From positions 1 through 64,000 of IMG/VR virus record IMGVR_UViG_3300033153_006744: DNA of 64,000 nucleotides; one strand, 5' to 3'. Below, one piece after another: positions 1 through 64,000 of this stretch. How positions within the stretch are numbered: position 1 is the first letter of the stretch; each line of letters opens with the position of its first letter. Made by a program: the position numbers and the translations under genes. The DNA comes from a virus. The notes beneath the pieces are model-generated. The model was not told the origin of the DNA. It did not search any database and saw only the letters and a list, made by a program, of their open reading frames with translations.

Positions 1-240
1 TCTCTTAATGTTTTAGCTCTATCCTTTATGAATTTCTCTTTTTCTTCTTTTGTTAAACTATCATAATATTCAGTTAAACTGTGAGACTTAAAACTTAAAT
101 GCTTTAACGTTTTTTTCAAGTGTTTTCTTTTTATTGTTTTCACATCTCACCCCCACGGGCAACACATCAATTTTGCTCTAACCATATATTGTGTTATTTA
201 TAAAATTATAAAACGCCATCAACATGTTACCCTATATAGA

Positions 241-471
241 TTAAAATCTTCTAGCTTTTAAATATTCTTTAAATTCGTCTGTACTCAATCTAGTAATATC
301 AAATGTCGTGATTGATGTATTTCTTTTGAAATATTCTTTTGTCTCTTTGTTTTGGTAAATTCCGTATTCAGAATCAAACAACTCAACAGTTGTAATGTAA
401 TCGAAATGCTTTGGATTGTGAGCTTTATCAAAGCCTACTACGTTATATAAACCTAATGCACTAAAAATCAT
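241..471 (-). CDS. Hypothetical phage protein
   Basis: ORF with AGGAGG RBS upstream. Confidence 0.6.
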   Translation of the reverse strand: MIFSALGLYNVVGFDKAHNPKHFDYITTVELFDSEYGIYQNKETKEYFKRNTSITTFDITRLSTDEFKEYLKARRF

Positions 472-498
472 AATTACCTCCTATTATTTTTAAATTAA

Positions 499-529
499 GA
501 GTCTTTTTTGAGTCATACTCAGGACTGTT
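499..529 (-). repeat. Intergenic structured repeat, copy 1 (AACAGTCCTGAGTATGACTCAAAAAAGACTC)
   Basis: Near-copy at 7471-7500 with compensatory changes in both stems. Confidence 0.6.
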
Positions 530-531
530 TG

Positions 532-756
532 TTACATTTTACATATATCTGTAACCTTAATAATAATATCTAAATTGCCGTTAACATCATCATCTACAAT
601 GTCAAATTCCACATTATAAACACCATTATCAAAGCTTTTATTATCTATAACATAACTTTCTCCATATTCAAAGATATCTTCAAACCCAAGATTTAGTAAT
701 TCATTGCTTAATTCTTCTAGTGTCATTTCTTCGTTTATTAAATTTTTCATAATCAA
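532..756 (-). CDS. Acidic hypothetical phage protein
   Basis: First ORF after the promoter at 771-836; AAGGAG RBS. Confidence 0.65.
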   Translation of the reverse strand: MIMKNLINEEMTLEELSNELLNLGFEDIFEYGESYVIDNKSFDNGVYNVEFDIVDDDVNGNLDIIIKVTDICKM

Positions 757-770
757 TCTCCTTTATTACT

Positions 771-836
771 TTTTAGCTAAGAACCTTTTCCTTAACTCTA
801 TATATGCAATATAATCTATTTAGAGATAATTGTCAA
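771..836 (-). promoter_or_regulatory. Sigma70-type promoter with leader hairpin (copy 1)
   Basis: TTGACA (831-836), 17 bp, TATATT (808-813); hairpin AGTTAAG-GAAAAGGTT-CTTAGCT at 775-797. Confidence 0.8.
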
Positions 837-887
837 GTAAAACATCAATTAAATTTAAAATAAAATGAAACAAAGTGTAAATTGTTG

Positions 888-1100
888 TTATTGCTTGATG
901 TTTCCCGCTTCTTTTTCTTTGTATTTCAGCCATGAGTTAAACGTTTTTAACACCTCTTCATAGCCTCTTTTTTTAGCTATACTATATGGGCTTTCACCGT
1001 CTTCTTTTTTTTTACAATCTGCACCCTGTTTTAGTAGCTTCTTAATTAGGTCTGTGTTCTTGTAGAAGACTGCTTCCATTAGTTTAGAGTATTTCATCAT
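888..1100 (-). CDS. Small ankyrin-repeat protein
   Basis: LMEAVFYKNTDLIKKLLKQGAD...GESPYSIAKKRGYEEVLK matches the ankyrin consensus (about two repeats). Confidence 0.7.
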   Translation of the reverse strand: MMKYSKLMEAVFYKNTDLIKKLLKQGADCKKKEDGESPYSIAKKRGYEEVLKTFNSWLKYKEKEAGNIKQ

Positions 1101-1108
1101 TTTTTCTC

Positions 1109-1300
1109 CTAATAATTTCCAATATATTTTTTATCCAAAATCCAGTTTAATGCCTCAATCCACCCTTCAATATTCCCCAAGTCTTGGTGTTCTTCAGTTT
1201 CAATACATTCATCTTTAGCTTTTTCATATTCCTTAATTTTTGCTTGGATTTCTTTTTTGTTCTTCATGTTACTCCTCCTCAAGAGTTCTTTCCATTTCAT
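1109..1300 (-). CDS. Small phage protein with MKxKxEI...ALxWIL motif
   Basis: Likely starts at the internal MKNKKEI, which has a GGAGGAG RBS. Confidence 0.6.
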   Translation of the reverse strand: MKWKELLRRSNMKNKKEIQAKIKEYEKAKDECIETEEHQDLGNIEGWIEALNWILDKKYIGNY

Positions 1301-1306
1301 TATTTA

Positions 1307-2209
1307 TCACACTAATACCCTTTCAAGCACATCACAAATTATTTTCCATTTTTTTACTTTGTGTTTTCTTCTTTGTTCTAAAATATCTTCTATAACCTGC
1401 CCATTAATATACCAAAATCTTTTTTGAATAAAGCCAGACGGTAAATTATTAAATAAAATATCTTCAGTGTTTGCTCTCTCTTTTCGGTTTTCTTGGGCAG
1501 CGTGGCAATCAATTAATTCATTTATATAACTTAATGATGGATTAAATATTTTAGCTCCAAAATCCTTATCCTTAAGCTTACTTGAGGTTAGCGTGTACAT
1601 AGTGCTACTAGACAAGCTAACTGTATCTAATTTATATGTATCAACATGTTTAAAAACATATAATGGAGCTTCAATCTCAAAGAAATACCAAAACATTTGG
1701 TTATCATATTCTTCTTCTTTCTTAAACGCCCTATCCATATATTCACTGCCACATTTTCCATTAAAAGTTGTATCTTTAAAGCGATAACTTTCTCGTGAAG
1801 ACCTTACTGCATCAGCTAAGAATTTAGGAGTAAAAACATGAATCAAGGAGCCTGAGAAAAAAGCATTAAACAATCCTTCAAAATTATTCGACTCTGTATT
1901 CTCGCTCATCACATAAGCTGTTTCACCGCTATACTGTATTAAATATCTTCCTTCTGCAAGCCCGCTTCTGCTTTGATGTTTACTTAATGGTTTATATTTA
2001 ATCTTTTCCCTTAGTTTTCTGTCCATAAGTAATCTTTGCAATTCATCTAAACTAACTTCTTCAAATATTCTAATTAATCTAAGAAACTTTCTATGTGATG
2101 GACCAGTCTTTATTAGTGAATTTAAAAGTGTTACGTCTTTTTGTCCTCTCTTAAAAGAATTAAAGCATAATGAATTCCTGTCAAATTTATCAAGTAATTT
2201 AATCCGCAT
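1307..2209 (-). CDS. Divergent ThyX/Thy1-like phage protein with an internal insertion
   Basis: GPSHRKFLR, EAPLYVFKHVDTYK, SSSTMY, LPSGFIQKR and QRRKHKVKKW motifs resemble the phage Thy1-like family. Confidence 0.55.
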   Translation of the reverse strand: MRIKLLDKFDRNSLCFNSFKRGQKDVTLLNSLIKTGPSHRKFLRLIRIFEEVSLDELQRLLMDRKLREKIKYKPLSKHQSRSGLAEGRYLIQYSGETAYVMSENTESNNFEGLFNAFFSGSLIHVFTPKFLADAVRSSRESYRFKDTTFNGKCGSEYMDRAFKKEEEYDNQMFWYFFEIEAPLYVFKHVDTYKLDTVSLSSSTMYTLTSSKLKDKDFGAKIFNPSLSYINELIDCHAAQENRKERANTEDILFNNLPSGFIQKRFWYINGQVIEDILEQRRKHKVKKWKIICDVLERVLV

Positions 2210-2555
2210 TTATATCTCCTTTTTCTTCATGAACCTTTACTAATTTTTTTATCTCATTTATAAACTTAATTAAGTCATCTTTGGTCATGTCGTCAACTCC
2301 AAATGAATGGTAAACACGTTGAACATGAGGCGGATTCACGCTGTGTTTATTGTCTATTTCTTCAAATCGCTTATTAACTACAACCTCTACAGTTTTAATG
2401 ATTTCTCTAATGACATTAACATCTGAATACTCTGCTCTGTTTTCTAATATAAACTTAAACTCTTCATATAAAACCCCTTCCCTCTCTGCTAAATAGATAT
2501 CTCTTGAAATTCTCATTTCCTTAGCAATGTGCTTGCTTGTATTATAATTATCCAC
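2199..2555 (-). CDS. Hypothetical phage protein
   Basis: Tightly packed ORF. Confidence 0.55.
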   Translation of the reverse strand: MDNYNTSKHIAKEMRISRDIYLAEREGVLYEEFKFILENRAEYSDVNVIREIIKTVEVVVNKRFEEIDNKHSVNPPHVQRVYHSFGVDDMTKDDLIKFINEIKKLVKVHEEKGDINAD

Positions 2556-2557
2556 AT

Positions 2558-3214
2558 CTAAACTCCTATATTATTGTTTTTAAAATATTTACCTAACTTT
2601 CTTAATGCCTTGTTCTCTATTTTCCTTATCATTTCAACAGATAGCGTCTTTTTCTCATAACCTTCTTCATATAATTTTATTGCAACTTCTTTTAATGTAG
2701 CTGCTTTTGTTTTTAAATTAGACTTAGCTTGGTAATAGTTTTTATTCTGGTAATATTCGCGATTTCGTGCCTTACTTTTCACACAAGCAACCATTATTTT
2801 CTTAATGCCAATCTTTTCGGCTATTTCAGAATTACTCAAGCCATTTTTTGCCATCTCAATTATTGTGTTCTTTCTGTCCTCTATTGCTTTAGATTTCTGT
2901 TTTCTTGGAAATGAAAAGCCTTCTTTTTTTAAGAAATTCATAACAGTAACTGTAGTCAGTTGCACCGCCTTTGCTATATCTTTTGTTGCAGCATTATTTT
3001 TCTTCATCTCAATCATAATTTTCTTGTGTTTTTCTGTCATTTTTAGATTTACACAACTACCCTGTGTTCTTATTATTCCCATCCTTATCAAATATTTGCT
3101 TATTGTAGATTTGTGCAATTTCATTTCTTTCGCTATTTCTGGATTAGTAGAACCTTTTTTATGCATATCTAAAATTTTATCTAATGTTTCTTTGCTTGCT
3201 AATGTCCCCTTCAT
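2558..3214 (-). CDS. Multi-HTH DNA-binding protein with sigma70 region 4-like C-terminus
   Basis: Repeated HTH units (STNPEIAKEMKLHKSTISKYL, ATKDIAKAVQLTTVTVMNFL, SNSEIAEKIGIKKIMV); C-terminal LSVEMIRKIENKALRKL. Confidence 0.7.
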   Translation of the reverse strand: MKGTLASKETLDKILDMHKKGSTNPEIAKEMKLHKSTISKYLIRMGIIRTQGSCVNLKMTEKHKKIMIEMKKNNAATKDIAKAVQLTTVTVMNFLKKEGFSFPRKQKSKAIEDRKNTIIEMAKNGLSNSEIAEKIGIKKIMVACVKSKARNREYYQNKNYYQAKSNLKTKAATLKEVAIKLYEEGYEKKTLSVEMIRKIENKALRKLGKYFKNNNIGV

Positions 3215-3224
3215 TTATGCCTCC

Positions 3225-3467
3225 TTACACGAAATTCCCTAAACCCTTACATTCAACATCAACATCAAGCATTAAATTAGGATTAAAGAGCCTTTTATCT
3301 ATGTCTGCTTTAGTAGAACAAGCACCTAAATCACATTCAAAATCTACATAATAAACTCTTTCTCCTACATCTAAAAACAATCTAGAATCTATCATCATTG
3401 TTAATTTTAATACATTAATGTCCAGCGATAGCTCTTTTCTTTTGTCTTCAGTTCTAAATCTAATCAT
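3225..3467 (-). CDS. Hypothetical phage protein
   Basis: ORF with AGGAG RBS. Confidence 0.55.
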   Translation of the reverse strand: MIRFRTEDKRKELSLDINVLKLTMMIDSRLFLDVGERVYYVDFECDLGACSTKADIDKRLFNPNLMLDVDVECKGLGNFV

Positions 3468-3468
3468 A

Positions 3469-4011
3469 TTAATCTCCTAAATTAAATTTTTTCTTAACTC
3501 TTTTTTTAGCTTCCATAATTTGCATCTCTCTTTTTTGCTCATTAATATAATAAACACCAATATTAATTGCATCAGCTTCATTGTCTGTTATTTTATCTAA
3601 ATTGAATACTGATTTAGCTTTTGCAACACTCCATTTTTTAGACGTTCCTTTTTTGAATTTCCCAAGAACTCTACCTTGCCAAGTTGAAGGCTGAACAACT
3701 ATAACTTCAATTCCCTGTAAATAACATATAGCTTGTATAAGTGATCTATATTCTATTAATTGTTGCATGGAGTTGACATTCTTATCCAGGTACTGTCCCT
3801 CCACTATCACCAGATCTGGATTTTCTTCTTTTATTAAGTTAAAAAGTCTTCTTGCATATTTGGTCATAGATTCTTTTTTTTGTCTACTTATCTCAGAAAA
3901 CTTAACAAGCTTTCTATTGTTAAAAATAGCATATGCAGGCTTTGACTTGTGAGAAAAGCCAGAGGGATCAAATGTTATAATTTTCTTGTAGCTTACGTTA
4001 ACTGGTTTCAT
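3469..4011 (-). CDS. ruvC: RuvC-like Holliday junction resolvase
   Basis: Catalytic pattern IITFDPS...VIVEGQY...QPSTWQ...DNEADAINIG. Confidence 0.85.
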   Translation of the reverse strand: MKPVNVSYKKIITFDPSGFSHKSKPAYAIFNNRKLVKFSEISRQKKESMTKYARRLFNLIKEENPDLVIVEGQYLDKNVNSMQQLIEYRSLIQAICYLQGIEVIVVQPSTWQGRVLGKFKKGTSKKWSVAKAKSVFNLDKITDNEADAINIGVYYINEQKREMQIMEAKKRVKKKFNLGD

Positions 4012-4806
4012 TTAAAATCCCTTAAAATTCATTGTTGTTTGCCTAGCACAGGTGTAACCATGTTTTAACAATAATTTATGAACATAAGCTAATCCCTTTA
4101 TTGTCATTTGTGTTTTTCTACCCACCCTGCTGCCAGTAGCTGTCCTTGCTGGTTTGATTTCGACCTCAAAATATCCAGCATTAACATATTTTTGATATGG
4201 ATCTCTATTTTTCATTAAAATATCTTTATCTTTTAAAAACTCAAATAATTTATTTTGACCAACATTTTTCCCAACTTTATCTTTAAACATTAAAGATTTA
4301 GAAGCAGTTCCTATAGTTAATAAGCCAATTGATCCAAGTAAATCTTTATAGAAAAGTTCGTATTTTCGTAGTTCACTTATCTTTTGTTCTTGCTTTGTGT
4401 TTTGAAGCAAGAGTATTTCTTTTTCTTCTTCTTTTGCAACCAAAGCTAAAAGAGCTTCTTTGTAGTTTTTTGGTAATTGCAGTTGTCTTGTTTGTAATTG
4501 TTTTTGCATTTCAAAGAAAGCATTTGTTAACTCTAATTTAAACTGAGAAACCTTTGCTGTGTTGTTTGACAAATTAATGACAAACATTGCTTGTTGTTCA
4601 CTTAATACATAGTGCTTTACGGGACGACCTACTTTTTGCACTTCTGTGTAAAAGTCTAATTTTGCTATAGATTTAACTTTATCTCTGTGTTTTTCAATAG
4701 TCTCTTTTATTGTTCGATGTTCAATCCCAATCCCATCAGCTAAAACCTTACTTGTTGTTAATAATTCGCCACTTGTGTTTTTTGTAACTAAATTTTTAAT
4801 AGACAT
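4012..4806 (-). CDS. Phage antirepressor (Rha-like N-terminus, KilAC/ANT C-terminus)
   Basis: TTSKVLA...LSEQQAMF...FKLELTNAFFEM (Rha-like); LPKNYKEALLAL linker; GQNKLFEFL...PYQKYVNAGYFEV...TIKGLAY (KilAC). Confidence 0.85.
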   Translation of the reverse strand: MSIKNLVTKNTSGELLTTSKVLADGIGIEHRTIKETIEKHRDKVKSIAKLDFYTEVQKVGRPVKHYVLSEQQAMFVINLSNNTAKVSQFKLELTNAFFEMQKQLQTRQLQLPKNYKEALLALVAKEEEKEILLLQNTKQEQKISELRKYELFYKDLLGSIGLLTIGTASKSLMFKDKVGKNVGQNKLFEFLKDKDILMKNRDPYQKYVNAGYFEVEIKPARTATGSRVGRKTQMTIKGLAYVHKLLLKHGYTCARQTTMNFKGF

Positions 4807-4906
4807 AGCTCTCTTTCTCCTCGGTTTGAATAAATAAATACTCTCACCGCCCTAGCTAGGAGAAGGAGAGCTAAATAACTATACAGCATTTTTCATTAAT
4901 TGTCAA
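4806..4906 (-). promoter_or_regulatory. Antirepressor promoter and RBS-sequestering leader
   Basis: TTGACA (4901-4906), 17 bp, TATAGT (4878-4883); 15/16 inverted repeat between 4858-4873 and 4806-4821 covering the SD. Confidence 0.65.
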
Positions 4907-5199
4907 GTTAATTCAGAATCAAAGAAATCTATTGCCCTTAAGTTTAAGATTATATTTCTTATTGTCATGCTTCGACAACCGGCATCCATATGTTCGCAGT
5001 ATTTTTTCCTCATCCAGTCATGAGTTAATGGGTTCCCCCCACAAGATGTCTTTATGTGTAAATAATATCTATTCTGCGTTAACTCAACCTTAAGGCTGCC
5101 TAGTTGCTCTTTAACTGTTTCTGAATCAATATCTTCATTACAATGCTTATTTAAAAGCTCATGTAAAAATAATTTTAGCTTACTCTCCTTTTCGTTCAT
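4903..5199 (-). CDS. Hypothetical phage protein
   Basis: ORF with AAGGGG RBS. Confidence 0.55.
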   Translation of the reverse strand: MNEKESKLKLFLHELLNKHCNEDIDSETVKEQLGSLKVELTQNRYYLHIKTSCGGNPLTHDWMRKKYCEHMDAGCRSMTIRNIILNLRAIDFFDSELT

Positions 5200-5221
5200 T
5201 GTGCATCCCCTTAAATAATTT

Positions 5222-5935
5222 CTAATTCTCTTCTTTCAATAACGCCAATAACACCCTAATTAATCTTTGCCTTATCCCCACTGTTTCCTCAAAGTCATCA
5301 CTTATATTATGCTTATATCCAAAATATCCCAACAACATAACAAAAGCTCTGTTGCTCTCATAATTAAAGACGCCATCTTCCTTTATGTCGTCGAACAACA
5401 TTAATTTAAATCTTCTTTCAGCCATGTTTGCCATTTCTTGTATTTCTTTGTTACTAAAATCATAAATATCATCATAAAAATATTCTAAAGTGTTTCTTGT
5501 ATCATGATATGAGTGGTGATTCACAAATTGCGTTTCATTAATGTACGTAAAGCAATGGTCTTGGTAATATTCGTCATCCCTAACTGAATAATGGAAGTTA
5601 AATCTTGACATTATTGTTCTTAATTGAGCTATTTTTGGCTCATACTTGCCCTTTAATCCTAATGATTTAAATGTTTGCTTTAAATCTAGCTCAACGCCTA
5701 ATCCGAAATCTATTGCAGAGTTACCAATTTTTTCAATCCCAGTTTTCTGATATTTCTCTTTATATTTCTTGTCGAAAAATCTCGTAGTTAAGGTTAATAT
5801 TATTTTGTGATTCTCTAACAAGCTTCTTAAGGCCAATAACGCATATTTATTTAAAACAATGCCATCCTGCTTAGATAAGCTCTTAAAAATAACTTTATTG
5901 TTATCTTTGTCTATTATAAAATTTTTATCTTTCAT
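5222..5935 (-). CDS. Hypothetical phage protein
   Basis: 237 aa ORF with GGAGG RBS, overlapping the upstream stop. Confidence 0.65.
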   Translation of the reverse strand: MKDKNFIIDKDNNKVIFKSLSKQDGIVLNKYALLALRSLLENHKIILTLTTRFFDKKYKEKYQKTGIEKIGNSAIDFGLGVELDLKQTFKSLGLKGKYEPKIAQLRTIMSRFNFHYSVRDDEYYQDHCFTYINETQFVNHHSYHDTRNTLEYFYDDIYDFSNKEIQEMANMAERRFKLMLFDDIKEDGVFNYESNRAFVMLLGYFGYKHNISDDFEETVGIRQRLIRVLLALLKEEN

Positions 5936-6315
5936 TTTACCTCCAATATTTCAATAAAATCTACTTCTTCACTATAATAACCATTTGATTCGCCGAGCCA
6001 CCTTATCGTAACATAACCCTTACTTGTAGCTAATTTATAAAAAGTCCATGTTTCTGAGCCGCAATCATTATCACTCTCTTTTGTCTCTACCTCTGCTTGC
6101 GTTATTGGAGACCCGGTCAAGTTTTCTAAATCACCACAAATGTCCTCTATTTCCACGTTTTCGCAACACTCTTGCTCATGATACATTTTAAATGTTTTAC
6201 CACACTCTGTTATAAAAACAAGATGTTCTTTGTTCTTTGTTTCATCTATTTTTTTTATTGTTTTGCCCCTTAACTCTTCTATTTTTGCGGTTCTATGTTT
6301 CAAATACCAGCTCAT
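5932..6315 (-). CDS. Conserved phage protein of unknown function
   Basis: MYHEQECCENVEIEDICGDL...TWTFYKLATSKGYVTIRWLGESNGYYSE resembles a widespread phage family. Confidence 0.7.
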   Translation of the reverse strand: MSWYLKHRTAKIEELRGKTIKKIDETKNKEHLVFITECGKTFKMYHEQECCENVEIEDICGDLENLTGSPITQAEVETKESDNDCGSETWTFYKLATSKGYVTIRWLGESNGYYSEEVDFIEILEVK

Positions 6316-7139
6316 GTTGTCTCCTTACTCTTTTTTAATCCTTTTAAAAATCTGTAGAAATATTTATTCTTTCCTTTACCATCTTTTCCACCTAAAAACT
6401 TGTAACTCCAATACATTATTTTATCAACATGTTTATTTGCTTCTTCATATTGAATCTTCATGGATTCACTAGCTTTCAAGCCCTCATAATTAGTCTGAGA
6501 ATAGCCAGCTAAACCCATGTAAATATCTTCATCTGGAAATGTCTCAAATGCTGCATTAAAACATATTTTCTGAAAAGTTCCAGGGTACAGGTCACCATCA
6601 GGATTATTATATAATTTATGTTTCTCGTGTCCTTTTGGAAAGCTTATTGAATAACTTTGTATAACATAAGAGTCTATAAAGTCAGCTACATCTTCATTTA
6701 TTCTAGCTAAAAAACTAGTACCAAGATATCTTATATTGTCTTTGTTTGGCAGCATTCTGTGAAAATGTTCTGCAGCTTCCTCTAGTGTGTTAAACTCATT
6801 ATATTTAGAGCTAAAATTCTTTTCTGTATCAAATTCAAAATTAAATATTCCAGTCTTCTCGTTAATTTCTTTAATGCATTTAACAATCTTTTTCATGTTT
6901 TTTTTCTTTGGATAAAACCACAATGTAATTCCTGTTACAATGCCATTCTTTTTGAACTCATCAGCTACTTCTTTAATGCCATCAACACTCCACTCTATAT
7001 CTGTATGATCTACAGAATTAATCATTAAATAAACCTCATCAACTCCGCATTCATTAAGCATTTTAACGTGATTTTTCAAATACTTTCTAGTATTATTTTC
7101 CCCAATATCGAGCCATATCCCAATAGTTTTTTTACTCAT
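6312..7139 (-). CDS. Putative glycoside hydrolase-like TIM-barrel protein
   Basis: Alternating beta/alpha pattern, IGIW start, FEFDTE acidic motif, late YWSY; start moved to MSKKT, which has an AAGGAG RBS. Confidence 0.4.
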   Translation of the reverse strand: MSKKTIGIWLDIGENNTRKYLKNHVKMLNECGVDEVYLMINSVDHTDIEWSVDGIKEVADEFKKNGIVTGITLWFYPKKKNMKKIVKCIKEINEKTGIFNFEFDTEKNFSSKYNEFNTLEEAAEHFHRMLPNKDNIRYLGTSFLARINEDVADFIDSYVIQSYSISFPKGHEKHKLYNNPDGDLYPGTFQKICFNAAFETFPDEDIYMGLAGYSQTNYEGLKASESMKIQYEEANKHVDKIMYWSYKFLGGKDGKGKNKYFYRFLKGLKKSKETT

Positions 7140-7470
7140 GTTTGCTCCTTTGTTGCATTTACACATAATTCATCTAAAATTTCTTTAACATCTTTTTCAA
7201 TAAGATATCTTGCAGTATTTTTAGCAAAGCCGCTTTTAATGTTATTTTTAAAAATCTGAGCTACATTTCTTTTAAGTTTTTTATATTCATTCATTGTTTA
7301 CTCCTATAAGCTAAAGAATATAAAAATAGTAACAAATATTATCCATAACCCGAACAGTCCAAGTAAGATCTTACTCGCAAACTCGACCCAACTATAAAGA
7401 ACTGTTTTTTCTTCTTTTTTTTCAAGTCTTTTAAGTGTCATGATACCTCCTTGTTATTTCACGTAACAAC

Positions 7471-7500
7471 GAGCCTTTTTAAGTCATGCTTAAGGCTGTT
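7471..7500 (-). repeat. Intergenic structured repeat, copy 2 (AACAGCCTTAAGCATGACTTAAAAAGGCTC)
   Basis: Matches 499-529 with compensatory changes. Confidence 0.6.
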
Positions 7501-7579
7501 AATTAGTATAGCTCAATTGCCATACTAACAATTTTTTCATAGTCGGGCATTAATTCTAATTTTCTAAGAGCTCTTCTAA

Positions 7580-8032
7580 TTATTTTAGATTTAAAAAGCT
7601 CTTGTCCCAGCTCTTGTTTATTTTTTTTGCATCCGCTGGAGTTTTTATTTTCTCCTTAACAGACTCTAAAAATAAACGAGCTTGTTTTTTTTCGTAATCC
7701 TCTCTCCATTGTCCAAATCCCATACTTTCAAATTCGGACTTAAAAATTCTATTGCTATCTCTTTTAGAGATAATAATATATTTTATAGAGTTTTTAAGAT
7801 CTTCTAAAGAAGAAAAGAACAGGCGGTCTTCATCCCACTCTGTTTGGGAACGAGAATCGGAGTCCCATTCCGTGTAACTAGAGGTTTTTTCTTGCCCTTC
7901 TAGCACTATACAGATGTTTCTCCAAAACAACTTAGTAGAGTAGTCTGTGCTTGCGCACACAGGTTCTCCAGGATTGAATTGTCCTTCAAACAATCCAAGT
8001 CCTAACTCATTTGCTTTATGGAAAAACAACAT
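7580..8032 (-). CDS. Hypothetical protein, possibly frameshifted at an A8 run
   Basis: First gene after the promoter at 8051-8116; the -1 frame stays open from the A run (7621-7628) to about 7503. Confidence 0.55.
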   Translation of the reverse strand: MLFFHKANELGLGLFEGQFNPGEPVCASTDYSTKLFWRNICIVLEGQEKTSSYTEWDSDSRSQTEWDEDRLFFSSLEDLKNSIKYIIISKRDSNRIFKSEFESMGFGQWREDYEKKQARLFLESVKEKIKTPADAKKINKSWDKSFLNLK

Positions 8033-8050
8033 TTAATCTCCTTAATTAAT

Positions 8051-8116
8051 TTTTAGCTAAGAACCTTTTCCTTAACCCTATATATACAATATAATCTATT
8101 TTGAGGCGAATGTCAA
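8051..8116 (-). promoter_or_regulatory. Sigma70-type promoter with leader hairpin (copy 2)
   Basis: TTGACA (8111-8116), 17 bp, TATATT; nearly identical to 771-836. Confidence 0.8.
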
Positions 8117-8212
8117 GTAAAATGTGAAATAAATTTAAGAAAAGTGCAGATTACGCTATAAGTGACTGAAATCTATCGTGAATTATTTTGAGAATTTTTC
8201 ACTTAATTCTCC

Positions 8213-9013
8213 TTATTTTATATCATAAAGTTGTCTTGCATATTTGCAGTTTAATCTTTGCAGGCACCCTAGGCACATGGGCTTATTGCCATATTCATCT
8301 TTTTTGCCTAATCCAGTAGGTTCATAGTTTCCCACCATAATTAACGTAGAAACCTGAATGGCAACTTGATGTACTATTTTTTGATATTGCTTCAACTCTG
8401 AGTCTGACATAAAAAGCTCATAGGCTTGCGGTTTTTTTGTCTTTATAAAAACATGTATTCCCATTCGCATATTTTTTAAAAACATAGAGTATAGAGCTAA
8501 TTGTTTCTTATAGGGAAAACTAATTGAACTCATTTTATTCTTGCTAGATTTAAAGTCAGGGGATATTAGCTCTCCTGTTTCTTTGTTTTTTAAAATAGAA
8601 TCTGCGTGTCCCGAAATACGAAAAAGCACATCTTCTAAATTTAGTTTAATTTCTATTTGCTTGTGAACTAACTCATAATTTTTGCCTATATTTTCAATGT
8701 AAAATTCAATAGAGCTTGTTGCAATCTCAATATTGCTTGACATGTTTTTCTCTATGTCTTTTTTTTCTTCATCAACTAGGTAATCAAAATCTTTTTCAAG
8801 TTCAAACCCTATATCCTTCTTGAAGTCAAAATCACTGGTTTCATAATAACTAATAACGCTTTCCTCATACGCTTTTCCAAGAACAAAGTTTTTTGTACTT
8901 AATCCCTCTCTCTCTTCTATTTCGTATAAATTAAATGCATAAGGGCAGTTTAAATACATGTTAATAGTGCTGTTTCTAAGCTTCTCAACCTTAATCATTT
9001 TTTTGCCCTTCAT
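8213..9013 (-). CDS. PD-(D/E)XK (RecB/Cas4-like) exonuclease
   Basis: YLNCP, ISGHADSI, PDFKSS, KQLALYS and C-terminal CLGCLQRLNC; adjacent to ERF. Confidence 0.8.
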   Translation of the reverse strand: MKGKKMIKVEKLRNSTINMYLNCPYAFNLYEIEEREGLSTKNFVLGKAYEESVISYYETSDFDFKKDIGFELEKDFDYLVDEEKKDIEKNMSSNIEIATSSIEFYIENIGKNYELVHKQIEIKLNLEDVLFRISGHADSILKNKETGELISPDFKSSKNKMSSISFPYKKQLALYSMFLKNMRMGIHVFIKTKKPQAYELFMSDSELKQYQKIVHQVAIQVSTLIMVGNYEPTGLGKKDEYGNKPMCLGCLQRLNCKYARQLYDIK

Positions 9014-9764
9014 TTAATTGTCTTTCAAATTCTTCTTGTGTTTTTAGTTGCTCTTGCACTGTTTCATGGTCATTGTTTTCATTGTTTTTCTTATTCCACC
9101 TTATTTGTTCTTGTAACATTTCTATCATGTCGCTTATTTGCTTTTTTGTTGCATCTTTAGTGCTTTCGTCTCCAGTTTTTTCTTTTATTTTAGCTCTAAA
9201 TTTAGTAGCTTCCACGCCCGCCTCTTTTACCAACGCCCACATCATATCTTTTTGATTTTTCGTTGCCTTTTCAGTTATAACCTTGGGGTCAGTTTTGGGA
9301 TCAAGTGTTGCCTTTTTGGGTAGTGGTTTTCTATAGCTTTGTGTTGGCCTTGGAGTGCTGTAATTTTGTGTTCTTTTTTGCATAGTTTTTTTGGGTATAG
9401 CTGCGTCCGTATCTTCTTCAGAACTTATATTCAACAATGAACTAATTGCATAACGCCTCATATATGTTATTCCAGCACCAAGAGCCTGTACGTCGCTCAT
9501 TCTACCGCCTGTAACTTTTTCGACCTTAACACAGCTTGTAAGTTCTTTTCCTGTTATATGTCTTAATATAGTTGTTAAATATAGCCCCTTTTCTGTCTCA
9601 TTTAAGGGTTGCATTAAACTAAAGTTATTAGTCAACAACAATGGCTTTAATGCCTTTAGGATTGCCGATAAGTCTGCATATCTATAATTATGTCCATTAG
9701 AGTTAAACTCTACGGTTGCAATTGCATTAGTTAATTCAATTAAATCTTTGTAAAAATCGCTCAT
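8991..9764 (-). CDS. erf: ERF-family single-strand annealing protein
   Basis: YRYADLSAIL...TTILRHITG...QALGAGITYMRRYAISSLLNISSEEDTDA. Confidence 0.9.
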   Translation of the reverse strand: MSDFYKDLIELTNAIATVEFNSNGHNYRYADLSAILKALKPLLLTNNFSLMQPLNETEKGLYLTTILRHITGKELTSCVKVEKVTGGRMSDVQALGAGITYMRRYAISSLLNISSEEDTDAAIPKKTMQKRTQNYSTPRPTQSYRKPLPKKATLDPKTDPKVITEKATKNQKDMMWALVKEAGVEATKFRAKIKEKTGDESTKDATKKQISDMIEMLQEQIRWNKKNNENNDHETVQEQLKTQEEFERQLNEGQKND

Positions 9765-9787
9765 ATTACCTCCTTAATTAGCCTTAT

Positions 9788-10294
9788 TTATTTAACAAAG
9801 CTTTTATAAAAATCAACAATAACAGCTTCTAAGTGCCTTATTGTTTTTGCTCTTTTTCCCCTCTTCATTCTGTAAAGTGCTTTCAGATGGCCTTTAGCCA
9901 AGATTAATTCTTTAGGGATTCCCTTTTCAAAAATAATCTTCTCTCTTTTTGTGCCATTTATTAGCTCTCCAATAAAACCTTCTTTATCTTCATTTGTTTT
10001 CAACTTTAAAAACTCAATCGCTATTAAGTAATTATCTCTAACTAATGTTTCCTTATAGCTCAATAGTTTAGTTTTATCTTCAAATATGAAATCATAAATC
10101 TTATATAAGTTAAAGTGACTCCACGCTTTCTTTGTTGGCTTTATTACTCCAAAATCATGCCCTGCTCTTTTGCCCTTTCTAACTAAAAGATTAAGCGAAT
10201 TAAATGATGTATTCAAGACCTTTGCTAACTCATACTGCCTTAAATATAAACCTTTGTCTTTACCTTCGTTAATTATAATCAAAACAACCTCCAA
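9788..10294 (-). CDS. Putative DNA-binding protein
   Basis: RQYELAKVLNTSFNSL is HTH-like; start codon uncertain. Confidence 0.4.
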   Translation of the reverse strand: MEVVLIIINEGKDKGLYLRQYELAKVLNTSFNSLNLLVRKGKRAGHDFGVIKPTKKAWSHFNLYKIYDFIFEDKTKLLSYKETLVRDNYLIAIEFLKLKTNEDKEGFIGELINGTKREKIIFEKGIPKELILAKGHLKALYRMKRGKRAKTIRHLEAVIVDFYKSFVK

Positions 10295-10342
10295 TATAAT
10301 TGCTAACTACTACACAACATATAACATATTTAAAGAAATAAG

Positions 10343-10534
10343 TCAAGCGTTATTGTTTTTATTACATACGCTTAAGATGTTACTTGAATTGCTTTTGCCG
10401 CCTTTTAATTCTTTTTTTAATCTCTTATTTTCATCTAATACTTTATCAAACATATCTAAAGCTTTTTCTCTATCATCCCAACAATTAACTTGTACTGATA
10501 TTTTATTTAGCATATCTATTAAATCTGACCTCAT
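10343..10534 (-). CDS. Hypothetical phage protein
   Basis: ORF with AAGGAG RBS. Confidence 0.55.
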   Translation of the reverse strand: MRSDLIDMLNKISVQVNCWDDREKALDMFDKVLDENKRLKKELKGGKSNSSNILSVCNKNNNA

Positions 10535-10542
10535 GTTTCTCC

Positions 10543-10860
10543 TTAATCTTTAATGAAATTTATGCAAGAATAAACATACTTTTCAAAATCTTTTACAAAA
10601 GACATGTATTTCTCTTGCAAGATTAACACCCCGTCATCTTCACTAGTGTCAAATTCATAAGTATAATTAAATGCTTGACACTTGATTTCTACGTCGTTAA
10701 TCCTTACGTTTACAACAAAAACAACTGTGTTTTCTTCACTTTTGCGATTAAACAAGAACCCTTTTTTAAATACAGCACTAAATGATTCGTCGTCTATTTG
10801 ATGCTCTGCAAGGGTTAGCAAAGATTCTTTTATAAAACTTATTACGTTATTTTTTATCAT
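10543..10860 (-). CDS. Hypothetical phage protein
   Basis: ORF with GAGGAG RBS. Confidence 0.55.
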   Translation of the reverse strand: MIKNNVISFIKESLLTLAEHQIDDESFSAVFKKGFLFNRKSEENTVVFVVNVRINDVEIKCQAFNYTYEFDTSEDDGVLILQEKYMSFVKDFEKYVYSCINFIKD

Positions 10861-11189
10861 TGTTGCTCCTCACTAGAATAAATTAACTTTTCGCATTCTT
10901 CTTCATTTGTTTTTGTATTATTTTTCTCAACTGCTTTCTCTAATATTTCTGACATATGTACAAAATCAGCATTAAAAACATTTGGTGTAGTATCAATTCT
11001 AATGTTTTCAACAAACACGTTAGAGTAATGTTTTTTTGCAAAGATTCTTATTTCCAATATTGGAATTGAAGTATGTTTAATTTTTCCAGTTACCAAATAT
11101 ATCAATAATATATATTCGCCATTCAGCTTATTAAAGAAATCTTTATATAACTTTATCACACTTTTTTTTCTTTGTTCTATTTCGTTCAT
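10857..11189 (-). CDS. Hypothetical phage protein
   Basis: ORF with AAGGAG RBS. Confidence 0.55.
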   Translation of the reverse strand: MNEIEQRKKSVIKLYKDFFNKLNGEYILLIYLVTGKIKHTSIPILEIRIFAKKHYSNVFVENIRIDTTPNVFNADFVHMSEILEKAVEKNNTKTNEEECEKLIYSSEEQQ

Positions 11190-11214
11190 TTAATCTCCTT
11201 AATTTTAAAAATTA

Positions 11215-11493
11215 TTAACGTTGCCTTGGATACATCCCCAATAAATGCAAAAACGCTTGCGTTATAAAATACTTCATAGGTATTCTACATGCTAACTTTA
11301 TTTTTGCTTCTATTTCTTCATCTAGTTCTCTAGCTAAGCCGAAATGCTTACTTATTCTTTCTTCCGTTGCTCTATCTTGCAAAGAACCAATTGTAACTTT
11401 AAATCGCCCATCACCTAAATATTCAGTTTCACAAGGAATATAGACTTGATCTGATTCTTCTAAAAATGGTCTATCTGGTACACATGGTTTCAT
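11215..11493 (-). CDS. Hypothetical phage protein
   Basis: ORF with AAGGAG RBS. Confidence 0.55.
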   Translation of the reverse strand: MKPCVPDRPFLEESDQVYIPCETEYLGDGRFKVTIGSLQDRATEERISKHFGLARELDEEIEAKIKLACRIPMKYFITQAFLHLLGMYPRQR

Positions 11494-11786
11494 GTTATCT
11501 CCTTATGTTTGCATTCTTTTAAGTTCTTGGCTCATGCAACTTATAATTGTTTTCCTTACAATATTTTTCACGATTAGAACAAACCTTCCAACCACCATGT
11601 AAGGTTGAATAAGATATGCAATCATCACAAGTTTTAGTTAATAAAGCTTTTTTCAACATCTCGATATTTTCAGCATGTTTGTTTTTCATATAACCCCCTA
11701 TATATTAATTACTAAATTTAACATTAAACTCAATAAAAACACCCCGATTAAAATTCCTATAGTTATAAAAAACGCTTGTTTATTTG

Positions 11787-12053
11787 TCATTTTACCTCCT
11801 TGTTTAATTCTTTAATTTTATTGTTTATTAAAAGAGATAAAATAAATTCATTACCACTAGCATCAAAATCAAAAATAAAAGAGACATCTGCATCCCTAAA
11901 GCCTCTGGGGCAATTTAAATTAGTTGGGTTGTCTTTTTTCCAATAAGCTCGCATTTTGCCATTTAATGGTTCTGTAAAAATTAAATTACGTGTCCTTAAA
12001 ATTATTTTATCATTTACAATTAAAAGTCCAGCAATAAACCTTAGTTCATTCAT
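11787..12053 (-). CDS. Hypothetical phage protein
   Basis: ORF with AAGGAG RBS. Confidence 0.55.
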   Translation of the reverse strand: MNELRFIAGLLIVNDKIILRTRNLIFTEPLNGKMRAYWKKDNPTNLNCPRGFRDADVSFIFDFDASGNEFILSLLINNKIKELNKEVK

Positions 12054-12490
12054 GTTGTCTCCTTGTTATACTTCTTAATTTCTATCAATATGTCTTTTTT
12101 TGCTAAAGAAATTCCCTGCTTATCTCTTGCATACACACGCATGCTATCGCAATAAGCATACTCAAACCCACAAAGTACAAATTCCTTGCTCCTTGTATCC
12201 CAAAAGTTAATTTTACCATTTGTCTTACCTAAAAGCGTTATTATTTCTTCTAAGTCTTTTTTGTCATCTATAAAGTCATTTAAACCTTTACTTGAAAGAT
12301 ATTTGAACATGATATCTTTAGAATCACCCTCAAATCTAGACTCAATATCAAATATCCAATTAAAAACAGCCAATTGAGCCTGCAATATTTTATAATCTTG
12401 CGATAAATATTCTATATCATATTTGTGATTATGCGTTAACAGCTCAACATATAGGTTTTCCTTAGCCTTTATTTCTTCTTTGGTTTTCAT
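12050..12490 (-). CDS. Phage protein with N-terminal MKTKEEI...FNWIF motif
   Basis: AGGAGG RBS; N-terminus resembles 1109-1300. Confidence 0.6.
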   Translation of the reverse strand: MKTKEEIKAKENLYVELLTHNHKYDIEYLSQDYKILQAQLAVFNWIFDIESRFEGDSKDIMFKYLSSKGLNDFIDDKKDLEEIITLLGKTNGKINFWDTRSKEFVLCGFEYAYCDSMRVYARDKQGISLAKKDILIEIKKYNKETT

Positions 12491-12499
12491 TTTACCTCC

Positions 12500-12799
12500 T
12501 TAAACTCTTTTGGCGTCAAAAATAACATCTTCAAATCTCTCAACTATCTCCTTATGTTCACTTATTTTGACTGCCAACTCATGAATCTTGTCGTTTTTCT
12601 CTTCAATCTTACACTCTGCATCACTTAAGTTTTCATTCAACCCTTCAAGCTTATTCTCAAGCTCCTCAATCCTCTCATCTTTCTCTTTAATCTCCTTTTC
12701 CATAACTTTCATATCAGACTCTAAGCTCTGTATTTTTGCATCCATTTTATCTGTAATTTCGCAGTCTTGGCAGTCGCCGTTAAACATGTTGTCGCTCAT
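12500..12799 (-). CDS. Coiled-coil protein with N-terminal CxxC
   Basis: CQDC followed by heptad repeats. Confidence 0.6.
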   Translation of the reverse strand: MSDNMFNGDCQDCEITDKMDAKIQSLESDMKVMEKEIKEKDERIEELENKLEGLNENLSDAECKIEEKNDKIHELAVKISEHKEIVERFEDVIFDAKRV

Positions 12800-12828
12800 T
12801 TTGCCTCCTTGGTTTATATTTCTAACTT

Positions 12829-13239
12829 TTATTTATTTGTGATTTTCTCAAATATTTTTATTTTCCTACCCCAAAAACATCCACTGCTTTCATTAAACTC
12901 TTTTTCAGTTAAAATTACGGCGTCTCCATGCCTTCGCCCACCTGGGCCTGCGTAATGCCTAAACCTCGCCTCCCATTCTTGCCAGCTAAACGGGTTTTGA
13001 CAAAAATAATAAACATCTTTTTCTTCTACCGCATGGTCGCCATATTTCGCCCCCTTCGTCTGGTCCGCCTCCTCTGCTTCAATGTCATCAAGGCATTGGT
13101 AACAAGTGTCAAAAAGCATGCAGCCAACGCAAACAAAATAATCACATCTATTGCACGCACTTATATGTTCTGTCGTCTTTTTTTTACCACAATCTCTACA
13201 TTCCATTGTCTTTTTTTCACTCATTTTAAACCTCCTCAT
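12829..13239 (-). CDS. Cys-rich zinc-finger phage protein
   Basis: CRDC, CNRC, CVGC and CYQC motifs. Confidence 0.6.
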   Translation of the reverse strand: MRRFKMSEKKTMECRDCGKKKTTEHISACNRCDYFVCVGCMLFDTCYQCLDDIEAEEADQTKGAKYGDHAVEEKDVYYFCQNPFSWQEWEARFRHYAGPGGRRHGDAVILTEKEFNESSGCFWGRKIKIFEKITNK

Positions 13240-13612
13240 ATAGTCTTTTAGTGCCTTCTTTTAATTCCCAGTTTTCTTCTACATCGCAACACTGTGCCAT
13301 CATAACAAGCATGGATTCACTAAAATAAATATCATCATCTATTTTCTCACAAAACCAAAACTCATCAAGAATCATGTGTTCGCAATTATTGCACCGCTTA
13401 ACTTCTTTATATTTAGGTTGCTTTTTTAGTTCATGTATTTTTTCCTCTAAATCTATATTTTGATTTAAATGTTTCCCTAATAGCCCTCTGTGATCTTCAA
13501 GTTCTTCTTCTAATCTTTTTCTCTTGTTGGTCAGATATGCTATCCTGCCTATAAGCTCTTGCTGTTCTCTTTTTTTCATCATTACCCCCTTAAAATTCTT
13601 TGTATTCCTCAT
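13226..13612 (-). CDS. Coiled-coil and Cys-motif phage protein
   Basis: Heptad repeats followed by CNNC...C. Confidence 0.55.
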   Translation of the reverse strand: MRNTKNFKGVMMKKREQQELIGRIAYLTNKRKRLEEELEDHRGLLGKHLNQNIDLEEKIHELKKQPKYKEVKRCNNCEHMILDEFWFCEKIDDDIYFSESMLVMMAQCCDVEENWELKEGTKRLYEEV

Positions 13613-13790
13613 TTTCTATCAAGCACTCATCGCAAATTATTGCATTTTCACCTGTTAACCTAGAAATTGTTTTGTTGATTTCTTTTATACATTTTTCACA
13701 AACCAACGTACTACACTCACAGCAAAAATATTCTTTTCTTGTATCAGTGTAAAGAGCTTGACAATTTCCACAATATGATTTTATATTCAT
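13590..13790 (-). CDS. Small zinc-finger protein
   Basis: CGNC, CCEC, CEKC and CDEC motifs. Confidence 0.6.
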   Translation of the reverse strand: MNIKSYCGNCQALYTDTRKEYFCCECSTLVCEKCIKEINKTISRLTGENAIICDECLIENEEYKEF

Positions 13791-13791
13791 C

Positions 13792-14040
13792 TTACCTCCT
13801 TAAATAATTTTCTATAATTTCTTTTGCTTTCGTCAACGCTTCTCTATTTTCCCCTAAGTCTATTTCTTCAGTGCTGTCAACATAACTTAACATAATACAA
13901 AATCCATTCATCCAGCCATTTCCGACGCTACGTAGCCCCTCTTTTCTAACACATATCGGCTCACCTATGCAAAGCCATTCATCACCTAAATCTTTGTTAG
14001 AATAGGCTATTTTATCGTTAATTTTTGTGTAGTTTATCAT
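13792..14040 (-). CDS. Hypothetical phage protein
   Basis: ORF with AAGGAG RBS. Confidence 0.55.
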   Translation of the reverse strand: MINYTKINDKIAYSNKDLGDEWLCIGEPICVRKEGLRSVGNGWMNGFCIMLSYVDSTEEIDLGENREALTKAKEIIENYLRR

Positions 14041-14054
14041 TTTTTCTCCTTAAT

Positions 14055-14318
14055 TTATGTGTAATCTCTTGAGTCCCTATTTCTTAAACAATGAACATCC
14101 ACTTTTCTAATATACTTTAGAGAAATCTTTAGGAGATAATGAGATATTCTGTTCAAGTCTTTTTTAGAAATTGAATAAGGCTTTTCTTCACCTTCATCCC
14201 TAAAGCAAATCCAGTCAATTATTGCCTCAAGCTCCTCTTTTGTGTAAGCATCCTGCAAGTAAGCCAAGCCCTTTTGTGCAATTAATTCGGACACCTTAAT
14301 CATCTCACCCCCTACCAA
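14055..14318 (-). CDS. Hypothetical phage protein
   Basis: Packed ORF, likely starting at MIKVSEL. Confidence 0.5.
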   Translation of the reverse strand: MVGGEMIKVSELIAQKGLAYLQDAYTKEELEAIIDWICFRDEGEEKPYSISKKDLNRISHYLLKISLKYIRKVDVHCLRNRDSRDYT

Positions 14319-14479
14319 ATTTTAGTTTTTTGAATCTCGAAATCGCATTCTAAAGTCCACTCCAGAGCTGCACCATACACATAATGCTCCAGATAATCTT
14401 GAGTTCCAGGAACAAATAAATGCCTACACATGTTGTCCATAAATTCTAGTGTTTCCTCTATCTCTTGCCTACTTCGCAT
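14312..14479 (-). CDS. 55 aa protein with MRSRQEI...ALEWTL motif (not in the ORF track)
   Basis: Read by hand; TAATG overlap with the upstream gene; AAGGAGG RBS. Confidence 0.6.
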   Translation of the reverse strand: MRSRQEIEETLEFMDNMCRHLFVPGTQDYLEHYVYGAALEWTLECDFEIQKTKIW

Positions 14480-14907
14480 TATGCCTCCTTATACCTTTTT
14501 CTTGTTTCTTCATCCATAACGTCGACCATATCTGCTGTATATTCACACGTAAAATCCCTTAAGGCCGGACAATACTCATCACATCCATAATTAATACCAT
14601 AATTAAAGCAAACATCACCAGTTTTCCCAAGATGCGGGTCATTGCTGTTTGCGATAGAAGCTTTTGCATGTTTTACGCTTGAAATCTCGTCACTTGTATC
14701 TCCATTGTTGTCGCCAAATATGCTAGAAAGCCTTAACTCTCTTTCTATTTTTCTTGATAACTCTTTTTTGCTAGCCTCTGGCCAATCTCTTATTTTGTCG
14801 CTAATGCTTTTAGAATTACTCAAAGAATCCGCTATTGCTTTAACTTTTTTGTTGGAATTATAAATACTTTTAAATGCTTCTTCTAAAACTTTTTCTTCTT
14901 GTGTCAT
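14479..14907 (-). CDS. Hypothetical phage protein with Cys motif
   Basis: CFNYGINYGCDEYCP; first gene after the promoter at 14926-14987. Confidence 0.6.
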   Translation of the reverse strand: MTQEEKVLEEAFKSIYNSNKKVKAIADSLSNSKSISDKIRDWPEASKKELSRKIERELRLSSIFGDNNGDTSDEISSVKHAKASIANSNDPHLGKTGDVCFNYGINYGCDEYCPALRDFTCEYTADMVDVMDEETRKRYKEA

Positions 14908-14925
14908 CTTGTCCTCCTTAATTAA

Positions 14926-14987
14926 TTTCGTTAAGAACCCTTTTCCTAACTTATATCAAGTATAACCTATTTTTAAACTAATGTCAA
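14926..14987 (-). promoter_or_regulatory. Sigma70-type promoter with leader hairpin (copy 3)
   Basis: TTGACA (14982-14987), 17 bp, TATACT; hairpin GTTAGGAA-AAGGG-TTCTTAAC. Confidence 0.78.
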
Positions 14988-15080
14988 GTAGAAATAAAAA
15001 TAATTTATATTTTTACATCTTGCGTGAAGGATTGCCTTACTTCTTTTAAGTTGTTTTATATCAGCTTTCACGTTGTCTCC

Positions 15081-15473
15081 TTAAATTCCACTCATTGATC
15101 TAATGTTAGAAAATCTTTTAGCTAGTCTTTTGTGTAATATTTTTGTTATATATTTACTATGTGTTTTCATATACTGCTTATTGTCACTTATATATTTGGC
15201 AGTCATGTTTTCATGTCCATTAAAGAGTTCACCTGATTCTAATTCATATCTCATTACATTTAAAAAAACAGTTAAGTATACCGTATATTCGCTGAAAAGC
15301 CTAGAGACACTAAATCTCACAAAATGTGTCTCGCCGTCAAGTTTAAATAAATGTTTTTCTCCAGCAATCCCGTAGTTTTTTTCATAAAACCCCCCATCTT
15401 CCATTTGTTTTTGCATAAATTCACTTAATTGCACTGCAAATTCATCTTTTGCTTTTTGTAAATTCAACATCAC
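15081..15473 (-). CDS. Hypothetical phage protein
   Basis: ORF with GGGGG RBS. Confidence 0.55.
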   Translation of the reverse strand: MMLNLQKAKDEFAVQLSEFMQKQMEDGGFYEKNYGIAGEKHLFKLDGETHFVRFSVSRLFSEYTVYLTVFLNVMRYELESGELFNGHENMTAKYISDNKQYMKTHSKYITKILHKRLAKRFSNIRSMSGI

Positions 15474-15480
15474 TACCCCC

Positions 15481-15876
15481 TTAATTAAATATCTTTTTCG
15501 TATCTAAACTTATAGTCTCTTTTTCCCTCTTTGCTTTTTTCTCCAAAGCTGCCTTAATTCTCTTTGCCTTTAACTCTGCTTTGTTGCCTTTTTCTAGGTC
15601 GTCCTCATGCTTTATATCAAGCTCATTACATTCCAAATTCATTTTATATCTGCCCATACATAGCTCTTTTTTGTATTGCGAAATGTGACCACCTTTAATC
15701 GTATTTATGATGTAGTTTAAAAGGTCTTTATTTTTTAGATTCACATCATAGAAAAATGCACCGAATAAAAATTCTAACTCAAATTCACAGTAGCTAAATG
15801 CTCCGATTTCAATCGTGCCTTTTTGTTCTGCAATTATTTCTTGCATGCTTTCGTTTTTCCATTTTAGACGTTTCAT
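15481..15876 (-). CDS. Hypothetical phage protein
   Basis: Packed ORF. Confidence 0.55.
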   Translation of the reverse strand: MKRLKWKNESMQEIIAEQKGTIEIGAFSYCEFELEFLFGAFFYDVNLKNKDLLNYIINTIKGGHISQYKKELCMGRYKMNLECNELDIKHEDDLEKGNKAELKAKRIKAALEKKAKREKETISLDTKKIFN

Positions 15877-16170
15877 TTAGTCCTCTATGTCTTTAATTAT
15901 ATTATCTAAAGTGTCTCTTTTAATTATTACGTCTTTCTTTATCTCTAGCATGATTTTATTAACAGTATCTAGGTTTTTCTTATTAAATATTCCACCCAGC
16001 ATTACTCTGTTATATTGACCTCTGCTCATTAATGCAATTCGTTTTAAAAAATTATTATTACCGCCTCTTTGATGGTAAATAAAATATTCAATATCGCTTG
16101 CATCAACTATATGGAAAAGATTTTCCTGGGGCTTGTTGATAAACTCTAATATTTCTTGTTTTGTTTTCAT
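15877..16170 (-). CDS. Hypothetical phage protein
   Basis: ORF starting MKTKQEI. Confidence 0.55.
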   Translation of the reverse strand: MKTKQEILEFINKPQENLFHIVDASDIEYFIYHQRGGNNNFLKRIALMSRGQYNRVMLGGIFNKKNLDTVNKIMLEIKKDVIIKRDTLDNIIKDIED

Positions 16171-16180
16171 CTTGTACCCC

Positions 16181-16633
16181 CTAAAATGCTATTATTTTTC
16201 TTTCATATTTTCTGTTAAATTCCTGTACATCTAGTGTGCTTGCATTTTTCAACTCGAAACTAAGGTAAATTCCATCTGCCTTTTCTAAAACACAAGGTTT
16301 TATGCCAAAATAATCGAAGCATTGATAACCTAAAATAATTGAAATATCAACAAAAGTGGAGTTTGCTACATTCAAATACCCACTAAGTTCTTTTATAATT
16401 TCCACAGAAAGTTGGCGATTGATAAAATCTCCTTGAGCTAAACCATAGAAGAAAATACTATAAAAAATATTCATTACTTCACTAGCAATGTCTCTAAATG
16501 AGATTTCTTTCTGATTGTTTCTTCTAATTTCATTTTGTTTTTCCCATTTTGCATTTCTGCAAAAATCGCATTCTTCAATGTCATCTCTTGTTGTTTCAAA
16601 ATCTTTGCCACATTCTCTACATATTTTTTTCAT
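16181..16633 (-). CDS. Zinc-ribbon phage protein
   Basis: CRECGKDF...CDFC. Confidence 0.6.
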   Translation of the reverse strand: MKKICRECGKDFETTRDDIEECDFCRNAKWEKQNEIRRNNQKEISFRDIASEVMNIFYSIFFYGLAQGDFINRQLSVEIIKELSGYLNVANSTFVDISIILGYQCFDYFGIKPCVLEKADGIYLSFELKNASTLDVQEFNRKYERKIIAF

Positions 16634-16647
16634 CTTGTACCTCCTTT

Positions 16648-16703
16648 TTATTAAACCCTTTGTTTAACTATAACACTGCAACATGTTTTTAAGTAAATGT
16701 CAA
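16648..16703 (-). promoter_or_regulatory. Promoter with leader hairpin (degenerate copy 4)
   Basis: TTGACA (16698-16703), 17 bp, TGCAGT; hairpin TTAAAC-AAAGG-GTTTAA before AAGGAGG. Confidence 0.6.
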
Positions 16704-16725
16704 GTGTTATGTTTGGTTGTTTTCC

Positions 16726-17196
16726 CTAATACCATAAACCTCTAAAAATTCTTCTAAATGCGTCTAATGCCTTGTCAATTATAGCATCTTTCTCTCTAAA
16801 ATCTAAGTTGTCATATTTGTCATTATCTTCATCTAAATAAAGATCAAACCCCTTTATTATAAAATTTAAGTTCTCTATAAACTTTTTTTGAGTATTACAG
16901 GGCTTAATAAAAGTATCTTTGTATTTTTTGTTGAAAGTTTTCAGTCTAGGTAATATCAACTCTATTATTGTATAATCTAAACTCCACAGCTCACTATCAT
17001 CAAAACCTCTTTCAATTCTTTGTTTTTCATATTTCTTTTCTCTTTTGTCATCTATATCTGTTAATGAAAAACATATATTTGGAATGCCTAAATATTTAGG
17101 ATCTATTTTCTTGTTTTTACATTTCTCTAATTTATTTGTGTTTTTTCTTCTTAATCTGTTTTTTAAAATTGTTTCTCTATGTTTAATGTTTTTCAT
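16726..17196 (-). CDS. Conserved phage protein of unknown function
   Basis: QRIERGFDDSELWSLDYTI...LPRL...FRGLWY resembles a common phage family. Confidence 0.65.
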   Translation of the reverse strand: MKNIKHRETILKNRLRRKNTNKLEKCKNKKIDPKYLGIPNICFSLTDIDDKREKKYEKQRIERGFDDSELWSLDYTIIELILPRLKTFNKKYKDTFIKPCNTQKKFIENLNFIIKGFDLYLDEDNDKYDNLDFREKDAIIDKALDAFRRIFRGLWY

Positions 17197-18164
17197 TACT
17201 TCTCCTTGTTCTCCATAGTTCGCATAGTTCTATAAATGTTTTGTATTGTAAAATTCATAAATGTAGCTATTTCATTAACAGAAAAACCACCTTCAACACA
17301 TTCTTTTATTATTTGTTTTTTTACCCTCATTGTTCTTGAATCTCTTTTCTTAAGGTGCTCAACTAATAACCCGTTTTTCTTTAAAATTTTATTAGCTATC
17401 TTTTTTAAATCATGATTTATCATTTTTTTGCATATAGGCATTAATATATAATTAACATCAGATGGGGTTAATTTCCTTTTATATGAAAAATAATCTGACT
17501 TTATGTCTTTAAAAACTCTTATTAGTTGCCTAATACTTAAACCCAGATCAAATATTCTATCAAAAGTTGTTTTATCTATATAGTTATTAACATCTTTAAA
17601 CAATTGCAATATTATCTTAGAACTAGTTTCAGAGTCATTAGATTGGGATATATGAACATTTACAAAATTTTCGCCCATTAACCTGTCGGAAATTCTTTTA
17701 GCAAAATCAAAGTCATCTAAACTTGTGTCAGAGGATATAACAATAAAGCTTTTACAATCCTCTGCTTGCCTTAGCATTTCAAATAATTTAGAATGTATAA
17801 ATTGAGAATTCTTAGTAATTACAGATTGAAAATCATCTATTATCAATATTTTACCAGCCCTACTCATGTCATATTTTGAGTTTCTAGAAAATACACTCAC
17901 ATCATCTTTGCCTTCGCTCTTAAAATCAAAGCAATATTTTTTAAAATCTGACCCAGAACCAAAAACATAATCATGATCACTTAATTCTAATACACCAGCC
18001 AGAGCTTTCATTAAGTGGGTTTTTCCAGAACCTGATGCACCAGTTAATAAAATACCTTCTACTAAATCCTCATCGTAGTAAACTCTTTTTCCTAAAGCCT
18101 GTACTTTGTCAAACGCTCTCTTGTTGCCACCGTGAATAATAAAATTTTTAAAACTTTGTTCCAA
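17196..18164 (-). CDS. DnaA/Hda-like AAA+ ATPase with C-terminal HTH
   Basis: SFKNFIIHGGNKRAF, Walker A GASGSGKTHL, Walker B ILIIDDFQ, RISDRL, SIRQL; C-terminal FSVNEIATFMNFTIQNIYR; TTG start with AAGGAG RBS. Confidence 0.8.
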   Translation of the reverse strand: MEQSFKNFIIHGGNKRAFDKVQALGKRVYYDEDLVEGILLTGASGSGKTHLMKALAGVLELSDHDYVFGSGSDFKKYCFDFKSEGKDDVSVFSRNSKYDMSRAGKILIIDDFQSVITKNSQFIHSKLFEMLRQAEDCKSFIVISSDTSLDDFDFAKRISDRLMGENFVNVHISQSNDSETSSKIILQLFKDVNNYIDKTTFDRIFDLGLSIRQLIRVFKDIKSDYFSYKRKLTPSDVNYILMPICKKMINHDLKKIANKILKKNGLLVEHLKKRDSRTMRVKKQIIKECVEGGFSVNEIATFMNFTIQNIYRTMRTMENKEK

Positions 18165-18180
18165 TTTAATCTCCTTATTT

Positions 18181-18490
18181 AACTTATAAACAAAAACGCT
18201 ATCTAAACAAATAGCATGGTTTATTTAAAATGTCAAGCTTTTCTTTAAAGTAGCTACAAAAACTAAACATATATTTATTGTAACTCTAAACAAATACGAT
18301 TATAAAGCATTAATTTAAAAAGAAATTAACCTAAAAAAAATGAAAAAGCTATAGTAGATTAGAGTTTATATATATATTATATTAAAATAATCTAATACTC
18401 TAAAGATACCTTGTTTTTTCAGGTGTTACTTCAATCAAATCAACGCATTATGTTTAAGTTTTTTTAAAGTTTGTTTATCAGTTGTTTAAG
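18181..18490. other. Putative replication origin and initiator promoter
   Basis: TAAACA at 18187, 18204, 18264, 18287; pure A/T tract at 18365-18390; inverted TGTTTA at 18451, 18472, 18483; minus-strand TTGACA at 18231-18236. Confidence 0.5.
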
Positions 18491-18655
18491 CTTTTATGCA
18501 CGTTTCTAGTAACCCCTTACTCCCCGCATTCAACCCTCCGTCAATACAAATGCTTGTGTTTTGGATAATTCTTTGTTATTTCATGCAATGCGATTGATTT
18601 AAGTGGGTGTTAGGTGGATTTATTGTTCTGCTTTATTCTTTAGATCTAAGTGGTG

Positions 18656-18847
18656 TTAGATCAAACTATCTTTTACTCTGCCAATGTGGTCTTTAATTTT
18701 GTATGTTATTTCTAATATTAAATCGTCATCATCAATTTCATTGCATTCACACCAGTACTCAAAGTCATCTTCTCCGCTAGTAATGAAAGCTCTTGCTAAT
18801 AGTTTAATTATATTTTCTTTCATTATTCGTCTCCTTAAATTATCCAT
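18656..18847 (-). CDS. Hypothetical phage protein
   Basis: ORF likely starting at MKENII (AAGGAG RBS). Confidence 0.5.
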   Translation of the reverse strand: MDNLRRRIMKENIIKLLARAFITSGEDDFEYWCECNEIDDDDLILEITYKIKDHIGRVKDSLI

Positions 18848-18983
18848 TCTGAGAAAATTACTCTATTGTGATCTAAAAATGGCAATGGTTTGCAAATTAA
18901 TTTTGACATACAAGCCGGATGCCATGCTGGATATTTCTCAATACCCAGTAATTCCAAAAATCTAAATGTTATATATCCATTCA

Positions 18984-19265
18984 TCATCTACCCCCATCTC
19001 TTTTGTTTATATAATCTTTAATTACACAATCCTTGCCTCCGCATTCATTGCAAACCGAGAAATCCATAGCTTGTTCTATACAAGATGAGTCTTCAAAAAT
19101 TGCTTTCTTAAAGGCCTCGTTTTCTTCTTCAAGTCTAGCGATTTTTTGGGCATACTCATCCACAAGTTTCATGGCACCCGTAAACAAGGCTTTCTTTTTT
19201 TCGTTACTTTCTTTTAGTCCGCGGTTTTCATTAAATAATTCTTTCATTAATCCATCCATTATCAA
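18984..19265 (-). CDS. Coiled-coil protein with C-terminal Cys motif
   Basis: Heptad repeats followed by CNECGGKDC. Confidence 0.55.
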   Translation of the reverse strand: MIMDGLMKELFNENRGLKESNEKKKALFTGAMKLVDEYAQKIARLEEENEAFKKAIFEDSSCIEQAMDFSVCNECGGKDCVIKDYINKRDGGR

Positions 19266-19486
19266 CCTCCTTTTTTATTTATAGCGTTAAAAAAATTCAC
19301 AAAAACCCTTAACAGAAAAACAATTAATACCATTTTTATAGAACTAACAAATGGGACTACAACTATAGACATTATTAAATAATTCCACAGCAAAATAGCA
19401 GTTAATGTTGTCAAAATAATTGCGATGGTCACAAAGGCAAATTCTTTTAAGTAACCCTTTAAAATCGCTTTATCTTTTGTTGTCAT
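19262..19486 (-). CDS. Small membrane protein (two TM segments)
   Basis: Two hydrophobic segments. Confidence 0.55.
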   Translation of the reverse strand: MTTKDKAILKGYLKEFAFVTIAIILTTLTAILLWNYLIMSIVVVPFVSSIKMVLIVFLLRVFVNFFNAINKKGG

Positions 19487-19668
19487 TTTTGTCTCCTATA
19501 TTTTCTCTTTTTCGTCATCTCTTTCTTTCCAATATTTCTTGACTCTAACCTGCTCTTTTCTTTGATGATCTCTAAATCTTTATCCCTTTTGTTTTCCAGG
19601 AACTCTAAGATATAACGCATGACTTCATAAGCAAATATAAGACATACTATTAAAATAATGAACATCAT
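19483..19668 (-). CDS. Small membrane-anchored basic protein
   Basis: N-terminal hydrophobic helix; AGGAGG RBS. Confidence 0.55.
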   Translation of the reverse strand: MMFIILIVCLIFAYEVMRYILEFLENKRDKDLEIIKEKSRLESRNIGKKEMTKKRKYRRQK

Positions 19669-19827
19669 GATTTACCTCCTTTTTTATACAGCACATAATC
19701 TACAATTGTTAAAACATCATTTTCAAAAAAGCCAGTCATTTTACAAGAATAATCTTCTCCATTGCTCAAGTCATAATGACAAAAGTATTTTCTGTTAAGT
19801 GAATCTAAAAATGCCTTTGTTATTGTT

Positions 19828-20016
19828 TTATTCATCTGTTGCTCCCTTGTCTTTGTTAATTATTAGAAAGGCGTGTTTAGATGCTGGATAATCTCGAAAT
19901 TGACTTAACCAATATTCGTGCTGCTTTTGTACGTAATCCATGTCTAACCTATACTTCTTTTTTAGATATTTTCTAAATAACTTTTTTATTCTTTTAATTC
20001 TTATTGATTTATTCAT
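19828..20016 (-). CDS. Small basic hypothetical protein
   Basis: ORF with AGGAGG RBS. Confidence 0.5.
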   Translation of the reverse strand: MNKSIRIKRIKKLFRKYLKKKYRLDMDYVQKQHEYWLSQFRDYPASKHAFLIINKDKGATDE

Positions 20017-20195
20017 TTTTACCTCCTAATCATTCAATTTATCTTCTATTCCTTCAGCCCTAAAAAACCATTTAATTGTGAACATTTTTGTCTCACAAAA
20101 ACTTGCCTCACTTAAGTCACCTACTTTATACGCCTCTTTGCTCATTTCTTTAAAATATTTATAAATATGTATAGCTTGCTCTATGGTGTTTTTTT

Positions 20196-20486
20196 TCATT
20201 CAGTCTCCTGTGATATTGTGACATATCCTTTCCATGTCATTAATTGGTTAGTTCCTGCACCAGTTGAGTTTCTAAGTCTAATTATAACTCCGTTATTATC
20301 TGCATCTACAAAACTAGTTGCTGTAATTCCCGTTGCATTAGTAGTTGTAATTGCAACATTTGACACCGTTGGGACACCAGCAGCAATGCGATTAGTTGCA
20401 TATGGAAGATATAAGAATAAATCAACGACATCTTGCACTATGTTTTTCCATCCTAAAGCAGCCCCATAAATTCTTTCTTTATTCAT
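20196..20486 (-). CDS. Stand-alone paralogue of the C-terminal domain of tail fibre 21012-22382
   Basis: About 62 of 91 aa identical by hand alignment; own AGGAGG RBS and promoter. Confidence 0.85.
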   Translation of the reverse strand: MNKERIYGAALGWKNIVQDVVDLFLYLPYATNRIAAGVPTVSNVAITTTNATGITATSFVDADNNGVIIRLRNSTGAGTNQLMTWKGYVTISQETE

Positions 20487-20504
20487 TGTGACCTCCTAAA
20501 TCAT

Positions 20505-20566
20505 TTTTAGCCAAGACCCTTTCTTGACCTTACATTAACCATAACATATTTCAAGCCTAATGTCAA
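20505..20566 (-). promoter_or_regulatory. Sigma70-type promoter with leader hairpin (copy 5)
   Basis: TTGACA (20561-20566), 17 bp, TATGGT; hairpin GGTCAAGA-AAGGG-TCTTGGCT. Confidence 0.75.
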
Positions 20567-20629
20567 GCAGAATATCAATTAAATAATAAATTACTTGTAA
20601 AAAATAGATAAATGTTTTATTGTGATTTA

Positions 20630-20717
20630 GATGTTGTTATTTTATAGTAGCATATCTCTTTTTGATAGTTCTTTTGCCGGTGTAATTTGTTACCTCCTTA
20701 TTGCATCGGCTTTTTTT
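20630..20717 (+). ncRNA. Candidate small RNA with anti-SD loop
   Basis: Possible promoter TTGTAA (20595-20600), 17 bp, TATTGT (20618-20623); ends at the terminator 20676-20717. Confidence 0.4.
20676..20717 (+). terminator. Intrinsic terminator on the plus strand
   Basis: 11 bp stem GCCGGTGTAAT/ATTGCATCGGC followed by T7; its two G-U pairs form only in the plus-strand RNA. Confidence 0.75.
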
Positions 20718-20742
20718 ATTTGTATTTGTTATGTAATTTTAT

Positions 20743-21003
20743 TTATTTCTCGTCGTTGGTTTTTTCGCAGTTCTTAGCGGATTTTATGAATGTTAGTAAT
20801 TCTTTAAATCCATCTTGATCATATATGTAAACATCTTCTAAGCATTTATGTGCAGCCTTTGTCTCATAGCAAAGTTTATTTCTATGTATTGGCAAATGAG
20901 TTAGCTCTGGCAACTTGCAGTAATTATTAACATAAATTACCTTAGGTCTTTTAATGCAACCTAAAGATAATAATAAAAACAACAATAAAAATAATTTCTT
21001 CAT
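20743..21003 (-). CDS. Lipoprotein, possible o-spanin (Rz1-like)
   Basis: MKKLFLLLFLLLSLGC lipobox; AGGAGG RBS; last gene of the late operon. Confidence 0.65.
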   Translation of the reverse strand: MKKLFLLLFLLLSLGCIKRPKVIYVNNYCKLPELTHLPIHRNKLCYETKAAHKCLEDVYIYDQDGFKELLTFIKSAKNCEKTNDEK

Positions 21004-21011
21004 GTAACCTC

Positions 21012-22382
21012 CTATGATATTAAAATATAACCTCTCCATGTCATCAATTGACTTGTGCCGGTTCCTGTTGAATTTCTAAACCTAATAGTCACTCCATTAT
21101 TGTCTGCCTCAAAAAAAGAACTAGTAGTTACACCAGTTGCACCTACTGTTGTAATTGCAACATCTGAAACAGTTGGAATTCCAGCGGATACCATTCGGTT
21201 AGCTGCATACGGAAAACGTAAGAATATATCAACGACACCCTGTGTTGTATCTTTCCAGCCTGAAACAGCCCCATAAATTCTTTCTTTTTTAATTGCAGTT
21301 CCAGAATTATTGACCCAAGTTCCTGCAGTTCTAACAGGTGGCAAGTCTATATCATCAGCTGCAGAAACAGAAAAAGAATCTGACATAATTGTATATCCTT
21401 CAAAGTCATCTATTTCAAAGACACTTACTCCAATTTCTTTTGTATATGAGCCTATTTCACCATTAAATCCAAATATTGTAGCTCTTCCAATGCTGCCAGC
21501 ATCGATTAGCTGTAATTTATCGTTTGTATATGTAGCGGGAATAGATACAACTCTTATGTTTCTCAGTAAAGCTAATCCACCATTAAAGTTTGTACCTAAG
21601 TCAGGATCTAAAAAATATAGTCCAAAAGCCTCAGTTCCATCAACTTGCAAATCTAATATTTTATAACTTGCAAAGCCACTTGTTAGCTCAGTCAATGTCA
21701 TTTCTTTGCTTAACTTGGCTAAATAAGGGTCAACAATGTTGGCAATTTCCATCACTCCGCCCTTTGCAGTTTCTCCCGTTAAATCTATTTTATCACCAAT
21801 AAATTTATACATAACGTCGCTAGCGTCTTCAAAGTTTAACACCATTCCTGATGTAATTTTATCAAGAAATGGAGTTGCACCAGAATTAGTTATAAAATAT
21901 GTTTTAATCCTAATCCCATTTTCATAAACAGGCAGTGTTGTTGGCAGCGGATCAGTTGTCCAGTGAAATTCCTCACCCCTAACAACTATAAATTCAACAC
22001 CATCAAGCAAATGTTTTTTAAATTTTGTCAAACTTTTTGTTTTTCCAACCTCATCGCCTTCTTTTTGATACCATCTTGCAAATATGGAAATATATCTTCT
22101 ATATCCAACTGTTGGAATAACGCTTGCTCCTGTAATGTCTGTTTCGCAATTTACGCTTACCGTATCAGTTGTCTCTAAGCTTTCCCCGTTTGCATCGTGA
22201 CCTTTTCCGGGGTAAATATCAACAAACCATGTATCGTTTTCATTTACTTTCCACCCCGACATTATTCCAATAAAATCAATACCTTTTATGTCGTCTTTAA
22301 ACTGTTTTTTAATGGCTTCTGATATCCACGTTAAATCGCCCCCATTTATAATGTAATCATTTAAAAATTTAAACATATTCAT
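21012..22382 (-). CDS. Tail fibre / receptor-binding protein
   Basis: Follows the baseplate genes; beta-rich; C-terminal domain duplicated at 20196-20486. Confidence 0.7.
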   Translation of the reverse strand: MNMFKFLNDYIINGGDLTWISEAIKKQFKDDIKGIDFIGIMSGWKVNENDTWFVDIYPGKGHDANGESLETTDTVSVNCETDITGASVIPTVGYRRYISIFARWYQKEGDEVGKTKSLTKFKKHLLDGVEFIVVRGEEFHWTTDPLPTTLPVYENGIRIKTYFITNSGATPFLDKITSGMVLNFEDASDVMYKFIGDKIDLTGETAKGGVMEIANIVDPYLAKLSKEMTLTELTSGFASYKILDLQVDGTEAFGLYFLDPDLGTNFNGGLALLRNIRVVSIPATYTNDKLQLIDAGSIGRATIFGFNGEIGSYTKEIGVSVFEIDDFEGYTIMSDSFSVSAADDIDLPPVRTAGTWVNNSGTAIKKERIYGAVSGWKDTTQGVVDIFLRFPYAANRMVSAGIPTVSDVAITTVGATGVTTSSFFEADNNGVTIRFRNSTGTGTSQLMTWRGYILIS

Positions 22383-22398
22383 TTAAAACTCCTATATA

Positions 22399-23736
22399 TT
22401 ATAATATTGTTGTTGAGCCTAATTCGCTTGTTCCTAAAACCCACTCTCCATCAACAACAACGCCCTTAAAATATTCATTAATAGGTTTCCACCAGTTTGC
22501 AACAACAGTTATTTTATTTATTATGTCGTCATCTATTTCTAAACTATCAACTATTCCAACACCCCAAGAAAACCTCTCAACTGAGTCTGGATCACTATCA
22601 ATTATTGTTTCAGCTCCTATTAGCGAAGCTCCGATTAACCATCCAACATCAGGAAACCTTAAAACTTCTATATCTCTGTCAAATAATAGTTCTATAAATT
22701 GTATAAAATAATCAGTAAATCTTCTTTGCCTATAATAAGGAAAATTTAAAGCTATTTTTCTTTTTTGCTCCAGTGAGAACCAAGATAACCAATTTTCAGG
22801 AAACTTTTGTCTTAAAAGCATTGTACTTAATTTATCTTCAATTGTTGTAAAATTAAGGTCATTTTCCCATGCTAATTTATCTATAAATGCAAAAGTCTCT
22901 TTATCATCTGCCTCTAAAATAGAATCTAATTTTAACAATGTATTGTAGGTTTCATCTTTTTCTCTCCACTTTGCAGGGTACATTAATTCAAACCTATTAT
23001 ACTCCCTGTTTTGATTCCAATAATACGGTTTTGGAACAGTAAAGTCAAATGTATCTCCACTAGCGCTTATTAAATTTAAATTCTTATCATATACATTTTC
23101 GCATTTTACATAGTATTCGCCATCTATTGTTAGATTATCGTTTAGCTTTATTTTATAAATATCTGTAGCACTTAATATTGCTTTAATTTGATCATCTGTG
23201 CTTCTTTCTATACTTTCAACACTTGCAGGAAAAACAGATTTTAAAGAGCCAACTTGTTTTAAAAGAGATATATTTGAACTAAGAACAGTTGCTTCTTTCA
23301 TTTCTTCAGAAAACCCTATCCACATATCTTTTAAGTCATCTATTAAAACACCTGTAACTGTCGGTGCAACTGTGTCCATGGTTGTAAAATCATAAATTGA
23401 TACAGCAGATTCAGCCCCTAAGTCAGTGTTTATTTCTACATCATAATTGGTATCTGTTGCTAAAGTTAAAATTAAAGAATATCGTCTCCAGTAACTATTT
23501 AAATCCACATTAGTTAAACTTCCAGTGTAATCAGTTGTATTTATTTCAATTGTAGTTACTAATCCAGAATTGGCGTTTCCAGTAAAATTAAAAACATCAA
23601 AAGTTAAGGTTAAAGATGTAGAGACCTGAGTCTCTTTGTTTGCTGGAAATAAATTTCCTATAACCAATTTGTCAGAATCAGTTGCTTTAATACTTTCAAA
23701 TGCATCTAAATATAGTTTAGGAATTTTAATTGACAT
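22399..23736 (-). CDS. Baseplate wedge protein (Ig-like N-terminal domains, gpI-like C-terminus)
   Basis: DTVAPTV...IGFSEEM is Ig-like; C-terminal KRKIALNFPYYRQR...WWKPIN...WVLGTSELG. Confidence 0.6.
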   Translation of the reverse strand: MSIKIPKLYLDAFESIKATDSDKLVIGNLFPANKETQVSTSLTLTFDVFNFTGNANSGLVTTIEINTTDYTGSLTNVDLNSYWRRYSLILTLATDTNYDVEINTDLGAESAVSIYDFTTMDTVAPTVTGVLIDDLKDMWIGFSEEMKEATVLSSNISLLKQVGSLKSVFPASVESIERSTDDQIKAILSATDIYKIKLNDNLTIDGEYYVKCENVYDKNLNLISASGDTFDFTVPKPYYWNQNREYNRFELMYPAKWREKDETYNTLLKLDSILEADDKETFAFIDKLAWENDLNFTTIEDKLSTMLLRQKFPENWLSWFSLEQKRKIALNFPYYRQRRFTDYFIQFIELLFDRDIEVLRFPDVGWLIGASLIGAETIIDSDPDSVERFSWGVGIVDSLEIDDDIINKITVVANWWKPINEYFKGVVVDGEWVLGTSELGSTTIL

Positions 23737-23742
23737 TTTATT

Positions 23743-24150
23743 TTACTCCAAAATTAACTCTATTTGTAACTCTTTTTCACCATGTAAATCATAAACAGGA
23801 ACTAGAATATTATCATCATAAATATCTGGATTATTTGTGCTTAAAATTCTATCTACAACAGTATTAAAAGCTGTTCCATCAACTCCTTCTATTCTTACTT
23901 TTAGCTTCCAATCAGCTCCAATTATACTAGTTTCTTCAACTATAAATCTATATTTTAATTTTAAATAAGCAATGAAATCGCAATTAAATTTTTGATTCAA
24001 ATGACAATAATCTCCTGCTTGGAAATTAAAATCAGTTGCATTTTTATCACCTATTAAAAAGACATAAGAACCATCATCAAAAGGTTCTATTTTTATTGGG
24101 ATTATTCTACCCTTGTTTTGTCCATTCTTATCATTTAAAACAGAAATCAT
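23743..24150 (-). CDS. Putative virion structural protein
   Basis: Beta-rich; position in the baseplate cluster. Confidence 0.5.
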   Translation of the reverse strand: MISVLNDKNGQNKGRIIPIKIEPFDDGSYVFLIGDKNATDFNFQAGDYCHLNQKFNCDFIAYLKLKYRFIVEETSIIGADWKLKVRIEGVDGTAFNTVVDRILSTNNPDIYDDNILVPVYDLHGEKELQIELILE

Positions 24151-24161
24151 TTAAAATACCC

Positions 24162-24917
24162 CTATGGTGTAGATGTTTTTTGTCTTATAATTTCTATAGC
24201 ATCAAAAACAACCCTAGACCCTGCTTGATTTGTTACAACCCCATATCCAACATAACCGCTTTGATAAGGTGCAAATAAAGCACCCGCAACTGAATCTACA
24301 TAAGGATTTGAGCCGTAATCAAGGACATAATCAGCCCATGTATAGCCAGCAGCATAAGTTCCTTTTTGAGCTGTAATCACAACATCAACACCAGAATTTA
24401 CCACAACATCAAGTTTCATTATTTCCCATTCATCACCTTCGGCACCAAAGTCATCAGCACTTTCCATTAAAATTTCATAATAATTATCAGTTTCATCAAT
24501 AATTGTTGTTGAACCACCTGAAGTATGTGCAGAAACATCAGCTCTTGTTAGTATGCCATTTTTAAACCTACCTTTTGCAACAACAATCTTGTAGGGTCTT
24601 CCACCTGATAATCCAATCATATACCCACTTCCATTTTCAATATCGCTTGCATCCGCACAGCAAAAATAAAAAGGAGTTGCACCAGTTGCAAAGTCACCAA
24701 TTCTTTTTATTCCACCATCTACTAGCGCACCATAAGCACATGGCGTAAAGTTTGTTTTTTCTGCATGATTACCAAACATTAAAATATCGCTTGTTGTTGG
24801 ATTAACTATAAAACAATAAGATCCACCATCGTACGTTGTAACCGAAGTAGTTACGTTTCTCTTTAAAATTACATCAGAGGTTGAGTTTGCCATGTTAGTC
24901 CAGTCAGCTTTAGCCAT
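24162..24917 (-). CDS. Putative virion structural protein (lectin-like beta fold)
   Basis: Beta-rich, ending GYVGYG...VVFDAIEI; position in the baseplate cluster. Confidence 0.5.
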   Translation of the reverse strand: MAKADWTNMANSTSDVILKRNVTTSVTTYDGGSYCFIVNPTTSDILMFGNHAEKTNFTPCAYGALVDGGIKRIGDFATGATPFYFCCADASDIENGSGYMIGLSGGRPYKIVVAKGRFKNGILTRADVSAHTSGGSTTIIDETDNYYEILMESADDFGAEGDEWEIMKLDVVVNSGVDVVITAQKGTYAAGYTWADYVLDYGSNPYVDSVAGALFAPYQSGYVGYGVVTNQAGSRVVFDAIEIIRQKTSTP

Positions 24918-24935
24918 TTTTATCTCCTAAATTTA

Positions 24936-27371
24936 TTATATATCAATTATAATTGTAGTTCCCCAGTTTGAATCTGAGTTATTAAAGTTTTCCCTTACAT
25001 CTGTTACAACGGCTGGATCAACAAAAACAAAAACAACCTTATAAGCTGGAGCTATATCATCAAAACTTTGCAAGATATCGCCATAATCACTTATTCCTGT
25101 TCTATAATACCATCCATCAACTCCACTAAAGCTTTCTCTAGCAATTGGAGCTCCAGCGCTAAAGTAGGCAAATATTTCAGCTTGATCTATAGTTGTTATG
25201 TTGTTTGTCCACACCTTACCCATATCGCCATATTTTATGTTGTTACTATAATATGACAAAGCAGTATCAAAAAATGATGACTGCAAAAATATTAAATATT
25301 TAATGGGGTCAGATGCGAAAGTTATCTGTAATCTATTCCCAATGGCCACAACATTAACGGAAAACGTGTGAAAGCTTATCCTAGACTTAATGTATGCTGC
25401 TAATTCTGCTATAGCATAAGATCCTTCGGTAATTATAAAGCTATATGGCGTAATTGTTTTCTCTGAAGTATCGTCTGTTATCACAAACTTTATTTCATCA
25501 TTTATTCCCTCAAATATGGAAACAGTGCCATATGTAAAATCTATGTATAGCAAATTATAAGCATTTGAATAAACAAATAAGTGTGCAAACTCCCAACCAT
25601 AACAAAAGTTTTCCCTTACTATATCTGGAGCGAAAACAAAAGTTTCTTTATTTGGGTCTAAAATGTCATCAACACTAGTATATTCCCAATCATCCCACAA
25701 CTCAAAAGTTTCTCTTAATTTTTCAATGCCAAATATAAAAGTTTCAGTTTCAATATCATCAAAACTAACTATTATAGCCCACTTTTCAAAACTTTCAAAT
25801 CCTTGATATTGATCATCTTCAAACCCATTGCCTACCCAAAAAGGGAAAACTTCCCATTTTTCTACGACACTTTCAGTTGACCAACTTTCAGCATTTCCAG
25901 TCCAATCTCCTTGAGTTTCAAAGCTAGGATTATTTAAACCAGCATCGTAATTAATTATCTTTTCCCAATATGAAAGCATGTCAGAATCACTTAACAATCT
26001 ATTTTCAAAGCCGAATGTTTGAACCTCAATTAAGCCATAATTAGAAGCCCAGCTTGAAGCAACATCAACAAATGGCAAGCCAACACTAAAAGCTTGTTTA
26101 GCTCCAATATTCACAGAAATAGAAGAAAGATTAAGGCTTTCTATTTCTGATTCATTAACCTTTATTCTTAAATTACCTGTTCCAGTGTCATAAGTTAAAA
26201 ATAACATTCCCCAGTCATTTTCTAATACTTCTATCGTACTCATGAAAGTTAGAGGCGGCCCTGTTGTTGCTCCAATGACAATTCCTATTAAATTGTTTCT
26301 CAAAAAGAAGCCAATTCCTTCATAAGCAAACCCAGACCCAAGCCAACTTAAAGTACCGCCTATGTACCTATCCCCTGAATTTGCTTTGCTTTTAAACCTA
26401 CAATACATAGAAAAACTTTCAAGGTTTAAAAAAGCAGGTAAATTGCTAGTTCCTAAATCTCTAAAGTCATCACCAATAAAAATGTTTTCTCCACCTGCTA
26501 AAGCTCTAGCATAAGAAGAATCGGATAAGTCGATAACCTTACCTACTATTCTATATTTATTTATTTTTATTATTTTATTATCTTCTACTGGTTTCATGTC
26601 CATAAATGGATCTGATAATCCTGTTAATTCGCCATCTCTATATGCCTTAAAACTAGATATTATAGAGTCAGCAAAATATGTTTGATTTGCAGTTATTTGT
26701 ATTTCTTTTAAGTTTAATTGCTTTTCACCACTTCCCGATATGGTTGTAGATACATAAGCCCTTAAGAAATAATACATTTCTGCAACGTCAAAAAATTGAC
26801 TTAAAAAAACATCGGTATATATAAAGTCTGCACCATCAAAAATCGAATATACATTTAGCGTAAAATCATATGTAACTCCGCTAAAGCTATCATAAGAGGT
26901 TACGATGGTTCCATTTGCATAATGCTCATAAGCCCTATATTGATTAACTAAACTTGTATCAGAAAACTTTCCTAGCTGTGAATTGATCCTATCGTCAAAA
27001 TTTTGCTTATATGCAAAACAAAAGCCTCCACAAGCAACATAGTCACCCAGTGTATCTACATATCTAACTCCAGAATATACAAGGGTTTCAAGACCCGTTA
27101 TAGTTGTTGTAGATGAAATTTGACCACGAAACTCTAACTTAGTAGCTTTTAAATAAGCATCTTCCTTGCTGTAATCTGAGCCATCATTTGTGCTGTATAC
27201 TTCTATTCCATCTTCACCGTTTAAAACAGTTGAATCAAAGTCTAAAACGCCAAAAAAACGGCTAAAGTTATCTTTGTTTATGGTTAGGATATAGTTGTCA
27301 TTGAACTTTGATTTAATATATAAATCTTCAAAATCATCAATCCAAAATTCTAAAGTTGCACCAGTTAGCAT
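24936..27371 (-). CDS. Large virion protein with LamG/ConA-like domain
   Basis: FSMYCRFK...WGMLFLTYD...LRIKVN...FENRLLSDSDM; C-terminal E(T/N/S)F...W repeats. Confidence 0.6.
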   Translation of the reverse strand: MLTGATLEFWIDDFEDLYIKSKFNDNYILTINKDNFSRFFGVLDFDSTVLNGEDGIEVYSTNDGSDYSKEDAYLKATKLEFRGQISSTTTITGLETLVYSGVRYVDTLGDYVACGGFCFAYKQNFDDRINSQLGKFSDTSLVNQYRAYEHYANGTIVTSYDSFSGVTYDFTLNVYSIFDGADFIYTDVFLSQFFDVAEMYYFLRAYVSTTISGSGEKQLNLKEIQITANQTYFADSIISSFKAYRDGELTGLSDPFMDMKPVEDNKIIKINKYRIVGKVIDLSDSSYARALAGGENIFIGDDFRDLGTSNLPAFLNLESFSMYCRFKSKANSGDRYIGGTLSWLGSGFAYEGIGFFLRNNLIGIVIGATTGPPLTFMSTIEVLENDWGMLFLTYDTGTGNLRIKVNESEIESLNLSSISVNIGAKQAFSVGLPFVDVASSWASNYGLIEVQTFGFENRLLSDSDMLSYWEKIINYDAGLNNPSFETQGDWTGNAESWSTESVVEKWEVFPFWVGNGFEDDQYQGFESFEKWAIIVSFDDIETETFIFGIEKLRETFELWDDWEYTSVDDILDPNKETFVFAPDIVRENFCYGWEFAHLFVYSNAYNLLYIDFTYGTVSIFEGINDEIKFVITDDTSEKTITPYSFIITEGSYAIAELAAYIKSRISFHTFSVNVVAIGNRLQITFASDPIKYLIFLQSSFFDTALSYYSNNIKYGDMGKVWTNNITTIDQAEIFAYFSAGAPIARESFSGVDGWYYRTGISDYGDILQSFDDIAPAYKVVFVFVDPAVVTDVRENFNNSDSNWGTTIIIDI

Positions 27372-27379
27372 TGTTACAC

Positions 27380-28894
27380 CTATCTATTATATTCATAATC
27401 TGTTCCAGTATCTCCATCAACTATCTTCAACCTTTTAAAATAAGGAAAATCTTTTAATTCAATTGCAACATCACTATGTGACCCATTTACGAAAAAACCA
27501 CTTGGCTGCATATCTACTTTTTGCACATATTCAGAGTCTCTTACTATATCAAAAATTGTTGACAATGGTATTTCAGACTTTTTACTTATACTTTGATCTT
27601 TAAAATAAAAGCCAAAATCTATTCTAGTATTTTTTTCTCCATTGCTTAATAACGGATCAAAATATTCAACTAAGTCATCATAAACTTTGTTAGCTTTTTG
27701 CGTTGCAGTCATTCCGGCAATATCTTTAAAATACAGCATAACATCTATTTCTATTGTTTTATATGTTGCACTTACAACAGAAAGACCAAAACCTATAGAC
27801 GTTTTAACTGTATCAAATTCTGTTTCAACTTGATTTAATAACACGTCGCTTGCTATTCCGCCGCCAACTGGAACTATAAATAATGACCCCCTGTTTTCAC
27901 CTGCTTCAGTAATAGAGTCAGCTGACAACATTAAGGCTCTTGCAACACCACCTATACTATATGCAATGCTCTCAAACTCACTTCTAGCTGTAGCACTTTG
28001 CTTTGTTGTTCCAGTATTTATAGATGCAAGTCTAATTTCATTAACTGTTTCATATAGCCTGCTATGTGTAGACTCTGTATTGCTATTTATTGTAACGGTA
28101 ACAGGATTTCCAAGTGTATCCTGAAAAGAACCTTCTATTTTTTTTAAAGAATTTTCTTCTATATATCCGTCATCTAATGCTGTATATTTATAGTCAACAA
28201 CAACATTTCCATTTGCTCTTTTAGCTCGTGTTCCATTTCCGAAAATTAAAATAGCCCTTTGTTCATCATCTATGTTAATTAAAAAGTGTTCATCTGAAGC
28301 ACTAGATTCAGAAAAATTATCTACTCTTGTAAAAGTATTGCCATCTACTGTAACTAAAATTATTTCTAAAAAAGGCTTTCTTAATAAAATAAAGTTTTCC
28401 CATATTCTACCATACGCAGTAAACGTATCTTGAGTTATAACAGAATATTCGCAATCAACACTTATTGTTGGGGTTAAGCTGTCAAACATTATATCATTAG
28501 CTGTTTGAAAAGATTTAGAATTCTTTGTAAGGGTTTTTAAAACAGTCCCTTTTTCAACAGTTAATATTTCTGCAGGGACAATAGTTGCATTTAAAGAAAC
28601 CGAGCAAGTTGCAGCATAAGGCAATCTTTCTGTATATCCATTAAAGTTGGCTATATTTTTAATTCCTCTTCTTGTTTTTGCTCTTATACTAGATTCTTGA
28701 TATGCCTTTTCTATATAAAAATTTAGCCCATCTTTTGCCATTGCCTGGCTATCAAGTATAAAATTACCAATATTAACCGTAGAATCATCTGTCCATTCTG
28801 GAAACACGGTTGATTTTATGCTTCTTAGATATTCTCTATTGCCCTCTAAATCTTTTACAAGATAATTAGCTTGTTGATCTATAATTCCACTCAT
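27380..28894 (-). CDS. Baseplate wedge subunit (gpJ / T4 gp6-like)
   Basis: FPEWTD...GNFILD, FGNGTRAK, ETVNEIR...ATARSEFE. Confidence 0.85.
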   Translation of the reverse strand: MSGIIDQQANYLVKDLEGNREYLRSIKSTVFPEWTDDSTVNIGNFILDSQAMAKDGLNFYIEKAYQESSIRAKTRRGIKNIANFNGYTERLPYAATCSVSLNATIVPAEILTVEKGTVLKTLTKNSKSFQTANDIMFDSLTPTISVDCEYSVITQDTFTAYGRIWENFILLRKPFLEIILVTVDGNTFTRVDNFSESSASDEHFLINIDDEQRAILIFGNGTRAKRANGNVVVDYKYTALDDGYIEENSLKKIEGSFQDTLGNPVTVTINSNTESTHSRLYETVNEIRLASINTGTTKQSATARSEFESIAYSIGGVARALMLSADSITEAGENRGSLFIVPVGGGIASDVLLNQVETEFDTVKTSIGFGLSVVSATYKTIEIDVMLYFKDIAGMTATQKANKVYDDLVEYFDPLLSNGEKNTRIDFGFYFKDQSISKKSEIPLSTIFDIVRDSEYVQKVDMQPSGFFVNGSHSDVAIELKDFPYFKRLKIVDGDTGTDYEYNR

Positions 28895-29261
28895 AACTTA
28901 TACTCTCTCTTTTATAATTATCATCTATTTTTGTTTCATAATCAAAGTTTATATCTTTACCATATTGAATATCTGTCACCTGTAATTCTCCAACATCTAT
29001 AGTATCCCATACAAAATTAATTGACTTTTGTAACAAATAACGCATTTCCTGTATGTCAACGCTTTCCATTTTTTGGTGTCTATATAAATCCATTCCAGTT
29101 CCAATTCTACCATCCCATAGACATTCACCAACAACAGAGCCACTGCCCCCAACCATATCTATTAAAGATACAATATTATTTCCAATATTATCTTCTTCTT
29201 CAAGTGTGGCGATATTGTCGTAACCATAACTAAGGGGATATAAAACTGACAATTTTCTCAT
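28866..29261 (-). CDS. Baseplate gp25/gpW-like protein
   Basis: GECLWDGRIGTG resembles the GERxxxPxFG motif; upstream of gpJ. Confidence 0.7.
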   Translation of the reverse strand: MRKLSVLYPLSYGYDNIATLEEEDNIGNNIVSLIDMVGGSGSVVGECLWDGRIGTGMDLYRHQKMESVDIQEMRYLLQKSINFVWDTIDVGELQVTDIQYGKDINFDYETKIDDNYKRESISYEWNYRSTS

Positions 29262-29902
29262 CCTGGAATACCTGCTATAAATGCCTTTAATTCTGTTATG
29301 ATTTTATCAATATCTGTTAAATCAGATAAATCTATAGTTCCACTTAATCCAAAATCACTTAAATCAATTCCAATTATATCTGCTAAATCATTTAAAGTTT
29401 GTATTATGTTATTTATAACTCCAAGATTATCTAAATAAAAATTCATAGTATCATCTGGAATTGATTTTAAACATTCTTGTTGCTCTTCATCTAAGTACTC
29501 TAGGCCTAAGTTATCTGTCTCTATATTCCATGTTACAAGGGTTTCTAAGTCATTTATTATTTGAGTTAACACAGCCTTTAATAATCCAACTACAGAAATA
29601 ATTAAATTTGGAATAGCAAAAACAGGGATAAAGCCAGAAAGTTTAGCTAAAGCTTTAGCAAACTCAATAACCGCATCTAAGAAGTCTACTGGATCTGTAA
29701 TGATTGAAGGAACAGCATCTAAAACGGCCTTTAGTTTAGCAAAAACATCTATAATTAAAAAAAGGGGTTTAAATGGCATTAAGATTGGTTCAACTAATTG
29801 CAAAACATTGGGAACAGATCCTTGTAACTTTACAGATAATCCAGCTGGCAACTGTAAATCATAGTCAATTTGTTGTGTGTTTATTTTATTGCAACTCATC
29901 AA
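29258..29902 (-). CDS. Hypothetical helical protein in the baseplate cluster
   Basis: Amphipathic and hydrophobic helices; lies between spike and gp25. Confidence 0.55.
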   Translation of the reverse strand: MMSCNKINTQQIDYDLQLPAGLSVKLQGSVPNVLQLVEPILMPFKPLFLIIDVFAKLKAVLDAVPSIITDPVDFLDAVIEFAKALAKLSGFIPVFAIPNLIISVVGLLKAVLTQIINDLETLVTWNIETDNLGLEYLDEEQQECLKSIPDDTMNFYLDNLGVINNIIQTLNDLADIIGIDLSDFGLSGTIDLSDLTDIDKIITELKAFIAGIPG

Positions 29903-30650
29903 CGCCTCGCATAATTTTAGTAAAATTAGCAGTCTTGCTTTTTTTAGCTAACCTCTTTATGAAACTATCCTCTTTTTCATCTTCACTCATAGTAACAGCA
30001 TCACAAAATACTTCTTCATTTTTTATCAAAGACCATTCTTCATAGAAGTCTGGAATCCTTGACAAAAAGTCTTCAAAAAAAAACAAACACAATGTAAACA
30101 GTCTTTCTTGTTTGTCATTTCTTTTGTCAAAAATTATATCTTCAATCCTTTGCATAAAAAATATAGACATCTTTTGATGTGAATCATAAAAATAATTTAT
30201 AAACTCTTTACCTAAAATATCCTCTCCTTTCAGCCTTGTTGTTTCTATGCTAGTTAAGGCACTATTTAATATAGTGTCTATTGCTTTTATGTCTGTATGG
30301 TTTTCTTTTCTTAGTAATCGTTGGCTAAAATTCATAAAATTGAATGCCTTTTGTCTTGCAAAATCCTTTAGCTTTTCATTTTCTAAATCATATTCATTTA
30401 GCATATTATTTAATCTATCTGCAAACTTTTTTTCAAATCTAATTAAAGCTTCTTCTTTGGCTTCAACCCTATTTATGTAATTAAATATTTTATTATGTTC
30501 TTTTTTATTGTCATCATTTAATGTTAAAATGTCTTTGTTTATTTTGTCTAAAGTTTTATTAATTTTTTTAAAAGGTCTAAGGTTCTTTAAAGCAATACTA
30601 ATTATAGTTACAACAATACTTATCACGCTTAATAAAATCTTATCTTTCAT
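29886..30650 (-). CDS. Membrane-anchored coiled-coil protein
   Basis: N-terminal TM ILLSVISIVVTIISIAL followed by a coiled coil. Confidence 0.55.
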   Translation of the reverse strand: MKDKILLSVISIVVTIISIALKNLRPFKKINKTLDKINKDILTLNDDNKKEHNKIFNYINRVEAKEEALIRFEKKFADRLNNMLNEYDLENEKLKDFARQKAFNFMNFSQRLLRKENHTDIKAIDTILNSALTSIETTRLKGEDILGKEFINYFYDSHQKMSIFFMQRIEDIIFDKRNDKQERLFTLCLFFFEDFLSRIPDFYEEWSLIKNEEVFCDAVTMSEDEKEDSFIKRLAKKSKTANFTKIMRGVDELQ

Positions 30651-30661
30651 TTTAATTCCTA

Positions 30662-31153
30662 TTATTCGATTGGTTTACCATTTGGAACAACGGGTCTGCC
30701 AGCTATTCTAACAACCGTTCCATCTATGTTTACAATGTCACCATCTAATTGCAATAGTTTTCCCTTGACGTTTATGACGCCATTAAGGTTAACTTCTATA
30801 ACTATATCACTATTTTTAACTAAAATACTAGTCTTTTCTTGTGTTTCTGTCTCATCTATTAAAATTTTAAAGTTTTTACTTTCTAATCCACCCTTTTTAT
30901 TGCTGCCATCTAAGATATATTTATCTTCAGAAACATTGATGCTTTGATAAACCGGTCTATTTATATCGCCCATTAAAAACTGAACAGCAACAGTATCATC
31001 TAACACTGGAATGTAGGCACTAGAACCAAGTGGCGTTGCAAGACCTGTAGGATTGGCAACATTAGGAATTGATATTTTAACTCTTCTTGATGTTGAATTC
31101 TCTTCTATTTCAACAATCTTTCCAAAAAATAAACCATGATGTATTCTTTCCAT
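30662..31153 (-). CDS. Baseplate spike (gpV / gp5 OB-fold)
   Basis: RVKISIP...IPVLDDTVAVQFLMGDINRPVY. Confidence 0.85.
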   Translation of the reverse strand: MERIHHGLFFGKIVEIEENSTSRRVKISIPNVANPTGLATPLGSSAYIPVLDDTVAVQFLMGDINRPVYQSINVSEDKYILDGSNKKGGLESKNFKILIDETETQEKTSILVKNSDIVIEVNLNGVINVKGKLLQLDGDIVNIDGTVVRIAGRPVVPNGKPIE

Positions 31154-32364
31154 TACAAAGTCCTTAATTTAGTTTTCCATTTACCTTCTTCAGTGTCAAA
31201 ATAATTGATAATTTCAGTTTCCTTTTTCTTTTTAGTTGGTTGCTCACCTAACTTTCCATATTTCTTTTCATAATCAGGCGGCAACGCAGGTGTTTGATCT
31301 GTAAAAGTTTGAACATAACCATCGGTTTTTTTAGAAACTTTTTTTCTCTTAACCCTTTTTGGTGCTTGCTTTTGTAGTGTTATTTCAGTTAAATAAGCTC
31401 CACTAATAACATGTTTAGCGTTTGTTAACTTATATAGCCCACTTAAAAAATCACCTATACCCCATATTCCCATATCTAAATTTCCAATAAGTGAGGCATT
31501 GCCTTTGACCGTGTATTTTAATTTTAAATTATTCATTGCACTGTCAATATACTTTGTTTCCATTAAATTTAAAGCTTCTTGTTCATTGTTAGCTGTTATA
31601 TAGTCGGTATTTTCTTCAAACGTCTCACCACCCACTCCTTCGGCTCCATAAGTATATTGCTTTTCATTTGTAATAGTTTCTCCAACATCTTGAGGTACTT
31701 CTAGTTGATAGGTTTTATGATTTTTCATTAGATTAAATTCTAATCCTGTTTGCTTAAGTAGTTGATAATCTAAATCTTTGCTACCCTTAATGAAATCAAT
31801 TCTCCTGGCTTTCAGTTCTTGTCTATCTACAAAATGAAACCCTGCTGCATCTATCCAAAATTTACATCTTGTTTTTCTAGCTAATTGTTTTAAAAATATA
31901 GCATCAGTTGTATTTTGCACAATGCTTGTATATTCTATGTCTCTAGTCACATTAACATCTAAGTTTTGAAATGAATTTGCATAAGAAGTATCATACCCAT
32001 GCTTTACTGCAATTGTCTCAACAATACCTTGCACTAATATATTTTCCCACGTTTCAAAAACTTTTTCCTTATTTAATAGATATGATTTTTCCGTAAACGT
32101 TAAAGTTAAGTTTTCACCCTGCTTGGCGTTTATTAAAATTAACCTTAATTCGTTACTTATAAAATCTTTTGTACCAAATTGTATTATATATTCAGTTTCC
32201 TTGTCAAACATTTCAGGGAACTCTAATAAAACATTATTGTAATTATGTAGAACTAAAGTTGCCTTGTTTGCTTTTTTTGCATCAAATTCAAACGTAAATG
32301 ATTTAACATATTTATTTAAACCCAAACCAGCGTTATCTTTTATTTGAACTTTAACGAAAGGCAT
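31153..32364 (-). CDS. Baseplate hub (gpD / late control D-like)
   Basis: IAVKHGY, QNTTDAIFLKQLARK, GIGDFLSGLYKLTNAKHVI. Confidence 0.8.
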   Translation of the reverse strand: MPFVKVQIKDNAGLGLNKYVKSFTFEFDAKKANKATLVLHNYNNVLLEFPEMFDKETEYIIQFGTKDFISNELRLILINAKQGENLTLTFTEKSYLLNKEKVFETWENILVQGIVETIAVKHGYDTSYANSFQNLDVNVTRDIEYTSIVQNTTDAIFLKQLARKTRCKFWIDAAGFHFVDRQELKARRIDFIKGSKDLDYQLLKQTGLEFNLMKNHKTYQLEVPQDVGETITNEKQYTYGAEGVGGETFEENTDYITANNEQEALNLMETKYIDSAMNNLKLKYTVKGNASLIGNLDMGIWGIGDFLSGLYKLTNAKHVISGAYLTEITLQKQAPKRVKRKKVSKKTDGYVQTFTDQTPALPPDYEKKYGKLGEQPTKKKKETEIINYFDTEEGKWKTKLRTL

Positions 32365-32702
32365 TACACAACTCCAAACAAATCGTTGTATCTATCTAAA
32401 GTTTTTATTTTTTCCACATTAGGCAAACTCAAAACTTGCCCTGGCTTTAATGGCACAAAAGGATCTATTATATTATTTAACTCAGCAACGGCCCACCACA
32501 ATTGATTAGCGTTGAATTCTTCAGTGTAATATATATATCCTGTTATTCTAAATATGTTATTGTTTGTTCTAACTGTATATTTTAAATAATCTTCTGTCGT
32601 ATAGTTTGTTTCATTTATAAAGTTAAAATATTCGTTATTATCTGAATCAATATTTATGTCTCTATATCTGTACCTAGACCAATCATTTATATATAATTCC
32701 AT
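32364..32702 (-). CDS. Tail X / LysM-like baseplate protein
   Basis: LWWAVAELNNIIDPFVPLKPGQVLSLP. Confidence 0.8.
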   Translation of the reverse strand: MELYINDWSRYRYRDINIDSDNNEYFNFINETNYTTEDYLKYTVRTNNNIFRITGYIYYTEEFNANQLWWAVAELNNIIDPFVPLKPGQVLSLPNVEKIKTLDRYNDLFGVV

Positions 32703-32710
32703 ATTTACCT

Positions 32711-33223
32711 CTATAAAACGGGAGAATTAAATCCATATTTCCTAACTCGTTCATAAGTTCTTATTTTTTCTGGCGTTATCTCTTCAAATGTAACATTTAT
32801 AAAAGCAAAAGTAGCCAGCCCAGTTTCATCAAATTTTTCCATTGTTGAAGAAACATTTGTTATATAATATTCTCCAGCTATCATTTCTGGCCATATTAAC
32901 AAATGAGGAGTTAAGCTAATGTTATTATAAACGTTTTCCTCGGGTGCGTATGTTGCAGCATAAAAAAAGTTAAGCCAGTTTTTCATTTCCCTAACATCGT
33001 TTTGATTAACAGATCTTAGATATGCTCTTGATATAAAGAACTGTAACGTAAAAGGCTTTGTTTCTGTATGCTTGTAATTTAATATAACATTAGAGCTTGC
33101 AAGGCTATTGTTCTTTTCTAAGGCGGCCTGACTATTTAGCTCTAACATGCTAGGGTTCATTAAGGCTATCCTAGATTCATCTGTGTAAGTGTTTCTTATT
33201 TTAACTTTATATGTTTCTGCCAT
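32711..33223 (-). CDS. Tail tube initiator-like protein
   Basis: NPSML...PHLLIWP...ITNVSSTMEKFDETG...INVTFEE; follows the tape measure gene. Confidence 0.7.
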   Translation of the reverse strand: MAETYKVKIRNTYTDESRIALMNPSMLELNSQAALEKNNSLASSNVILNYKHTETKPFTLQFFISRAYLRSVNQNDVREMKNWLNFFYAATYAPEENVYNNISLTPHLLIWPEMIAGEYYITNVSSTMEKFDETGLATFAFINVTFEEITPEKIRTYERVRKYGFNSPVL

Positions 33224-35889
33224 TAAAAAGCCCCTGTTTCAACAAAATTTCTTCTATTAGATTCTTCAGCCCCTATGGAAACACCCTCTGCCATAGCTTC
33301 TAAGTTTCCTTCTAACACTACTTTTATATCTTTTTGCTGTGATAAAGCTGCGAATATTTTTGACAACAAGACAGTTTGCCTCTCTGCAGTTTGTTGCTTT
33401 TGCTTTTCTTGTCCAGCTCCAGTGATTGGTGCTACAGCAAGAGCATCAGTTTTATCCATAGCCGAAATAATTGAATCTGGTTGCCCATCTTCTAATGCTG
33501 ACTTATATAGCATTCCCTTAAAGTCTTCTCTCGCTTTTTCTAAAGCTCCATCATCACTAGGTTTAAACTCAAAATCAGGCATTACTCTTTCGCTTGGCTT
33601 TAGCGTTGACTCTATATGACTAATTGTCTCAATTTTAAGGGCATCTATACCTAATTTATCTGCTATTGTATTAGCTTTTCTAATTAAGAAATTTATACCA
33701 TCAACTATTTTATTGATAATTCCTGAAAATATTAAACCAACTCCATAGGCAACGTCTTCAAAAAGAGCCATAAATGCTTGCTTTATCACATTTCCAATCC
33801 ATTTTATTCTTTGCCATATATAATCAAATGTTCTAACTAAAGCTCCCCCGAGAAAAACCATAGTAATGCCAATCACTTCTTTAAAGTTTTCAATAGTATA
33901 TCTTAAAAACCTGAAAATACCAGCAACTCCTTTTGCTACAAATCCAAGTCCCTTAATTATCCAGCCAAAGTATAGGCCTACAGAAAAATATATAAACTCA
34001 AAGAATATACTAAAATGATTTTTTAGAAAATTAACTCCCTTAAGTATGCCATCAAAAATAAATCCAACTACATTACCGAGCCATTGAAACACAGTTGAAT
34101 TAACTATAAGATCAAAAACATCTCCTATCAACCCAAACATTTCACTAAAGGCGTCACCAATATTTTTAGCACCATCTAAAAATCCTGATTGTTCTAATGC
34201 TCCAGCCATAGCCTTAAACATTCTTTTATAGAAATTAAATACAGACATAAATCCTTGCTTTATTTTCTTAACAACAACTATAACTACATCAAGAACCTTT
34301 CCAAGAAAATCAATGGTTGCAATAACAGCTTTTTTCATAAAAGCAAAAGCTCTAACTATTCCAACATAGAAAGCTAATATAGTATTAAATGTTTTTGGAT
34401 CAAACATTTGCTTAAATTCATTCATTGTACTTTGTCTAATTCCACCAAATCTTATAGTTTCATATAGCATTCTAAACAACGCAATAACGGGTTGCAGTTT
34501 ATTTTGCAATATTTCCAAAGCATTCGATAAGCCACCAGCATTGTGTACAAATATAGCAAAAGCAATGCCTATTCCAGCTACAATTAAACCTAATGGGCTA
34601 AACAACAACCCTATTTTAGTCAAAGGACTTATAAGTAAGAACATTGAGCCTTTTAATGCTCCAAGTAATCCAGATATAAGCATCAAAGATCCTGACAAAA
34701 TGCTAAGTCCGCCAAACATAGAGCTTATAATTAATATAGCTTTTTTTTGTGTATCACTTAAATTTTGAAAAGAACTTATTAAAGATTTTGCTCTTTCTGT
34801 TATTTTTATTATTGTTGGCAGTAATAATTTACCCAACCCTATAAGCAAGTCATTAAAGTTAGCTTTTAATATTTTTGTTTGTGCTGACATTGTTTTAGCC
34901 ATTGTTTTATATGCTGCATTCGTTGCCCCAGCTTTTTCACCCATAGCCTCTAAAACACCATTAGCTGTTTTTCCATCATTTTTAATTAAAGCTAATACAG
35001 CATTTAAGCCTCTTGCACTAAAAGCTTGCTGAAACTCTCTTTCAGGCATAACTTTTTTTAAATTTATCAAATAAGGAACCAATCCACCAGCTTGCAATAT
35101 TCCTTTTTTACCCATCTCCATTCCAGACTTTCTTAAAGCCTTTGTCATGGCTGTAGAGGGTTTTATTAAGTTTTGCATTGCAGCATTTAAACCAGAAACC
35201 ATCATGTTTGTCTGTAATCCTGACTTTGTACCTGTTGCTATAGATGCCAATAACTCATTATAACCTATTCCTAGGTTTTTAGCTGTAGATGCAACCCTAC
35301 CAACGTCATGTGACAATTCACTAATAGTTGTTTTACCCTCACGCATTGCAACGAAAAAAGCATCAGAAACATTAGTTGATTCTTCTACACTTAAGTCATA
35401 AGCATTTAAAACAGACGTCATGCCATCTACAGCAGTTGCAACATCTGTTACTCCACCAATAGCCATTTTATTAGCTTGAGTCATTAAGACCATTGCATTC
35501 GAAGCATCAACGGCGCCAGATGAAATTGCATCATAAAAACCTTTTGTAACGTTGGTCATGTCTCCGCCGTAAGTTGTTGCTAAAGCCCTTACTTCTGTTC
35601 CCAGATTTGATGTTGCAATCTGTTCAGCATTTAACAGTGTGTTTATTTCAGCTAATCCTTTTTCGTACGTAGAAAATGCACTTATACTTTTTTTAATACC
35701 CTGCATTTGAGCTAATCCAGCCGAAATTTGAGATATTCCCATTCCAACTTTCATGAAACTATTTTGTATGTTTTGCATATTTTGAACGGATTTCACCTTC
35801 AGACTGGCAATACTTCTGTTAACTCTGTTTGCCACATTAGAAACATTATCTCGACCTTCAAAACTAAACCCTAATCCATATTTTAGCAT
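33223..35889 (-). CDS. Tail tape measure protein (TP901-type core)
   Basis: FYDAISSG, GKTTISELS and AYKTMAKT core, then hydrophobic helical repeats; likely start MLKYGLG. Confidence 0.92.
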   Translation of the reverse strand: MLKYGLGFSFEGRDNVSNVANRVNRSIASLKVKSVQNMQNIQNSFMKVGMGISQISAGLAQMQGIKKSISAFSTYEKGLAEINTLLNAEQIATSNLGTEVRALATTYGGDMTNVTKGFYDAISSGAVDASNAMVLMTQANKMAIGGVTDVATAVDGMTSVLNAYDLSVEESTNVSDAFFVAMREGKTTISELSHDVGRVASTAKNLGIGYNELLASIATGTKSGLQTNMMVSGLNAAMQNLIKPSTAMTKALRKSGMEMGKKGILQAGGLVPYLINLKKVMPEREFQQAFSARGLNAVLALIKNDGKTANGVLEAMGEKAGATNAAYKTMAKTMSAQTKILKANFNDLLIGLGKLLLPTIIKITERAKSLISSFQNLSDTQKKAILIISSMFGGLSILSGSLMLISGLLGALKGSMFLLISPLTKIGLLFSPLGLIVAGIGIAFAIFVHNAGGLSNALEILQNKLQPVIALFRMLYETIRFGGIRQSTMNEFKQMFDPKTFNTILAFYVGIVRAFAFMKKAVIATIDFLGKVLDVVIVVVKKIKQGFMSVFNFYKRMFKAMAGALEQSGFLDGAKNIGDAFSEMFGLIGDVFDLIVNSTVFQWLGNVVGFIFDGILKGVNFLKNHFSIFFEFIYFSVGLYFGWIIKGLGFVAKGVAGIFRFLRYTIENFKEVIGITMVFLGGALVRTFDYIWQRIKWIGNVIKQAFMALFEDVAYGVGLIFSGIINKIVDGINFLIRKANTIADKLGIDALKIETISHIESTLKPSERVMPDFEFKPSDDGALEKAREDFKGMLYKSALEDGQPDSIISAMDKTDALAVAPITGAGQEKQKQQTAERQTVLLSKIFAALSQQKDIKVVLEGNLEAMAEGVSIGAEESNRRNFVETGAF

Positions 35890-35920
35890 AACAAACCCCT
35901 TTGTTTTACTACCCTTTTTT

Positions 35921-35949
35921 ATTATGCCATAGAGAATAGCAAAAAGCAA
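35921..35949 (-). promoter_or_regulatory. Putative promoter for the tape measure gene
   Basis: TTGCTT, 17 bp, CATAAT; shares TGGCATAAT with 48720-48748. Confidence 0.5.
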
Positions 35950-35993
35950 GTGTTATATATGTTTTATGATTTTAGATGATTGAAAATTAAATT

Positions 35994-37235
35994 CTATCTG
36001 TTTTCATCTTTGTCGCCCATAGCATTTTGAATATAAGTGAAGCCTAAGTTAAATAAAATAGCCTCTCCAGTATAAGTATCTGAAGCGTGAGCTACATCTC
36101 TTGTAATTCTAGCCATTGTTATTGTGTTAGGAAATTGCTCTGTAGAGCCATCAATATCGGTTAATTTAGTGTAAAGCAATGTTTTTGCATCATCCTCAAC
36201 TGCACTTAAAGCGGTTGACACCTCATAACCTGTTGTTGCAGTTGTTGTTGTATAAGCCTCGCCAATTGCTACCTTTAAGAACTCAACTTTCCATACAACA
36301 TCTCCAGCGCTTGCAGTAGCTTTAGCCCAGAATGCAGTTGGTTCATAGTCTGTTTCAGGTTTCATCCCTCTTAATGCATGAACAGGGAAATAAAGAGATT
36401 TTTTATTCGTAGCATCAAAAACAGGGGCAAAAACACCATCATCGCCTGTTAGGTCGCCACCAACTAAACCAGTAGTTAACCCTGGTGTTCCAGTTAAAGC
36501 CATATCTTCACCAAACCCTAAAGTGCAGTTGTTAAGAACGCTTACGCCAGGTGTTCCGTCATCAAAATTAAATTGAGCTGTAACTTCTGTTGCTTCAGTT
36601 ACACCACTAGGAAGATCTTCTGTTCCTATTCCATCATTCCATCTTTCTGTAATTTGAGCTTGAGTTAATGCGATATTATATAAAACTATTTCATCAACTT
36701 CGCCATCAAGAAATTCTGATGTATTTAAGTCTTGCCCAACAATAACATTGCTTGAGTTTGCTCCAATATTTCCAACAACTATTGTTTGTCCCGCCAACAC
36801 GCTATTGACATAAAGATTGACCACAGAATTAGCACCAATGTTAGAAATTGATACAGCAACATAGTTTCTAGCACCAACTTTAATTGAAATTGAAGAAGTT
36901 AATATTGCTCCAGATAAAACTTGAACTCTAGGGAATCCATTTAATACAGTTAAGTCAAAATAAGTTTCCCTGTGTATTAGTGGCCCTGTGTTCTTGTTAG
37001 GTCTTCCCCATATTTCAATTGAATATGTATTTGTTCCATCTAAATTTGCGTAATCTGCAACAGCTCCATATTGAGATGTTCCGTTTAAAGTCACAGCATG
37101 GTCAGCTGGCCCAGTTTCTCCATCATAAGCAATTTGTTTCCAAATAGGAGCTTGCCCACCCATTTCTTTCATTTCACATGTGTTGATAATAACTTCTTTT
37201 AAAAAGTCATTATTTGAGTTTACGTTTAAAGTCAT
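35994..37235 (-). CDS. LamG/ConA-like domain virion protein
   Basis: YSIEIW...NLYVNS...FLDGEVDEIVLYNIALTQAQI. Confidence 0.75.
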   Translation of the reverse strand: MTLNVNSNNDFLKEVIINTCEMKEMGGQAPIWKQIAYDGETGPADHAVTLNGTSQYGAVADYANLDGTNTYSIEIWGRPNKNTGPLIHRETYFDLTVLNGFPRVQVLSGAILTSSISIKVGARNYVAVSISNIGANSVVNLYVNSVLAGQTIVVGNIGANSSNVIVGQDLNTSEFLDGEVDEIVLYNIALTQAQITERWNDGIGTEDLPSGVTEATEVTAQFNFDDGTPGVSVLNNCTLGFGEDMALTGTPGLTTGLVGGDLTGDDGVFAPVFDATNKKSLYFPVHALRGMKPETDYEPTAFWAKATASAGDVVWKVEFLKVAIGEAYTTTTATTGYEVSTALSAVEDDAKTLLYTKLTDIDGSTEQFPNTITMARITRDVAHASDTYTGEAILFNLGFTYIQNAMGDKDENR

Positions 37236-37266
37236 TCTTTCCTCCTAAATTATTGTTTAATAAATG

Positions 37267-37989
37267 TTATGCTATTCTTAGCACTTCCACTGTTGCATAT
37301 GTTTCGGCACTCCCGTCATCTACACTTTGACCCATCCCATATCCAACTTGAGCTTGTGAAACATAATGGTCTAATTTAAATGTTTTTGATGCTGTTATTG
37401 CGAATATTGGAGTTATTAATGCGGCACGAGCTGAAATTGTGTTTCCCCCATCTTCAGACTCACCAAAATATTCAATAGTATCGGTTACATTAGTCAGCCT
37501 TAATTTGTTTTTTCTGGCGTTGCACACAATTCCTCCCACCTTAATCATATAGGTGCCAGCTGGTAACGCAAACTGATTGGTTGCAATTGTTACACCTCCA
37601 ATATCATCTGTTTCTATGGTGCTTAATTTTCTAACATTCCACCCTATGCTTGAGTTTCCTCCGTCAACTGCAGTGTTTTGCTTTTCTTTTATTATAGCCC
37701 TTTTTGCTGTTTCAATCCGCCACTCTGTTCCGTTATGGCAGTAAACGGCTTTCACGTCTAAATCATAAACGCTCGCCCCAGCAGTCATGCCAGTTAGAGC
37801 ATTTCTTTGTGCTGTGGTAACCCGGGTATCTGGGTATGAATAACTTGCTGCATCTATTGTATCTGGCGTTGCATCAATTAAGCCATCTGGAGTTTCCGTT
37901 TGTATCCCTATATTGCCATCTGCATAGTTTATATTATCTCCAATTTTCTGAAAATAACCTGTATTTCTTACTGCTGTTCCTTTTGCCAT
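37267..37989 (-). CDS. Fibre or adhesin-like virion protein
   Basis: GNIGIQTETP, TTAQRNAL and a C-terminal beta domain (FALPAGTYMIKV). Confidence 0.6.
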   Translation of the reverse strand: MAKGTAVRNTGYFQKIGDNINYADGNIGIQTETPDGLIDATPDTIDAASYSYPDTRVTTAQRNALTGMTAGASVYDLDVKAVYCHNGTEWRIETAKRAIIKEKQNTAVDGGNSSIGWNVRKLSTIETDDIGGVTIATNQFALPAGTYMIKVGGIVCNARKNKLRLTNVTDTIEYFGESEDGGNTISARAALITPIFAITASKTFKLDHYVSQAQVGYGMGQSVDDGSAETYATVEVLRIA

Positions 37990-38015
37990 AATTCCTCCTG
38001 TTTTAAATCATTTAA

Positions 38016-38900
38016 TTATTGCCATGTTTTATTAACTGGTTGAAACACAATCTCTTTAGTTTCTAAGTCTACGCCAATCTTGATTATACAAGCTTGATCT
38101 TGAGGAAACGTAGCAACAGGGGCAGTTATTGTCATTGCAGCTAAATTGAGATTAAGATTTTCTACACTTCCAGACATTACATAAGGATTTTCTTGTGTAA
38201 CGCTACACCCAGTATCACCAATACTAAAGCCAACATTATTACCTTTCCAAATCGTTAAGGTTTTCCATCCTGTTCCAGTTATTTGTATAGAAACTGGCTG
38301 AGCTGTTGGAGTTGATTGATATGGAATAGCCTGAATTATCGCTGCATCAATTAATCCTGTACTTCCTGAATGTGTATGATCAGTGTCTGATTTTCCGTTT
38401 AATGCCGTTTGAGTTGGATTTGATACTTCTTTGTTTGCATCGCTTGTGTTATTGACGCTTCCAAGGCCAACCTGAGATTTTGTCACATTATGAGGATCGC
38501 TTGTCGCTGATATATGACTTTGTATGTTAGTGTTTTTTGCCTCATAATTTGCGTTGTGATTATGAGATGCACTTGATTTATTATCTAAAACTGATTGTAA
38601 CCCTGAAATGTTTGAAACAGTTAAGTTATCAAGATCGCTTTTGTTTTGCTTGATAAAGTTGACAACTTCCTGTAAGTCATCTAGCGTCGTATCGCTTGAA
38701 GTTAGCAATGTGTTAATGTTGTTAATAGAAGTTATTAGCTCGCTGTGTTCATGAATTAATGGTGCTCTTGCATCGCTTAACCTTGCATCATCGCTATCAA
38801 CTTTTGTTATTTCAATTTTTTTGACACGAGAAATAAACCCCGCTATTTTTGCCAGCAAAGAATTTACTCTTGTATCAACATATTTTTTATTTATAAACAT
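38016..38900 (-). CDS. Tail fibre-like protein
   Basis: DARLSDAR, TLDDLQEVV, HNH/HTH motifs and the NVTKSQVGLGSVNNTSD fibre repeat. Confidence 0.7.
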   Translation of the reverse strand: MFINKKYVDTRVNSLLAKIAGFISRVKKIEITKVDSDDARLSDARAPLIHEHSELITSINNINTLLTSSDTTLDDLQEVVNFIKQNKSDLDNLTVSNISGLQSVLDNKSSASHNHNANYEAKNTNIQSHISATSDPHNVTKSQVGLGSVNNTSDANKEVSNPTQTALNGKSDTDHTHSGSTGLIDAAIIQAIPYQSTPTAQPVSIQITGTGWKTLTIWKGNNVGFSIGDTGCSVTQENPYVMSGSVENLNLNLAAMTITAPVATFPQDQACIIKIGVDLETKEIVFQPVNKTWQ

Positions 38901-38909
38901 CTTGTCTCC

Positions 38910-39458
38910 TTATCTACCTGAGTCTAATACTTCAACAGTTATAGTGTGTTCTGCATTTGCTGTTGCAACGTCCTGATCATCCAATATTATGTCAATAGTC
39001 CCATCTTGTGGAGCAATTGGGGGGCCGACTAAATTTGTTGGCTCAAATTCTAATCCAGCTAATTCAACATTAAGTTCAGCTATAGTTCCAGTGAATCTAA
39101 TGCCACCACTAATTTCTTCATATGTTGCTCCAGATGTAAGTGGAAAACCAAGTGTTCCACTGGTTGCTGTTACATCCATTATTAAAGACAAAGAATCTTC
39201 ATCGGCAACAGAAACCCCCTCTATTTCTTGCGAAATTGATTGGTTAGAAAAGTTTAATGCAACCATTTCAGGTGCAAAAATAACAGGCTCATCTCCTACT
39301 TCAGGAGGTTGTGCAGATGTTTCATTTCCACCAATAGAACCTTTTGTAACCCATCCAACGCCTTCTATGTCTTTTTGTATTTCTAAATCATCTCCATTCT
39401 CATTCCATTGCCATGTATCGCATGTAGAAATTGCAACTTTACGTTTTGAATAACTCAT
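38910..39458 (-). CDS. Acidic Ig/cadherin-like virion protein
   Basis: GVSVADED...FTGTIAELNVELAGLEFEP. Confidence 0.55.
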   Translation of the reverse strand: MSYSKRKVAISTCDTWQWNENGDDLEIQKDIEGVGWVTKGSIGGNETSAQPPEVGDEPVIFAPEMVALNFSNQSISQEIEGVSVADEDSLSLIMDVTATSGTLGFPLTSGATYEEISGGIRFTGTIAELNVELAGLEFEPTNLVGPPIAPQDGTIDIILDDQDVATANAEHTITVEVLDSGR

Positions 39459-39467
39459 ATTAATCTC

Positions 39468-42400
39468 CTATATTAACATCCATGCAGTGCCAGCAGTATT
39501 AGCTATAATTGTTCTACTGTCTCCTGCTGAAATTTCAACTGTTTCATCTCCATCAATTTCTTCTGTTGAATTTCCATCAAGTGTCACTGTTCCCACTCCA
39601 CTATTTTTAATGTCAAATCTTTTTTTGGTAGCTCCCGCAACAGCTTGAAGATTTACCGTTAATGTTGCAGTGCATTCTAACACATCGTTTGCATTTGTTA
39701 ATCCATATGTTGTTGCTGTACTTATTACACTTAATTCACCTGTTTCATCTACAACAGATGAAGGTCTAAATGGAAGAACAATTAAGGTATTAGCATCTAC
39801 AGCAAATAAAATAGGGTTAGAAAAACTTCCTGTTCCTGGTTCTGTTGCAGTTAATCCACCAGCTACACTATCGCTAACAAAATAATATTCTCCAATTGTC
39901 AAGCCATGTGACGTTATTGTTGTTTTTCCTACCAATGTTGCTACAAAATTATTAGTATCTATAACTTCAGTTACAATTAACATTCCCAAGGTTTCAGCAT
40001 CATCAGCTTGAGCCTCTGTATATATGGTTCCATTATGATAAATTGCATCTAAAACTGATAATCCATGTGTTGATTGGTTAACATTAAATTTAGTAGATTC
40101 ATTGTTATCAACAACAAACTTTCTATTTGGTATAACGTCATCACTTGTTACAAGGTCTTCATAATCAGTTACTCCAGCAACATTTAGCGTGCCATCAGCC
40201 TTAACAACAAATTCATCTGTATTTATTTGTAATGAATTTCCTGTGCCAGCATTATTTATTTCGACTGCATTTGGATTATTTGTTACATCATTTTGATTTA
40301 TTATCAATCCTGGTTTATCCTCATCATCAGCCACTGTTGCTTCAAGCCTAGCGGTTCCTGTATTTGCTCCTACATATAAATCATCCATAAAATAACTATA
40401 AAAATTAGCCCACAAGGAAATCCAAGTAGTTCCAGATGCATCATTAATTTTTATTCTTCCATCGCCAACACCGTTTTCAATTAACTCAACAATTTTATTA
40501 GAACTTCCACTTGTTTCTACGCTAATAACAGTTGTGTCATTTGCGGTAGATTTTACATTAAATTCATCTATTAAATACTTTCCTGCTTTTGCTAAAAATC
40601 GTGTATTGCCGCCATCGCCAGTGCTTAATACATAGGTGTTGTCATCTGTGTATGCGGCCCCATCAGCTTCGTACCTGTACCAAGCCTCTGTTTCTACTAC
40701 ATAAACCATATCGCCGTCAGTATGCCCTCCTGAAGCTTCAGCGTTTGCGACAGTTGTAAATAATCCATAATGTTGATTGTTGTTTGCTGCACCACCTTGT
40801 ACGTTACTCAAATTATTATGATCCGTGATGGGTGCTGCTACAAATTGTTTTGTAAACGCACTATCAATTTGCTCTGCCGTGCTATCTCCAGATCCAACTA
40901 TAATTCTACCAACTAGAACTGCATGACTTGTAATAACCTCAGGTAAATTCCCAGGAGGTTGCGATGTTTGAGCATTTACTAGTGTATAACTTTCAGATCC
41001 TAAAACATAATATACATGAGGATCACTTTCAACGCCCTGATAAACAAAAACAACGCCATAACCTGGTCCAGATAAAGTTTGCAAATCAGTCCCATCATCA
41101 TATTGGCTGTTATTATAGGTGGTTTCATCTGATTTAGTCCAAACGCCTGACACGTGATACCAAAATTCACACTGATCTGTACTTGAATTTGTAGCTGGAA
41201 TTAATGTTCTATTTCCACCCACCCAAATTACACCATTTGTTGTTGTTATATATCTAGTTGCAGCCTCTCCTAGTGCAACACCACTTTCATGAGCAAAGCG
41301 ATCAGTTTTTACAAGTCTTGCATGTAGTTTGTTAACAAGCCCCGTTCCAACTTGACCCCACTCAAGCACTTCAAGCGTTGTTCCAGAGCGATAAATTGTA
41401 TAAACTGGAATTACATCAGATTCATTTATTTCCAAAACATTTAATGTAACTCTAAAAATAGGGCTTCCAGAATTATAATCAGCAACAACGTAGTTTGTGT
41501 CTAAGTCAGTTAAAACTTGATCATCCAATCCAATTAGTCCATACTGTTTCATGTCACCTGTAAAATCATTTGTTTGAAATAAGTTTGCAACCCCATCACC
41601 TACGTCAATCGAGCCATCAGGGTTTTTTGTTAAACCGGGGTCATAAACCATTCCTGAAGAATTAAGGTTTTGAAAACCTATGCCACCTATTTTACCCCTA
41701 GTGTTTATTTGAAAAAACTCAGCATCAACATCGTCAGTTAAGTCTGTAGTCCCCTCTTTTATTATTAAGTATGCCAAAGGTATAGCACCCTTTGAATCTG
41801 CTGGAACTATAAAGTCAATTGTGGGCAAGGCCGCCTTAGCTTCACTTAAAAGATTAAATATTTGCTGCCCATATAGCACTTCTACTGTACCTTGTGCAAA
41901 CATGGAAATTCTTTGTACTGTAAACTTGCCTGAAGGTACCGATGCAATAGCTGAAGACCCGTCATCATAATTGTCAGGGTCAATTTGTGTGGCAGCAACT
42001 GTTACATCTGTACCGTCACCAAGTTTATAATTAAATGGATTTATTGGAGTTTGAGCAGCACTTCCTTGAACATGAGGACTTTTGCCATTTGTTCTAGCAT
42101 TTACACCACTTCTAAAAACATTTCCAATAAGTTTTTTAATTTGTAAATCTGTTGTATTTGGTTCAACCTTGTTTCCATCTACTGAAAAAGCACCCCATGT
42201 TTCAAAAAAATCTTGAACTGAAGAACCTGGATTATGTACAAAGTTTGTTGGGGTGTTAACGAACAAGACAATATCATTAGAATCATTTCTAGCAACAACT
42301 CCCAAATCTATAGTGTTTCTTCTTTGCTCAGGTGTTCCTAATTGAGATCTTTCAATCAAGGCTCCAGTCTCATCTATCGACAAAAATATAGCAACAACAT

Positions 42401-43784
42401 CTCCTGCAGAAGCAGTTGTTGTTAGATCATAAGAATCAAAAGAATCCCATGAAATAGGAGTGTAAACTGGATTGTCTGGGTCTGTGGTGGTATCAATAAT
42501 TTGACCTGAACCAGCAGTTATATCAATAAGAGCATTATCGCCACCATATATAGATATGACACCGCCATCAATCAATCCAGTTGAAAGATTATACGCGTTG
42601 TCAACAATCCAACTTGTACCATTATAATTATGTCTATTATTTGAACTTGAATCAAATGTTGTAATGCCCTCGCCTACAACAGAAACATCAGTTACAACAA
42701 CCCACGTACCACTTGTGCGCTCAACAACATCATTATCGCCAACCCCTGTTATTGTTCCCCAGTTAGCATGAAGAGAGCCCGTGTTTGATTGTAATATATA
42801 TCTTTGCCCATCTGCTCCTGCAGGTAATCCTACACCTGGAGCTGTTGTAGTTGCGTCAATAACTAATGCATTAACAGGGTTTGTGAAAAATGGGCTACCA
42901 CTTCCGCCAGCTGTATCGTCAACATATTTTTTACTCGCAAAGGCTTCATCGTTTGTTCCCATGTTAGTTGTGCTAGTATATCCAGCTGTATCGCCAATTT
43001 CAACTTTTTGCGTTGGAGAATTTGCGAAAAGTCCAAGTCTTTTGCTTATATCATCCCAGAATATTTCAGTGTTTTCAGTGTGCTTGTATTCACTATCTCC
43101 AGCATGCCAGAAAACCATCTGACCATCTGCAGACCCATCTTCCACATTTACATATGCAGCACCCAATTGATTTATTGCACTTTTTAAATCTCTAGTTCCA
43201 TTTAAAGAACCAGCAGAGAATAAATATCTACAACCTTCGTAATACGTTGCAACAACATTGGCGTCACCACTGCCTTTTGTAACTTTTATCCCTAATAGCT
43301 TAACTTTATCAATATTTGATTCTGGATCTTGAGCATCACCCTCAGTGGCTTCAGTTTCTTGCTCTAAAAACATTCTGTTGTATTCACGAGTTGGCTCTTG
43401 CTCTCCGGTTGCTGGGTTTAATGCATAACTATCGTGTTCTTTAGATAAGTTAAGGTAAACGCTATAAAAATAATCTCCATCGCCCAATCCATCCATATCT
43501 ATTTCTAATCTATATTGAGCATCTTTATCCCACTTCATCATTACGCTATCTATGTCAAACCAAAAGGCATCTTCATTTCTTTGTTTAAATACTAACTTTA
43601 AAATATCTGTATCATAATCTTCTTTTATCACATCCATATTGCTAACTGTTATTTCTGTAATAGCTCCTATTGCACCAGCTAATTTTGCAAGTATATCTAA
43701 TCCATTTGTCGTCATAGAATCGTACAGAAAATTCATATCATCCGCATCAACTACATAACCATTAAAAAAGTTTCCTCTACTCAT
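39468..43784 (-). CDS. Large mosaic tail fibre / virion protein (1438 aa)
   Basis: Acidic, G/T-rich and modular; ASKKYVD and PNRKFVV fibre motifs, DGQRYIL module, duplicated ...YDDG... domains. Confidence 0.7.
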   Translation of the reverse strand: MSRGNFFNGYVVDADDMNFLYDSMTTNGLDILAKLAGAIGAITEITVSNMDVIKEDYDTDILKLVFKQRNEDAFWFDIDSVMMKWDKDAQYRLEIDMDGLGDGDYFYSVYLNLSKEHDSYALNPATGEQEPTREYNRMFLEQETEATEGDAQDPESNIDKVKLLGIKVTKGSGDANVVATYYEGCRYLFSAGSLNGTRDLKSAINQLGAAYVNVEDGSADGQMVFWHAGDSEYKHTENTEIFWDDISKRLGLFANSPTQKVEIGDTAGYTSTTNMGTNDEAFASKKYVDDTAGGSGSPFFTNPVNALVIDATTTAPGVGLPAGADGQRYILQSNTGSLHANWGTITGVGDNDVVERTSGTWVVVTDVSVVGEGITTFDSSSNNRHNYNGTSWIVDNAYNLSTGLIDGGVISIYGGDNALIDITAGSGQIIDTTTDPDNPVYTPISWDSFDSYDLTTTASAGDVVAIFLSIDETGALIERSQLGTPEQRRNTIDLGVVARNDSNDIVLFVNTPTNFVHNPGSSVQDFFETWGAFSVDGNKVEPNTTDLQIKKLIGNVFRSGVNARTNGKSPHVQGSAAQTPINPFNYKLGDGTDVTVAATQIDPDNYDDGSSAIASVPSGKFTVQRISMFAQGTVEVLYGQQIFNLLSEAKAALPTIDFIVPADSKGAIPLAYLIIKEGTTDLTDDVDAEFFQINTRGKIGGIGFQNLNSSGMVYDPGLTKNPDGSIDVGDGVANLFQTNDFTGDMKQYGLIGLDDQVLTDLDTNYVVADYNSGSPIFRVTLNVLEINESDVIPVYTIYRSGTTLEVLEWGQVGTGLVNKLHARLVKTDRFAHESGVALGEAATRYITTTNGVIWVGGNRTLIPATNSSTDQCEFWYHVSGVWTKSDETTYNNSQYDDGTDLQTLSGPGYGVVFVYQGVESDPHVYYVLGSESYTLVNAQTSQPPGNLPEVITSHAVLVGRIIVGSGDSTAEQIDSAFTKQFVAAPITDHNNLSNVQGGAANNNQHYGLFTTVANAEASGGHTDGDMVYVVETEAWYRYEADGAAYTDDNTYVLSTGDGGNTRFLAKAGKYLIDEFNVKSTANDTTVISVETSGSSNKIVELIENGVGDGRIKINDASGTTWISLWANFYSYFMDDLYVGANTGTARLEATVADDEDKPGLIINQNDVTNNPNAVEINNAGTGNSLQINTDEFVVKADGTLNVAGVTDYEDLVTSDDVIPNRKFVVDNNESTKFNVNQSTHGLSVLDAIYHNGTIYTEAQADDAETLGMLIVTEVIDTNNFVATLVGKTTITSHGLTIGEYYFVSDSVAGGLTATEPGTGSFSNPILFAVDANTLIVLPFRPSSVVDETGELSVISTATTYGLTNANDVLECTATLTVNLQAVAGATKKRFDIKNSGVGTVTLDGNSTEEIDGDETVEISAGDSRTIIANTAGTAWMLI

Positions 43785-43791
43785 TTTTCAC

Positions 43792-44214
43792 CTACTTCTT
43801 TTTTGAATTTAAAGCTTTTTTTACACTTTCCAAATACTTGTTCATGTCGTCAATATGAAAATTAGCTTCATCCATCGTCATATCTAAAACATCTTTTCTG
43901 CTAAATCCTGCACTTATACCATTATATAAACTTCTAACTAGTTTTGCTATAAGCCTGTATATGTCTTCTTGCTTAAAGCCTATATACAAGTGCCTTATGG
44001 CAGACCTAATCTTAAAATCATTCATAAATACATTGCTATGAATTATTTGTAAATTTTTACTGAAGGGTAATTCTTGTATTCTTTTAACAATTTTGCGTGT
44101 TCTTTGCGTAAGTCCATCGATGGAATAAGAGCCTGTATTGAAAAAGGGAGCTTTATACTCCATTTTTGTTTGCATTCTGGACAAGTAACACCTACTTTGC
44201 CAAGAAAACCACAA
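43792..44214 (-). CDS. Second tail-assembly chaperone ORF (possible -1 frameshift extension or separate small gene)
   Basis: Overlaps 44043-44885 in the -1 frame; C-terminal GFSRKDVLDMTMDE resembles chaperone tails. Confidence 0.55.
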   Translation of the reverse strand: MWFSWQSRCYLSRMQTKMEYKAPFFNTGSYSIDGLTQRTRKIVKRIQELPFSKNLQIIHSNVFMNDFKIRSAIRHLYIGFKQEDIYRLIAKLVRSLYNGISAGFSRKDVLDMTMDEANFHIDDMNKYLESVKKALNSKKK

Positions 44215-44885
44215 TCAAATTGATCTATTATAGCAGCTAGTTCAAACATTGTGTCGCCATCTAATTTTTTTAAGAAGCTATTTAGATCATTTTTTTCTAC
44301 ACCCGCTATTTCATCTATTGCAACCATTAAAGGTACATGCATACCACTTCCGTATTGTTTAATTAAATCATTTAATTTTTCTTCATCTTTCGCTATAACC
44401 ATGTGCCATGTTATTTTTCCAACACTAGAATCATCTATTCTCTTGTTTCCTTCTTGCAACATTTTAACACCCTCTGCACTCAGGAAAGTTCTTTCATTTA
44501 AAATGTCTTCTAAACTTAACTCTCTTACAAAAGGCATCCCGCCAAATTTACATGTTTTTCTAATACAATGTTGCTCAAATAAATAAGGTGATTTTTTAAA
44601 GTTTATCAGCCTTAGTATTACCATTAAATCTACAAAGTCAGCTCCAGTACATTCTTCTACTTTAAAGCCACCGCCTTTATAACTTGAATTAACAACTTTG
44701 ATAATACTAAGGCTAACATATTGATAAACAGCTTGCAAAAGTTCAGCATCATCCTTTTCAGATAATGTATTTATTTCTGCGACTGTTAATTTTTTAACTT
44801 CTAATTCTGTCCTTGAAGATAATTTATAAATGCTACCACTTTTAATTTCTATGTCTTCTTTTTTAATTTCTAATTTGTGCTCCAT
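44043..44885 (-). CDS. Tail/baseplate assembly chaperone (T4 gp26-like)
   Basis: KKLTVAE, GADFVDLMVILR, CIRKTC and CPEC; follows the tube gene. Confidence 0.7.
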   Translation of the reverse strand: MEHKLEIKKEDIEIKSGSIYKLSSRTELEVKKLTVAEINTLSEKDDAELLQAVYQYVSLSIIKVVNSSYKGGGFKVEECTGADFVDLMVILRLINFKKSPYLFEQHCIRKTCKFGGMPFVRELSLEDILNERTFLSAEGVKMLQEGNKRIDDSSVGKITWHMVIAKDEEKLNDLIKQYGSGMHVPLMVAIDEIAGVEKNDLNSFLKKLDGDTMFELAAIIDQFDCGFLGKVGVTCPECKQKWSIKLPFSIQALIPSMDLRKEHAKLLKEYKNYPSVKIYK

Positions 44886-44912
44886 TAATCATTCTCCATA
44901 ATTATTTAATTT

Positions 44913-45368
44913 TTAAGATAAGTTTAATCTTTTTGCATAAGAATATGCTAAAGAAAAGTTTTCAGTTGCTGCATCAGTGTTGCCAGTATCTCCGCCGCTT
45001 TCGCCATATTTAGAATAACAAGCACCGAATAATCTCCAGCCTTCTTTTTCAACACCGTTTGCATCAGTCCTAATTAAATCAACTGTAAATAGTGCCCCGC
45101 TTATGTTACCGCCAGACTCTGGACTTACTGGAGTTCTTGACTCAAAGTCATCCCAAAGGCTTTGATCTTTTACTAAAGCGTTTGTAACGTCAATGGGTGT
45201 CCATGTTGCATCAACAGGTTCAACATGTGGATGTGGTCGACCACCCATTTTTACAGTCATTATGCTTGCTTCAACTTCAGGGAATCCCATAGTTAAAGCT
45301 GTTAAGATCTCTCTTCCATCTATTCTCATCTTAAAATATCTATTTGTATAAAATTTTGAATCAGCCAT
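44913..45368 (-). CDS. Tail tube protein (T4 gp19-like)
   Basis: 151 aa after sheath; WRLFGACYSKY...ATENFSLAY. Confidence 0.85.
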   Translation of the reverse strand: MADSKFYTNRYFKMRIDGREILTALTMGFPEVEASIMTVKMGGRPHPHVEPVDATWTPIDVTNALVKDQSLWDDFESRTPVSPESGGNISGALFTVDLIRTDANGVEKEGWRLFGACYSKYGESGGDTGNTDAATENFSLAYSYAKRLNLS

Positions 45369-45382
45369 TTTAAACTCCTATA

Positions 45383-46969
45383 TTATTTCATTCTTGCAAC
45401 TCTTAAAGTAATAAATAGCGCAGGATCACCTAATGCAACTTGAACATCAGCCGTTAACCTACCCTCTCTTAATAAATTAGGTGGATTAAGGTCTTCACCT
45501 ACATCTACGATATAAGCTTCGCTAGGTTTTGTGCTTGCAAAGAAACCATCATCCCTATATACATCAACTATATCTTCTATATCTAATTCTATTTGTTTTA
45601 AATCATTTGTAGAAATTGTCTTATGTCTAATGTTTCTGTTTAAAACAGCACCAATCTCTCTTTCAAGTCTAATTAATGTTCTAAGGTTTGCAACCCAATC
45701 AATGTTTCCAGTCATATCCATTAATTTTTCACCTTCAATAACAGTTGATTCAGCATCACTATCAAAGATTAAGCAATTAACATTATATGGGAATAAAGCA
45801 TCAGTTACTTTTTTATAATTAGCTTCAATTCTTGTAACGCCTTTTATATCTGGATCTTGCAATAATCCATTTATTAATCCAGCTGCATTTTCACTAGTTC
45901 CGTTTAATAGTTCTCTATCTAATCTAACATATCTACCTAATACATGTGCAGTTGGATCATAATTAATGTTTCCATCAGCATCAGAAGTATAGACGTTTGT
46001 ATCTGGATTAGCTATTTTCAACCAAGGCCAGAAATAAGCTAAATTAAAAGAAAACTCATTATATGTTCCTTGCATTAATGTTTTAGTAGCTGCTGGTGTA
46101 GCTGATGCACTTAAATCTGCAATAGGCATAAATATAGTGCTTTCTCTAACAACTTCTATGTAATTCTTTATCTCTGTTATGCTTGCTATATCTAAAGCTT
46201 CAGGATAAGCTATTGCCGTTACGTCTTCCCCTCTATCAACATATCTAATTCCAGTTATGTTGGTTCCGGCTTCATCGGTATATCCTTTTACATCATCGCT
46301 ATCTAAACTTGTTACCCCATCATCTCCACCAGCTAATGTGTAATCAGCTAAAACAGGAGTATCAACGAGAACATCAGATAAGTCGACACCTTCAACAAAG
46401 TCATGACCATTAAATTCATCATTAAATTTAGTGAGCCAATAATTTTCTGTATCAGATAACAAGCAGCTTACATTAGCCCATTTTCTAAACCCACCGTCAA
46501 CTGTATCTAAAACAATAATGTTAAAACGATCTGCATCACCATCGTCTGGAGCTTCTAATGTCACCCTAAATCTAACAGGCCAAGTTCCCGCCTCTTTTCC
46601 TTGGAACTTAAATCTAGCAAATGGAGCAACATTTGTATCATCTGCAGTTATTTCACTTACAACATCTGTTGCTGTTGCTGGATCTGTAACATCAGTATAA
46701 TGCACTAACTTAACGCCATAACATTTTGTTGGTTTAATTGGACTTGCTTCTTTGAAAAATCTTTCAACATACTTATAAAGCGTTGCGTTTGCATGGTGTC
46801 CACCATATGCTTTATAGGCCTCATCTAATGTTTTAAATTCTGTTAAATCTAAAGGGCCATACGCTGAAGTTCCAACAAAAACAGGTACGGCGTGAGATTG
46901 CAAAGAATTAAGAGATGTATCTTTTTTGTTTACAATTTTACCTTGTACTTTTGAACCCTTGAATTCCAT
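45383..46969 (-). CDS. Tail sheath protein
   Basis: PVFVGTSAYGP, LAGGDDG, AYFWPWLKI, NVNCL and PALFITLRV. Confidence 0.92.
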   Translation of the reverse strand: MEFKGSKVQGKIVNKKDTSLNSLQSHAVPVFVGTSAYGPLDLTEFKTLDEAYKAYGGHHANATLYKYVERFFKEASPIKPTKCYGVKLVHYTDVTDPATATDVVSEITADDTNVAPFARFKFQGKEAGTWPVRFRVTLEAPDDGDADRFNIIVLDTVDGGFRKWANVSCLLSDTENYWLTKFNDEFNGHDFVEGVDLSDVLVDTPVLADYTLAGGDDGVTSLDSDDVKGYTDEAGTNITGIRYVDRGEDVTAIAYPEALDIASITEIKNYIEVVRESTIFMPIADLSASATPAATKTLMQGTYNEFSFNLAYFWPWLKIANPDTNVYTSDADGNINYDPTAHVLGRYVRLDRELLNGTSENAAGLINGLLQDPDIKGVTRIEANYKKVTDALFPYNVNCLIFDSDAESTVIEGEKLMDMTGNIDWVANLRTLIRLEREIGAVLNRNIRHKTISTNDLKQIELDIEDIVDVYRDDGFFASTKPSEAYIVDVGEDLNPPNLLREGRLTADVQVALGDPALFITLRVARMK

Positions 46970-46978
46970 TTATTCCTC

Positions 46979-47269
46979 CTATTTGATTACTTTAAACTCA
47001 TTTTCTTTAAGTTTAATTTTTAATTTATCTAGAGATCCTATTAAAATTGTTGTCTTATTGTATTCTATCTTTAACATTTTAAAGGATTTATTTTTAAAGA
47101 ATCCTGTTGTAATATTATATTCCCATCCATCACCTTCAACTATTTTCATTTCACTTTTAGGTACATTCTTTTTTTCTCTTTCTTTCTTGTCTTTTTTTTC
47201 TTGTTTAGCAAGCTCTTCTTTTATTGTAATTTCCTTTTTCTTTTTTTTAGTCATCTTTTCTCTCCACAT
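46979..47269 (-). CDS. Small lysine-rich protein
   Basis: Packed ORF between tail terminator and sheath. Confidence 0.45.
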   Translation of the reverse strand: MWREKMTKKKKKEITIKEELAKQEKKDKKEREKKNVPKSEMKIVEGDGWEYNITTGFFKNKSFKMLKIEYNKTTILIGSLDKLKIKLKENEFKVIK

Positions 47270-48161
47270 TTAATGTTATATCTGTAATTTCATCATAAAC
47301 ATCTTTTATAACTTTATCGTAACTTGTAATAGGAATTCTATATATAATTATATCTAAAGAATCTGAAGGATAATTATCATTTCCAACTGTAAAGTTATTA
47401 TATTGCTCTATTTCCCATTCGTAATCAATGTCATCATGATTAAAAGAAGGCATCTTATTTCTTAAATCATATATTATCCTATTCTTTAACCTTAAAACTA
47501 TCTGTGGAGATTGAGACCAAAACATTATTCTTAATGTTATATCTTGTAGTCTTTCTCTAGCATTCTTATATAAGTCATTGACCCCCTGAACATCATCAGC
47601 TGGCAAAAACATCACATCGGCTGGAGTTACGCCAACCAAGCTAACCACAGAGCCAGTATCACTCATTTTGCTTAACTCTTGTCCAGATGTTTCACTCATA
47701 TAATCTTGGCTTCTATATAAAAAAGTTTCATGTAACCAAAATGTTTTTAGTTTCTTTATGAAAGTTTTTATTATATTTTCAACATCACACGCTTGTTCAT
47801 TTTCATCAGGCATTTCGTAAGTCCAAGAGTCTGTTTCTGTTACTGTTTCACCTGGTATAGGATCTAAATTGTCATCTAAGTTAGTAATGATTATATCTCC
47901 AAGCAAAGGAAACTTAGAAGGAGCACCTTTTTCATCTGTCCATGGGTCAGCATCATAAGCTGGCGTCCATATTCGCAACAAAGCACCATCTTCTAACACA
48001 TCAACTCTATCAGCAACAATGCCTTGAAACTTAACTTCAACAACATGTGGATTGCTGCCCACTGCAGCTATTCTGAAATTAGTGCCTATAATATAGACAA
48101 CATCTTTTCCAAATGTAAGTCCAGAAGGTTGTGAAATACTTGTAAAAGTTGGAACAGCCAT
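47247..48161 (-). CDS. Tail terminator-like protein with N-terminal IPT/TIG domain
   Basis: PTFTSISQPSGLTFGKDVVYIIGTNF is IPT/TIG-like; upstream of sheath. Confidence 0.6.
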   Translation of the reverse strand: MAVPTFTSISQPSGLTFGKDVVYIIGTNFRIAAVGSNPHVVEVKFQGIVADRVDVLEDGALLRIWTPAYDADPWTDEKGAPSKFPLLGDIIITNLDDNLDPIPGETVTETDSWTYEMPDENEQACDVENIIKTFIKKLKTFWLHETFLYRSQDYMSETSGQELSKMSDTGSVVSLVGVTPADVMFLPADDVQGVNDLYKNARERLQDITLRIMFWSQSPQIVLRLKNRIIYDLRNKMPSFNHDDIDYEWEIEQYNNFTVGNDNYPSDSLDIIIYRIPITSYDKVIKDVYDEITDITLNVERKDD

Positions 48162-48712
48162 TACCTTAAACCCTTAGCTTTTAAAGCTCTTAAAGCCTGC
48201 GTTGTAAACAAATGCTCTATATTACCTTTCATCTTTCGATAAATAGGGGCAATAAAAGGTCTAGCAGGGATATTTATTATTTTAAATCTGCCATCTTCGC
48301 CTTTTCTCATAATTGTTTTACCGTGTTCATGAACCCAGGCTATATTAACCATCTTACCTTTTTCGCCATCAGAGTCATATTCTTCATTTCTATGTATTCC
48401 AACAAAAAAAGAGCCTCTTCCTGTACTAGTTAGCCTAATGCTTCTAAGCAATTGCCCATATCTTATTAAAGCTTTGGTTCCCTTAAAGCCCTCTGCCCTT
48501 CTTCTTGCTATTGTTGCTTTAGCTAAGGGTTTAAATCTTTCATTATTGGGGGCTTGACTTCTTATTCCAAGTTTTATTTCTTTTACGGAAAACATTGCTA
48601 AACGTCTTAACACTAAATGCATAACTGGTTTAGCTTGTTTATATATTGTATTTAAAGCCGTTGACGCCTTATCCCAATCACCAAAAACATTTTTACCCAT
48701 ATTAACCCCCAC
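48161..48712 (-). CDS. Virion morphogenesis / tail completion protein (Mu gpG-like)
   Basis: FKPLAKATIARR, KALIRYGQLLRSI, IAWVHEHG, IPARPFI. Confidence 0.85.
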   Translation of the reverse strand: MGVNMGKNVFGDWDKASTALNTIYKQAKPVMHLVLRRLAMFSVKEIKLGIRSQAPNNERFKPLAKATIARRRAEGFKGTKALIRYGQLLRSIRLTSTGRGSFFVGIHRNEEYDSDGEKGKMVNIAWVHEHGKTIMRKGEDGRFKIINIPARPFIAPIYRKMKGNIEHLFTTQALRALKAKGLR

Positions 48713-48719
48713 TTTTTAC

Positions 48720-48748
48720 ATTATGCCAGTGAAATGCTAAAAAGTAAA
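48720..48748 (-). promoter_or_regulatory. Putative promoter restarting tail-gene transcription
   Basis: TTTACT, 17 bp, CATAAT; shares TGGCATAAT with 35921-35949. Confidence 0.45.
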
Positions 48749-48806
48749 GCAATAATTTAATTAAGTTGTTTTTTTTATTGAATTATATTTAGAAATTGTT
48801 GTGAGA

Positions 48807-49391
48807 TTATTCTTTTTTGAAAAGTCCAAGTATCTTGCCAGAGTTCTCGTGTAAATACATCGCAAAGCTAGAACTAAGGATTCCTTCCATGAGAGCAGGT
48901 AACACAGCCATACCATTACCAACGCTATATAATATTGTAGCAGTTATACCTAACACAGACACTACTAAAACTTTTATAACAGGTTTTTGTTTAGACCAAA
49001 ATCCGCCAAACGCCTTAAGTCTCAAAATAGATAGCAATAAAAATATTAAAGACCCAATACCTAATAAGTATTTTTTCTCTTTGAATAAATTGTATGTCTC
49101 CTTGCCATCATCAATAATTTCTTCTTTAGTTGTGTTTTTACTTAGGTCAACATCTTTTAGTTCAGAGCTAACTCCAGCAGCCTTTAATTCATCTGATTTT
49201 TCTTTGTTTTCTTTTTCAACTTCTTTAATATCTTTTGTGATATTAGCAGGAAGTTTCTTTTCAACCTTGGCTTCAATCTCAAGCTCTTTGTTTTCTAAGA
49301 TAGGCTTTGGTACACCCTGTGCAAAAACATCAAATGTAAATGCAACAAAAAATACAGTTACAAGTGTCATAAAATAAAAAGTTCTCTTCAT
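48807..49391 (-). CDS. Membrane protein (signal peptide plus about three TM segments), possibly holin-like
   Basis: N-terminal VFA-Q signal; hydrophobic C-terminal helices. Confidence 0.55.
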   Translation of the reverse strand: MKRTFYFMTLVTVFFVAFTFDVFAQGVPKPILENKELEIEAKVEKKLPANITKDIKEVEKENKEKSDELKAAGVSSELKDVDLSKNTTKEEIIDDGKETYNLFKEKKYLLGIGSLIFLLLSILRLKAFGGFWSKQKPVIKVLVVSVLGITATILYSVGNGMAVLPALMEGILSSSFAMYLHENSGKILGLFKKE

Positions 49392-49405
49392 TTTTTTCTC
49401 CTAAT

Positions 49406-49819
49406 TTAATTAAATAATTGTTTAACTTCGTCATTTTCTTTTTCGTCAAAGTTAAATATTAGTAAATAGTTATTGTTAATATATAATTCAAAGTTAAAAA
49501 TAACATTGTTACGCTTAACTTCTAAATTAAAGCCAAAAACATCAGCCTCGCTTTTGGTAAAGCCTAGTTCGCTTAAGTCTGCTTCTATATCTTGCAGCCT
49601 TAACAGCCTTTCTTTTTCTAGGTTATTAGATCTAGTTGCTTGATCATGTGACATATCTGTCATGCTTTCTGGTTTTGATAGAAAGCCTTTTATTATATCT
49701 TTGTTATAGCTATATATTAAAAGACATATATTGCCTATTAGTATGTAATTATCTTTTTCTTTAATGTATGCCTTCTTAAGCATGTGTTCTAAGTTATCAA
49801 CAGTTCTTTCTTTTGTCAT
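49406..49819 (-). CDS. Hypothetical protein
   Basis: Likely start MTKERT with GGAG RBS. Confidence 0.5.
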   Translation of the reverse strand: MTKERTVDNLEHMLKKAYIKEKDNYILIGNICLLIYSYNKDIIKGFLSKPESMTDMSHDQATRSNNLEKERLLRLQDIEADLSELGFTKSEADVFGFNLEVKRNNVIFNFELYINNNYLLIFNFDEKENDEVKQLFN

Positions 49820-49873
49820 AAAATCTCCGTAAATTAACATTGTATATATAGCATTTGTGCAATAAAAAAGCAA

Positions 49874-50536
49874 TTATTGTTTATCTTTGTGGTTGTTTAG
49901 CCTTATAAATGACAACACAACTAATAATTGCAACTCACTAAACTTAGAAAAAAACATCTTATTGTCATTGTATTTACTTAATCCGAACTTTCCGATAACA
50001 TTAAACTTTATACTTTTGCCACTTATTATTTCAGTTTTTGAGAACTTAAAGGCAATCATTTCCTTAGCTGTTTCATGAATTTCAAGCATATCATCAAGAT
50101 TTATTTTCACAAGCCCTTTGTCAGTGCCAATTGTTATTGAATCTTTATTATAATTAACCTTGCAAAAAAAGAAGAAATGTTTTTTATACGAGAAATTAAC
50201 ACCAACCATAAATGGGCTTTTCTCCTTTTTGATTAAATCAAAGAGAACACTCCTGTTTTTAGTTGTTATAAACTCCTTTTCTGTAGCAAAAAAGTTAACT
50301 TGCCTTAATGTTTGGTTTTCTTTTAAGTTTTTGGTTTTAAACAAAGAAGAGCAAGTTAAGCATAATGTTTTTGAGTTATTCTTAAAAATATAGAAGTCAT
50401 TAAAGTTAGCTGATACCGTATTCTTTATTAAGTATCCATTACTTACTTCGCAATTACACAATGCGCAGGTTCCTTTTTCTTTTCCATCTTCGTTTTTAAT
50501 TATATGTTTATCTAGTATGTTAACTATATCTTTCAT
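49874..50536 (-). CDS. csf1: Type IV Csf1 (Cas8-like large subunit)
   Basis: Zn-finger CALC...SANFNDF...LCLTC and PFMVGVNFSYKKHFF; adjacent to csf3. Confidence 0.75.
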   Translation of the reverse strand: MKDIVNILDKHIIKNEDGKEKGTCALCNCEVSNGYLIKNTVSANFNDFYIFKNNSKTLCLTCSSLFKTKNLKENQTLRQVNFFATEKEFITTKNRSVLFDLIKKEKSPFMVGVNFSYKKHFFFFCKVNYNKDSITIGTDKGLVKINLDDMLEIHETAKEMIAFKFSKTEIISGKSIKFNVIGKFGLSKYNDNKMFFSKFSELQLLVVLSFIRLNNHKDKQ

Positions 50537-51218
50537 TGTTCTCCTTTAGTTGTTTTGGGATTAATATATTTTCTTGATATTCACCTAGCCAATATGGCGC
50601 ACGATAAGACCCATAATCATTTACATAAGAGAAATCTCTATCTTTAAATATGTTATCAGCCATCACCTTAAGTGGCAGTGGTCTAAATAATAAATATTTT
50701 TGCTCTTCTTTTTCGGCAATCGTAATCTCAAAACTTGAAAACCAACCGAACCCAGCCTTAACTTTTTTCCCAATCCCAACAATATAATCTACTAGTTCTT
50801 TTATCTTGTTTTTATCTCCTATAAAATAAAAAACTATATTATCAACAGAATTTATAACAATAGGCATGTCATAGCTTTTATAATATCCACTACCTATATT
50901 TACCTTTCTTTTGGCTTTTCCAAAATAACTAAGAAAATCATGTCTTGAATTCCATCGTTTCCGCCACTTGTCAATTGATATTTCTTTTTTCTCTATTATT
51001 CCATAAGAACAAAGATAAAAACCTAATTTGTGTTTTTTTATGGGGATTAATTTTTCTATATTCTTATTTATTTCGGAACCATTCGAGGTTTTAATGTCGG
51101 TGTTTTTTCTAAAATATTTCTGATAAACTGCATAAGAAATAATGCTGTCAAAAATAGGTATATCTGTATAAGCAATTGGAGATGACATTTTAAATTTTAT
51201 TTTATAAGTTATATCCAT
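50520..51218 (-). CDS. csf3: Type IV Csf3 (Cas5-like RAMP)
   Basis: SSPIA...FDSIISYA, GSGYYKSYDMP, FIGD, G-rich loop GIGKKVKAGFG, RPLP, YRAPYW. Confidence 0.85.
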   Translation of the reverse strand: MDITYKIKFKMSSPIAYTDIPIFDSIISYAVYQKYFRKNTDIKTSNGSEINKNIEKLIPIKKHKLGFYLCSYGIIEKKEISIDKWRKRWNSRHDFLSYFGKAKRKVNIGSGYYKSYDMPIVINSVDNIVFYFIGDKNKIKELVDYIVGIGKKVKAGFGWFSSFEITIAEKEEQKYLLFRPLPLKVMADNIFKDRDFSYVNDYGSYRAPYWLGEYQENILIPKQLKENNERYS

Positions 51219-51832
51219 GATTTTGAGAACTCCTTATTTCTAAACAAGTTTCCGAGTCCAGTAAATTGCTTTAACCTTAAGACCTCGTCCTTATCCATCC
51301 CTAGTTGTTCACTTATCTTCTTGTCACTCCAGCCCATAAAATAAAGCTCTTCAACTATTTCACTCATAGATTGTATGCCATGCGTTCCTCTCGCCCTATT
51401 GTGTCTAATTGTACTAGCCATTCTTTCCTTTAAACTTTTTTCTATAACCACTAGTGGCAAATAGCCCTTGGTTCGTGTTTTTATGTCATCATATTCCTTT
51501 CCAATTCTATTCCTGTGAAATCCATCAACAACAACATACTTATCTTGCTCTTTATCATAAAAAGATACAATTGGTTGAGTATATCCATCTTCTTTTATTG
51601 ACCTATATAATAATTGCATTTCTGGAGGTGCAACCTTGTTTGGGTTGTAATTATTAGCCTTAACCCTATCTGCTTTTATCCACAAAACATTGCTGACTGG
51701 CTCTTCTTTAAGTGGGTTAATTTCGTTTAGTTTAGAATAAATGTCATTTAATAATTCTATCTTGTCATCTTGTTTTCTTATCTTCTTTATGTTGAAAATA
51801 AGTTCGTCAACCTTATCTAATAATTCTTTCAT
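51209..51832 (-). CDS. ibrB: IbrB/YbdM-like ParB/Srx-family protein
   Basis: ANNYNPNKVAPPEMQLL...DGYTQPIV...VVDGFHR...RMASTIRHNRARG...LGMDKDEVLRLKQ. Confidence 0.9.
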   Translation of the reverse strand: MKELLDKVDELIFNIKKIRKQDDKIELLNDIYSKLNEINPLKEEPVSNVLWIKADRVKANNYNPNKVAPPEMQLLYRSIKEDGYTQPIVSFYDKEQDKYVVVDGFHRNRIGKEYDDIKTRTKGYLPLVVIEKSLKERMASTIRHNRARGTHGIQSMSEIVEELYFMGWSDKKISEQLGMDKDEVLRLKQFTGLGNLFRNKEFSKSWI

Positions 51833-53046
51833 TCTCCTAGCTCCTCTTTCATTTTATAATATTTTTCGTATTGATTTTTAGTTTGACCAAACGACAAACT
51901 TTTACAGATTTTATCGTTCTTTAATATAACTTTAGCAAGCCTCCGCCATGATGGAGCCTTTTTAGAGCTTTCAAGTTTTTTGTCTGCTTCATCTGGAATT
52001 CCATCTGGATAACCATTTTTAGACCACCACCGAATAAATATCTTGAATTTTTGCCCATACCACTCTGCTTCAAATTTTGGAAGAGTTGCCATTAGAAAAT
52101 TAACATAACTTTCCCATGTGTGATTTTTTGGCAATATTACCTTGTTGTTTCCTAATAAAAAGCTTTTGCAATATATGTTGCCAAAATTAGCTCCAGACAC
52201 TCTATCAACAATTCTAGACCACGTTTCAGGTTCACACTGTCTAAATAAATTAAGACCTTTTCTTTGGTCATCTCCGTATGGCTGACATATTCTTGCTTCA
52301 TGTATTGATAACCCCTGCATGTACATGAAATCATAAATTTTATTGTATGTATAGCTCTCGTTTCCAACAGAAACCCATATATCTTTAGTCTTCCAGTCAT
52401 AAATAGGGTAAAAATTAAAAACATTCTCAACAATTTGAGTTGTCCACATTTTATCTTTATATATTTTTTTCTTCGTATTTTTAATGGTTCTATATCTATT
52501 TAAACTTTCATCTGATCTTATTCCAACTCCACAGGCAATTTTTTCTTTTCCAACTTTGAACCACTCTGCAAACCTAACAACTAATTCTTCAAACTCTATT
52601 CCTCTATGAAACCATTTCTCCCATTCTTTGGGCATGTTATTTTCGTTTATAACATATTTTGAATTAGGCATCGGCCTAACCCATTTATCTTCATTTTCTT
52701 TATCCCAACAAATCCATTGTGGCTGGTAAACACTTACTGCATTTCTTAAATTTAAAGGCAAGCATAGCCAATAACCATCAATATCTTTATTGTTGAAAAT
52801 TTCTTCAACATGCTTTATTGTAGACTTATACTGAGCCTCTAAGTCAATGAAAAGTATTTTTATTGGTATTTTGTTCTTTTTTTTCGCAATTTCAAGTGCT
52901 AGTTGAACCATTACACTAGAGTCTTTTCCGCCAGAAAAAGAAAAGCAAATCTCATCTTTGTCAAAGTTGTCAAAAATAAAATTAAGTCTTTCTATTGCCT
53001 TGTCCCAAACATTTACTTTTGAATATGTTTTTGATTCACTGTTCAT
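51829..53046 (-). CDS. ibrA: IbrA/YbdN-like protein (PAPS-reductase fold plus DUF3440)
   Basis: PP-loop SFSGGKDS, FIDLEAQY, GIRSDESLNRY, YPIYDW, RICQPYGDDQRKGL, APSWRR. Confidence 0.9.
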   Translation of the reverse strand: MNSESKTYSKVNVWDKAIERLNFIFDNFDKDEICFSFSGGKDSSVMVQLALEIAKKKNKIPIKILFIDLEAQYKSTIKHVEEIFNNKDIDGYWLCLPLNLRNAVSVYQPQWICWDKENEDKWVRPMPNSKYVINENNMPKEWEKWFHRGIEFEELVVRFAEWFKVGKEKIACGVGIRSDESLNRYRTIKNTKKKIYKDKMWTTQIVENVFNFYPIYDWKTKDIWVSVGNESYTYNKIYDFMYMQGLSIHEARICQPYGDDQRKGLNLFRQCEPETWSRIVDRVSGANFGNIYCKSFLLGNNKVILPKNHTWESYVNFLMATLPKFEAEWYGQKFKIFIRWWSKNGYPDGIPDEADKKLESSKKAPSWRRLAKVILKNDKICKSLSFGQTKNQYEKYYKMKEELGE

Positions 53047-53067
53047 TCTACCTCCTTAGTTACTTAC

Positions 53068-53096
53068 ACTGTAACACATTTTAAACTAAATGTCAA
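53068..53096 (-). promoter_or_regulatory. Internal sigma70-type promoter for ibrA-ibrB-csf3-csf1
   Basis: TTGACA (53091-53096), 17 bp, TACAGT, then AAGGAGG. Confidence 0.65.
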
Positions 53097-53870
53097 CTAT
53101 GTATATGCTTTTATTTCTGGATGAAAACTTAACATGAGATTGTATTGTTTTTTATAGTAATACTTTAACCATGAAAACTGACCTATTGTTGCAGCCGTTG
53201 GATCTACAAACCAAGATATTCTTATTTTAGCTGGATCATCTGTAAATCTTGTTTTATTATATGCCGGGTGTAGCAATTTATCTAATTTTCTACTGTAAAT
53301 ATATGCAAAAACATCATCCCCAGTTAAATCACAAATCGGATAAAACTGATATATCTTATTTTTCTTAGAATAAAATAATTTACCCATATGTTTTATTAAA
53401 TTTTCCCTTCTTTTGCTTTCTTCTTTTCTTATCCCAATCAAGGCAATTTTATAATCATTGTCCTGTTGGAAGTTTCTAATGGGCGTCATCATTGCCTTTT
53501 CAAACGCATAATTCTTGCACCCAGCATCATAAAAAGCCTTCTTTTTTGCATATTCATCTAGTATGTCAATTGGGGATTTTACTACATTTATTGTCTTATT
53601 GTGGTGTTTTTCCGCTAGTTTTATAATTCCGTAGCTCTCGGGTAGCTCATACCAAGAATCATGAAACATTATGTCTAAATTAGGGTTTGCCTCTAATGCA
53701 ATATCTAGCATTACTAAACTATCCTTGCCAGTGCTATATGAAATAGAACCCTTTGTATTTCTTGTTTCTTTTTCAATAGAGCTCTTAACCAGCTCTATTT
53801 TTCCCTTAAACTCGTCTAGCTCTGCATACAACAAATAATATTCTTTATTTTTCATTTTCTTTAACTCCAA
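53097..53870 (-). CDS. cysH: CysH-like (PAPS-reductase fold) type IV-B accessory protein
   Basis: SYSTGKDSLVM, IGIRKEESKRR, YPICDLTGDDVFAYI; lacks the C-terminal ECGLH; directly follows csf2. Confidence 0.85.
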   Translation of the reverse strand: MELKKMKNKEYYLLYAELDEFKGKIELVKSSIEKETRNTKGSISYSTGKDSLVMLDIALEANPNLDIMFHDSWYELPESYGIIKLAEKHHNKTINVVKSPIDILDEYAKKKAFYDAGCKNYAFEKAMMTPIRNFQQDNDYKIALIGIRKEESKRRENLIKHMGKLFYSKKNKIYQFYPICDLTGDDVFAYIYSRKLDKLLHPAYNKTRFTDDPAKIRISWFVDPTAATIGQFSWLKYYYKKQYNLMLSFHPEIKAYT

Positions 53871-55044
53871 TAAAAGCTAGGATATCTTTTTTGTTTTTCT
53901 CTATATGCCTTAAGTATAAATTATTTGCATTTTCAGGAATTGTCAACTCTGACAAATCTATTTCAGATGAACCAGTTGCAAACATTCCGCCAATAAACGG
54001 ATTTTCTTTAAAAAGAATTAATGCATGCCAGAAGGCCGAAACAGATAATTCATTAAAATCCATCATTCTAAAGCCATGATTGAACTGAGTTCCTTTTGCA
54101 AAAACTTCATATTCATACTTCATATGAGTTGGGTTTTCATCTTTTTTGTCTTTTATCGCCTTTATTGATATATTCTTTTCATCTTTAGAGCTATCTTTTC
54201 TGCTTTGAAAAATCATGTCCAAGTAAGACCAGAATGAGTTAATTCCTGTTTTCAACTCCACGCATTTAGGATATGCAAAACCAACAGATAATTGACCTTC
54301 TATTGTCATGTTGCCTATTGCACTGCCAAAAACACCAAGCATTGGAATGCTATCTATTAGCTTTTCTCTTTTTTCTAAGTCCTCATATAGGGTAGACTCG
54401 GTCAAGGCTCCGCCAGTAAACAAAATATGATATAATTGTTTATCTATTTTTTTACATCCAACTCTTTTTAAGAAATCATACATCGCTAATCTTCTTAAGA
54501 CGCCCCTAATGCTATTTCCAGATATACAAGGAATCAGCTCAAATGTTTTATTGTATGTTTTAAGTTTCTCTTTTTTTACATCTAATTTATGGTCTTTATC
54601 CTTGCTCTTCATTCTTAATAAAACAGTTATAGTGTGAGCCTCATCTCTAACTTTTGACAAAAACTCAACATCTGTTATTTGTTGTAGATAATTGAATGTT
54701 TTATCTTTTAAATCAGGCATTCTAACACCACATAAATCTGCAAATACTTCAAAAAATTGGAATCTATTTGAAGATGTTGCAGACCTTTTAATTTTTGAAT
54801 ATAGCTCATCCCATATTCCCATTAATCTCTTTCCTTTTATTTTGCTAAAGTCTATCTTAGAGTATATACTATAACAAACATCAACAATGATATTTCTAAC
54901 ATCATCATCTGAAAACGAGGTTAAAAAGTTCTCGTTTTTAACCATTATTTTCTGTCTCCTAAGCAGCTTTGTTGTTCCGTCTGTCTTATCGGAACCCGTG
55001 TGAAGGAATGTTGTTCCAGTGAAATTGTAGTCAACTTTAATCAT
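53845..55044 (-). CDS. csf2: Type IV Csf2 (Cas7) with an inserted helical Cas11-like domain
   Basis: TTFLHTG, IPCISGNSIRGVLRR, LFTGGAL, PMLGVFGSA...IEGQLSVG, MKYEYEVFAKGT, IGGMFATGSSEI. Confidence 0.85.
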   Translation of the reverse strand: MIKVDYNFTGTTFLHTGSDKTDGTTKLLRRQKIMVKNENFLTSFSDDDVRNIIVDVCYSIYSKIDFSKIKGKRLMGIWDELYSKIKRSATSSNRFQFFEVFADLCGVRMPDLKDKTFNYLQQITDVEFLSKVRDEAHTITVLLRMKSKDKDHKLDVKKEKLKTYNKTFELIPCISGNSIRGVLRRLAMYDFLKRVGCKKIDKQLYHILFTGGALTESTLYEDLEKREKLIDSIPMLGVFGSAIGNMTIEGQLSVGFAYPKCVELKTGINSFWSYLDMIFQSRKDSSKDEKNISIKAIKDKKDENPTHMKYEYEVFAKGTQFNHGFRMMDFNELSVSAFWHALILFKENPFIGGMFATGSSEIDLSELTIPENANNLYLRHIEKNKKDILAFIGVKENEK

Positions 55045-55099
55045 GTTTACTCCTTATTTAAGTTTAAGCATTGGGCTAATGCCTTTTGATTTTCCTATA

Positions 55100-55528
55100 C
55101 TATTCTTTTAAAAAGTTTAAATGTGCATTCATTGCAAATCTTGAGCTAAAAGAAGTTTTATCTTTATTTATTTTGCCTAATTCGTTTACCCTTGCAACAG
55201 TAAGAATAAAATTAGAGTTAGATTTTCTAAATTTATTAAAATAAAAAACCTCTTCGGTTTCGTCATTTTTGAACATATGGAATTCTTCCTGTAATCTTTC
55301 TAGCTCAGTTTTTTTAGACAATATTTTTAACAAGAAAATTCCGTCCTCTTTTAAAACAAGTTCAACGTTAAATTTGTCTTCTAGTTCTTCTTTCTCTACT
55401 CTAGTACATTCAGCTGCAATGCACTCAAATTTTTTAGCATTATTACTTAGAACAACTAAATCTTTGTTAGCTTTAAATATAGTTAAGTTTTTAAAGTTTT
55501 TTCTAATTTCATTATATAATTTTTTCAT
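55100..55528 (-). CDS. Hypothetical protein, first gene of the Cas cassette transcript
   Basis: Follows the promoter at 55550-55613; AAGGAG RBS. Confidence 0.6.
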   Translation of the reverse strand: MKKLYNEIRKNFKNLTIFKANKDLVVLSNNAKKFECIAAECTRVEKEELEDKFNVELVLKEDGIFLLKILSKKTELERLQEEFHMFKNDETEEVFYFNKFRKSNSNFILTVARVNELGKINKDKTSFSSRFAMNAHLNFLKE

Positions 55529-55549
55529 CTTAATCTCCTTTATTAATTT

Positions 55550-55613
55550 CTTTAGTTAAGACCCTTTCTTAACTCTATACATACATTATAATGCATTTAA
55601 GAATAAATGTCAA
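55550..55613 (-). promoter_or_regulatory. Sigma70-type promoter with leader hairpin (copy 6), upstream of the Cas cassette
   Basis: Perfect TTGACA (55608-55613), 17 bp, TATAAT (55585-55590); hairpin AGTTAAGA-AAGGG-TCTTAACT. Confidence 0.85.
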
Positions 55614-55691
55614 GCGAAAAGTAAATATAATTTAAGATAAAACAAAATCATGCGTAAGCTATTGTTATGATGCATTAAATGAAGTGATTTT

Positions 55692-56171
55692 TTACGCTAT
55701 GTCTTTTTTATTGAAAGATATTTCGACTAAGTTTCGTGTTGGATTAACAATGTCTATGCCAAAACCTGCATCAGATATATGCATTACAAATAATTCAATT
55801 GTGCCAAAAGTTTTAACTGTTCTGCCAAACTTATCCTCTATTCTAACAAGCCTATCACCTATTCTTAAATCTATATTGTTGTCTGAATTAAGCAACCCAG
55901 CCATTTCTATATCTCTATAGTGATGCAACAACATTAACATAGGCTTTATTTCTTGCCCTTTGTCCGTTATGATTGTTTTTTTAGGATTTTCATAAATCTG
56001 GCATCGCATCTTTATTTCTTCAGCTTCTTCAATTGTTTTAAATTTGGCAAGCCTACCGTCGTCAACCAATACAGGAGTTCCAAGCATAGGGTCAACATTA
56101 GCAGTGTCATATTCAGTTTCATCTACTCTTTTATAAACAGCTTTGAATTGAAATATTAAGTCACCACGCAT
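55692..56171 (-). CDS. Putative head closure protein
   Basis: Position after the adaptor; LRIGDRLVRI. Confidence 0.55.
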   Translation of the reverse strand: MRGDLIFQFKAVYKRVDETEYDTANVDPMLGTPVLVDDGRLAKFKTIEEAEEIKMRCQIYENPKKTIITDKGQEIKPMLMLLHHYRDIEMAGLLNSDNNIDLRIGDRLVRIEDKFGRTVKTFGTIELFVMHISDAGFGIDIVNPTRNLVEISFNKKDIA

Positions 56172-56172
56172 G

Positions 56173-57135
56173 TCAACACACCCTTGGAGGAGTCATATAT
56201 TTACCTAAGATAGCGTCAATAACCAGGTCTCCAGTGAAAACAGAAACATCTTCAGTATTATATTCAACTTCTTGGTCTTTAGTTTTCATTCTTTTCACAT
56301 AACCAGTAACAATCTCATCATCTAAAACAGAAAATAGTTTACTCATTAATGTTAACCTGAGACAAGCTCTTTTAATCTGAGAAGGAATTAAACCCCAGGG
56401 AGCGCTACCCTCTTGAACTACCCCAAAAATTCCCTCAATAGATATTCGCTTGTAATTTTCTAGGTCAACATTATAGATTTCTATTTCTAATATTCTTCTA
56501 GCATCAGTTAGTCCAATTAGATTTAAATTATGAACTATTGCATCTTCATCATCAAAGAGAGCCTTAGAGTTGTCGTCATCCCAGAACTGACTAATAAAAA
56601 TACATGGATAATTTAAAAATAAAGTATTATAATCGCTTTCTATGTTGTCATAGATTAAATGTCTAGCTCCAAAAAACCAGCCTGTAATCTGCTCTATTTC
56701 TTGCATAGAAGCCTTAATTCCATCTAATATCTGTTGATTAGTTAAAGTTGTTGTTGGTATCTCAGCTTTTATATCCAAAACACCGCAATAAGCATTTTCA
56801 ACATTTTCATCTATGTCATCTAAAACTTCAAAGTATTCAAATTTTGTTCTAATATTATCAGGCCTATACTTATCTCCAACGCTATCAAGAAATTTATATG
56901 TATATATTATTTTGTATTTTCCTTCAGTAGCTGGAGCAGTAAAAGGTATCTGATATATATAGTCAGCTATTTCAGAACTTGTTAAAATAACTGGTGTCTC
57001 AGCAATAACTTCTGTTCCTGCTGAATCTTCTACCTTAAAGCTTAAATAATCAAGCTCTGGTCTTGTCCCTCCAGAAAGGACAGGACAAAACCAAAACATA
57101 TCTGTTGTAGCTGTATCAGATTTAATAATTCTCAT
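56173..57135 (-). CDS. Head-tail adaptor with N-terminal Ig-like domain
   Basis: AYCGVLDIK...IEQITGWFF...IPSQIKRACLRL...DAILGKY. Confidence 0.7.
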   Translation of the reverse strand: MRIIKSDTATTDMFWFCPVLSGGTRPELDYLSFKVEDSAGTEVIAETPVILTSSEIADYIYQIPFTAPATEGKYKIIYTYKFLDSVGDKYRPDNIRTKFEYFEVLDDIDENVENAYCGVLDIKAEIPTTTLTNQQILDGIKASMQEIEQITGWFFGARHLIYDNIESDYNTLFLNYPCIFISQFWDDDNSKALFDDEDAIVHNLNLIGLTDARRILEIEIYNVDLENYKRISIEGIFGVVQEGSAPWGLIPSQIKRACLRLTLMSKLFSVLDDEIVTGYVKRMKTKDQEVEYNTEDVSVFTGDLVIDAILGKYMTPPRVC

Positions 57136-57138
57136 TTT

Positions 57139-57642
57139 TTATTCCATTAAGTCAGCTAAGAATTTAGAACCTTCAATGCTATCACCCATTTTTCTTTGTC
57201 TTTTCATTCTTGTTTGGTCAAAGAACCCAACATCTAAGCTATTAACATCAACAGGATCTTTATCCCTAAGCTCTAAGCTTTGATTTTGTTTCCTAAGAAC
57301 TTCTTCAACTGTAAATGCAAAGTCAAAGAATTGATCTACATATGCTCCTGTGCCTATTTTCTTGTTCTTAAGCTCTTCTTCATAGAACCACTTAGGAATC
57401 TTATACCATTTAGGCAAAGCACCAGTAAGCAAGTCAGAACCCCTAAAAATAACAGCTCCAGATCTCATCCACCTTTGGAAAGGATAACGAATCGGATCAT
57501 AAACTTTCATTCTACAGAAATACACTTCTTTTTTAGGAAGCTTCTTTTCTTCTGCTTTTGTAACTTTCATTTCTCTTTTTACTTTTACTTCAGCAACAGC
57601 TTTTTTAACTTCTTTCACTGTTTTTTTTCTAGCTCTAGCCAT
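57139..57642 (-). CDS. Hypothetical basic protein after the capsid gene
   Basis: K-rich N-terminus; AGGAG RBS. Confidence 0.55.
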   Translation of the reverse strand: MARARKKTVKEVKKAVAEVKVKREMKVTKAEEKKLPKKEVYFCRMKVYDPIRYPFQRWMRSGAVIFRGSDLLTGALPKWYKIPKWFYEEELKNKKIGTGAYVDQFFDFAFTVEEVLRKQNQSLELRDKDPVDVNSLDVGFFDQTRMKRQRKMGDSIEGSKFLADLME

Positions 57643-57654
57643 GTTAACTCCTAT

Positions 57655-58626
57655 TTATATTGTAACTCCATCAATTAAAACATTAGCTGGTTCTTCATTT
57701 AATTGCAAGTCTAATTTATATCTAGCAACAATTTTAAATGTTCCAGTATCAATGTCTTTGTCTGTTTCAACTGTAATGTTTTTCAAAATACCCAAGAAAC
57801 AATTCATTTTATTTAATAAAACAACATCTGTTTCTGTTCCACCACCAAGCGTAATAGGCATATAATCAGATTGAATAACAGGAATACCATTGATAATCAT
57901 GCCATCAACACCTTTTAACAATGTAGCGTCGCCAAGTTGTGTTTCTCTTCCTTGCATTTCAGTCATATTTGTTAATTTAGTTCTTGCAGACTGGATATAA
58001 AGTAAGTCTTGAGGTTTTAGATATTTTGGATCTAACAACTTTAAGATATTAGCATGTTCTTCTAAATCGAAATCAGCTATTGTTCCAGTGTTTGTTGTTA
58101 TGATTTTCCTTAAACCATCCATAGTTTTTAACAATAGATAATCTGGATGCCCAGGATCTGTTGCAGTGTCACCATTAAGAATTAAATTATCAATATCTCT
58201 AGCAATGGCTTCAATAAGTTGATTTGTAACTGTTGTAATAAATCCATCTTTTTCAATGTTTTCTTCTATGTCTTCATAAGATAGAAATGTTGTTGCTCTT
58301 AATCTTTTTACATTAAATGTAACCTTTGATAAAGATGGTGATCTTCTGTTAGAAGACGTTGACCCTGTATATTCCTCATCTTCAACTGACACTGAACCAG
58401 TAAAACCCATTACAGGTATAGATTGTGTAATTGCCTTTAACGGAATAGTTCTAATCATTTTAGCTAAAACTGTTTTCTCAACTATTTTAGCCATAAATTT
58501 TTGTAAATTATCTTGTTTAATTTCTCCACCAGCTGTTTCAATGTCACCAATTGACAAGTCAGCTTTCGTAACGAAATGTCCATTAATTAACTCATTTGCT
58601 TTTGCTATCAAAACTTCTCTATTCAT
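57655..58626 (-). CDS. Major capsid protein (HK97 fold)
   Basis: LSYEDIEEN, AIARDIDNLILNGD, DGLRK, INGIPVI, ITVETDKD. Confidence 0.92.
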   Translation of the reverse strand: MNREVLIAKANELINGHFVTKADLSIGDIETAGGEIKQDNLQKFMAKIVEKTVLAKMIRTIPLKAITQSIPVMGFTGSVSVEDEEYTGSTSSNRRSPSLSKVTFNVKRLRATTFLSYEDIEENIEKDGFITTVTNQLIEAIARDIDNLILNGDTATDPGHPDYLLLKTMDGLRKIITTNTGTIADFDLEEHANILKLLDPKYLKPQDLLYIQSARTKLTNMTEMQGRETQLGDATLLKGVDGMIINGIPVIQSDYMPITLGGGTETDVVLLNKMNCFLGILKNITVETDKDIDTGTFKIVARYKLDLQLNEEPANVLIDGVTI

Positions 58627-58661
58627 AACCTTCCTCCTACTAATAAACCCTATTAATAATA

Positions 58662-59414
58662 TTAACCCTTATATTCGTCGCCTAAAATTTGCGGTAAATG
58701 ATCACCAATACTCATTGTTCCCGTCATAATAAATCCTTCACTTTCTTTTTTTGCAACTACATTTTTTTTATCAACAGGAGCTGCGTTATCAGCTTTGCTT
58801 AATGCTGAAGGATTAGATTTTGTTAAATCAATTTTCTTGCTTAATTCTTCATTTTGTTTAGTTAAAGCTTCAATTTTTTCTTTTAATTCTGCTTTTTCTT
58901 TGTCTTCTTCCGTCTTTACAACAGGAGCAACCGTTTTTTCGTCTTTTTCTTTCAATTCGTCAAAGTTTTTAAGTAACCCGTCAATCTTTTCATTCATCAT
59001 TTTAAATGCTACTTCAGGGTCAAAAGCTTTAGGTTCAGTTTCTGCTTTTACTGCAACATCAGCCTTAGGTTTATCTAATGCACCTTCTAGCTCTTTAATC
59101 ATGCCATGTACAGCATCAACAGCGTTCTCTTTTTTGTCATCTATAACTTTCTCAATGTTTGCTTTTGTTAAAACTTCTTTTGCAAGACCTAGTGCTTGTG
59201 CAAATTCAATTTCAGTTCCTTTATTTTCTTTAAAGTCTTTAAAGGCTTTTTGCAACGCTTTCGCTGCATTATCTAACATGTTTTCAAAAAAACTATCTTT
59301 GGGCTCAGTTCCTTTGTCACCTTTTACAAGTGCAAAATTTTCTCCATTAGCTCCTTTATCTACAAAAGAAACTTCAAGACCCAACAATTTCATTAACTCT
59401 TTAAAGTTTTCCAT
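58662..59414 (-). CDS. Scaffold protein with N-terminal protease-like EVSFVDKGAN motif
   Basis: Charged coiled coil directly upstream of the capsid gene. Confidence 0.7.
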   Translation of the reverse strand: MENFKELMKLLGLEVSFVDKGANGENFALVKGDKGTEPKDSFFENMLDNAAKALQKAFKDFKENKGTEIEFAQALGLAKEVLTKANIEKVIDDKKENAVDAVHGMIKELEGALDKPKADVAVKAETEPKAFDPEVAFKMMNEKIDGLLKNFDELKEKDEKTVAPVVKTEEDKEKAELKEKIEALTKQNEELSKKIDLTKSNPSALSKADNAAPVDKKNVVAKKESEGFIMTGTMSIGDHLPQILGDEYKG

Positions 59415-59423
59415 TTCTTACTC

Positions 59424-61400
59424 CTACTTTATATATTTTATTCCACCGATAGAATACGAGTTTATCCTACCTTCCATTATACCAGCAATTATTTTTTTGT
59501 CAAACAATTTAGTGACTAATACCCAATCACCCTTTTTTATTTTATAATTTGATCCTGGATATGTAAAATTTGTTTGCGCTATATAACTTTGCAAAACACC
59601 AACCTGTTTTTGTTTGTCTAAAACTTTTGTATGTTGCAATGCCATGTGGGCATAATTCATTAACCAGTTTTCAGCGGTCTCTTTTACAACTTCTGGACTA
59701 TATTTTTCACCTTGTTTGTCTACTACGCTTGGTCTTAAAACAACGCCAGCAACAGTTAGTTCTCCATTATCTCCAATAGCCTTACTCATTACATCTATAT
59801 TAATCTTTCCGTCTGATTTCGATGAGGTTAGTTTCCATAAATTATAAGCTGTTCTATTTAATTCATAATCATAATCGAATGCTTTTATTAAATAGCCAAC
59901 CTTATCATTTTCGTTTTCTTCTTCAAAATCAGAAAAGCAATCAACATTATAGCTTATTATCTTAAAATCATCTTCTTTAACATCCTGATCAAAAGATTTT
60001 GACAATATTTCTGTCCATATATTGCTTTCTATCTTGTCACCTATAATCCCCTTGAACATTTTTCTTTGTTGTAAATATAAATCATCTCCATCTTTTTCAA
60101 AGACTTCAAATGCTGTTAGGTTGTTATTTTGATAAATTAAAGCAAAGTCTTTTTTGAATGGAGTATTTTTTAATTGTAACTGAGCCTTTATCAGCAAGCC
60201 AGTAACATTAGAACTTCCAGTTATGTCAATTTCTTTGTTTTCTTGAAACTGAAACATGCCATTTTCATTAATTATTAAATTATTAAAATCAAGTCCAACT
60301 GTTTTTAAATTAGCTTTTAATTTATTCTTTAACTCTAATCTCTTTGTATCATCTTCTATTGTCCAATATATGTATTCAGACGGAACTCTATCTTCAACTA
60401 CTTTAGGCAACCCAGAAAAACCAAAAGGAGTAACTATGTCATCTTTAGTTAAAACATAAGGCTTTAGATTATTGCTAGTTTTTGAAACCCATTCACCTTT
60501 TTCATTTATTCTAAAAAACAATCTACCATTTAAATCTTTTCCTTCAGCGAAATATTCAACATAATCATTTGATTTATATCCACATTCTACAGTGCATGCA
60601 CCAGCAACAACAGCTTTTTCAAACTGATTAGATTCTCTTCTATAGTTGTTAGTTGTATCGTTGAAAGGTAATGATCTAACTCCATTTTGAAGAGGCTTAA
60701 ACCACTTGTTCCCTTCTTCACTAAAATTTTCAGCTATATAAGGCATGTCTACATTGTTCTTGGGAATGCTATTAGGCTTATTGTATAAGTACCAACTAGC
60801 AACATTGGCATCATCTTTTACATTAGGTAAGATATAATTAAGTAAAGTCTTGTATTCTTCTGGTGTGCCTATAACTTGTAATAAGCCATCTAATTTACCT
60901 TTGAAATAAACTTCAACTGAATTACTGTCTAATGTTGCCTTGCTCATTATATCTCGCTGGAAATCATCCCATTTTTTAGGAGCTATAATTTGCGTATCAT
61001 CCATTAACGACATTCTAATTCCATCTAAAATCATTATGCTATTTTCAAGTACATTCATGTTAAAATCATATTCGTTTAATTCACCATTCTTGTTAGCTAA
61101 AAAATCAACAATATAAGCTAATTTTTCAAGATAAAATTGCTTTTGCTCAGCTATAGATAATGAATAAAACTTAACATCCCTATCATTATCTGATAAAATA
61201 AAACTTTCTTCACAATCATCAGGCCTAACTATTAAGTTGTTATATAAATATCTAAGGGTGTCATCTGCTCTCAAGATAAGTATCTTTATGAAAGCCAACT
61301 TTTCACTTTGAGAATTGTTGTTTATCCAGTTCTCAATTAAAAATTCCTCTAAACCATAAATTGCGTATAGTTGCGTAATATACTTTCTTAATGTTTCCAT
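59424..61400 (-). CDS. Large protein with C-terminal XkdF-like prohead protease domain
   Basis: VAGVVLRPSVVDKQGE...LQH...QSYIA...KKGDWVL...GRINSYSIGG. Confidence 0.8.
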   Translation of the reverse strand: METLRKYITQLYAIYGLEEFLIENWINNNSQSEKLAFIKILILRADDTLRYLYNNLIVRPDDCEESFILSDNDRDVKFYSLSIAEQKQFYLEKLAYIVDFLANKNGELNEYDFNMNVLENSIMILDGIRMSLMDDTQIIAPKKWDDFQRDIMSKATLDSNSVEVYFKGKLDGLLQVIGTPEEYKTLLNYILPNVKDDANVASWYLYNKPNSIPKNNVDMPYIAENFSEEGNKWFKPLQNGVRSLPFNDTTNNYRRESNQFEKAVVAGACTVECGYKSNDYVEYFAEGKDLNGRLFFRINEKGEWVSKTSNNLKPYVLTKDDIVTPFGFSGLPKVVEDRVPSEYIYWTIEDDTKRLELKNKLKANLKTVGLDFNNLIINENGMFQFQENKEIDITGSSNVTGLLIKAQLQLKNTPFKKDFALIYQNNNLTAFEVFEKDGDDLYLQQRKMFKGIIGDKIESNIWTEILSKSFDQDVKEDDFKIISYNVDCFSDFEEENENDKVGYLIKAFDYDYELNRTAYNLWKLTSSKSDGKINIDVMSKAIGDNGELTVAGVVLRPSVVDKQGEKYSPEVVKETAENWLMNYAHMALQHTKVLDKQKQVGVLQSYIAQTNFTYPGSNYKIKKGDWVLVTKLFDKKIIAGIMEGRINSYSIGGIKYIK

Positions 61401-61408
61401 TTTAACTC

Positions 61409-62365
61409 CTATAAGACTGGCAATAATGTTGATCTACATCTATGATGAGCAGGTGGCAAATTAAGTCCATAACTTTCAATCATGCTCATATTTACACCTG
61501 TTTTGCTATTACCTATGTTAATTGTATTGTTATTTACTTTAACCTTGAAATTAATTGATTTATCTCTGGCTGCAGTTTGTCTAACAAAAGGGCTTTTCTC
61601 AAGCAATTCTTCACCTGTCATGCCCATTTCTTCATCTATTCTGTTAACTCCAGCAGCTACACTAAACCTTCTGCCATTCATGAATTGACAATAATTTGTT
61701 GTTGCCTCATCTAAAACGGATGTATATTCATAAAATTCAACTCCAGCTTGACCATAAGTCATTATTTCTGAATAATTTTGAGACTTTGCAACCGCATTTG
61801 AAGCTACAACTTCAAAGTATTTCTTTTGATTTTTAGAGTAACTTCCTGTTATTTCCTTTTCTAATGCCCTTCTAATCGTGTTTATACCTAAGCCCTTATC
61901 AAGTCCTTTTTGTATAATCTTCTGTGCTTTACTGGACATGCTTTTGTTTATAGTTCCCATGTTGTCTTTTATAAAGAAAGATGATGTGCTTGATATATGC
62001 TTAACAACATTTTGGTCTTTTTGATCCCAGCTTGTTTTAGTGTTTAATAATTTAGCTGTTATTGTTTTGTTTCTTTTAAATAACGCTTGGGAAAAAGAAT
62101 GTATAATATTAAAAGACATGTTCTCTATTTTTGTATTGTTTTCTTCTGTAGATCTATTAAATAAAGTTTCAAAAGAATTCATTATGGCAGTTAGTTGTCC
62201 AGTAGTCATTTTAGTGTAATTATATCTTTTCAGCTCCCTTATTATATCTTTTTCATTTTGTGTTGTAAGCACACGTGTATTTCTCATTATTTTATTAGTC
62301 AGTCTTCTGTATAAAATATCGTAAGTTTGTTTGATGTATAGTCTATTCTTTTTCTCTATTGACAT
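61409..62365 (-). CDS. Minor head protein (Mu gpF / SPP1 gp7-like)
   Basis: SVLDEATTNYCQFMNG...PPAHHRCRSTLLP. Confidence 0.88.
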   Translation of the reverse strand: MSIEKKNRLYIKQTYDILYRRLTNKIMRNTRVLTTQNEKDIIRELKRYNYTKMTTGQLTAIMNSFETLFNRSTEENNTKIENMSFNIIHSFSQALFKRNKTITAKLLNTKTSWDQKDQNVVKHISSTSSFFIKDNMGTINKSMSSKAQKIIQKGLDKGLGINTIRRALEKEITGSYSKNQKKYFEVVASNAVAKSQNYSEIMTYGQAGVEFYEYTSVLDEATTNYCQFMNGRRFSVAAGVNRIDEEMGMTGEELLEKSPFVRQTAARDKSINFKVKVNNNTINIGNSKTGVNMSMIESYGLNLPPAHHRCRSTLLPVL

Positions 62366-63908
62366 TGTTTACCAGTTCATTTATTTGTTCTATTTCTTTA
62401 ATATCTAATTCATTCATTTTTTCAGTAGGCAATAACCCAAGTTGAGCATATTTAGCACTAATCCAGCCCCACAAATCATTAACCTCATCAAGAGGCACCT
62501 TAAAGTATTCACTTAATTCTGCTCTAGCTTCATTAGGTGTAATAGCTCCTGAGTCTAATAGTTTAACTATTTCTTCTATAAATGCACTATCTCTCAATCT
62601 AACACCAAGAAGATAAAAATTAACCATTGTAGTGCCTATTACAGTATCTAAAAACCATGTCATGGTTACATTGAAATCATTTCGCTCTGGCTTAAATACT
62701 TGATTTTCTGCTGTTTCCAGAGCTGCATATGCAGTAGCTCTATTTATTCCATCCGTATCACCTGTAAAGAGCTTAGATAATCTAAAGCAAGACCTAATGC
62801 TTTCTTTTATATTTTTAAGAGCTTTGACAAAATAGTCATCTCTTTTAACTTGAAGTGGATTTATATCAATCTTCACGCCTTTTCCATCACTTCCACCGCT
62901 TGTCTTGCTTTCCGTAATAATTGGTTCTTTTCCTTTTATAGATCCTGTCCTGAGTCTTTTGAAAAACTTCTTAAATTCATTTTTAGAATCTTTTGTTAAA
63001 GAACCACCAGATAAATTAATCCAATAGTTAGGCATTTTGTTTGTTTGTAAGTCTTCTAAATCACCATTAGCATGATATATATATGTTAATGATTCTGTTA
63101 TGGCTGGCTCATAGCGAGGTACACCATATTCAGTATCATCTATGCTCTCTAATTTAAAATGTAATATTTCAGTTGCAAGTAAATCTTCATCTTTTATCTT
63201 TTCTGACTCTATAGCTTTATTGTAATCCTCTTCAGTTTCATATATGTCACCAGTTTTTTGCATGATATATCTAGGATCACCAAATTCTTTATAGAAAATA
63301 TTATATTTTATATCTTTAAATACATTAAAGTTCTGCAAGTCATCAACTGTTTTAGTTTCATCTATCCCAGAGTTTATTGTTTTCTCTGTTTTTATATATT
63401 CAACGTTTGGTTGTATTCTAATGTTAACAGATTTAAGACATGTTATTTTATACACTTGTTTAGCGTCATTTTTCCAAATATCCCAATAACCATTACCAAA
63501 GGATTCTTTCTGCTTAAATGTCTCCTTCAATAGACCCTGAAAGCCATCTTTATCCGTAACCCTTTTTAAAAACAGCTCTACTTCTAGCTTGTCTTTCTCT
63601 CTCTTTAACTCTAAATCTTTTTTTATTATCAAATATTCTTTGTCTGTTAATACTTTGCCAGTTTCAGCGTGATATTGTAAGCTAATTAATTTCTTAGTTG
63701 ATTCGCTTTCTAGCTTATATCTATCATTTAATTCATAACCTTGTTGAGCTATATTTGAAACATAAGCATTTATATTGCCCCTAACCTCAGAATTAGATCT
63801 ACAAATTAAGGATAATAAATGTAATGGATAAGGAGGGTTTTGCAATAATTCACCTTCATTTTTGCCATTCAGAGCATAAGTCTTTCCAGTTTGCAAAGTA
63901 TCAGGCAT
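62343..63908 (-). CDS. Portal protein
   Basis: FGNGYW, EILHFK...YGVPRY, NRATA...FKPER, ITPNEAR. Confidence 0.9.
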   Translation of the reverse strand: MPDTLQTGKTYALNGKNEGELLQNPPYPLHLLSLICRSNSEVRGNINAYVSNIAQQGYELNDRYKLESESTKKLISLQYHAETGKVLTDKEYLIIKKDLELKREKDKLEVELFLKRVTDKDGFQGLLKETFKQKESFGNGYWDIWKNDAKQVYKITCLKSVNIRIQPNVEYIKTEKTINSGIDETKTVDDLQNFNVFKDIKYNIFYKEFGDPRYIMQKTGDIYETEEDYNKAIESEKIKDEDLLATEILHFKLESIDDTEYGVPRYEPAITESLTYIYHANGDLEDLQTNKMPNYWINLSGGSLTKDSKNEFKKFFKRLRTGSIKGKEPIITESKTSGGSDGKGVKIDINPLQVKRDDYFVKALKNIKESIRSCFRLSKLFTGDTDGINRATAYAALETAENQVFKPERNDFNVTMTWFLDTVIGTTMVNFYLLGVRLRDSAFIEEIVKLLDSGAITPNEARAELSEYFKVPLDEVNDLWGWISAKYAQLGLLPTEKMNELDIKEIEQINELVNNVNREKE

Positions 63909-64000
63909 TCTAACCTCCTATAGTTTTTTCGTAATCTTCTAAAAGTTCATTAGGAGTCATTTTATCTACAACCCTTTTTATCATATTGTTGTTTTCTATT

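What the first reader, a model, noticed from the sequence alone, without database searches (positions are those of the whole stretch)
49874..55613. Phage-encoded, array-less type IV-B-like Cas effector with an IbrA/IbrB module built into the operon
Seen: gene order is promoter, ORF, csf2 (cas7), cysH-like, ibrA, ibrB, csf3 (cas5), csf1 (cas8-like), inserted between head-closure and tail-completion genes. ibrA/ibrB, ibrB/csf3 and csf3/csf1 all overlap (51829-51832, 51209-51218, 50520-50536), implying translational coupling. There is no cas1, cas2, cas6, dinG or array in the window. Established: type IV-B loci sit on mobile elements, usually lack arrays, carry a CysH-like gene and have unresolved function. 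PAPS-reductase-fold plus ParB-like pairs also occur in DNA-modification systems (DndC/SspD with DndB-like proteins). Inference: two PP-loop enzymes and a ParB/Srx protein co-expressed with a Cascade-like scaffold could form a scaffold- or RNA-directed nucleic-acid modification machine, or an anti-defence complex that sequesters host crRNAs. This is the best candidate for an undescribed system here.
Basis: partly seen in the sequence, partly recalled or inferred. Interest (0 to 1): 0.92.

Follow-up and report, generated by a model that had tools for sequence, protein, structure and literature searches.

The report
Phage type IV-B Cas with IbrAB cassette
A 90-kb tailed phage carries a guide-less type IV-B CRISPR protein complex with an extra IbrA/IbrB enzyme pair built into the same operon, and the same pairing recurs in unrelated viruses, which gives a concrete lead to what these unexplained CRISPR systems do.

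Summary
Window 49874-55613 (- strand) encodes, behind a perfect sigma-70-like promoter, ORF142, Csf2 (Cas7 with a Cas11-like domain inserted), a CysH-like PP-loop protein, IbrA (PAPS_reduct+DUF3440), IbrB (ParB-like), Csf3 and Csf1. The last four junctions overlap or abut. The whole 90,494-nt virus record has no CRISPR-like array and no Cas1, Cas2, Cas6 or DinG match.

The ibrAB insertion is not a one-off.
- It lies inside 7 of 49 informative Csf2-ascertained type IV-B locus clusters, nearly always between csf3 and cysH.
- The linkage needs at least 4 changes on the IbrA tree and 6 on the Csf2 tree.
- One pair of about 95%-identical loci differs only by a swap of cysH for cysH'-ibrB-ibrA.
- Against a strict dependence: 78 of the 80 closest viral ibrAB loci lack csf genes, and 42 of 49 IV-B clusters lack ibrAB.

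I read it as a type IV-B effector with an exchangeable enzyme cartridge. The chemistry (PP-loop-driven nucleic-acid modification) is inferred, not shown. None of my six relevant paper searches found the link in print. This scan has noted the same pairing before on other DNA (26 notes, at least 18 genomes).

The parts
55585..55613 (-). sigma-70-like promoter, TTGACA-17-TATAAT, 12 of 12 matches, upstream of ORF142
   Evidence: It is a consensus match only; the region's total count of such sites is not above shuffles.
55100..55528 (-). ORF142, first gene behind the promoter; function unknown; probably not part of the Cas/IbrAB set
   Evidence: No Pfam, PHROG, NCBIfam or PADLOC family at the thresholds used. 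No homologue in the 106 csf loci. The Atlas gives only a weak methyltransferase-like lead, score 0.88.
53845..55044 (-). Csf2 (type IV Cas7) with a Cas11-like helical domain (about residues 46-148) inserted after the N-terminal hairpin
   Evidence: PADLOC typeIV_Cas7 E 1.3e-49 (residues 157-392) and typeIV_Cas11 E 9.6e-8 (residues 55-164). AF2 model pLDDT 84, pTM 0.79. PDB profile hits: Cas7c 11fs_C E 1.6e-15 and Csf2 7jhy_e E 3e-11. VIA-align: 8s36_E Z 18.6 (rmsd 3.2, 208 aligned) and 7jhy_a Z 16.5 (rmsd 3.6, 217 aligned), both spanning model residues 1-392.
53097..53870 (-). CysH-like (CasCysH-type) PP-loop protein; the ATG at 53855 is the likelier start
   Evidence: PAPS_reduct E 2.4e-18. 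Invariant S-x-G-K-D-S and G-x-R-x-x-E motifs and no invariant cysteine in 12 sequences. PDB profile hits to CysD and PAPS reductases. Junction sequence.
53068..53096 (-). Second promoter-like site (TTGACA-17-TACAGT, TG-extended, 10 of 12) in the 50-nt gap before ibrA, followed by AAGGAGG
   Evidence: Consensus match only.
51829..53046 (-). IbrA: PP-loop ATP-pyrophosphatase fold (SFSGGKDS) plus DUF3440, with conserved cysteines
   Evidence: DUF3440 E 1.1e-37 and PAPS_reduct E 1.6e-13. phrog_2302 E 8.3e-92. C113 and C254 invariant, C95, C172 and C381 nearly invariant in 25 sequences. AF2 pLDDT 78.6. Foldseek best matches are PAPS/APS reductases, the FAD synthase PAPS domain, TtuA and NcsA.
51209..51832 (-). 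IbrB: ParB/Srx-like N-terminal domain (DGFHR motif) with a weak C-terminal HTH-like match
   Evidence: phrog_2159 E 1e-73. ParB_N E 4.8e-5, 23.8 bits, under Pfam's 26.3 cut-off, and Terminase_5 HTH E 0.0013. Sequence. Lies next to IbrA in 80 of 80 viral loci.
50520..51218 (-). Csf3 (type IV Cas5)
   Evidence: PADLOC typeIV_Cas5 E 9.2e-38. TIGR03116 E 3.6e-22, 79 bits, under the 140-bit cut-off.
49874..50536 (-). Csf1 (type IV Cas8-like large subunit)
   Evidence: PADLOC typeIV_Cas8 E 8.9e-27. TIGR03114 E 8.3e-12, 45 bits, under the 140-bit cut-off.

Best explanation
This is a divergent but genuine subtype IV-B CRISPR-Cas effector operon: Csf1, Csf3, Csf2 with a built-in Cas11 domain, and a CysH-like PP-loop protein. 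It is carried by a tailed phage without any array, Cas6 or adaptation genes. It has taken in the two-gene phage module ibrA-ibrB at the csf3|cysH junction, which is the slot where this module recurs in other IV-B loci.

Shown:
- the identity of every gene;
- the operon layout;
- the recurrence of ibrAB inside IV-B loci, its independent origins, and its cassette-like exchange.

Inferred:
- The Csf ribonucleoprotein is a nucleic-acid-binding platform with no nuclease of its own.
- The cysH/ibrAB block is its exchangeable enzymatic output.
- CysH-like and IbrA use ATP at their PP-loops to adenylate a position on a bound nucleic acid. IbrA, which unlike CysH keeps conserved cysteines, completes a substitution, possibly a sulfur transfer as in TtuA, NcsA or DndC.
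- IbrB is the ParB-like, nucleotide-dependent DNA-binding partner, as DndB and DpdB are in their systems.
- The phage would use this in conflict with host defences or with rival mobile elements.

My odds: gene identities 0.95; ibrAB functionally coupled to the IV-B genes 0.75; covalent nucleic-acid modification as the output 0.3.
For: Gene identities.

One transcription unit with overlapping or abutting genes and strong ribosome sites.

No array, Cas1, Cas2, Cas6 or DinG in the whole record.

Recurrence:
- Among loci found with Csf2 alone, ibrA+ibrB lie inside the csf/cysH block in 7 of 49 informative 90%-identity clusters (the window and the IbrA-ascertained L108 are left out).
- For comparison, 132 of 50,697 isolate-phage records hold an IbrA relative at all.
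- At least seven gene orders occur, and in all but L108 the cassette sits between csf3 and cysH, whichever of the two comes first.
- Where ibrAB is absent, csf3 and cysH abut or overlap in 26 of 37 clusters.

Independent origins:
- The csf-linked label needs at least 4 changes on a 90-row IbrA tree, all four forced by starred branches, and 0 of 500 shuffles were as low.
- It needs at least 6 changes on the Csf2 tree and at least 5 on the CysH tree.

Cassette exchange: L107 and L083 share 95% (csf2 3' end) and 94% (csf3 5' end) nucleotide identity. Between those ends they carry either cysH alone or a 35%-identical cysH plus ibrB-ibrA.

Chemistry:
- PP-loop motifs are invariant in both enzymes.
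- CysH-like has no invariant cysteine. IbrA has two invariant and three nearly invariant ones.
- The IbrA fold matches PAPS reductases and the [4Fe-4S] tRNA thiolases TtuA and NcsA.

Literature: reviews propose that CasCysH modifies a nucleic acid bound by the Csf complex (passages of PMC8175902).
Against: - ibrAB does not need csf genes: 78 of the 80 viral loci closest to the window's IbrA have IbrB next door but no Csf2 or Csf3.
- IV-B does not need ibrAB: 42 of 49 clusters lack it, including all 5 other members of the window's own Csf2 clade.
- ibrA has its own promoter-like site and is separated from cysH by 50 nt, so it could be expressed on its own.
- The enrichment compares metagenomic loci with an isolate-phage database, which are different populations.
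- The trees are quick searches with SH-aLRT support only. They carry long-branch warnings for L107 and L108 and a 'long branches meet' warning at the join of the L009-L015-L018 rows with the remaining rows, the window among them.
- No substrate, modification, bound RNA or protein contact has been shown by anything here.
- Csf1, Csf2 and Csf3 all score under NCBIfam's equivalog cut-offs, so the complex may behave unlike the studied one.
Confidence: 0.5

Rival explanations
1. Independent cargo in a permissive slot. ibrAB is a self-sufficient phage module that lands repeatedly at the csf3|cysH junction because that junction tolerates insertions. It works on its own, with no functional tie to the Csf complex.
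For: - 78 of 80 close ibrAB loci lack csf genes.
- The junction also holds other inserts or gaps: 11 of 37 clusters without ibrAB have 220-715 bp there, and orf216-like genes occur in L042 and L039.
- ibrA has its own promoter-like site.
- The GNAT and orf194 genes that travel with ibrAB into csf loci also accompany it elsewhere (5 and 4 of 80 loci).
Against: - The same rare module (132 of 50,697 isolate-phage records) entered the same operon at least 4 times by the IbrA tree.
- It is embedded between Cas genes rather than beside them.
- Its stop codon overlaps the csf3 start in the window, and the ibrB and csf3 ORF calls overlap in L108.
- In one clade cysH and ibrAB move together between different Csf2 backbones.
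Confidence: 0.2
2. Gene regulation. The Csf complex binds DNA or RNA without cutting, as type IV-A complexes do. [quoted passage not shown]
For: - Type IV-A acts by CRISPRi-like repression (introduction of PMC13676074).
- Database names for IbrA/IbrB are 'co-activator of prophage gene expression' (annotations; passage of PMC8813620).
- IbrB has a ParB-like domain and a weak HTH match.
- The operon sits among late structural genes.
Against: - No guide source is present.
- A regulator does not obviously need two conserved ATP-pyrophosphatase active sites.
- The co-activator role rests on names only. My searches found no paper on its mechanism.
Confidence: 0.15
3. Anti-defence sponge. The array-less Csf complex soaks up host crRNAs or other small RNAs, and the enzymes inactivate the captured RNA or are bystanders.
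For: - A type IV-B complex assembled on heterogeneous non-CRISPR RNA of uniform length (passages of PMC7937560).
- The sponge idea and the negative correlation of IV-B with other CRISPR types are discussed in 10.1101/780106 (passages).
- The element is a phage with no array of its own.
Against: - The authors of 10.1101/780106 themselves call so complex an anti-CRISPR unlikely.
- Some relatives keep cas6 (L002, L020, L057), which fits their own RNA processing.
- The idea does not explain why ParB-like IbrB and DNA-linked neighbours travel with the module: an SNF2 helicase in L110 and L111, PD-(D/E)XK-type matches in L113 and L127.
Confidence: 0.1

Closest known systems
Subtype IV-B CRISPR-Cas (csf1-cas11-csf2-csf3 plus cysH-like), reference complex Mycobacterium sp. 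JS623, PDB 7JHY
   Same: Csf1, Csf2, Csf3, Cas11 and CysH-like components. No array, Cas6, helicase or nuclease. Borne on a mobile element. The Csf2 model aligns to 7jhy_a at Z 16.5, rmsd 3.6, 217 residues, and the profile hits 7jhy_e at E 3e-11.
   Different: - Cas11 is a domain inside Csf2, not a separate gene.
- csf1 is last rather than first.
- ibrA-ibrB is inserted between cysH and csf3.
- The host element is a roughly 90-kb tailed phage, not a plasmid.
- Scores are under NCBIfam's equivalog cut-offs.
Type IV-B loci of viruses, such as the 'Fuxiviridae' of Bathyarchaeia (10.1101/2023.08.24.554615; passages read), and Skermania phage SPI1 Orf40-43
   Same: Virus-borne IV-B effector genes with a CysH-like neighbour (Fuxivirus). 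An isolated phage carries csf1-cas11-csf2-csf3 (SPI1).
   Different: Fuxivirus has a mini-array and a Cas4, and no ibrAB is mentioned in the passages I read. I saw no ibrAB in the 12.9 kb of SPI1 that I fetched (annotation; seven ORFs scanned). The SPI1 genes are annotated only as hypothetical.
Free-standing phage ibrA-ibrB modules (PHROG 2302 plus 2159; named after E. coli IbrA/IbrB)
   Same: Same two families, adjacent in 80 of 80 loci. The window's IbrA is 43-54% identical to them.
   Different: Elsewhere the pair sits among replication- and recombination-type genes: an SNF2 helicase in L110 and L111, PD-(D/E)XK-type matches in L113 and L127, a GNAT in L108. SNF2-like ORFs occur in 12 of 80 loci and GNAT-like ORFs in 5 of 80. 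Here it sits inside a Cas operon in the virion-gene region, and SNF2 and GNAT are missing from the whole record.
DNA-modification systems that pair a PAPS-reductase-fold or base-exchange enzyme with a ParB-like protein: Dnd (DndC with DndB), Ssp (SspD), BREX type 4 (BrxP), Dpd (DpdA with DpdB)
   Same: A PP-loop, PAPS-reductase-fold enzyme together with a ParB/Srx-family partner. There are weak partial matches to DndC, SspD and BrxP profiles. DpdB is described as a ParB-like ATPase that drives base insertion, and DndB as a ParB-family regulator (passages of PMC12839542).
   Different: The matches cover only part of the profiles and lie far below family cut-offs: DndC 30 bits against 290. I did not look for DndA/D/E, SspA-C or PglZ partners. 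No restriction component is evident.

Membership tests
Subtype IV-B CRISPR-Cas | Csf2 (type IV Cas7) backbone subunit | tested here: met
   PADLOC typeIV_Cas7 E 1.3e-49. PDB profile hits to Cas7c and Csf2. VIA-align Z 16.5-18.6 to type IV Cas7 chains. TIGR03115 reaches only 37 bits against a 130-bit cut-off, so the protein is divergent.
Subtype IV-B CRISPR-Cas | Csf1 (small Cas8-like) and Csf3 (Cas5) | tested here: met
   PADLOC typeIV_Cas8 E 8.9e-27 and typeIV_Cas5 E 9.2e-38. The NCBIfam equivalogs match, but under their cut-offs.
Subtype IV-B CRISPR-Cas | Cas11 small subunit | tested here: met
   Present as a domain of Csf2. PADLOC typeIV_Cas11 E 9.6e-8 on residues 55-164, and E 5.6e-11 in the L002 homologue. 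The AF2 model has a helical block at 46-148, flanked by strands that align to Cas7 chains from residue 1. I did not fold this domain alone.
Subtype IV-B CRISPR-Cas | Adjacent cysH-like gene of the Cas-associated kind (PP-loop kept, catalytic cysteine lost) | tested here: met
   PAPS_reduct E 2.4e-18. Invariant SxGKDS motif and no invariant Cys in 12 sequences. The loss of the catalytic Cys in CasCysH is described in PMC8175902 (passages). I did not place the protein in the published CasCysH clade.
Subtype IV-B CRISPR-Cas | No DinG or RecD helicase, no Cas10-like HD subunit, no Cas6, no array, no adaptation genes | tested here: met
   Whole 90,494-nt record: no arrays; no Cas6, Cas1 (106), Cas2 (107), DEAD_2 (108) or SNF2 (77). 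RecD and Cas10-HD were not searched by name, but none of the seven operon proteins matched such profiles in PADLOC.
Subtype IV-B CRISPR-Cas | Forms a Csf2/Cas11 filament on RNA | not testable with these tools
   Needs expression and purification.
IbrA/IbrB module | IbrA: PAPS_reduct domain followed by DUF3440 | tested here: met
   129.9 and 51.5 bits, both over Pfam's cut-offs. phrog_2302 E 8.3e-92 over the full length.
IbrA/IbrB module | IbrB: ParB/Srx-like protein encoded next to IbrA | tested here: met
   phrog_2159 E 1e-73. ParB_N gives 23.8 bits, just under the 26.3 cut-off. DGFHR motif. 4-nt overlap with ibrA. Adjacent in 80 of 80 loci.
IbrA/IbrB module | Activates prophage gene expression (the basis of the name) | not testable with these tools
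   Known to me only from database names and recall. One search found no paper on the mechanism.
Assimilatory PAPS/APS reductase (CysH proper) | C-terminal catalytic cysteine and an equivalog-level score | tested here: not met
   No invariant Cys. NF002537 52.7 bits against a 154 cut-off, and TIGR00434 42.9 against 165.
Dnd/Ssp DNA phosphorothioation | DndC or SspD equivalog | tested here: not met
   IbrA against DndC (TIGR03183): 30.4 bits against a 290 cut-off, partial. CysH-like against SspD: E 2.2e-5, partial.
Dnd/Ssp DNA phosphorothioation | Partner genes (DndA, DndD, DndE or SspA-C) | not tested
   I ran no search for them.

The most novel reading that the evidence does not exclude
The cysH/ibrAB block is the interchangeable 'effector cartridge' of type IV-B systems. 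The nuclease-less Csf ribonucleoprotein delivers PP-loop enzymes, with IbrB as their ParB-like DNA clamp, to a chosen nucleic acid. The enzymes write a covalent mark on it, for example a thio- or other substitution made through an adenylated intermediate. That would make IV-B an RNA-scaffolded or RNA-guided nucleic-acid modification system, used by phages and plasmids in their conflicts. No CRISPR type is known to have such an output.
Probability: 0.2. Interest if true: 0.9.

Novelty: new variant of a known kind. Interest (0 to 1): 0.62.

Why it matters
Type IV-B is the one widespread CRISPR-Cas subtype whose function is still called unclear in 2026 (introduction of PMC13676074). The field's only handle so far has been the CysH-like gene. 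IbrAB is itself a very large, uncharacterised phage and prophage family: 7,999 of the 8,000 candidates scored were relatives.

A recurrent, independently arising, cassette-like union of the two narrows the hypotheses for both, towards ATP-dependent chemistry on a nucleic acid. It also supplies natural matched constructs:
- the L083/L107 swap pair;
- this minimal window version, which has only ibrA and ibrB and no GNAT, methylase or SNF2.

These make the question testable by ordinary expression, pull-down and mass-spectrometry experiments. The Cas11-inside-Cas7 architecture is of separate structural interest, because it fixes the two subunits at one copy each.

Tried and rejected
- Complex prediction: Csf3 + CysH-like + IbrA, with IbrA as partner and my own alignments, gave 'no answer'. 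It is evidence neither way. IbrB, Csf1 and Csf2 were not in the job.
- Sequencing runs for 49800-55700: none was listed, and no RNA holder was listed. So read laying was not used, and nothing can be said about expression.
- Rfam on 47000-58000 at E up to 1: only two sub-threshold chance-like rows (mir-965 and sR4). I found no candidate guide RNA.
- Close relatives of the phage, to define the insertion borders: the 320-aa neighbour protein found no viral relative. The capsid protein found only relatives of 31% identity or less among the 15 isolate-phage rows listed. The borders of the insertion are therefore undefined.
- Nucleotide search of 49000-56500 against isolate phages: only short ibrA/ibrB stretches matched.
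- ORF142: no family in four libraries. The Atlas lead to small methyltransferases scored 0.88, under the level the tool calls more than a lead. I left it unassigned.
- The earlier-scan lead that Csf genes and an SNF2 helicase replace each other beside ibrAB: SNF2-like ORFs were in 12 of 80 IbrA-ascertained loci and in none of the 11 distinct csf-linked ibrAB loci. By my own arithmetic 0 of 11 against 12 of 78 has a chance of about 0.18. The profile was built from two helicases only. Not established here.
- The idea that cysH variants track ibrAB: true only for one clade (L057, L018, L015, L107). The window's CysH pairs with L068, which has no ibrAB.
- DUF3440: Foldseek matches of the IbrA model aligned only 228-413 columns at query-normalised TM-scores of 0.35 or less, all to PP-loop-family chains. 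I did not fold DUF3440 alone, so I make no claim about its fold.
- Paper searches for the link found none. Supplementary locus tables of 10.1101/780106, 10.1101/270033 and PMC8175902 may list such neighbours. Moya-Beltran et al. 2021 (PMC8658065) is not held. Faure et al. 2019 and Makarova et al. 2020 were not read.

Full report
WHAT IS THERE. The window is part of a single 90,494-nt virus record, which IMG/VR labels as having direct terminal repeats. G+C is about 31% and every long ORF is on the - strand. Portal, head-morphogenesis, major-capsid, tail-completion and tail-sheath families flank the region, so it is a tailed, sheath-bearing phage.

Between the capsid-side genes and the neck/tail genes lies a run of seven ORFs:
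- ORF142, 55100-55528
- a 399-aa protein, 53845-55044
- a 257-aa protein, 53097-53870
- a 405-aa protein, 51829-53046
- a 207-aa protein, 51209-51832
- a 232-aa protein, 50520-51218
- a 220-aa protein, 49874-50536

GENE IDENTITIES.
- The 399-aa protein is Csf2. PADLOC gives typeIV_Cas7 at E 1.3e-49.
- The 232-aa protein is Csf3 (typeIV_Cas5, E 9.2e-38), and the 220-aa protein is Csf1 (typeIV_Cas8, E 8.9e-27). NCBIfam's Csf1, Csf2 and Csf3 equivalogs also match, but far below their curated cut-offs. The proteins are therefore divergent members.
- The 257-aa protein is a PAPS_reduct protein (E 2.4e-18). It has an invariant SxGKDS PP-loop and no invariant cysteine across 12 homologues. That is the pattern described for the Cas-associated CysH (passages of PMC8175902).
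- The 405-aa protein is IbrA: PAPS_reduct plus DUF3440, both over Pfam's cut-offs, and phrog_2302 over its full length.
- The 207-aa protein is IbrB (phrog_2159, E 1e-73). It has a DGFHR ParB/Srx-type motif.
- ORF142 has no family and no homologue in any related locus.

STRUCTURE OF CSF2. An AlphaFold2 model built on 29 homologues has pLDDT 84 and pTM 0.79.
- Its best structural matches are type IV Cas7 chains: 8s36_E at Z 18.6, rmsd 3.2, 208 residues; 7jhy_a (type IV-B) at Z 16.5, rmsd 3.6, 217 residues (Foldseek).
- These alignments run from model residue 1 or 2 to about 392 but cover only 205-239 residues. The part left out corresponds to a helical block at about 46-148.
- That block matches type IV Cas11 profiles: E 9.6e-8 here and 5.6e-11 in the L002 homologue.
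- So the Cas11 small subunit is inserted into Cas7, after the N-terminal hairpin.
- That hairpin carries an invariant Asp (D19). By position it may correspond to the conserved 'catalytic-loop' Asp42 discussed for Csf2 in PMC7937560 (passages). This is my inference only.
- About 200 proteins of about 400 aa share the architecture. In L019, L020 and L027 the two parts are separate ORFs.

OPERON FEATURES.
- A 12-of-12 sigma-70 consensus lies at 55613-55585. No terminator-like site on the - strand lies between it and the end of csf1.
- The junctions are: csf2/cysH overlap; a 50-nt gap before ibrA that holds a second promoter-like site and AAGGAGG; ibrA/ibrB ATGA overlap; ibrB/csf3 10-nt overlap; csf3/csf1 17-nt overlap.
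- The count of promoter-like sites in the region is not above shuffles, so only the perfect match is notable.

WHAT IS ABSENT.
- No CRISPR-like repeats in the window or in the whole record.
- No Cas6, Cas1 (106), Cas2 (107), DinG-type DEAD_2 (108), SNF2 (77, 80) or GNAT (110). The control genomes rang for each family.
- The record may be incomplete: CheckV estimates 74%.

IS THE ibrAB INSERTION MORE THAN CHANCE? I collected loci with the Csf2 protein or its alignment alone: 27 viral, 12 genome and 67 metagenome loci. I then searched their ORFs with the window's seven proteins.
- Clustering Csf2 at 90% identity, with the window, L108 and L162 added, gave 66 clusters. Of these, 51 were informative, meaning that csf3 and cysH were both found or that there was enough flank.
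- Leaving out the window and L108 (which was found through IbrA), 7 of 49 informative clusters carry ibrA and ibrB inside the csf/cysH block, and 42 do not.
- For scale, an IbrA relative occurs in 132 of 50,697 isolate-phage records, 90 of them Flavobacterium phages. That is a different population, so the roughly 50-fold contrast is only indicative.

Gene orders seen:
- window: csf2-cysH-[ibrA-ibrB]-csf3-csf1
- L021, L023, L040, L089: csf1-cas11-csf2-csf3-[ibrA-GNAT-ibrB]-cysH. This set includes a Methanobrevibacter assembly.
- L162: csf3-[ibrA-ibrB]-cysH
- L009: csf3-[orf323-ibrA-ibrB-orf216]-cysH
- L015, L018: cysH-[orf~300-ibrA-ibrB-GNAT-orf216-orf175]-csf3
- L057: cysH-[ibrB-orf120-orf270-ibrA]-csf3-cas6
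- L107: cysH-[ibrB-ibrA]-csf3
- L108: csf2-[ibrA-GNAT-ibrB]-csf3-cysH

In every case but L108 the block sits between csf3 and cysH, whichever comes first. Where there is no ibrAB, these two genes abut or overlap in 26 of 37 clusters.

INDEPENDENT ORIGINS. I scanned viral contigs with an IbrA alignment and kept the 80 best of 295 relatives. IbrB is adjacent in 80 of 80, and Csf2 and Csf3 are present in 2 of 80 (L108, L162).
- On a 90-row IbrA tree (quick search, LG+G4, SH-aLRT) the csf-linked rows fall in four separate places, which starred branches keep apart: the window with L108; the L021 group nested among free-standing ibrA genes; L162; and a distant clade of L009, L015, L018, L057 and L107. 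No shuffle of 500 was as clustered.
- On the Csf2 tree the ibrAB label needs at least 6 changes. The window's own 99%-supported clade has five other members, none with ibrAB.
- On the CysH tree it needs at least 5 changes. There L057, L018, L015 and L107 group together although their Csf2 proteins do not.
- The window is thus a mosaic: its Csf2 is nearest L041, L002 and L003; its CysH is nearest L068; its IbrA is nearest L108.
- The clearest single case is L107 against L083, from one metagenome. The 3' end of csf2 is 95% identical and the 5' end of csf3 is 94% identical in nucleotides. Between them L083 has cysH alone (0.95 kb), while L107 has a 35%-identical cysH followed by ibrB and ibrA (2.5 kb). 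This is a cassette exchange inside the operon.
- Caveats: the trees are quick trees. L107 and L108 are long branches, and the tool also warned that long branches meet where the L009-L015-L018 rows join the remaining rows, the window among them. The locus scans use peptide patterns and are not exhaustive.

WHAT SPEAKS AGAINST A TIGHT DEPENDENCE.
- ibrAB is mostly free-standing (78 of 80 loci). Its sampled neighbours there are an SNF2 helicase (L110, L111), PD-(D/E)XK-type matches (L113, L127) and weak DUF6291 and replisome-organiser matches. SNF2-like ORFs lie in 12 of 80 loci, GNAT-like ORFs in 5 of 80 and an orf194 family in 4 of 80.
- Most IV-B loci lack ibrAB.
- ibrA may have its own promoter.

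HOW IT MOST LIKELY WORKS. The gene identities, the layout and the recurrence are shown. The rest is inference from established family knowledge.
- Type IV complexes bind nucleic acid and have no nuclease.
- PP-loop enzymes adenylate a substrate oxygen so that a nucleophile can replace it. Examples are TilS, TtuA, NcsA, QueC and DndC. This is my recall of the family chemistry; TtuA, NcsA and TilS appear among the fold matches.
- CasCysH keeps the PP-loop but has no cysteine. IbrA has two invariant and three nearly invariant cysteines.
- ParB-family partners serve base- or backbone-modifying enzymes in the Dpd and Dnd systems (passages of PMC12839542).
- I therefore propose that cysH plus ibrAB is an exchangeable enzymatic output of the Csf platform, and that it chemically marks a bound nucleic acid.
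- My odds are 0.3 for that chemistry and 0.75 for functional coupling of some kind. The rivals are independent cargo in a permissive slot (0.2), gene regulation (0.15) and an RNA sponge (0.1).

COMPARISON WITH WHAT IS KNOWN. The Cas part passes each testable defining feature of subtype IV-B (see Membership tests).
- IV-B on plasmids, prophages, some lytic phages and archaeal viruses is in print (passages).
- Its function is still called unclear in September 2026.
- My searches for 'type IV-B'+CysH+ParB (0 papers), IbrA+IbrB+CRISPR (9 papers, none relevant; two read in passages), 'type IV-B'+CysH, DUF3440, CasCysH and PAPS reductase+ParB+phage+'DNA modification' found no description of the link.
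- ParB is not mentioned in 10.1101/270033, 10.1101/780106, 10.1101/2023.08.24.554615 or PMC10910872.
- Supplementary tables, which I did not request because the task said they were closed, and papers that are not held could still contain it.

EARLIER NOTES OF THIS SCAN. After my own survey I looked them up. There are 26 notes in at least 18 other genomes that describe type IV-B genes with IbrAB cassettes.
- They agree with the recurrence and with the placement between cysH and csf3.
- They add variants in which CysH is lost, and an SNF2-or-Csf exclusivity idea. I could test the latter only weakly: 0 of 11 against 12 of 78.
- They are not independent evidence.
- This window adds the minimal form (ibrA and ibrB only), the Cas11-in-Cas7 architecture, the tree-based count of origins and the L083/L107 swap.

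VERDICT. It is a new variant of a known kind, and a useful lead on an open question, with the mechanism unproven.

Noticed in passing
window 53845-55044 (-); homologues P0002-P0120: Csf2 carries the Cas11 small subunit as an inserted domain (about residues 46-148), which fixes Cas7 and Cas11 at one copy each. About 200 proteins of about 400 aa share this form. In L019, L020 and L027 the two parts are separate ORFs. I found no mention of such a fusion in the passages I read.
   Followed up: partly
L001 4759-7691 (Skermania phage SPI1, KR011061.1, Orf40-43): An isolated, cultured phage carries csf1-cas11-csf2-csf3 by PADLOC (E 1.9e-28, 5.9e-15, 1.2e-66 and 2.1e-36). All four are annotated as hypothetical proteins. 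It is the only one of 50,697 phage records hit by the window's Csf2. It is a possible experimental handle on phage type IV-B.
   Followed up: partly
L107 1-2952 against L083 8992-10373: Two loci from one metagenome are 94-95% identical in their csf2 and csf3 ends. Between those ends one has cysH alone and the other has a different cysH plus ibrB-ibrA.
   Followed up: yes
L010 9299-9958 and relatives (L105, L063, L078, L082, L077, L102, L027, L103): A family of about 219 aa sits between csf2 and csf3 in IV-B loci that gave no CysH hit. Possibly it is another accessory gene in the same slot. I did not scan it against any family library.
   Followed up: no
L009 12385-13035, L015 13291-13941, L018 12905-13552; weak matches in L042 and L039: An orf216 family travels with ibrAB in three loci and also occurs, weakly matched, at the csf3|cysH junction of loci without ibrAB. 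It has one weak N6_N4_Mtase match, E 0.0055.
   Followed up: partly
L003 11330-13018; L006 2060-4327: SNF2-like helicase ORFs lie near type IV-B genes that have no ibrAB. In L003 the ORF begins about 0.7 kb after csf3.
   Followed up: no
L002 6683-7375; L020 8056-8754; L057 13426-14199: cas6-like genes lie directly beside IV-B effector genes (Cas6b profile E 2.6e-33 in L002). No array-like repeats were found in the 17 kb of L002.
   Followed up: partly
window 1-100 and record position 87829: The first 100 nt of the record recur at 87,829, about 2.7 kb before the record's end rather than at the end. The first 200 nt do not recur. IMG/VR nevertheless labels the record as having direct terminal repeats. 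Unexplained.
   Followed up: no
window 59424-61400 (-): A 658-aa protein whose C-terminal third matches head-maturation-protease PHROGs and one PHROG labelled DNA methyltransferase. The N-terminal 430 residues are unassigned.
   Followed up: no

Follow-up and report, generated by a model that had tools for sequence, protein, structure and literature searches.

The window analyzed here is the whole stretch of 64,000 nucleotides (positions 1 to 64,000 of the IMG/VR virus record IMGVR_UViG_3300033153_006744), and its minus strand carries an operon in which csf1, csf2, csf3, and a cysH-like gene together make up the gene set of a type IV-B system, to our knowledge the least understood CRISPR-Cas subtype (Table 1). 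The stop of the csf2 gene, here called csf2L, is overlapped by 26 nt by the cysH-like gene, a homologue of which adjoins csf2 in most related loci. The operon also encodes a second PAPS-reductase-like protein, which we take to be IbrA-like, and a ParB-domain protein, presumably its IbrB-like partner; homologues of the latter are paired with a DUF3440 gene in loci L008, L014, L018, L026, L033, L034, and L042.

The locus has no CRISPR array, cas6, or DinG/RecD helicase, as expected of type IV-B, judging from repeat scans and the eight operon proteins. A search for an array returned 0 direct-repeat families in the window (seed 12, at least 20 nt, spacing up to 120), and the rest of the contig held just two 2-copy repeats, which are unlike an array. 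Similarly, none of the eight operon proteins matched Cas6 or a helicase in PADLOC, and a 192-aa ORF at contig positions 66346-66924 gave no Cas6 match in PADLOC or Pfam at E up to 0.1.

Table 1. Coordinates of the operon, its flanking ORFs, and the parts of csf2L (positions in the window)
Feature	Positions	Strand	Length or residues	Basis or remark
155-aa ORF, downstream	49406..49873	minus	155 aa	tested as alternative Cas11, unsupported
csf1 (Cas8-like large subunit)	49874..50536	minus		PADLOC PDLC01721 E 8.9e-27; TIGR03114 E 8.3e-12, below curated cut-off
csf3 (Cas5)	50520..51218	minus		PADLOC PDLC01727 E 9.2e-38; TIGR03116 E 3.6e-22, below curated cut-off
ParB N-terminal-domain protein	51209..51832	minus		PF02195 E 4.8e-5, 23.8 bits, below curated cut-off of 26.3
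second PAPS-reductase-like protein with DUF3440	51829..53046	minus		PF11922 E 1.1e-37; PF01507 E 1.6e-13
cysH-like (PAPS reductase domain), IV-B accessory gene	53097..53870	minus		PF01507 E 2.4e-18
csf2L, type IV Cas7 (Csf2) with embedded Cas11 domain	53845..55044	minus	399 aa	
csf2L: descending hairpin strand and Cas7 core with IPCISGNSIRG	53848..54561	minus	residues 162-399	
csf2L: charged linker of variable length back to Cas7 core	54562..54600	minus	residues 149-161	
csf2L: Cas11 (type IV small-subunit) domain, six helices	54601..54909	minus	residues 46-148	
csf2L: Cas7 first strand, conserved HTGSD loop, ascending strand of long hairpin	54919..55044	minus	residues 1-42	
142-aa ORF, upstream	55100..55528	minus	142 aa	tested as alternative Cas11, unsupported

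The Cas7 fold of Csf2L and its helical insert

By type IV Cas7 sequence profiles, the csf2L product is a Csf2: the PADLOC model typeIV_Cas7 PDLC01724 matched residues 157-392 with an E of 1.3e-49, entering at profile position 32, and three more typeIV_Cas7 models each matched at E 3.5e-30 or better. Two other families scored below their cut-offs (TIGR03115, with 37 bits where the curated cut-off is 130, and Pfam RAMPs). Among solved chains, the Cas7 part was closest in sequence to type IV-C 11fs (E 1.7e-14). The start giving 399 aa is supported by the N terminus, which is kept in all 37 aligned relatives; the sequence collection's own gene call for csf2L is 366 aa (92% of the query), about 33 residues short, and thus at least one gene call begins too far downstream and yields a copy without the first strand.

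An AlphaFold2 model of the whole protein, built on the 37-sequence alignment (pLDDT 87.0, pTM 0.83), runs from strands at residues 2-10, 20-22, 25-27, and 29-42 through six helices (46-148) and a strand (162-174) into the Cas7 core. Its top Foldseek matches were type IV Csf2 chains, and VIA-align gave Z scores of 17.3 (8rc3_A), 17.0 (8rc2_A), and 16.4 (7jhy_e), the last over 217 residues within the model range 2..392. The whole model therefore aligns with solved Csf2 from residue 1-2 to about 392 and contains the Cas7 fold including its N-terminal strand, so that the protein is a type IV Csf2/Cas7 whose Cas7 fold consists of residues 1-42 and 162-392. Within the first of these parts, G17, D19, G23, and R30 are invariant in the 37 relatives.

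The N-terminal Cas7 motifs TTFLHTG (residues 11-17) and LRRQKI (28-33) are followed by IPCISGNSIRG at residues 171-181, leaving ∼137 residues between the two Cas7 elements. In solved Csf2/Cas7 chains, the corresponding IPxISGNSIRG motif begins at residue 39-60, compared with ∼170 in Csf2L. A preliminary description made from the sequence alone had proposed that two Cas7 elements, normally close together, are split in this 399-aa protein by some 130 mostly helical residues; the six helices of the model and the motif positions in solved chains bear this out, as does the alignment of long and short Csf2 homologues that it had suggested as a check (MAFFT, 5 long and 9 short forms). Short Csf2 aligns with the long form through '..LRRQK..' and resumes a few residues before 'IPxISGNSIRG', and everything in between is absent from it.

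Homology of the insert to type IV Cas11

Sequence profiles of type IV Cas11 aligned with the insert almost end to end. PADLOC typeIV_Cas11 PDLC01695 aligned with residues 55-164 (E 9.6e-8; profile positions 9-119 of 122) and PDLC01694 with residues 48-150 (E 4.8e-7; profile positions 8-108 of 114), and the two models matched 37 of 37 (best E 7.4e-20) and 35 of 37 full-length relatives, respectively. Further, an HMM made from 16 stand-alone Cas11 proteins only recovered csf2L at E 2.5e-14 (HMM positions 8-116), and, in the opposite direction, an HMM of the insert columns only picked up small ORFs of 105-156 aa that immediately precede short csf2 genes (E 1e-19 to 2e-5). The inserts are colinear with the 16 stand-alone proteins over the full length (alignment A2), and five basic residues of the domain (R49, R73, K84, R133, and R144) are nearly invariant. 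When a profile of inserts plus stand-alone Cas11 was compared with PDB sequences, 7jhy_h and 11fs_N were reached weakly (E 0.51 and 0.52) and unrelated sequences scored similarly; this search is not used as support.

Structure searches with the whole model list only Cas7-type chains and are unable to test the insert, which was therefore folded alone (pLDDT 88.8, pTM 0.80). The isolated domain aligned with the type IV-B Cas11 chain 7jhy_h at Z 10.3 (rmsd 3.2 A, 112 of 118 residues; VIA-align), and this was the sole chain of 48,161 with a Z of at least 8, the runner-up reaching 5.1. Because a Z under about 13 between helical bundles may mean just a common helix arrangement, the argument rests on the gap to the runner-up and on the sequence evidence. 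Foldseek gave no match to the isolated domain at E 0.001 or better; 7jhy_g had the highest TM-scores among those listed (0.62/0.53), at an E of 3.9.

Consistent with these results, residues ∼46-148 are a six-helix domain with the helical-bundle fold of type IV Cas11 and homologous to that small subunit, so that the similarity to Cas11 anticipated in the preliminary description is present by sequence profile and by fold. Cas11 is here not a separate small protein but an internal domain of Csf2, and the insert is accordingly homologous to Cas11 as a domain, without being a Cas11 subunit as the term is normally used. The connection back to the Cas7 core varies strongly in length: the linker columns of the 37-sequence alignment (A1) differ widely, and in 177 long forms a median of 17 residues (range -12 to 163) separates the Cas11 match from the second core match.

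Distribution of long and short Csf2 and the origin of the insert

We found no separate Cas11 among the eight operon proteins with PADLOC or anywhere in the 90,494-bp contig when all stop-to-stop ORFs of at least 40 aa were searched with three Cas11 HMMs (--max); the csf2L ORF was the only match below E 0.03, in agreement with the earlier remark that the operon has no obvious cas11 gene. A separate Cas11-like ORF is likewise absent from all 24 long-Csf2 loci (18 of 18 viral and 6 of 6 on genome contigs), and csf1 abuts csf2 in most of the viral ones. A small cas11 lies immediately upstream of csf2 in 27 of 31 short-Csf2 loci; three of the others (L047-L049) have a Csf1 with a Cas11-like C terminus, and the remaining locus is truncated where its contig stops.

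In a tree of the Cas7 core only, one split separates all 170 insert-bearing tips from the 67 insert-free tips, with SH-like supports of 0.934 and 0.986. Because all insert-bearing sequences lie beyond this one split, the transition between long and short Csf2 on the core tree is, as far as these sequences tell, a single change of state. The tree comprises 237 distinct sequences retrieved by similarity to csf2L and is midpoint-rooted, with no IV-A/IV-C outgroup; its direction is for this reason taken from other CRISPR types, by analogy with which we infer a gain of the insert rather than a loss. The long branch is diverse: of its 150 best representatives, 93 are near-complete proteins, and these form at least 45 clusters at 50% identity. 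The embedded-Cas11 layout defines a large branch of type IV-B systems, mostly phage- or metagenome-borne and apparently undescribed. We found no description of a type IV Csf2 containing Cas11 in the literature: passages of PMC8175902, PMC7038947, PMC10848311, PMC7937560, PMC12669027, PMC13676074, PMC10161043, and PMC10910872 contain no such statement, although one might appear in supplementary tables of PMC7038947 and PMC12669027.

Three other accounts of the insert were weighed against these data. Since cas11 lies immediately upstream of csf2 in split loci, often overlapping it, read-through of the adjacent genes might have given a simple N-terminal Cas11-Cas7 fusion with residues 1-42 as an unrelated leader. 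However, residues 1-42 align with the N terminus of short Csf2, including the H-x-G-x-D and RRxK elements, short forms retain their own first strand, and the structural alignment to solved Csf2 takes in these residues from its very beginning; the sequence and structural alignments therefore argue for an in-frame insertion, as the preliminary description had it, and lead us to reject the fusion, which we rate as the least credible account of all. Simple read-through from an upstream cas11 cannot place the domain behind residue 42; a possible origin, but only an idea, is that cas11-csf2 was duplicated in tandem and then lost two segments in frame. It is also very improbable that one of the flanking ORFs is the Cas11 and the insert an addition. 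The ORFs at 55100-55528 and 49406-49873 are of roughly the right size, share the operon's strand, and adjoin it, but the first has no relevant match and the second no match at all in PADLOC, Pfam, or NCBIfam, hhalign against the Cas11 alignment A2 assigned them probabilities of 0.09% and 0.14%, and neither is among the matches of the three Cas11 HMMs (--max, E up to 10) or has a homologue that we could find in 49 related loci. Both candidates, which the preliminary description had named as possible Cas11 genes, were rejected on the family, hhalign, and HMM results. Nor do we give much more than nominal weight to an unrelated helical elaboration of Cas7 that resembles Cas11 just in being a small helical bundle. 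In type I-Fv (I-F2), an extra Cas7 domain replaces the small subunit and offers a comparison case for such an elaboration, and both the non-significant Foldseek E values of the isolated domain and the E of about 0.5 at which the profile reaches Cas11 sequences in the PDB speak for it. This account is nevertheless contradicted by the significant reciprocal profile matches to stand-alone Cas11, by the 7jhy_h fold match, and by the complementary gene content across loci. Overall, we have very high confidence that the insert is homologous to stand-alone Cas11 and sited inside the Cas7 fold, that cas11 presence and absence is complementary to it, and that the change of state was single.

Proposed assembly and comparison with other effectors

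Because Csf2L contains a complete Cas11 domain, the locus needs no separate cas11 gene. The domain sits at the tip of the hairpin by which the first strand of the Cas7 fold leads into its first helix. In type III this place is taken by the 'catalytic loop', which is turned toward the target strand and the small-subunit filament. A putative catalytic loop is likewise described between the first strand and the first helix in 7JHY, where each Cas11 lies on a Csf2-Csf2 interface and 6 Csf2 are accompanied by 5 Cas11 (main text of PMC7937560), and the main text of PMC13676074 reports six Cas7-Cas11 pairs along the guide of the type IV-C effector. By analogy with these complexes, we consider it fairly probable that copies of Csf2L polymerise along RNA, with the Cas7 parts forming a helical backbone and the tethered Cas11 domains, each probably docked on a Csf2-Csf2 interface, a minor 'belly' filament. 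The Cas7:Cas11 ratio would then be 1:1 instead of n:(n-1), a fixed ratio that follows only if Csf2L polymerises like other Csf2. The very short N-terminal junction would keep the Cas11 domains from sliding freely on the backbone. The filament would be capped by Csf1 and Csf3, with the CysH-like enzyme, here joined by the DUF3440 PAPS-reductase/ParB pair, as a putative effector arm. A two-copy complex prediction of the 399-aa protein (alignment A1) scored 0.01, with the mark at 0.42, and is silent on oligomerisation either way. Taken as a whole, a IV-B Csf2 with an embedded Cas11, including this assembly, is in our judgment the likely explanation of the locus.

A different fate of the domain, unlikely but deserving more weight than the accounts rejected above, is that it descends from Cas11 and no longer forms a small-subunit filament, having taken on another task in a complex without a belly; it might, for instance, cover the RNA as a lid or give the CysH-like enzyme or the DUF3440/ParB pair a platform to dock on. 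The function of type IV-B is unknown and its complexes bind heterogeneous RNA (main text of PMC7937560), extra enzymes are always present in the loci, and the C-terminal linker is highly variable in length, all of which would suit re-use. On the other hand, the full-length colinearity with stand-alone Cas11 and the near-invariant basic residues point to a retained role, and the missing cas11 in every long-form locus fits replacement better than a new extra role.

Compared with canonical type IV-B (Mycobacterium sp. JS623, 7JHY), the csf2L locus retains csf1, csf2, csf3, the Cas11 function, and a cysH-like accessory, with no array, cas6, or helicase seen in the operon, and 7JHY is the best or near-best structural match for both the Cas7 core and the Cas11 domain. 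It differs in that Cas11 of 7JHY is a separate 162-aa chain in a complex of 6 Csf2 to 5 Cas11, whereas here it is a domain inside each Csf2, and in that this locus lies in a phage and has the additional DUF3440 PAPS-reductase/ParB pair. Cas11 is also covalently joined to Cas7 in III-E Cas7-11 (gRAMP), III-I, and III-D2/III-Dv (main text of PMC12669027), as one Cas11 domain between different Cas7 domains of a large non-repeating protein. In contrast, in Csf2L it is set into the fold of one Cas7, copies of which are expected to follow one another along the RNA, so that every backbone unit would carry its own Cas11. Similarly, Cas8, Cas10, and bacterial Cas10IVc have the small-subunit fold appended to another effector subunit (main texts of PMC13676074 and PMC10161043), by terminal fusion and not insertion, so that each complex has a single Cas11-like domain, located where the large subunit lies; the Csf1 proteins with a Cas11-like C terminus (L047-L049) are apparently their counterpart within this group. 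In type IV-C (11fs), Cas11c is separate and slides along Cas7c upon target DNA binding (main text of PMC13676074), whereas the doubly tethered domain of Csf2L could not slide likewise.

More tentatively, and with somewhat less than even conviction, the clade may be a distinct IV-B variant in which backbone and belly come from one repeating polypeptide, with Cas11 locked in register and no IV-C-like sliding: a constitutively configured, RNA-scaffolded filament of three proteins (Csf1, Csf2L, and Csf3) that phages would use with CysH-like and DUF3440/ParB enzymes for a purpose other than classical interference, and the first natural small subunit inserted within a Cas7 fold. Annotation pipelines that expect a separate cas11 will list such loci as being without one. 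If the reading of Csf2L as a backbone protein with an embedded Cas11 is right, the minimal effector is reduced to three proteins, covalent linkage sets the stoichiometry and register of Cas7 and Cas11, and nature provides a system in which to ask whether target binding depends on Cas11 mobility. With its insertion into the repeating backbone unit, Csf2L also adds a third fusion route for class 1 small subunits, beside their attachment to an end of the large subunit and the linear concatenation seen in Cas7-11.

Cas11 domain within the Cas7 fold of Csf2L

The preliminary description had noted a long gap between two Cas7 landmarks of Csf2L, the type IV Cas7 (Csf2) of the window, and had attributed it to an in-frame insertion of Cas11. 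The landmarks were indeed found at residues 11-33 and 171-181. In the AlphaFold2 model of Csf2L, calculated with an alignment of 37 full-length relatives (A1; pLDDT 87.0, pTM 0.83), strands up to residue 42 are followed by six helices (residues 46-148), a poorly conserved charged stretch, a strand at residues 162-174 and the Cas7 core. The A1 profile matched solved Cas7 chains (best, 11fs_C, Cas7c of a type IV-C effector, E 1.7e-14, and 7jhy_e, Csf2 of the type IV-B complex of Mycobacterium sp. JS623, E 1.3e-10) only from profile position ~180, which aligns with residues 39-60 of these chains and thus indicates roughly 120-130 extra Csf2L residues before the GNSxRG helix.

Four independent lines of evidence, namely curated profiles, reciprocal HMMs, fold and gene content, make it near certain that the insert is a Cas11 homologue. 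Two PADLOC type IV Cas11 models matched Csf2L over nearly their full length, at residues 55-164 (E 9.6e-8) and 48-150 (E 4.8e-7), and the PADLOC Cas7 models started only at residue ~157; among the A1 members, 37 of 37 matched the first Cas11 model (best E 7.4e-20) and 35 of 37 the second. An HMM built from the A1 insert columns alone recovered the insert in 18 long csf2 genes among 49 related loci from an IMG/VR scan and, in 26 other loci, matched a 105-156-aa ORF directly upstream of a short csf2, the form lacking the insert (E 1e-19 to 2e-5). Conversely, an HMM of 16 separate small Cas11 proteins, with no insert included, matched Csf2L with E 2.5e-14 (HMM positions 8-116). Inserts and stand-alone proteins aligned colinearly end to end, with common motifs such as LLxxVWxxID and IWDEF.

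The comparison of the predicted structure with type IV-B Cas11 bore out the same assignment. Residues 43-160, folded alone on a mixed insert/stand-alone alignment (pLDDT 88.8, pTM 0.80), matched the Cas11 chain 7jhy_h with Z 10.3 (rmsd 3.2 A, 112 residues aligned), the sole chain of 48,161 with Z >= 8; the next chains reached Z 5.1. Foldseek gave no significant match for the isolated domain (best E 1.5), the top TM-scores listed being those of 7jhy_g (0.62/0.53), and a sequence profile search of PDB sequences reached two solved type IV Cas11 chains at E ~0.5 only.

An alternative arrangement, in which Cas11 is fused to the N terminus of an intact Cas7, was contradicted by three observations. 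An HMM of the Cas7 core (A1 without the insert columns) matched long proteins in two pieces, e.g. HMM 1-52 to residues 1-52 and HMM 43-274 to residues 163-393, but matched short Csf2 in one continuous piece, e.g. HMM 2-273 to residues 3-270 of the L021 protein. In direct alignment, both forms begin with a common N-terminal strand, followed by the H-x-G-x-D loop and an RRxK strand; from there, short forms need only a few-residue turn to reach 'IPxISGNSIRG', so that they align on both sides of the insert. Finally, from residue 1-2 up to ~392, the whole Csf2L model could be superposed on the Csf2 chains of solved type IV structures (Z 17.3, 17.0 and 16.4, the last being 7jhy_e with 217 residues aligned). 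Together, these results place the Cas11 domain at the tip of a hairpin of strands 29-42 and 162-174, in the segment that joins the first strand of the Cas7 fold to its first helix, and the claimed insertion into this fold, rather than a terminal fusion, is near certain. The same segment is described as holding the catalytic loop of type III Csm3 and a putative catalytic loop in 7JHY Csf2, beside the target strand (PMC7937560). Because this is the side of the small-subunit filament, the geometry of the insert appears plausible.

In a public collection, the Csf2L gene is stored as a 366-aa product (92% of the ORF, ~33 residues short), which fits a start at internal Met34 that would omit the first, conserved strand of the Cas7 fold. 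Proteins of the long Csf2 family may be truncated by automated gene calling.

The csf operon and its phage setting

The window comprises the first 64,000 bases of one 90,494-bp contig and has ~31% G+C, with nearly all genes on the minus strand. The contig is a tailed-phage genome, and its csf block is an array-less type IV-B-like cas operon on the minus strand, placed between head genes and neck genes. Direct-repeat scans of the window and the remaining contig revealed no CRISPR-like repeats.

Structural genes and csf block of the phage contig (window positions)
Feature	Position	Strand	Basis or order
Tail tube	44913-45368		PHROG match
Tail sheath	45383-46969		PHROG match
Neck1 / tail completion protein	48161-48712		PHROG match
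155-aa ORF	49406-49873	-	block, 8th
csf1/Cas8-like	49874-50536	-	block, 7th
csf3/Cas5	50520-51218	-	block, 6th
ParB-N protein	51209-51832	-	block, 5th
Second PAPS-reductase, with DUF3440	51829-53046	-	block, 4th
PAPS-reductase (cysH-like)	53097-53870	-	block, 3rd
Csf2L, 399 aa	53845-55044	-	block, 2nd
142-aa ORF	55100-55528	-	block, 1st
Major head / virion structural protein	57655-58626		PHROG match, E 7.9e-52
Head maturation protease domain	59424-61400		PHROG match

The position of the block (~49.4-55.5 kb), flanked by the major head protein and maturation protease genes on one side and the Neck1, sheath and tube genes of a contractile-tailed phage on the other, is an unusual site for an accessory module. 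The DUF3440-type PAPS reductase and ParB-N pair (51209-53046) is additional to the usual cysH-like gene and was seen within or adjoining the csf operon in 7 of the 49 related viral loci (L008, L014, L018, L026, L033, L034 and L042), which include long-Csf2 as well as short-Csf2 types.

Beyond the window, PADLOC and Pfam searches (E up to 0.1) gave no Cas6 match for a 192-aa ORF (contig 66346-66924, minus strand; 2346-2924 of L056, the rest of the contig), and downstream of this ORF lies a gene for a ParB-N and N6/N4 DNA methyltransferase fusion (PF01555, E 1.9e-26). Two tandem 37-nt copies (contig ~81480-81557; L056 17480-17557), 89% identical at a spacing of 41, each hold GGTCCATTTTT twice; the pair does not resemble a CRISPR and may represent clustered binding sites.

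Cas11 across related loci

As the preliminary description had noted, no separate cas11 is evident in the window's operon: in a Cas11 HMM search of the whole contig, Csf2L was the sole match below E 0.03. Likewise, a separate Cas11-like ORF was absent from all 18 viral (L001-L018) and all six genome-contig (L050-L055) long-form loci, the latter carrying MAG labels of Paludibacter, Desulfobacteraceae, Syntrophobacteraceae, Bacteroidales and one unclassified bacterium. In most viral long-form loci csf1 overlaps or abuts the start of csf2, leaving no space for a further gene. Among the 31 short-form loci (L019-L049), cas11 lies directly upstream of csf2 in 26; a 139-aa cas11 was found in L036 by a more sensitive search (E 4.5e-9), and L046 ends at a contig edge. 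L047-L049 have an enlarged csf1 (338-392 aa) that adjoins csf2 (L047 6725-7903, L048 1178-2356, L049 6895-7911). In a small search set, the final ~60 residues of this Csf1 aligned with the C-terminal half of the Cas11 HMM at E 1e-7 to 2e-6, which looks like a Csf1-Cas11 fusion and a third way of carrying Cas11. The survey thus found Cas11 either free, within Csf2 or, apparently, at the end of Csf1. Among the split loci, L026, L033 and L034 have the most insert-like stand-alone Cas11 (common RRMGIWDEF motif), and they also have two tandem csf3-like genes (L026 6585-8011; L033 and L034 10056-11473).

Similarity searches with Csf2L yielded 248 near-complete Csf2 sequences, its own included, of which the stand-alone HMM scored 177 as insert-bearing and 71 as lacking the insert. 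In a midpoint-rooted core tree without outgroups (FastTree LG+gamma, 276 columns, 237 distinct sequences), all insert-bearing tips formed one clade of 170 (SH-like 0.934) against 67 short forms (0.986); two long-clade proteins, of 455 and 483 aa, that initially scored as short contained the insert on direct test (E ~1e-10). The long/short split is a single change of state. Because IV-C and type III systems likewise have free Cas11, we infer that, in this midpoint-rooted tree of sequences retrieved via Csf2L only, the change was a gain of the insert. Among the best 150 representatives at 50% identity, 93 had a near-complete core; 45 of these carried the insert (393-506 aa), so the long family is broad and not a one-off, and 48 were scored insert-free by the stand-alone HMM (265-337 aa, bar the 455-aa protein).

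Known fusions and proposed assembly

Fused Cas11 domains are described in III-E Cas7-11, III-I and III-D variants (PMC12669027) and at the C termini of Cas8, Cas10 and Cas10IVc2 (PMC13676074, PMC10161043). A full-text literature search covering main-text passages, those of the 2025 classification update included, returned no statement of Cas11 within type IV Csf2 or of any Cas7 fold interrupted by Cas11.

Csf2L combines a Cas7 fold with an internal Cas11 domain, and loci of this type have lost free cas11. In 7JHY, six Csf2 are reported with five Cas11, every Cas11 lying on a Csf2-Csf2 interface (PMC7937560), and the IV-C complex is described as six Cas7-Cas11 pairs in which Cas11 slides upon target binding (PMC13676074). 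By analogy, Csf2L protomers would polymerise on RNA, and their tethered Cas11 domains would align as the belly of the filament in a 1:1 ratio with Cas7. Because long forms have practically no spacer on the N-terminal side of the insert (median gap 0; the linker on the C-terminal side varies in length, with a median of 17 residues), the register of the domain along the backbone would be constrained, and a domain docked at the interface to the next protomer would also make assembly more cooperative. The CysH-like, DUF3440 and ParB-like neighbours are the obvious candidates for effectors of such a complex.
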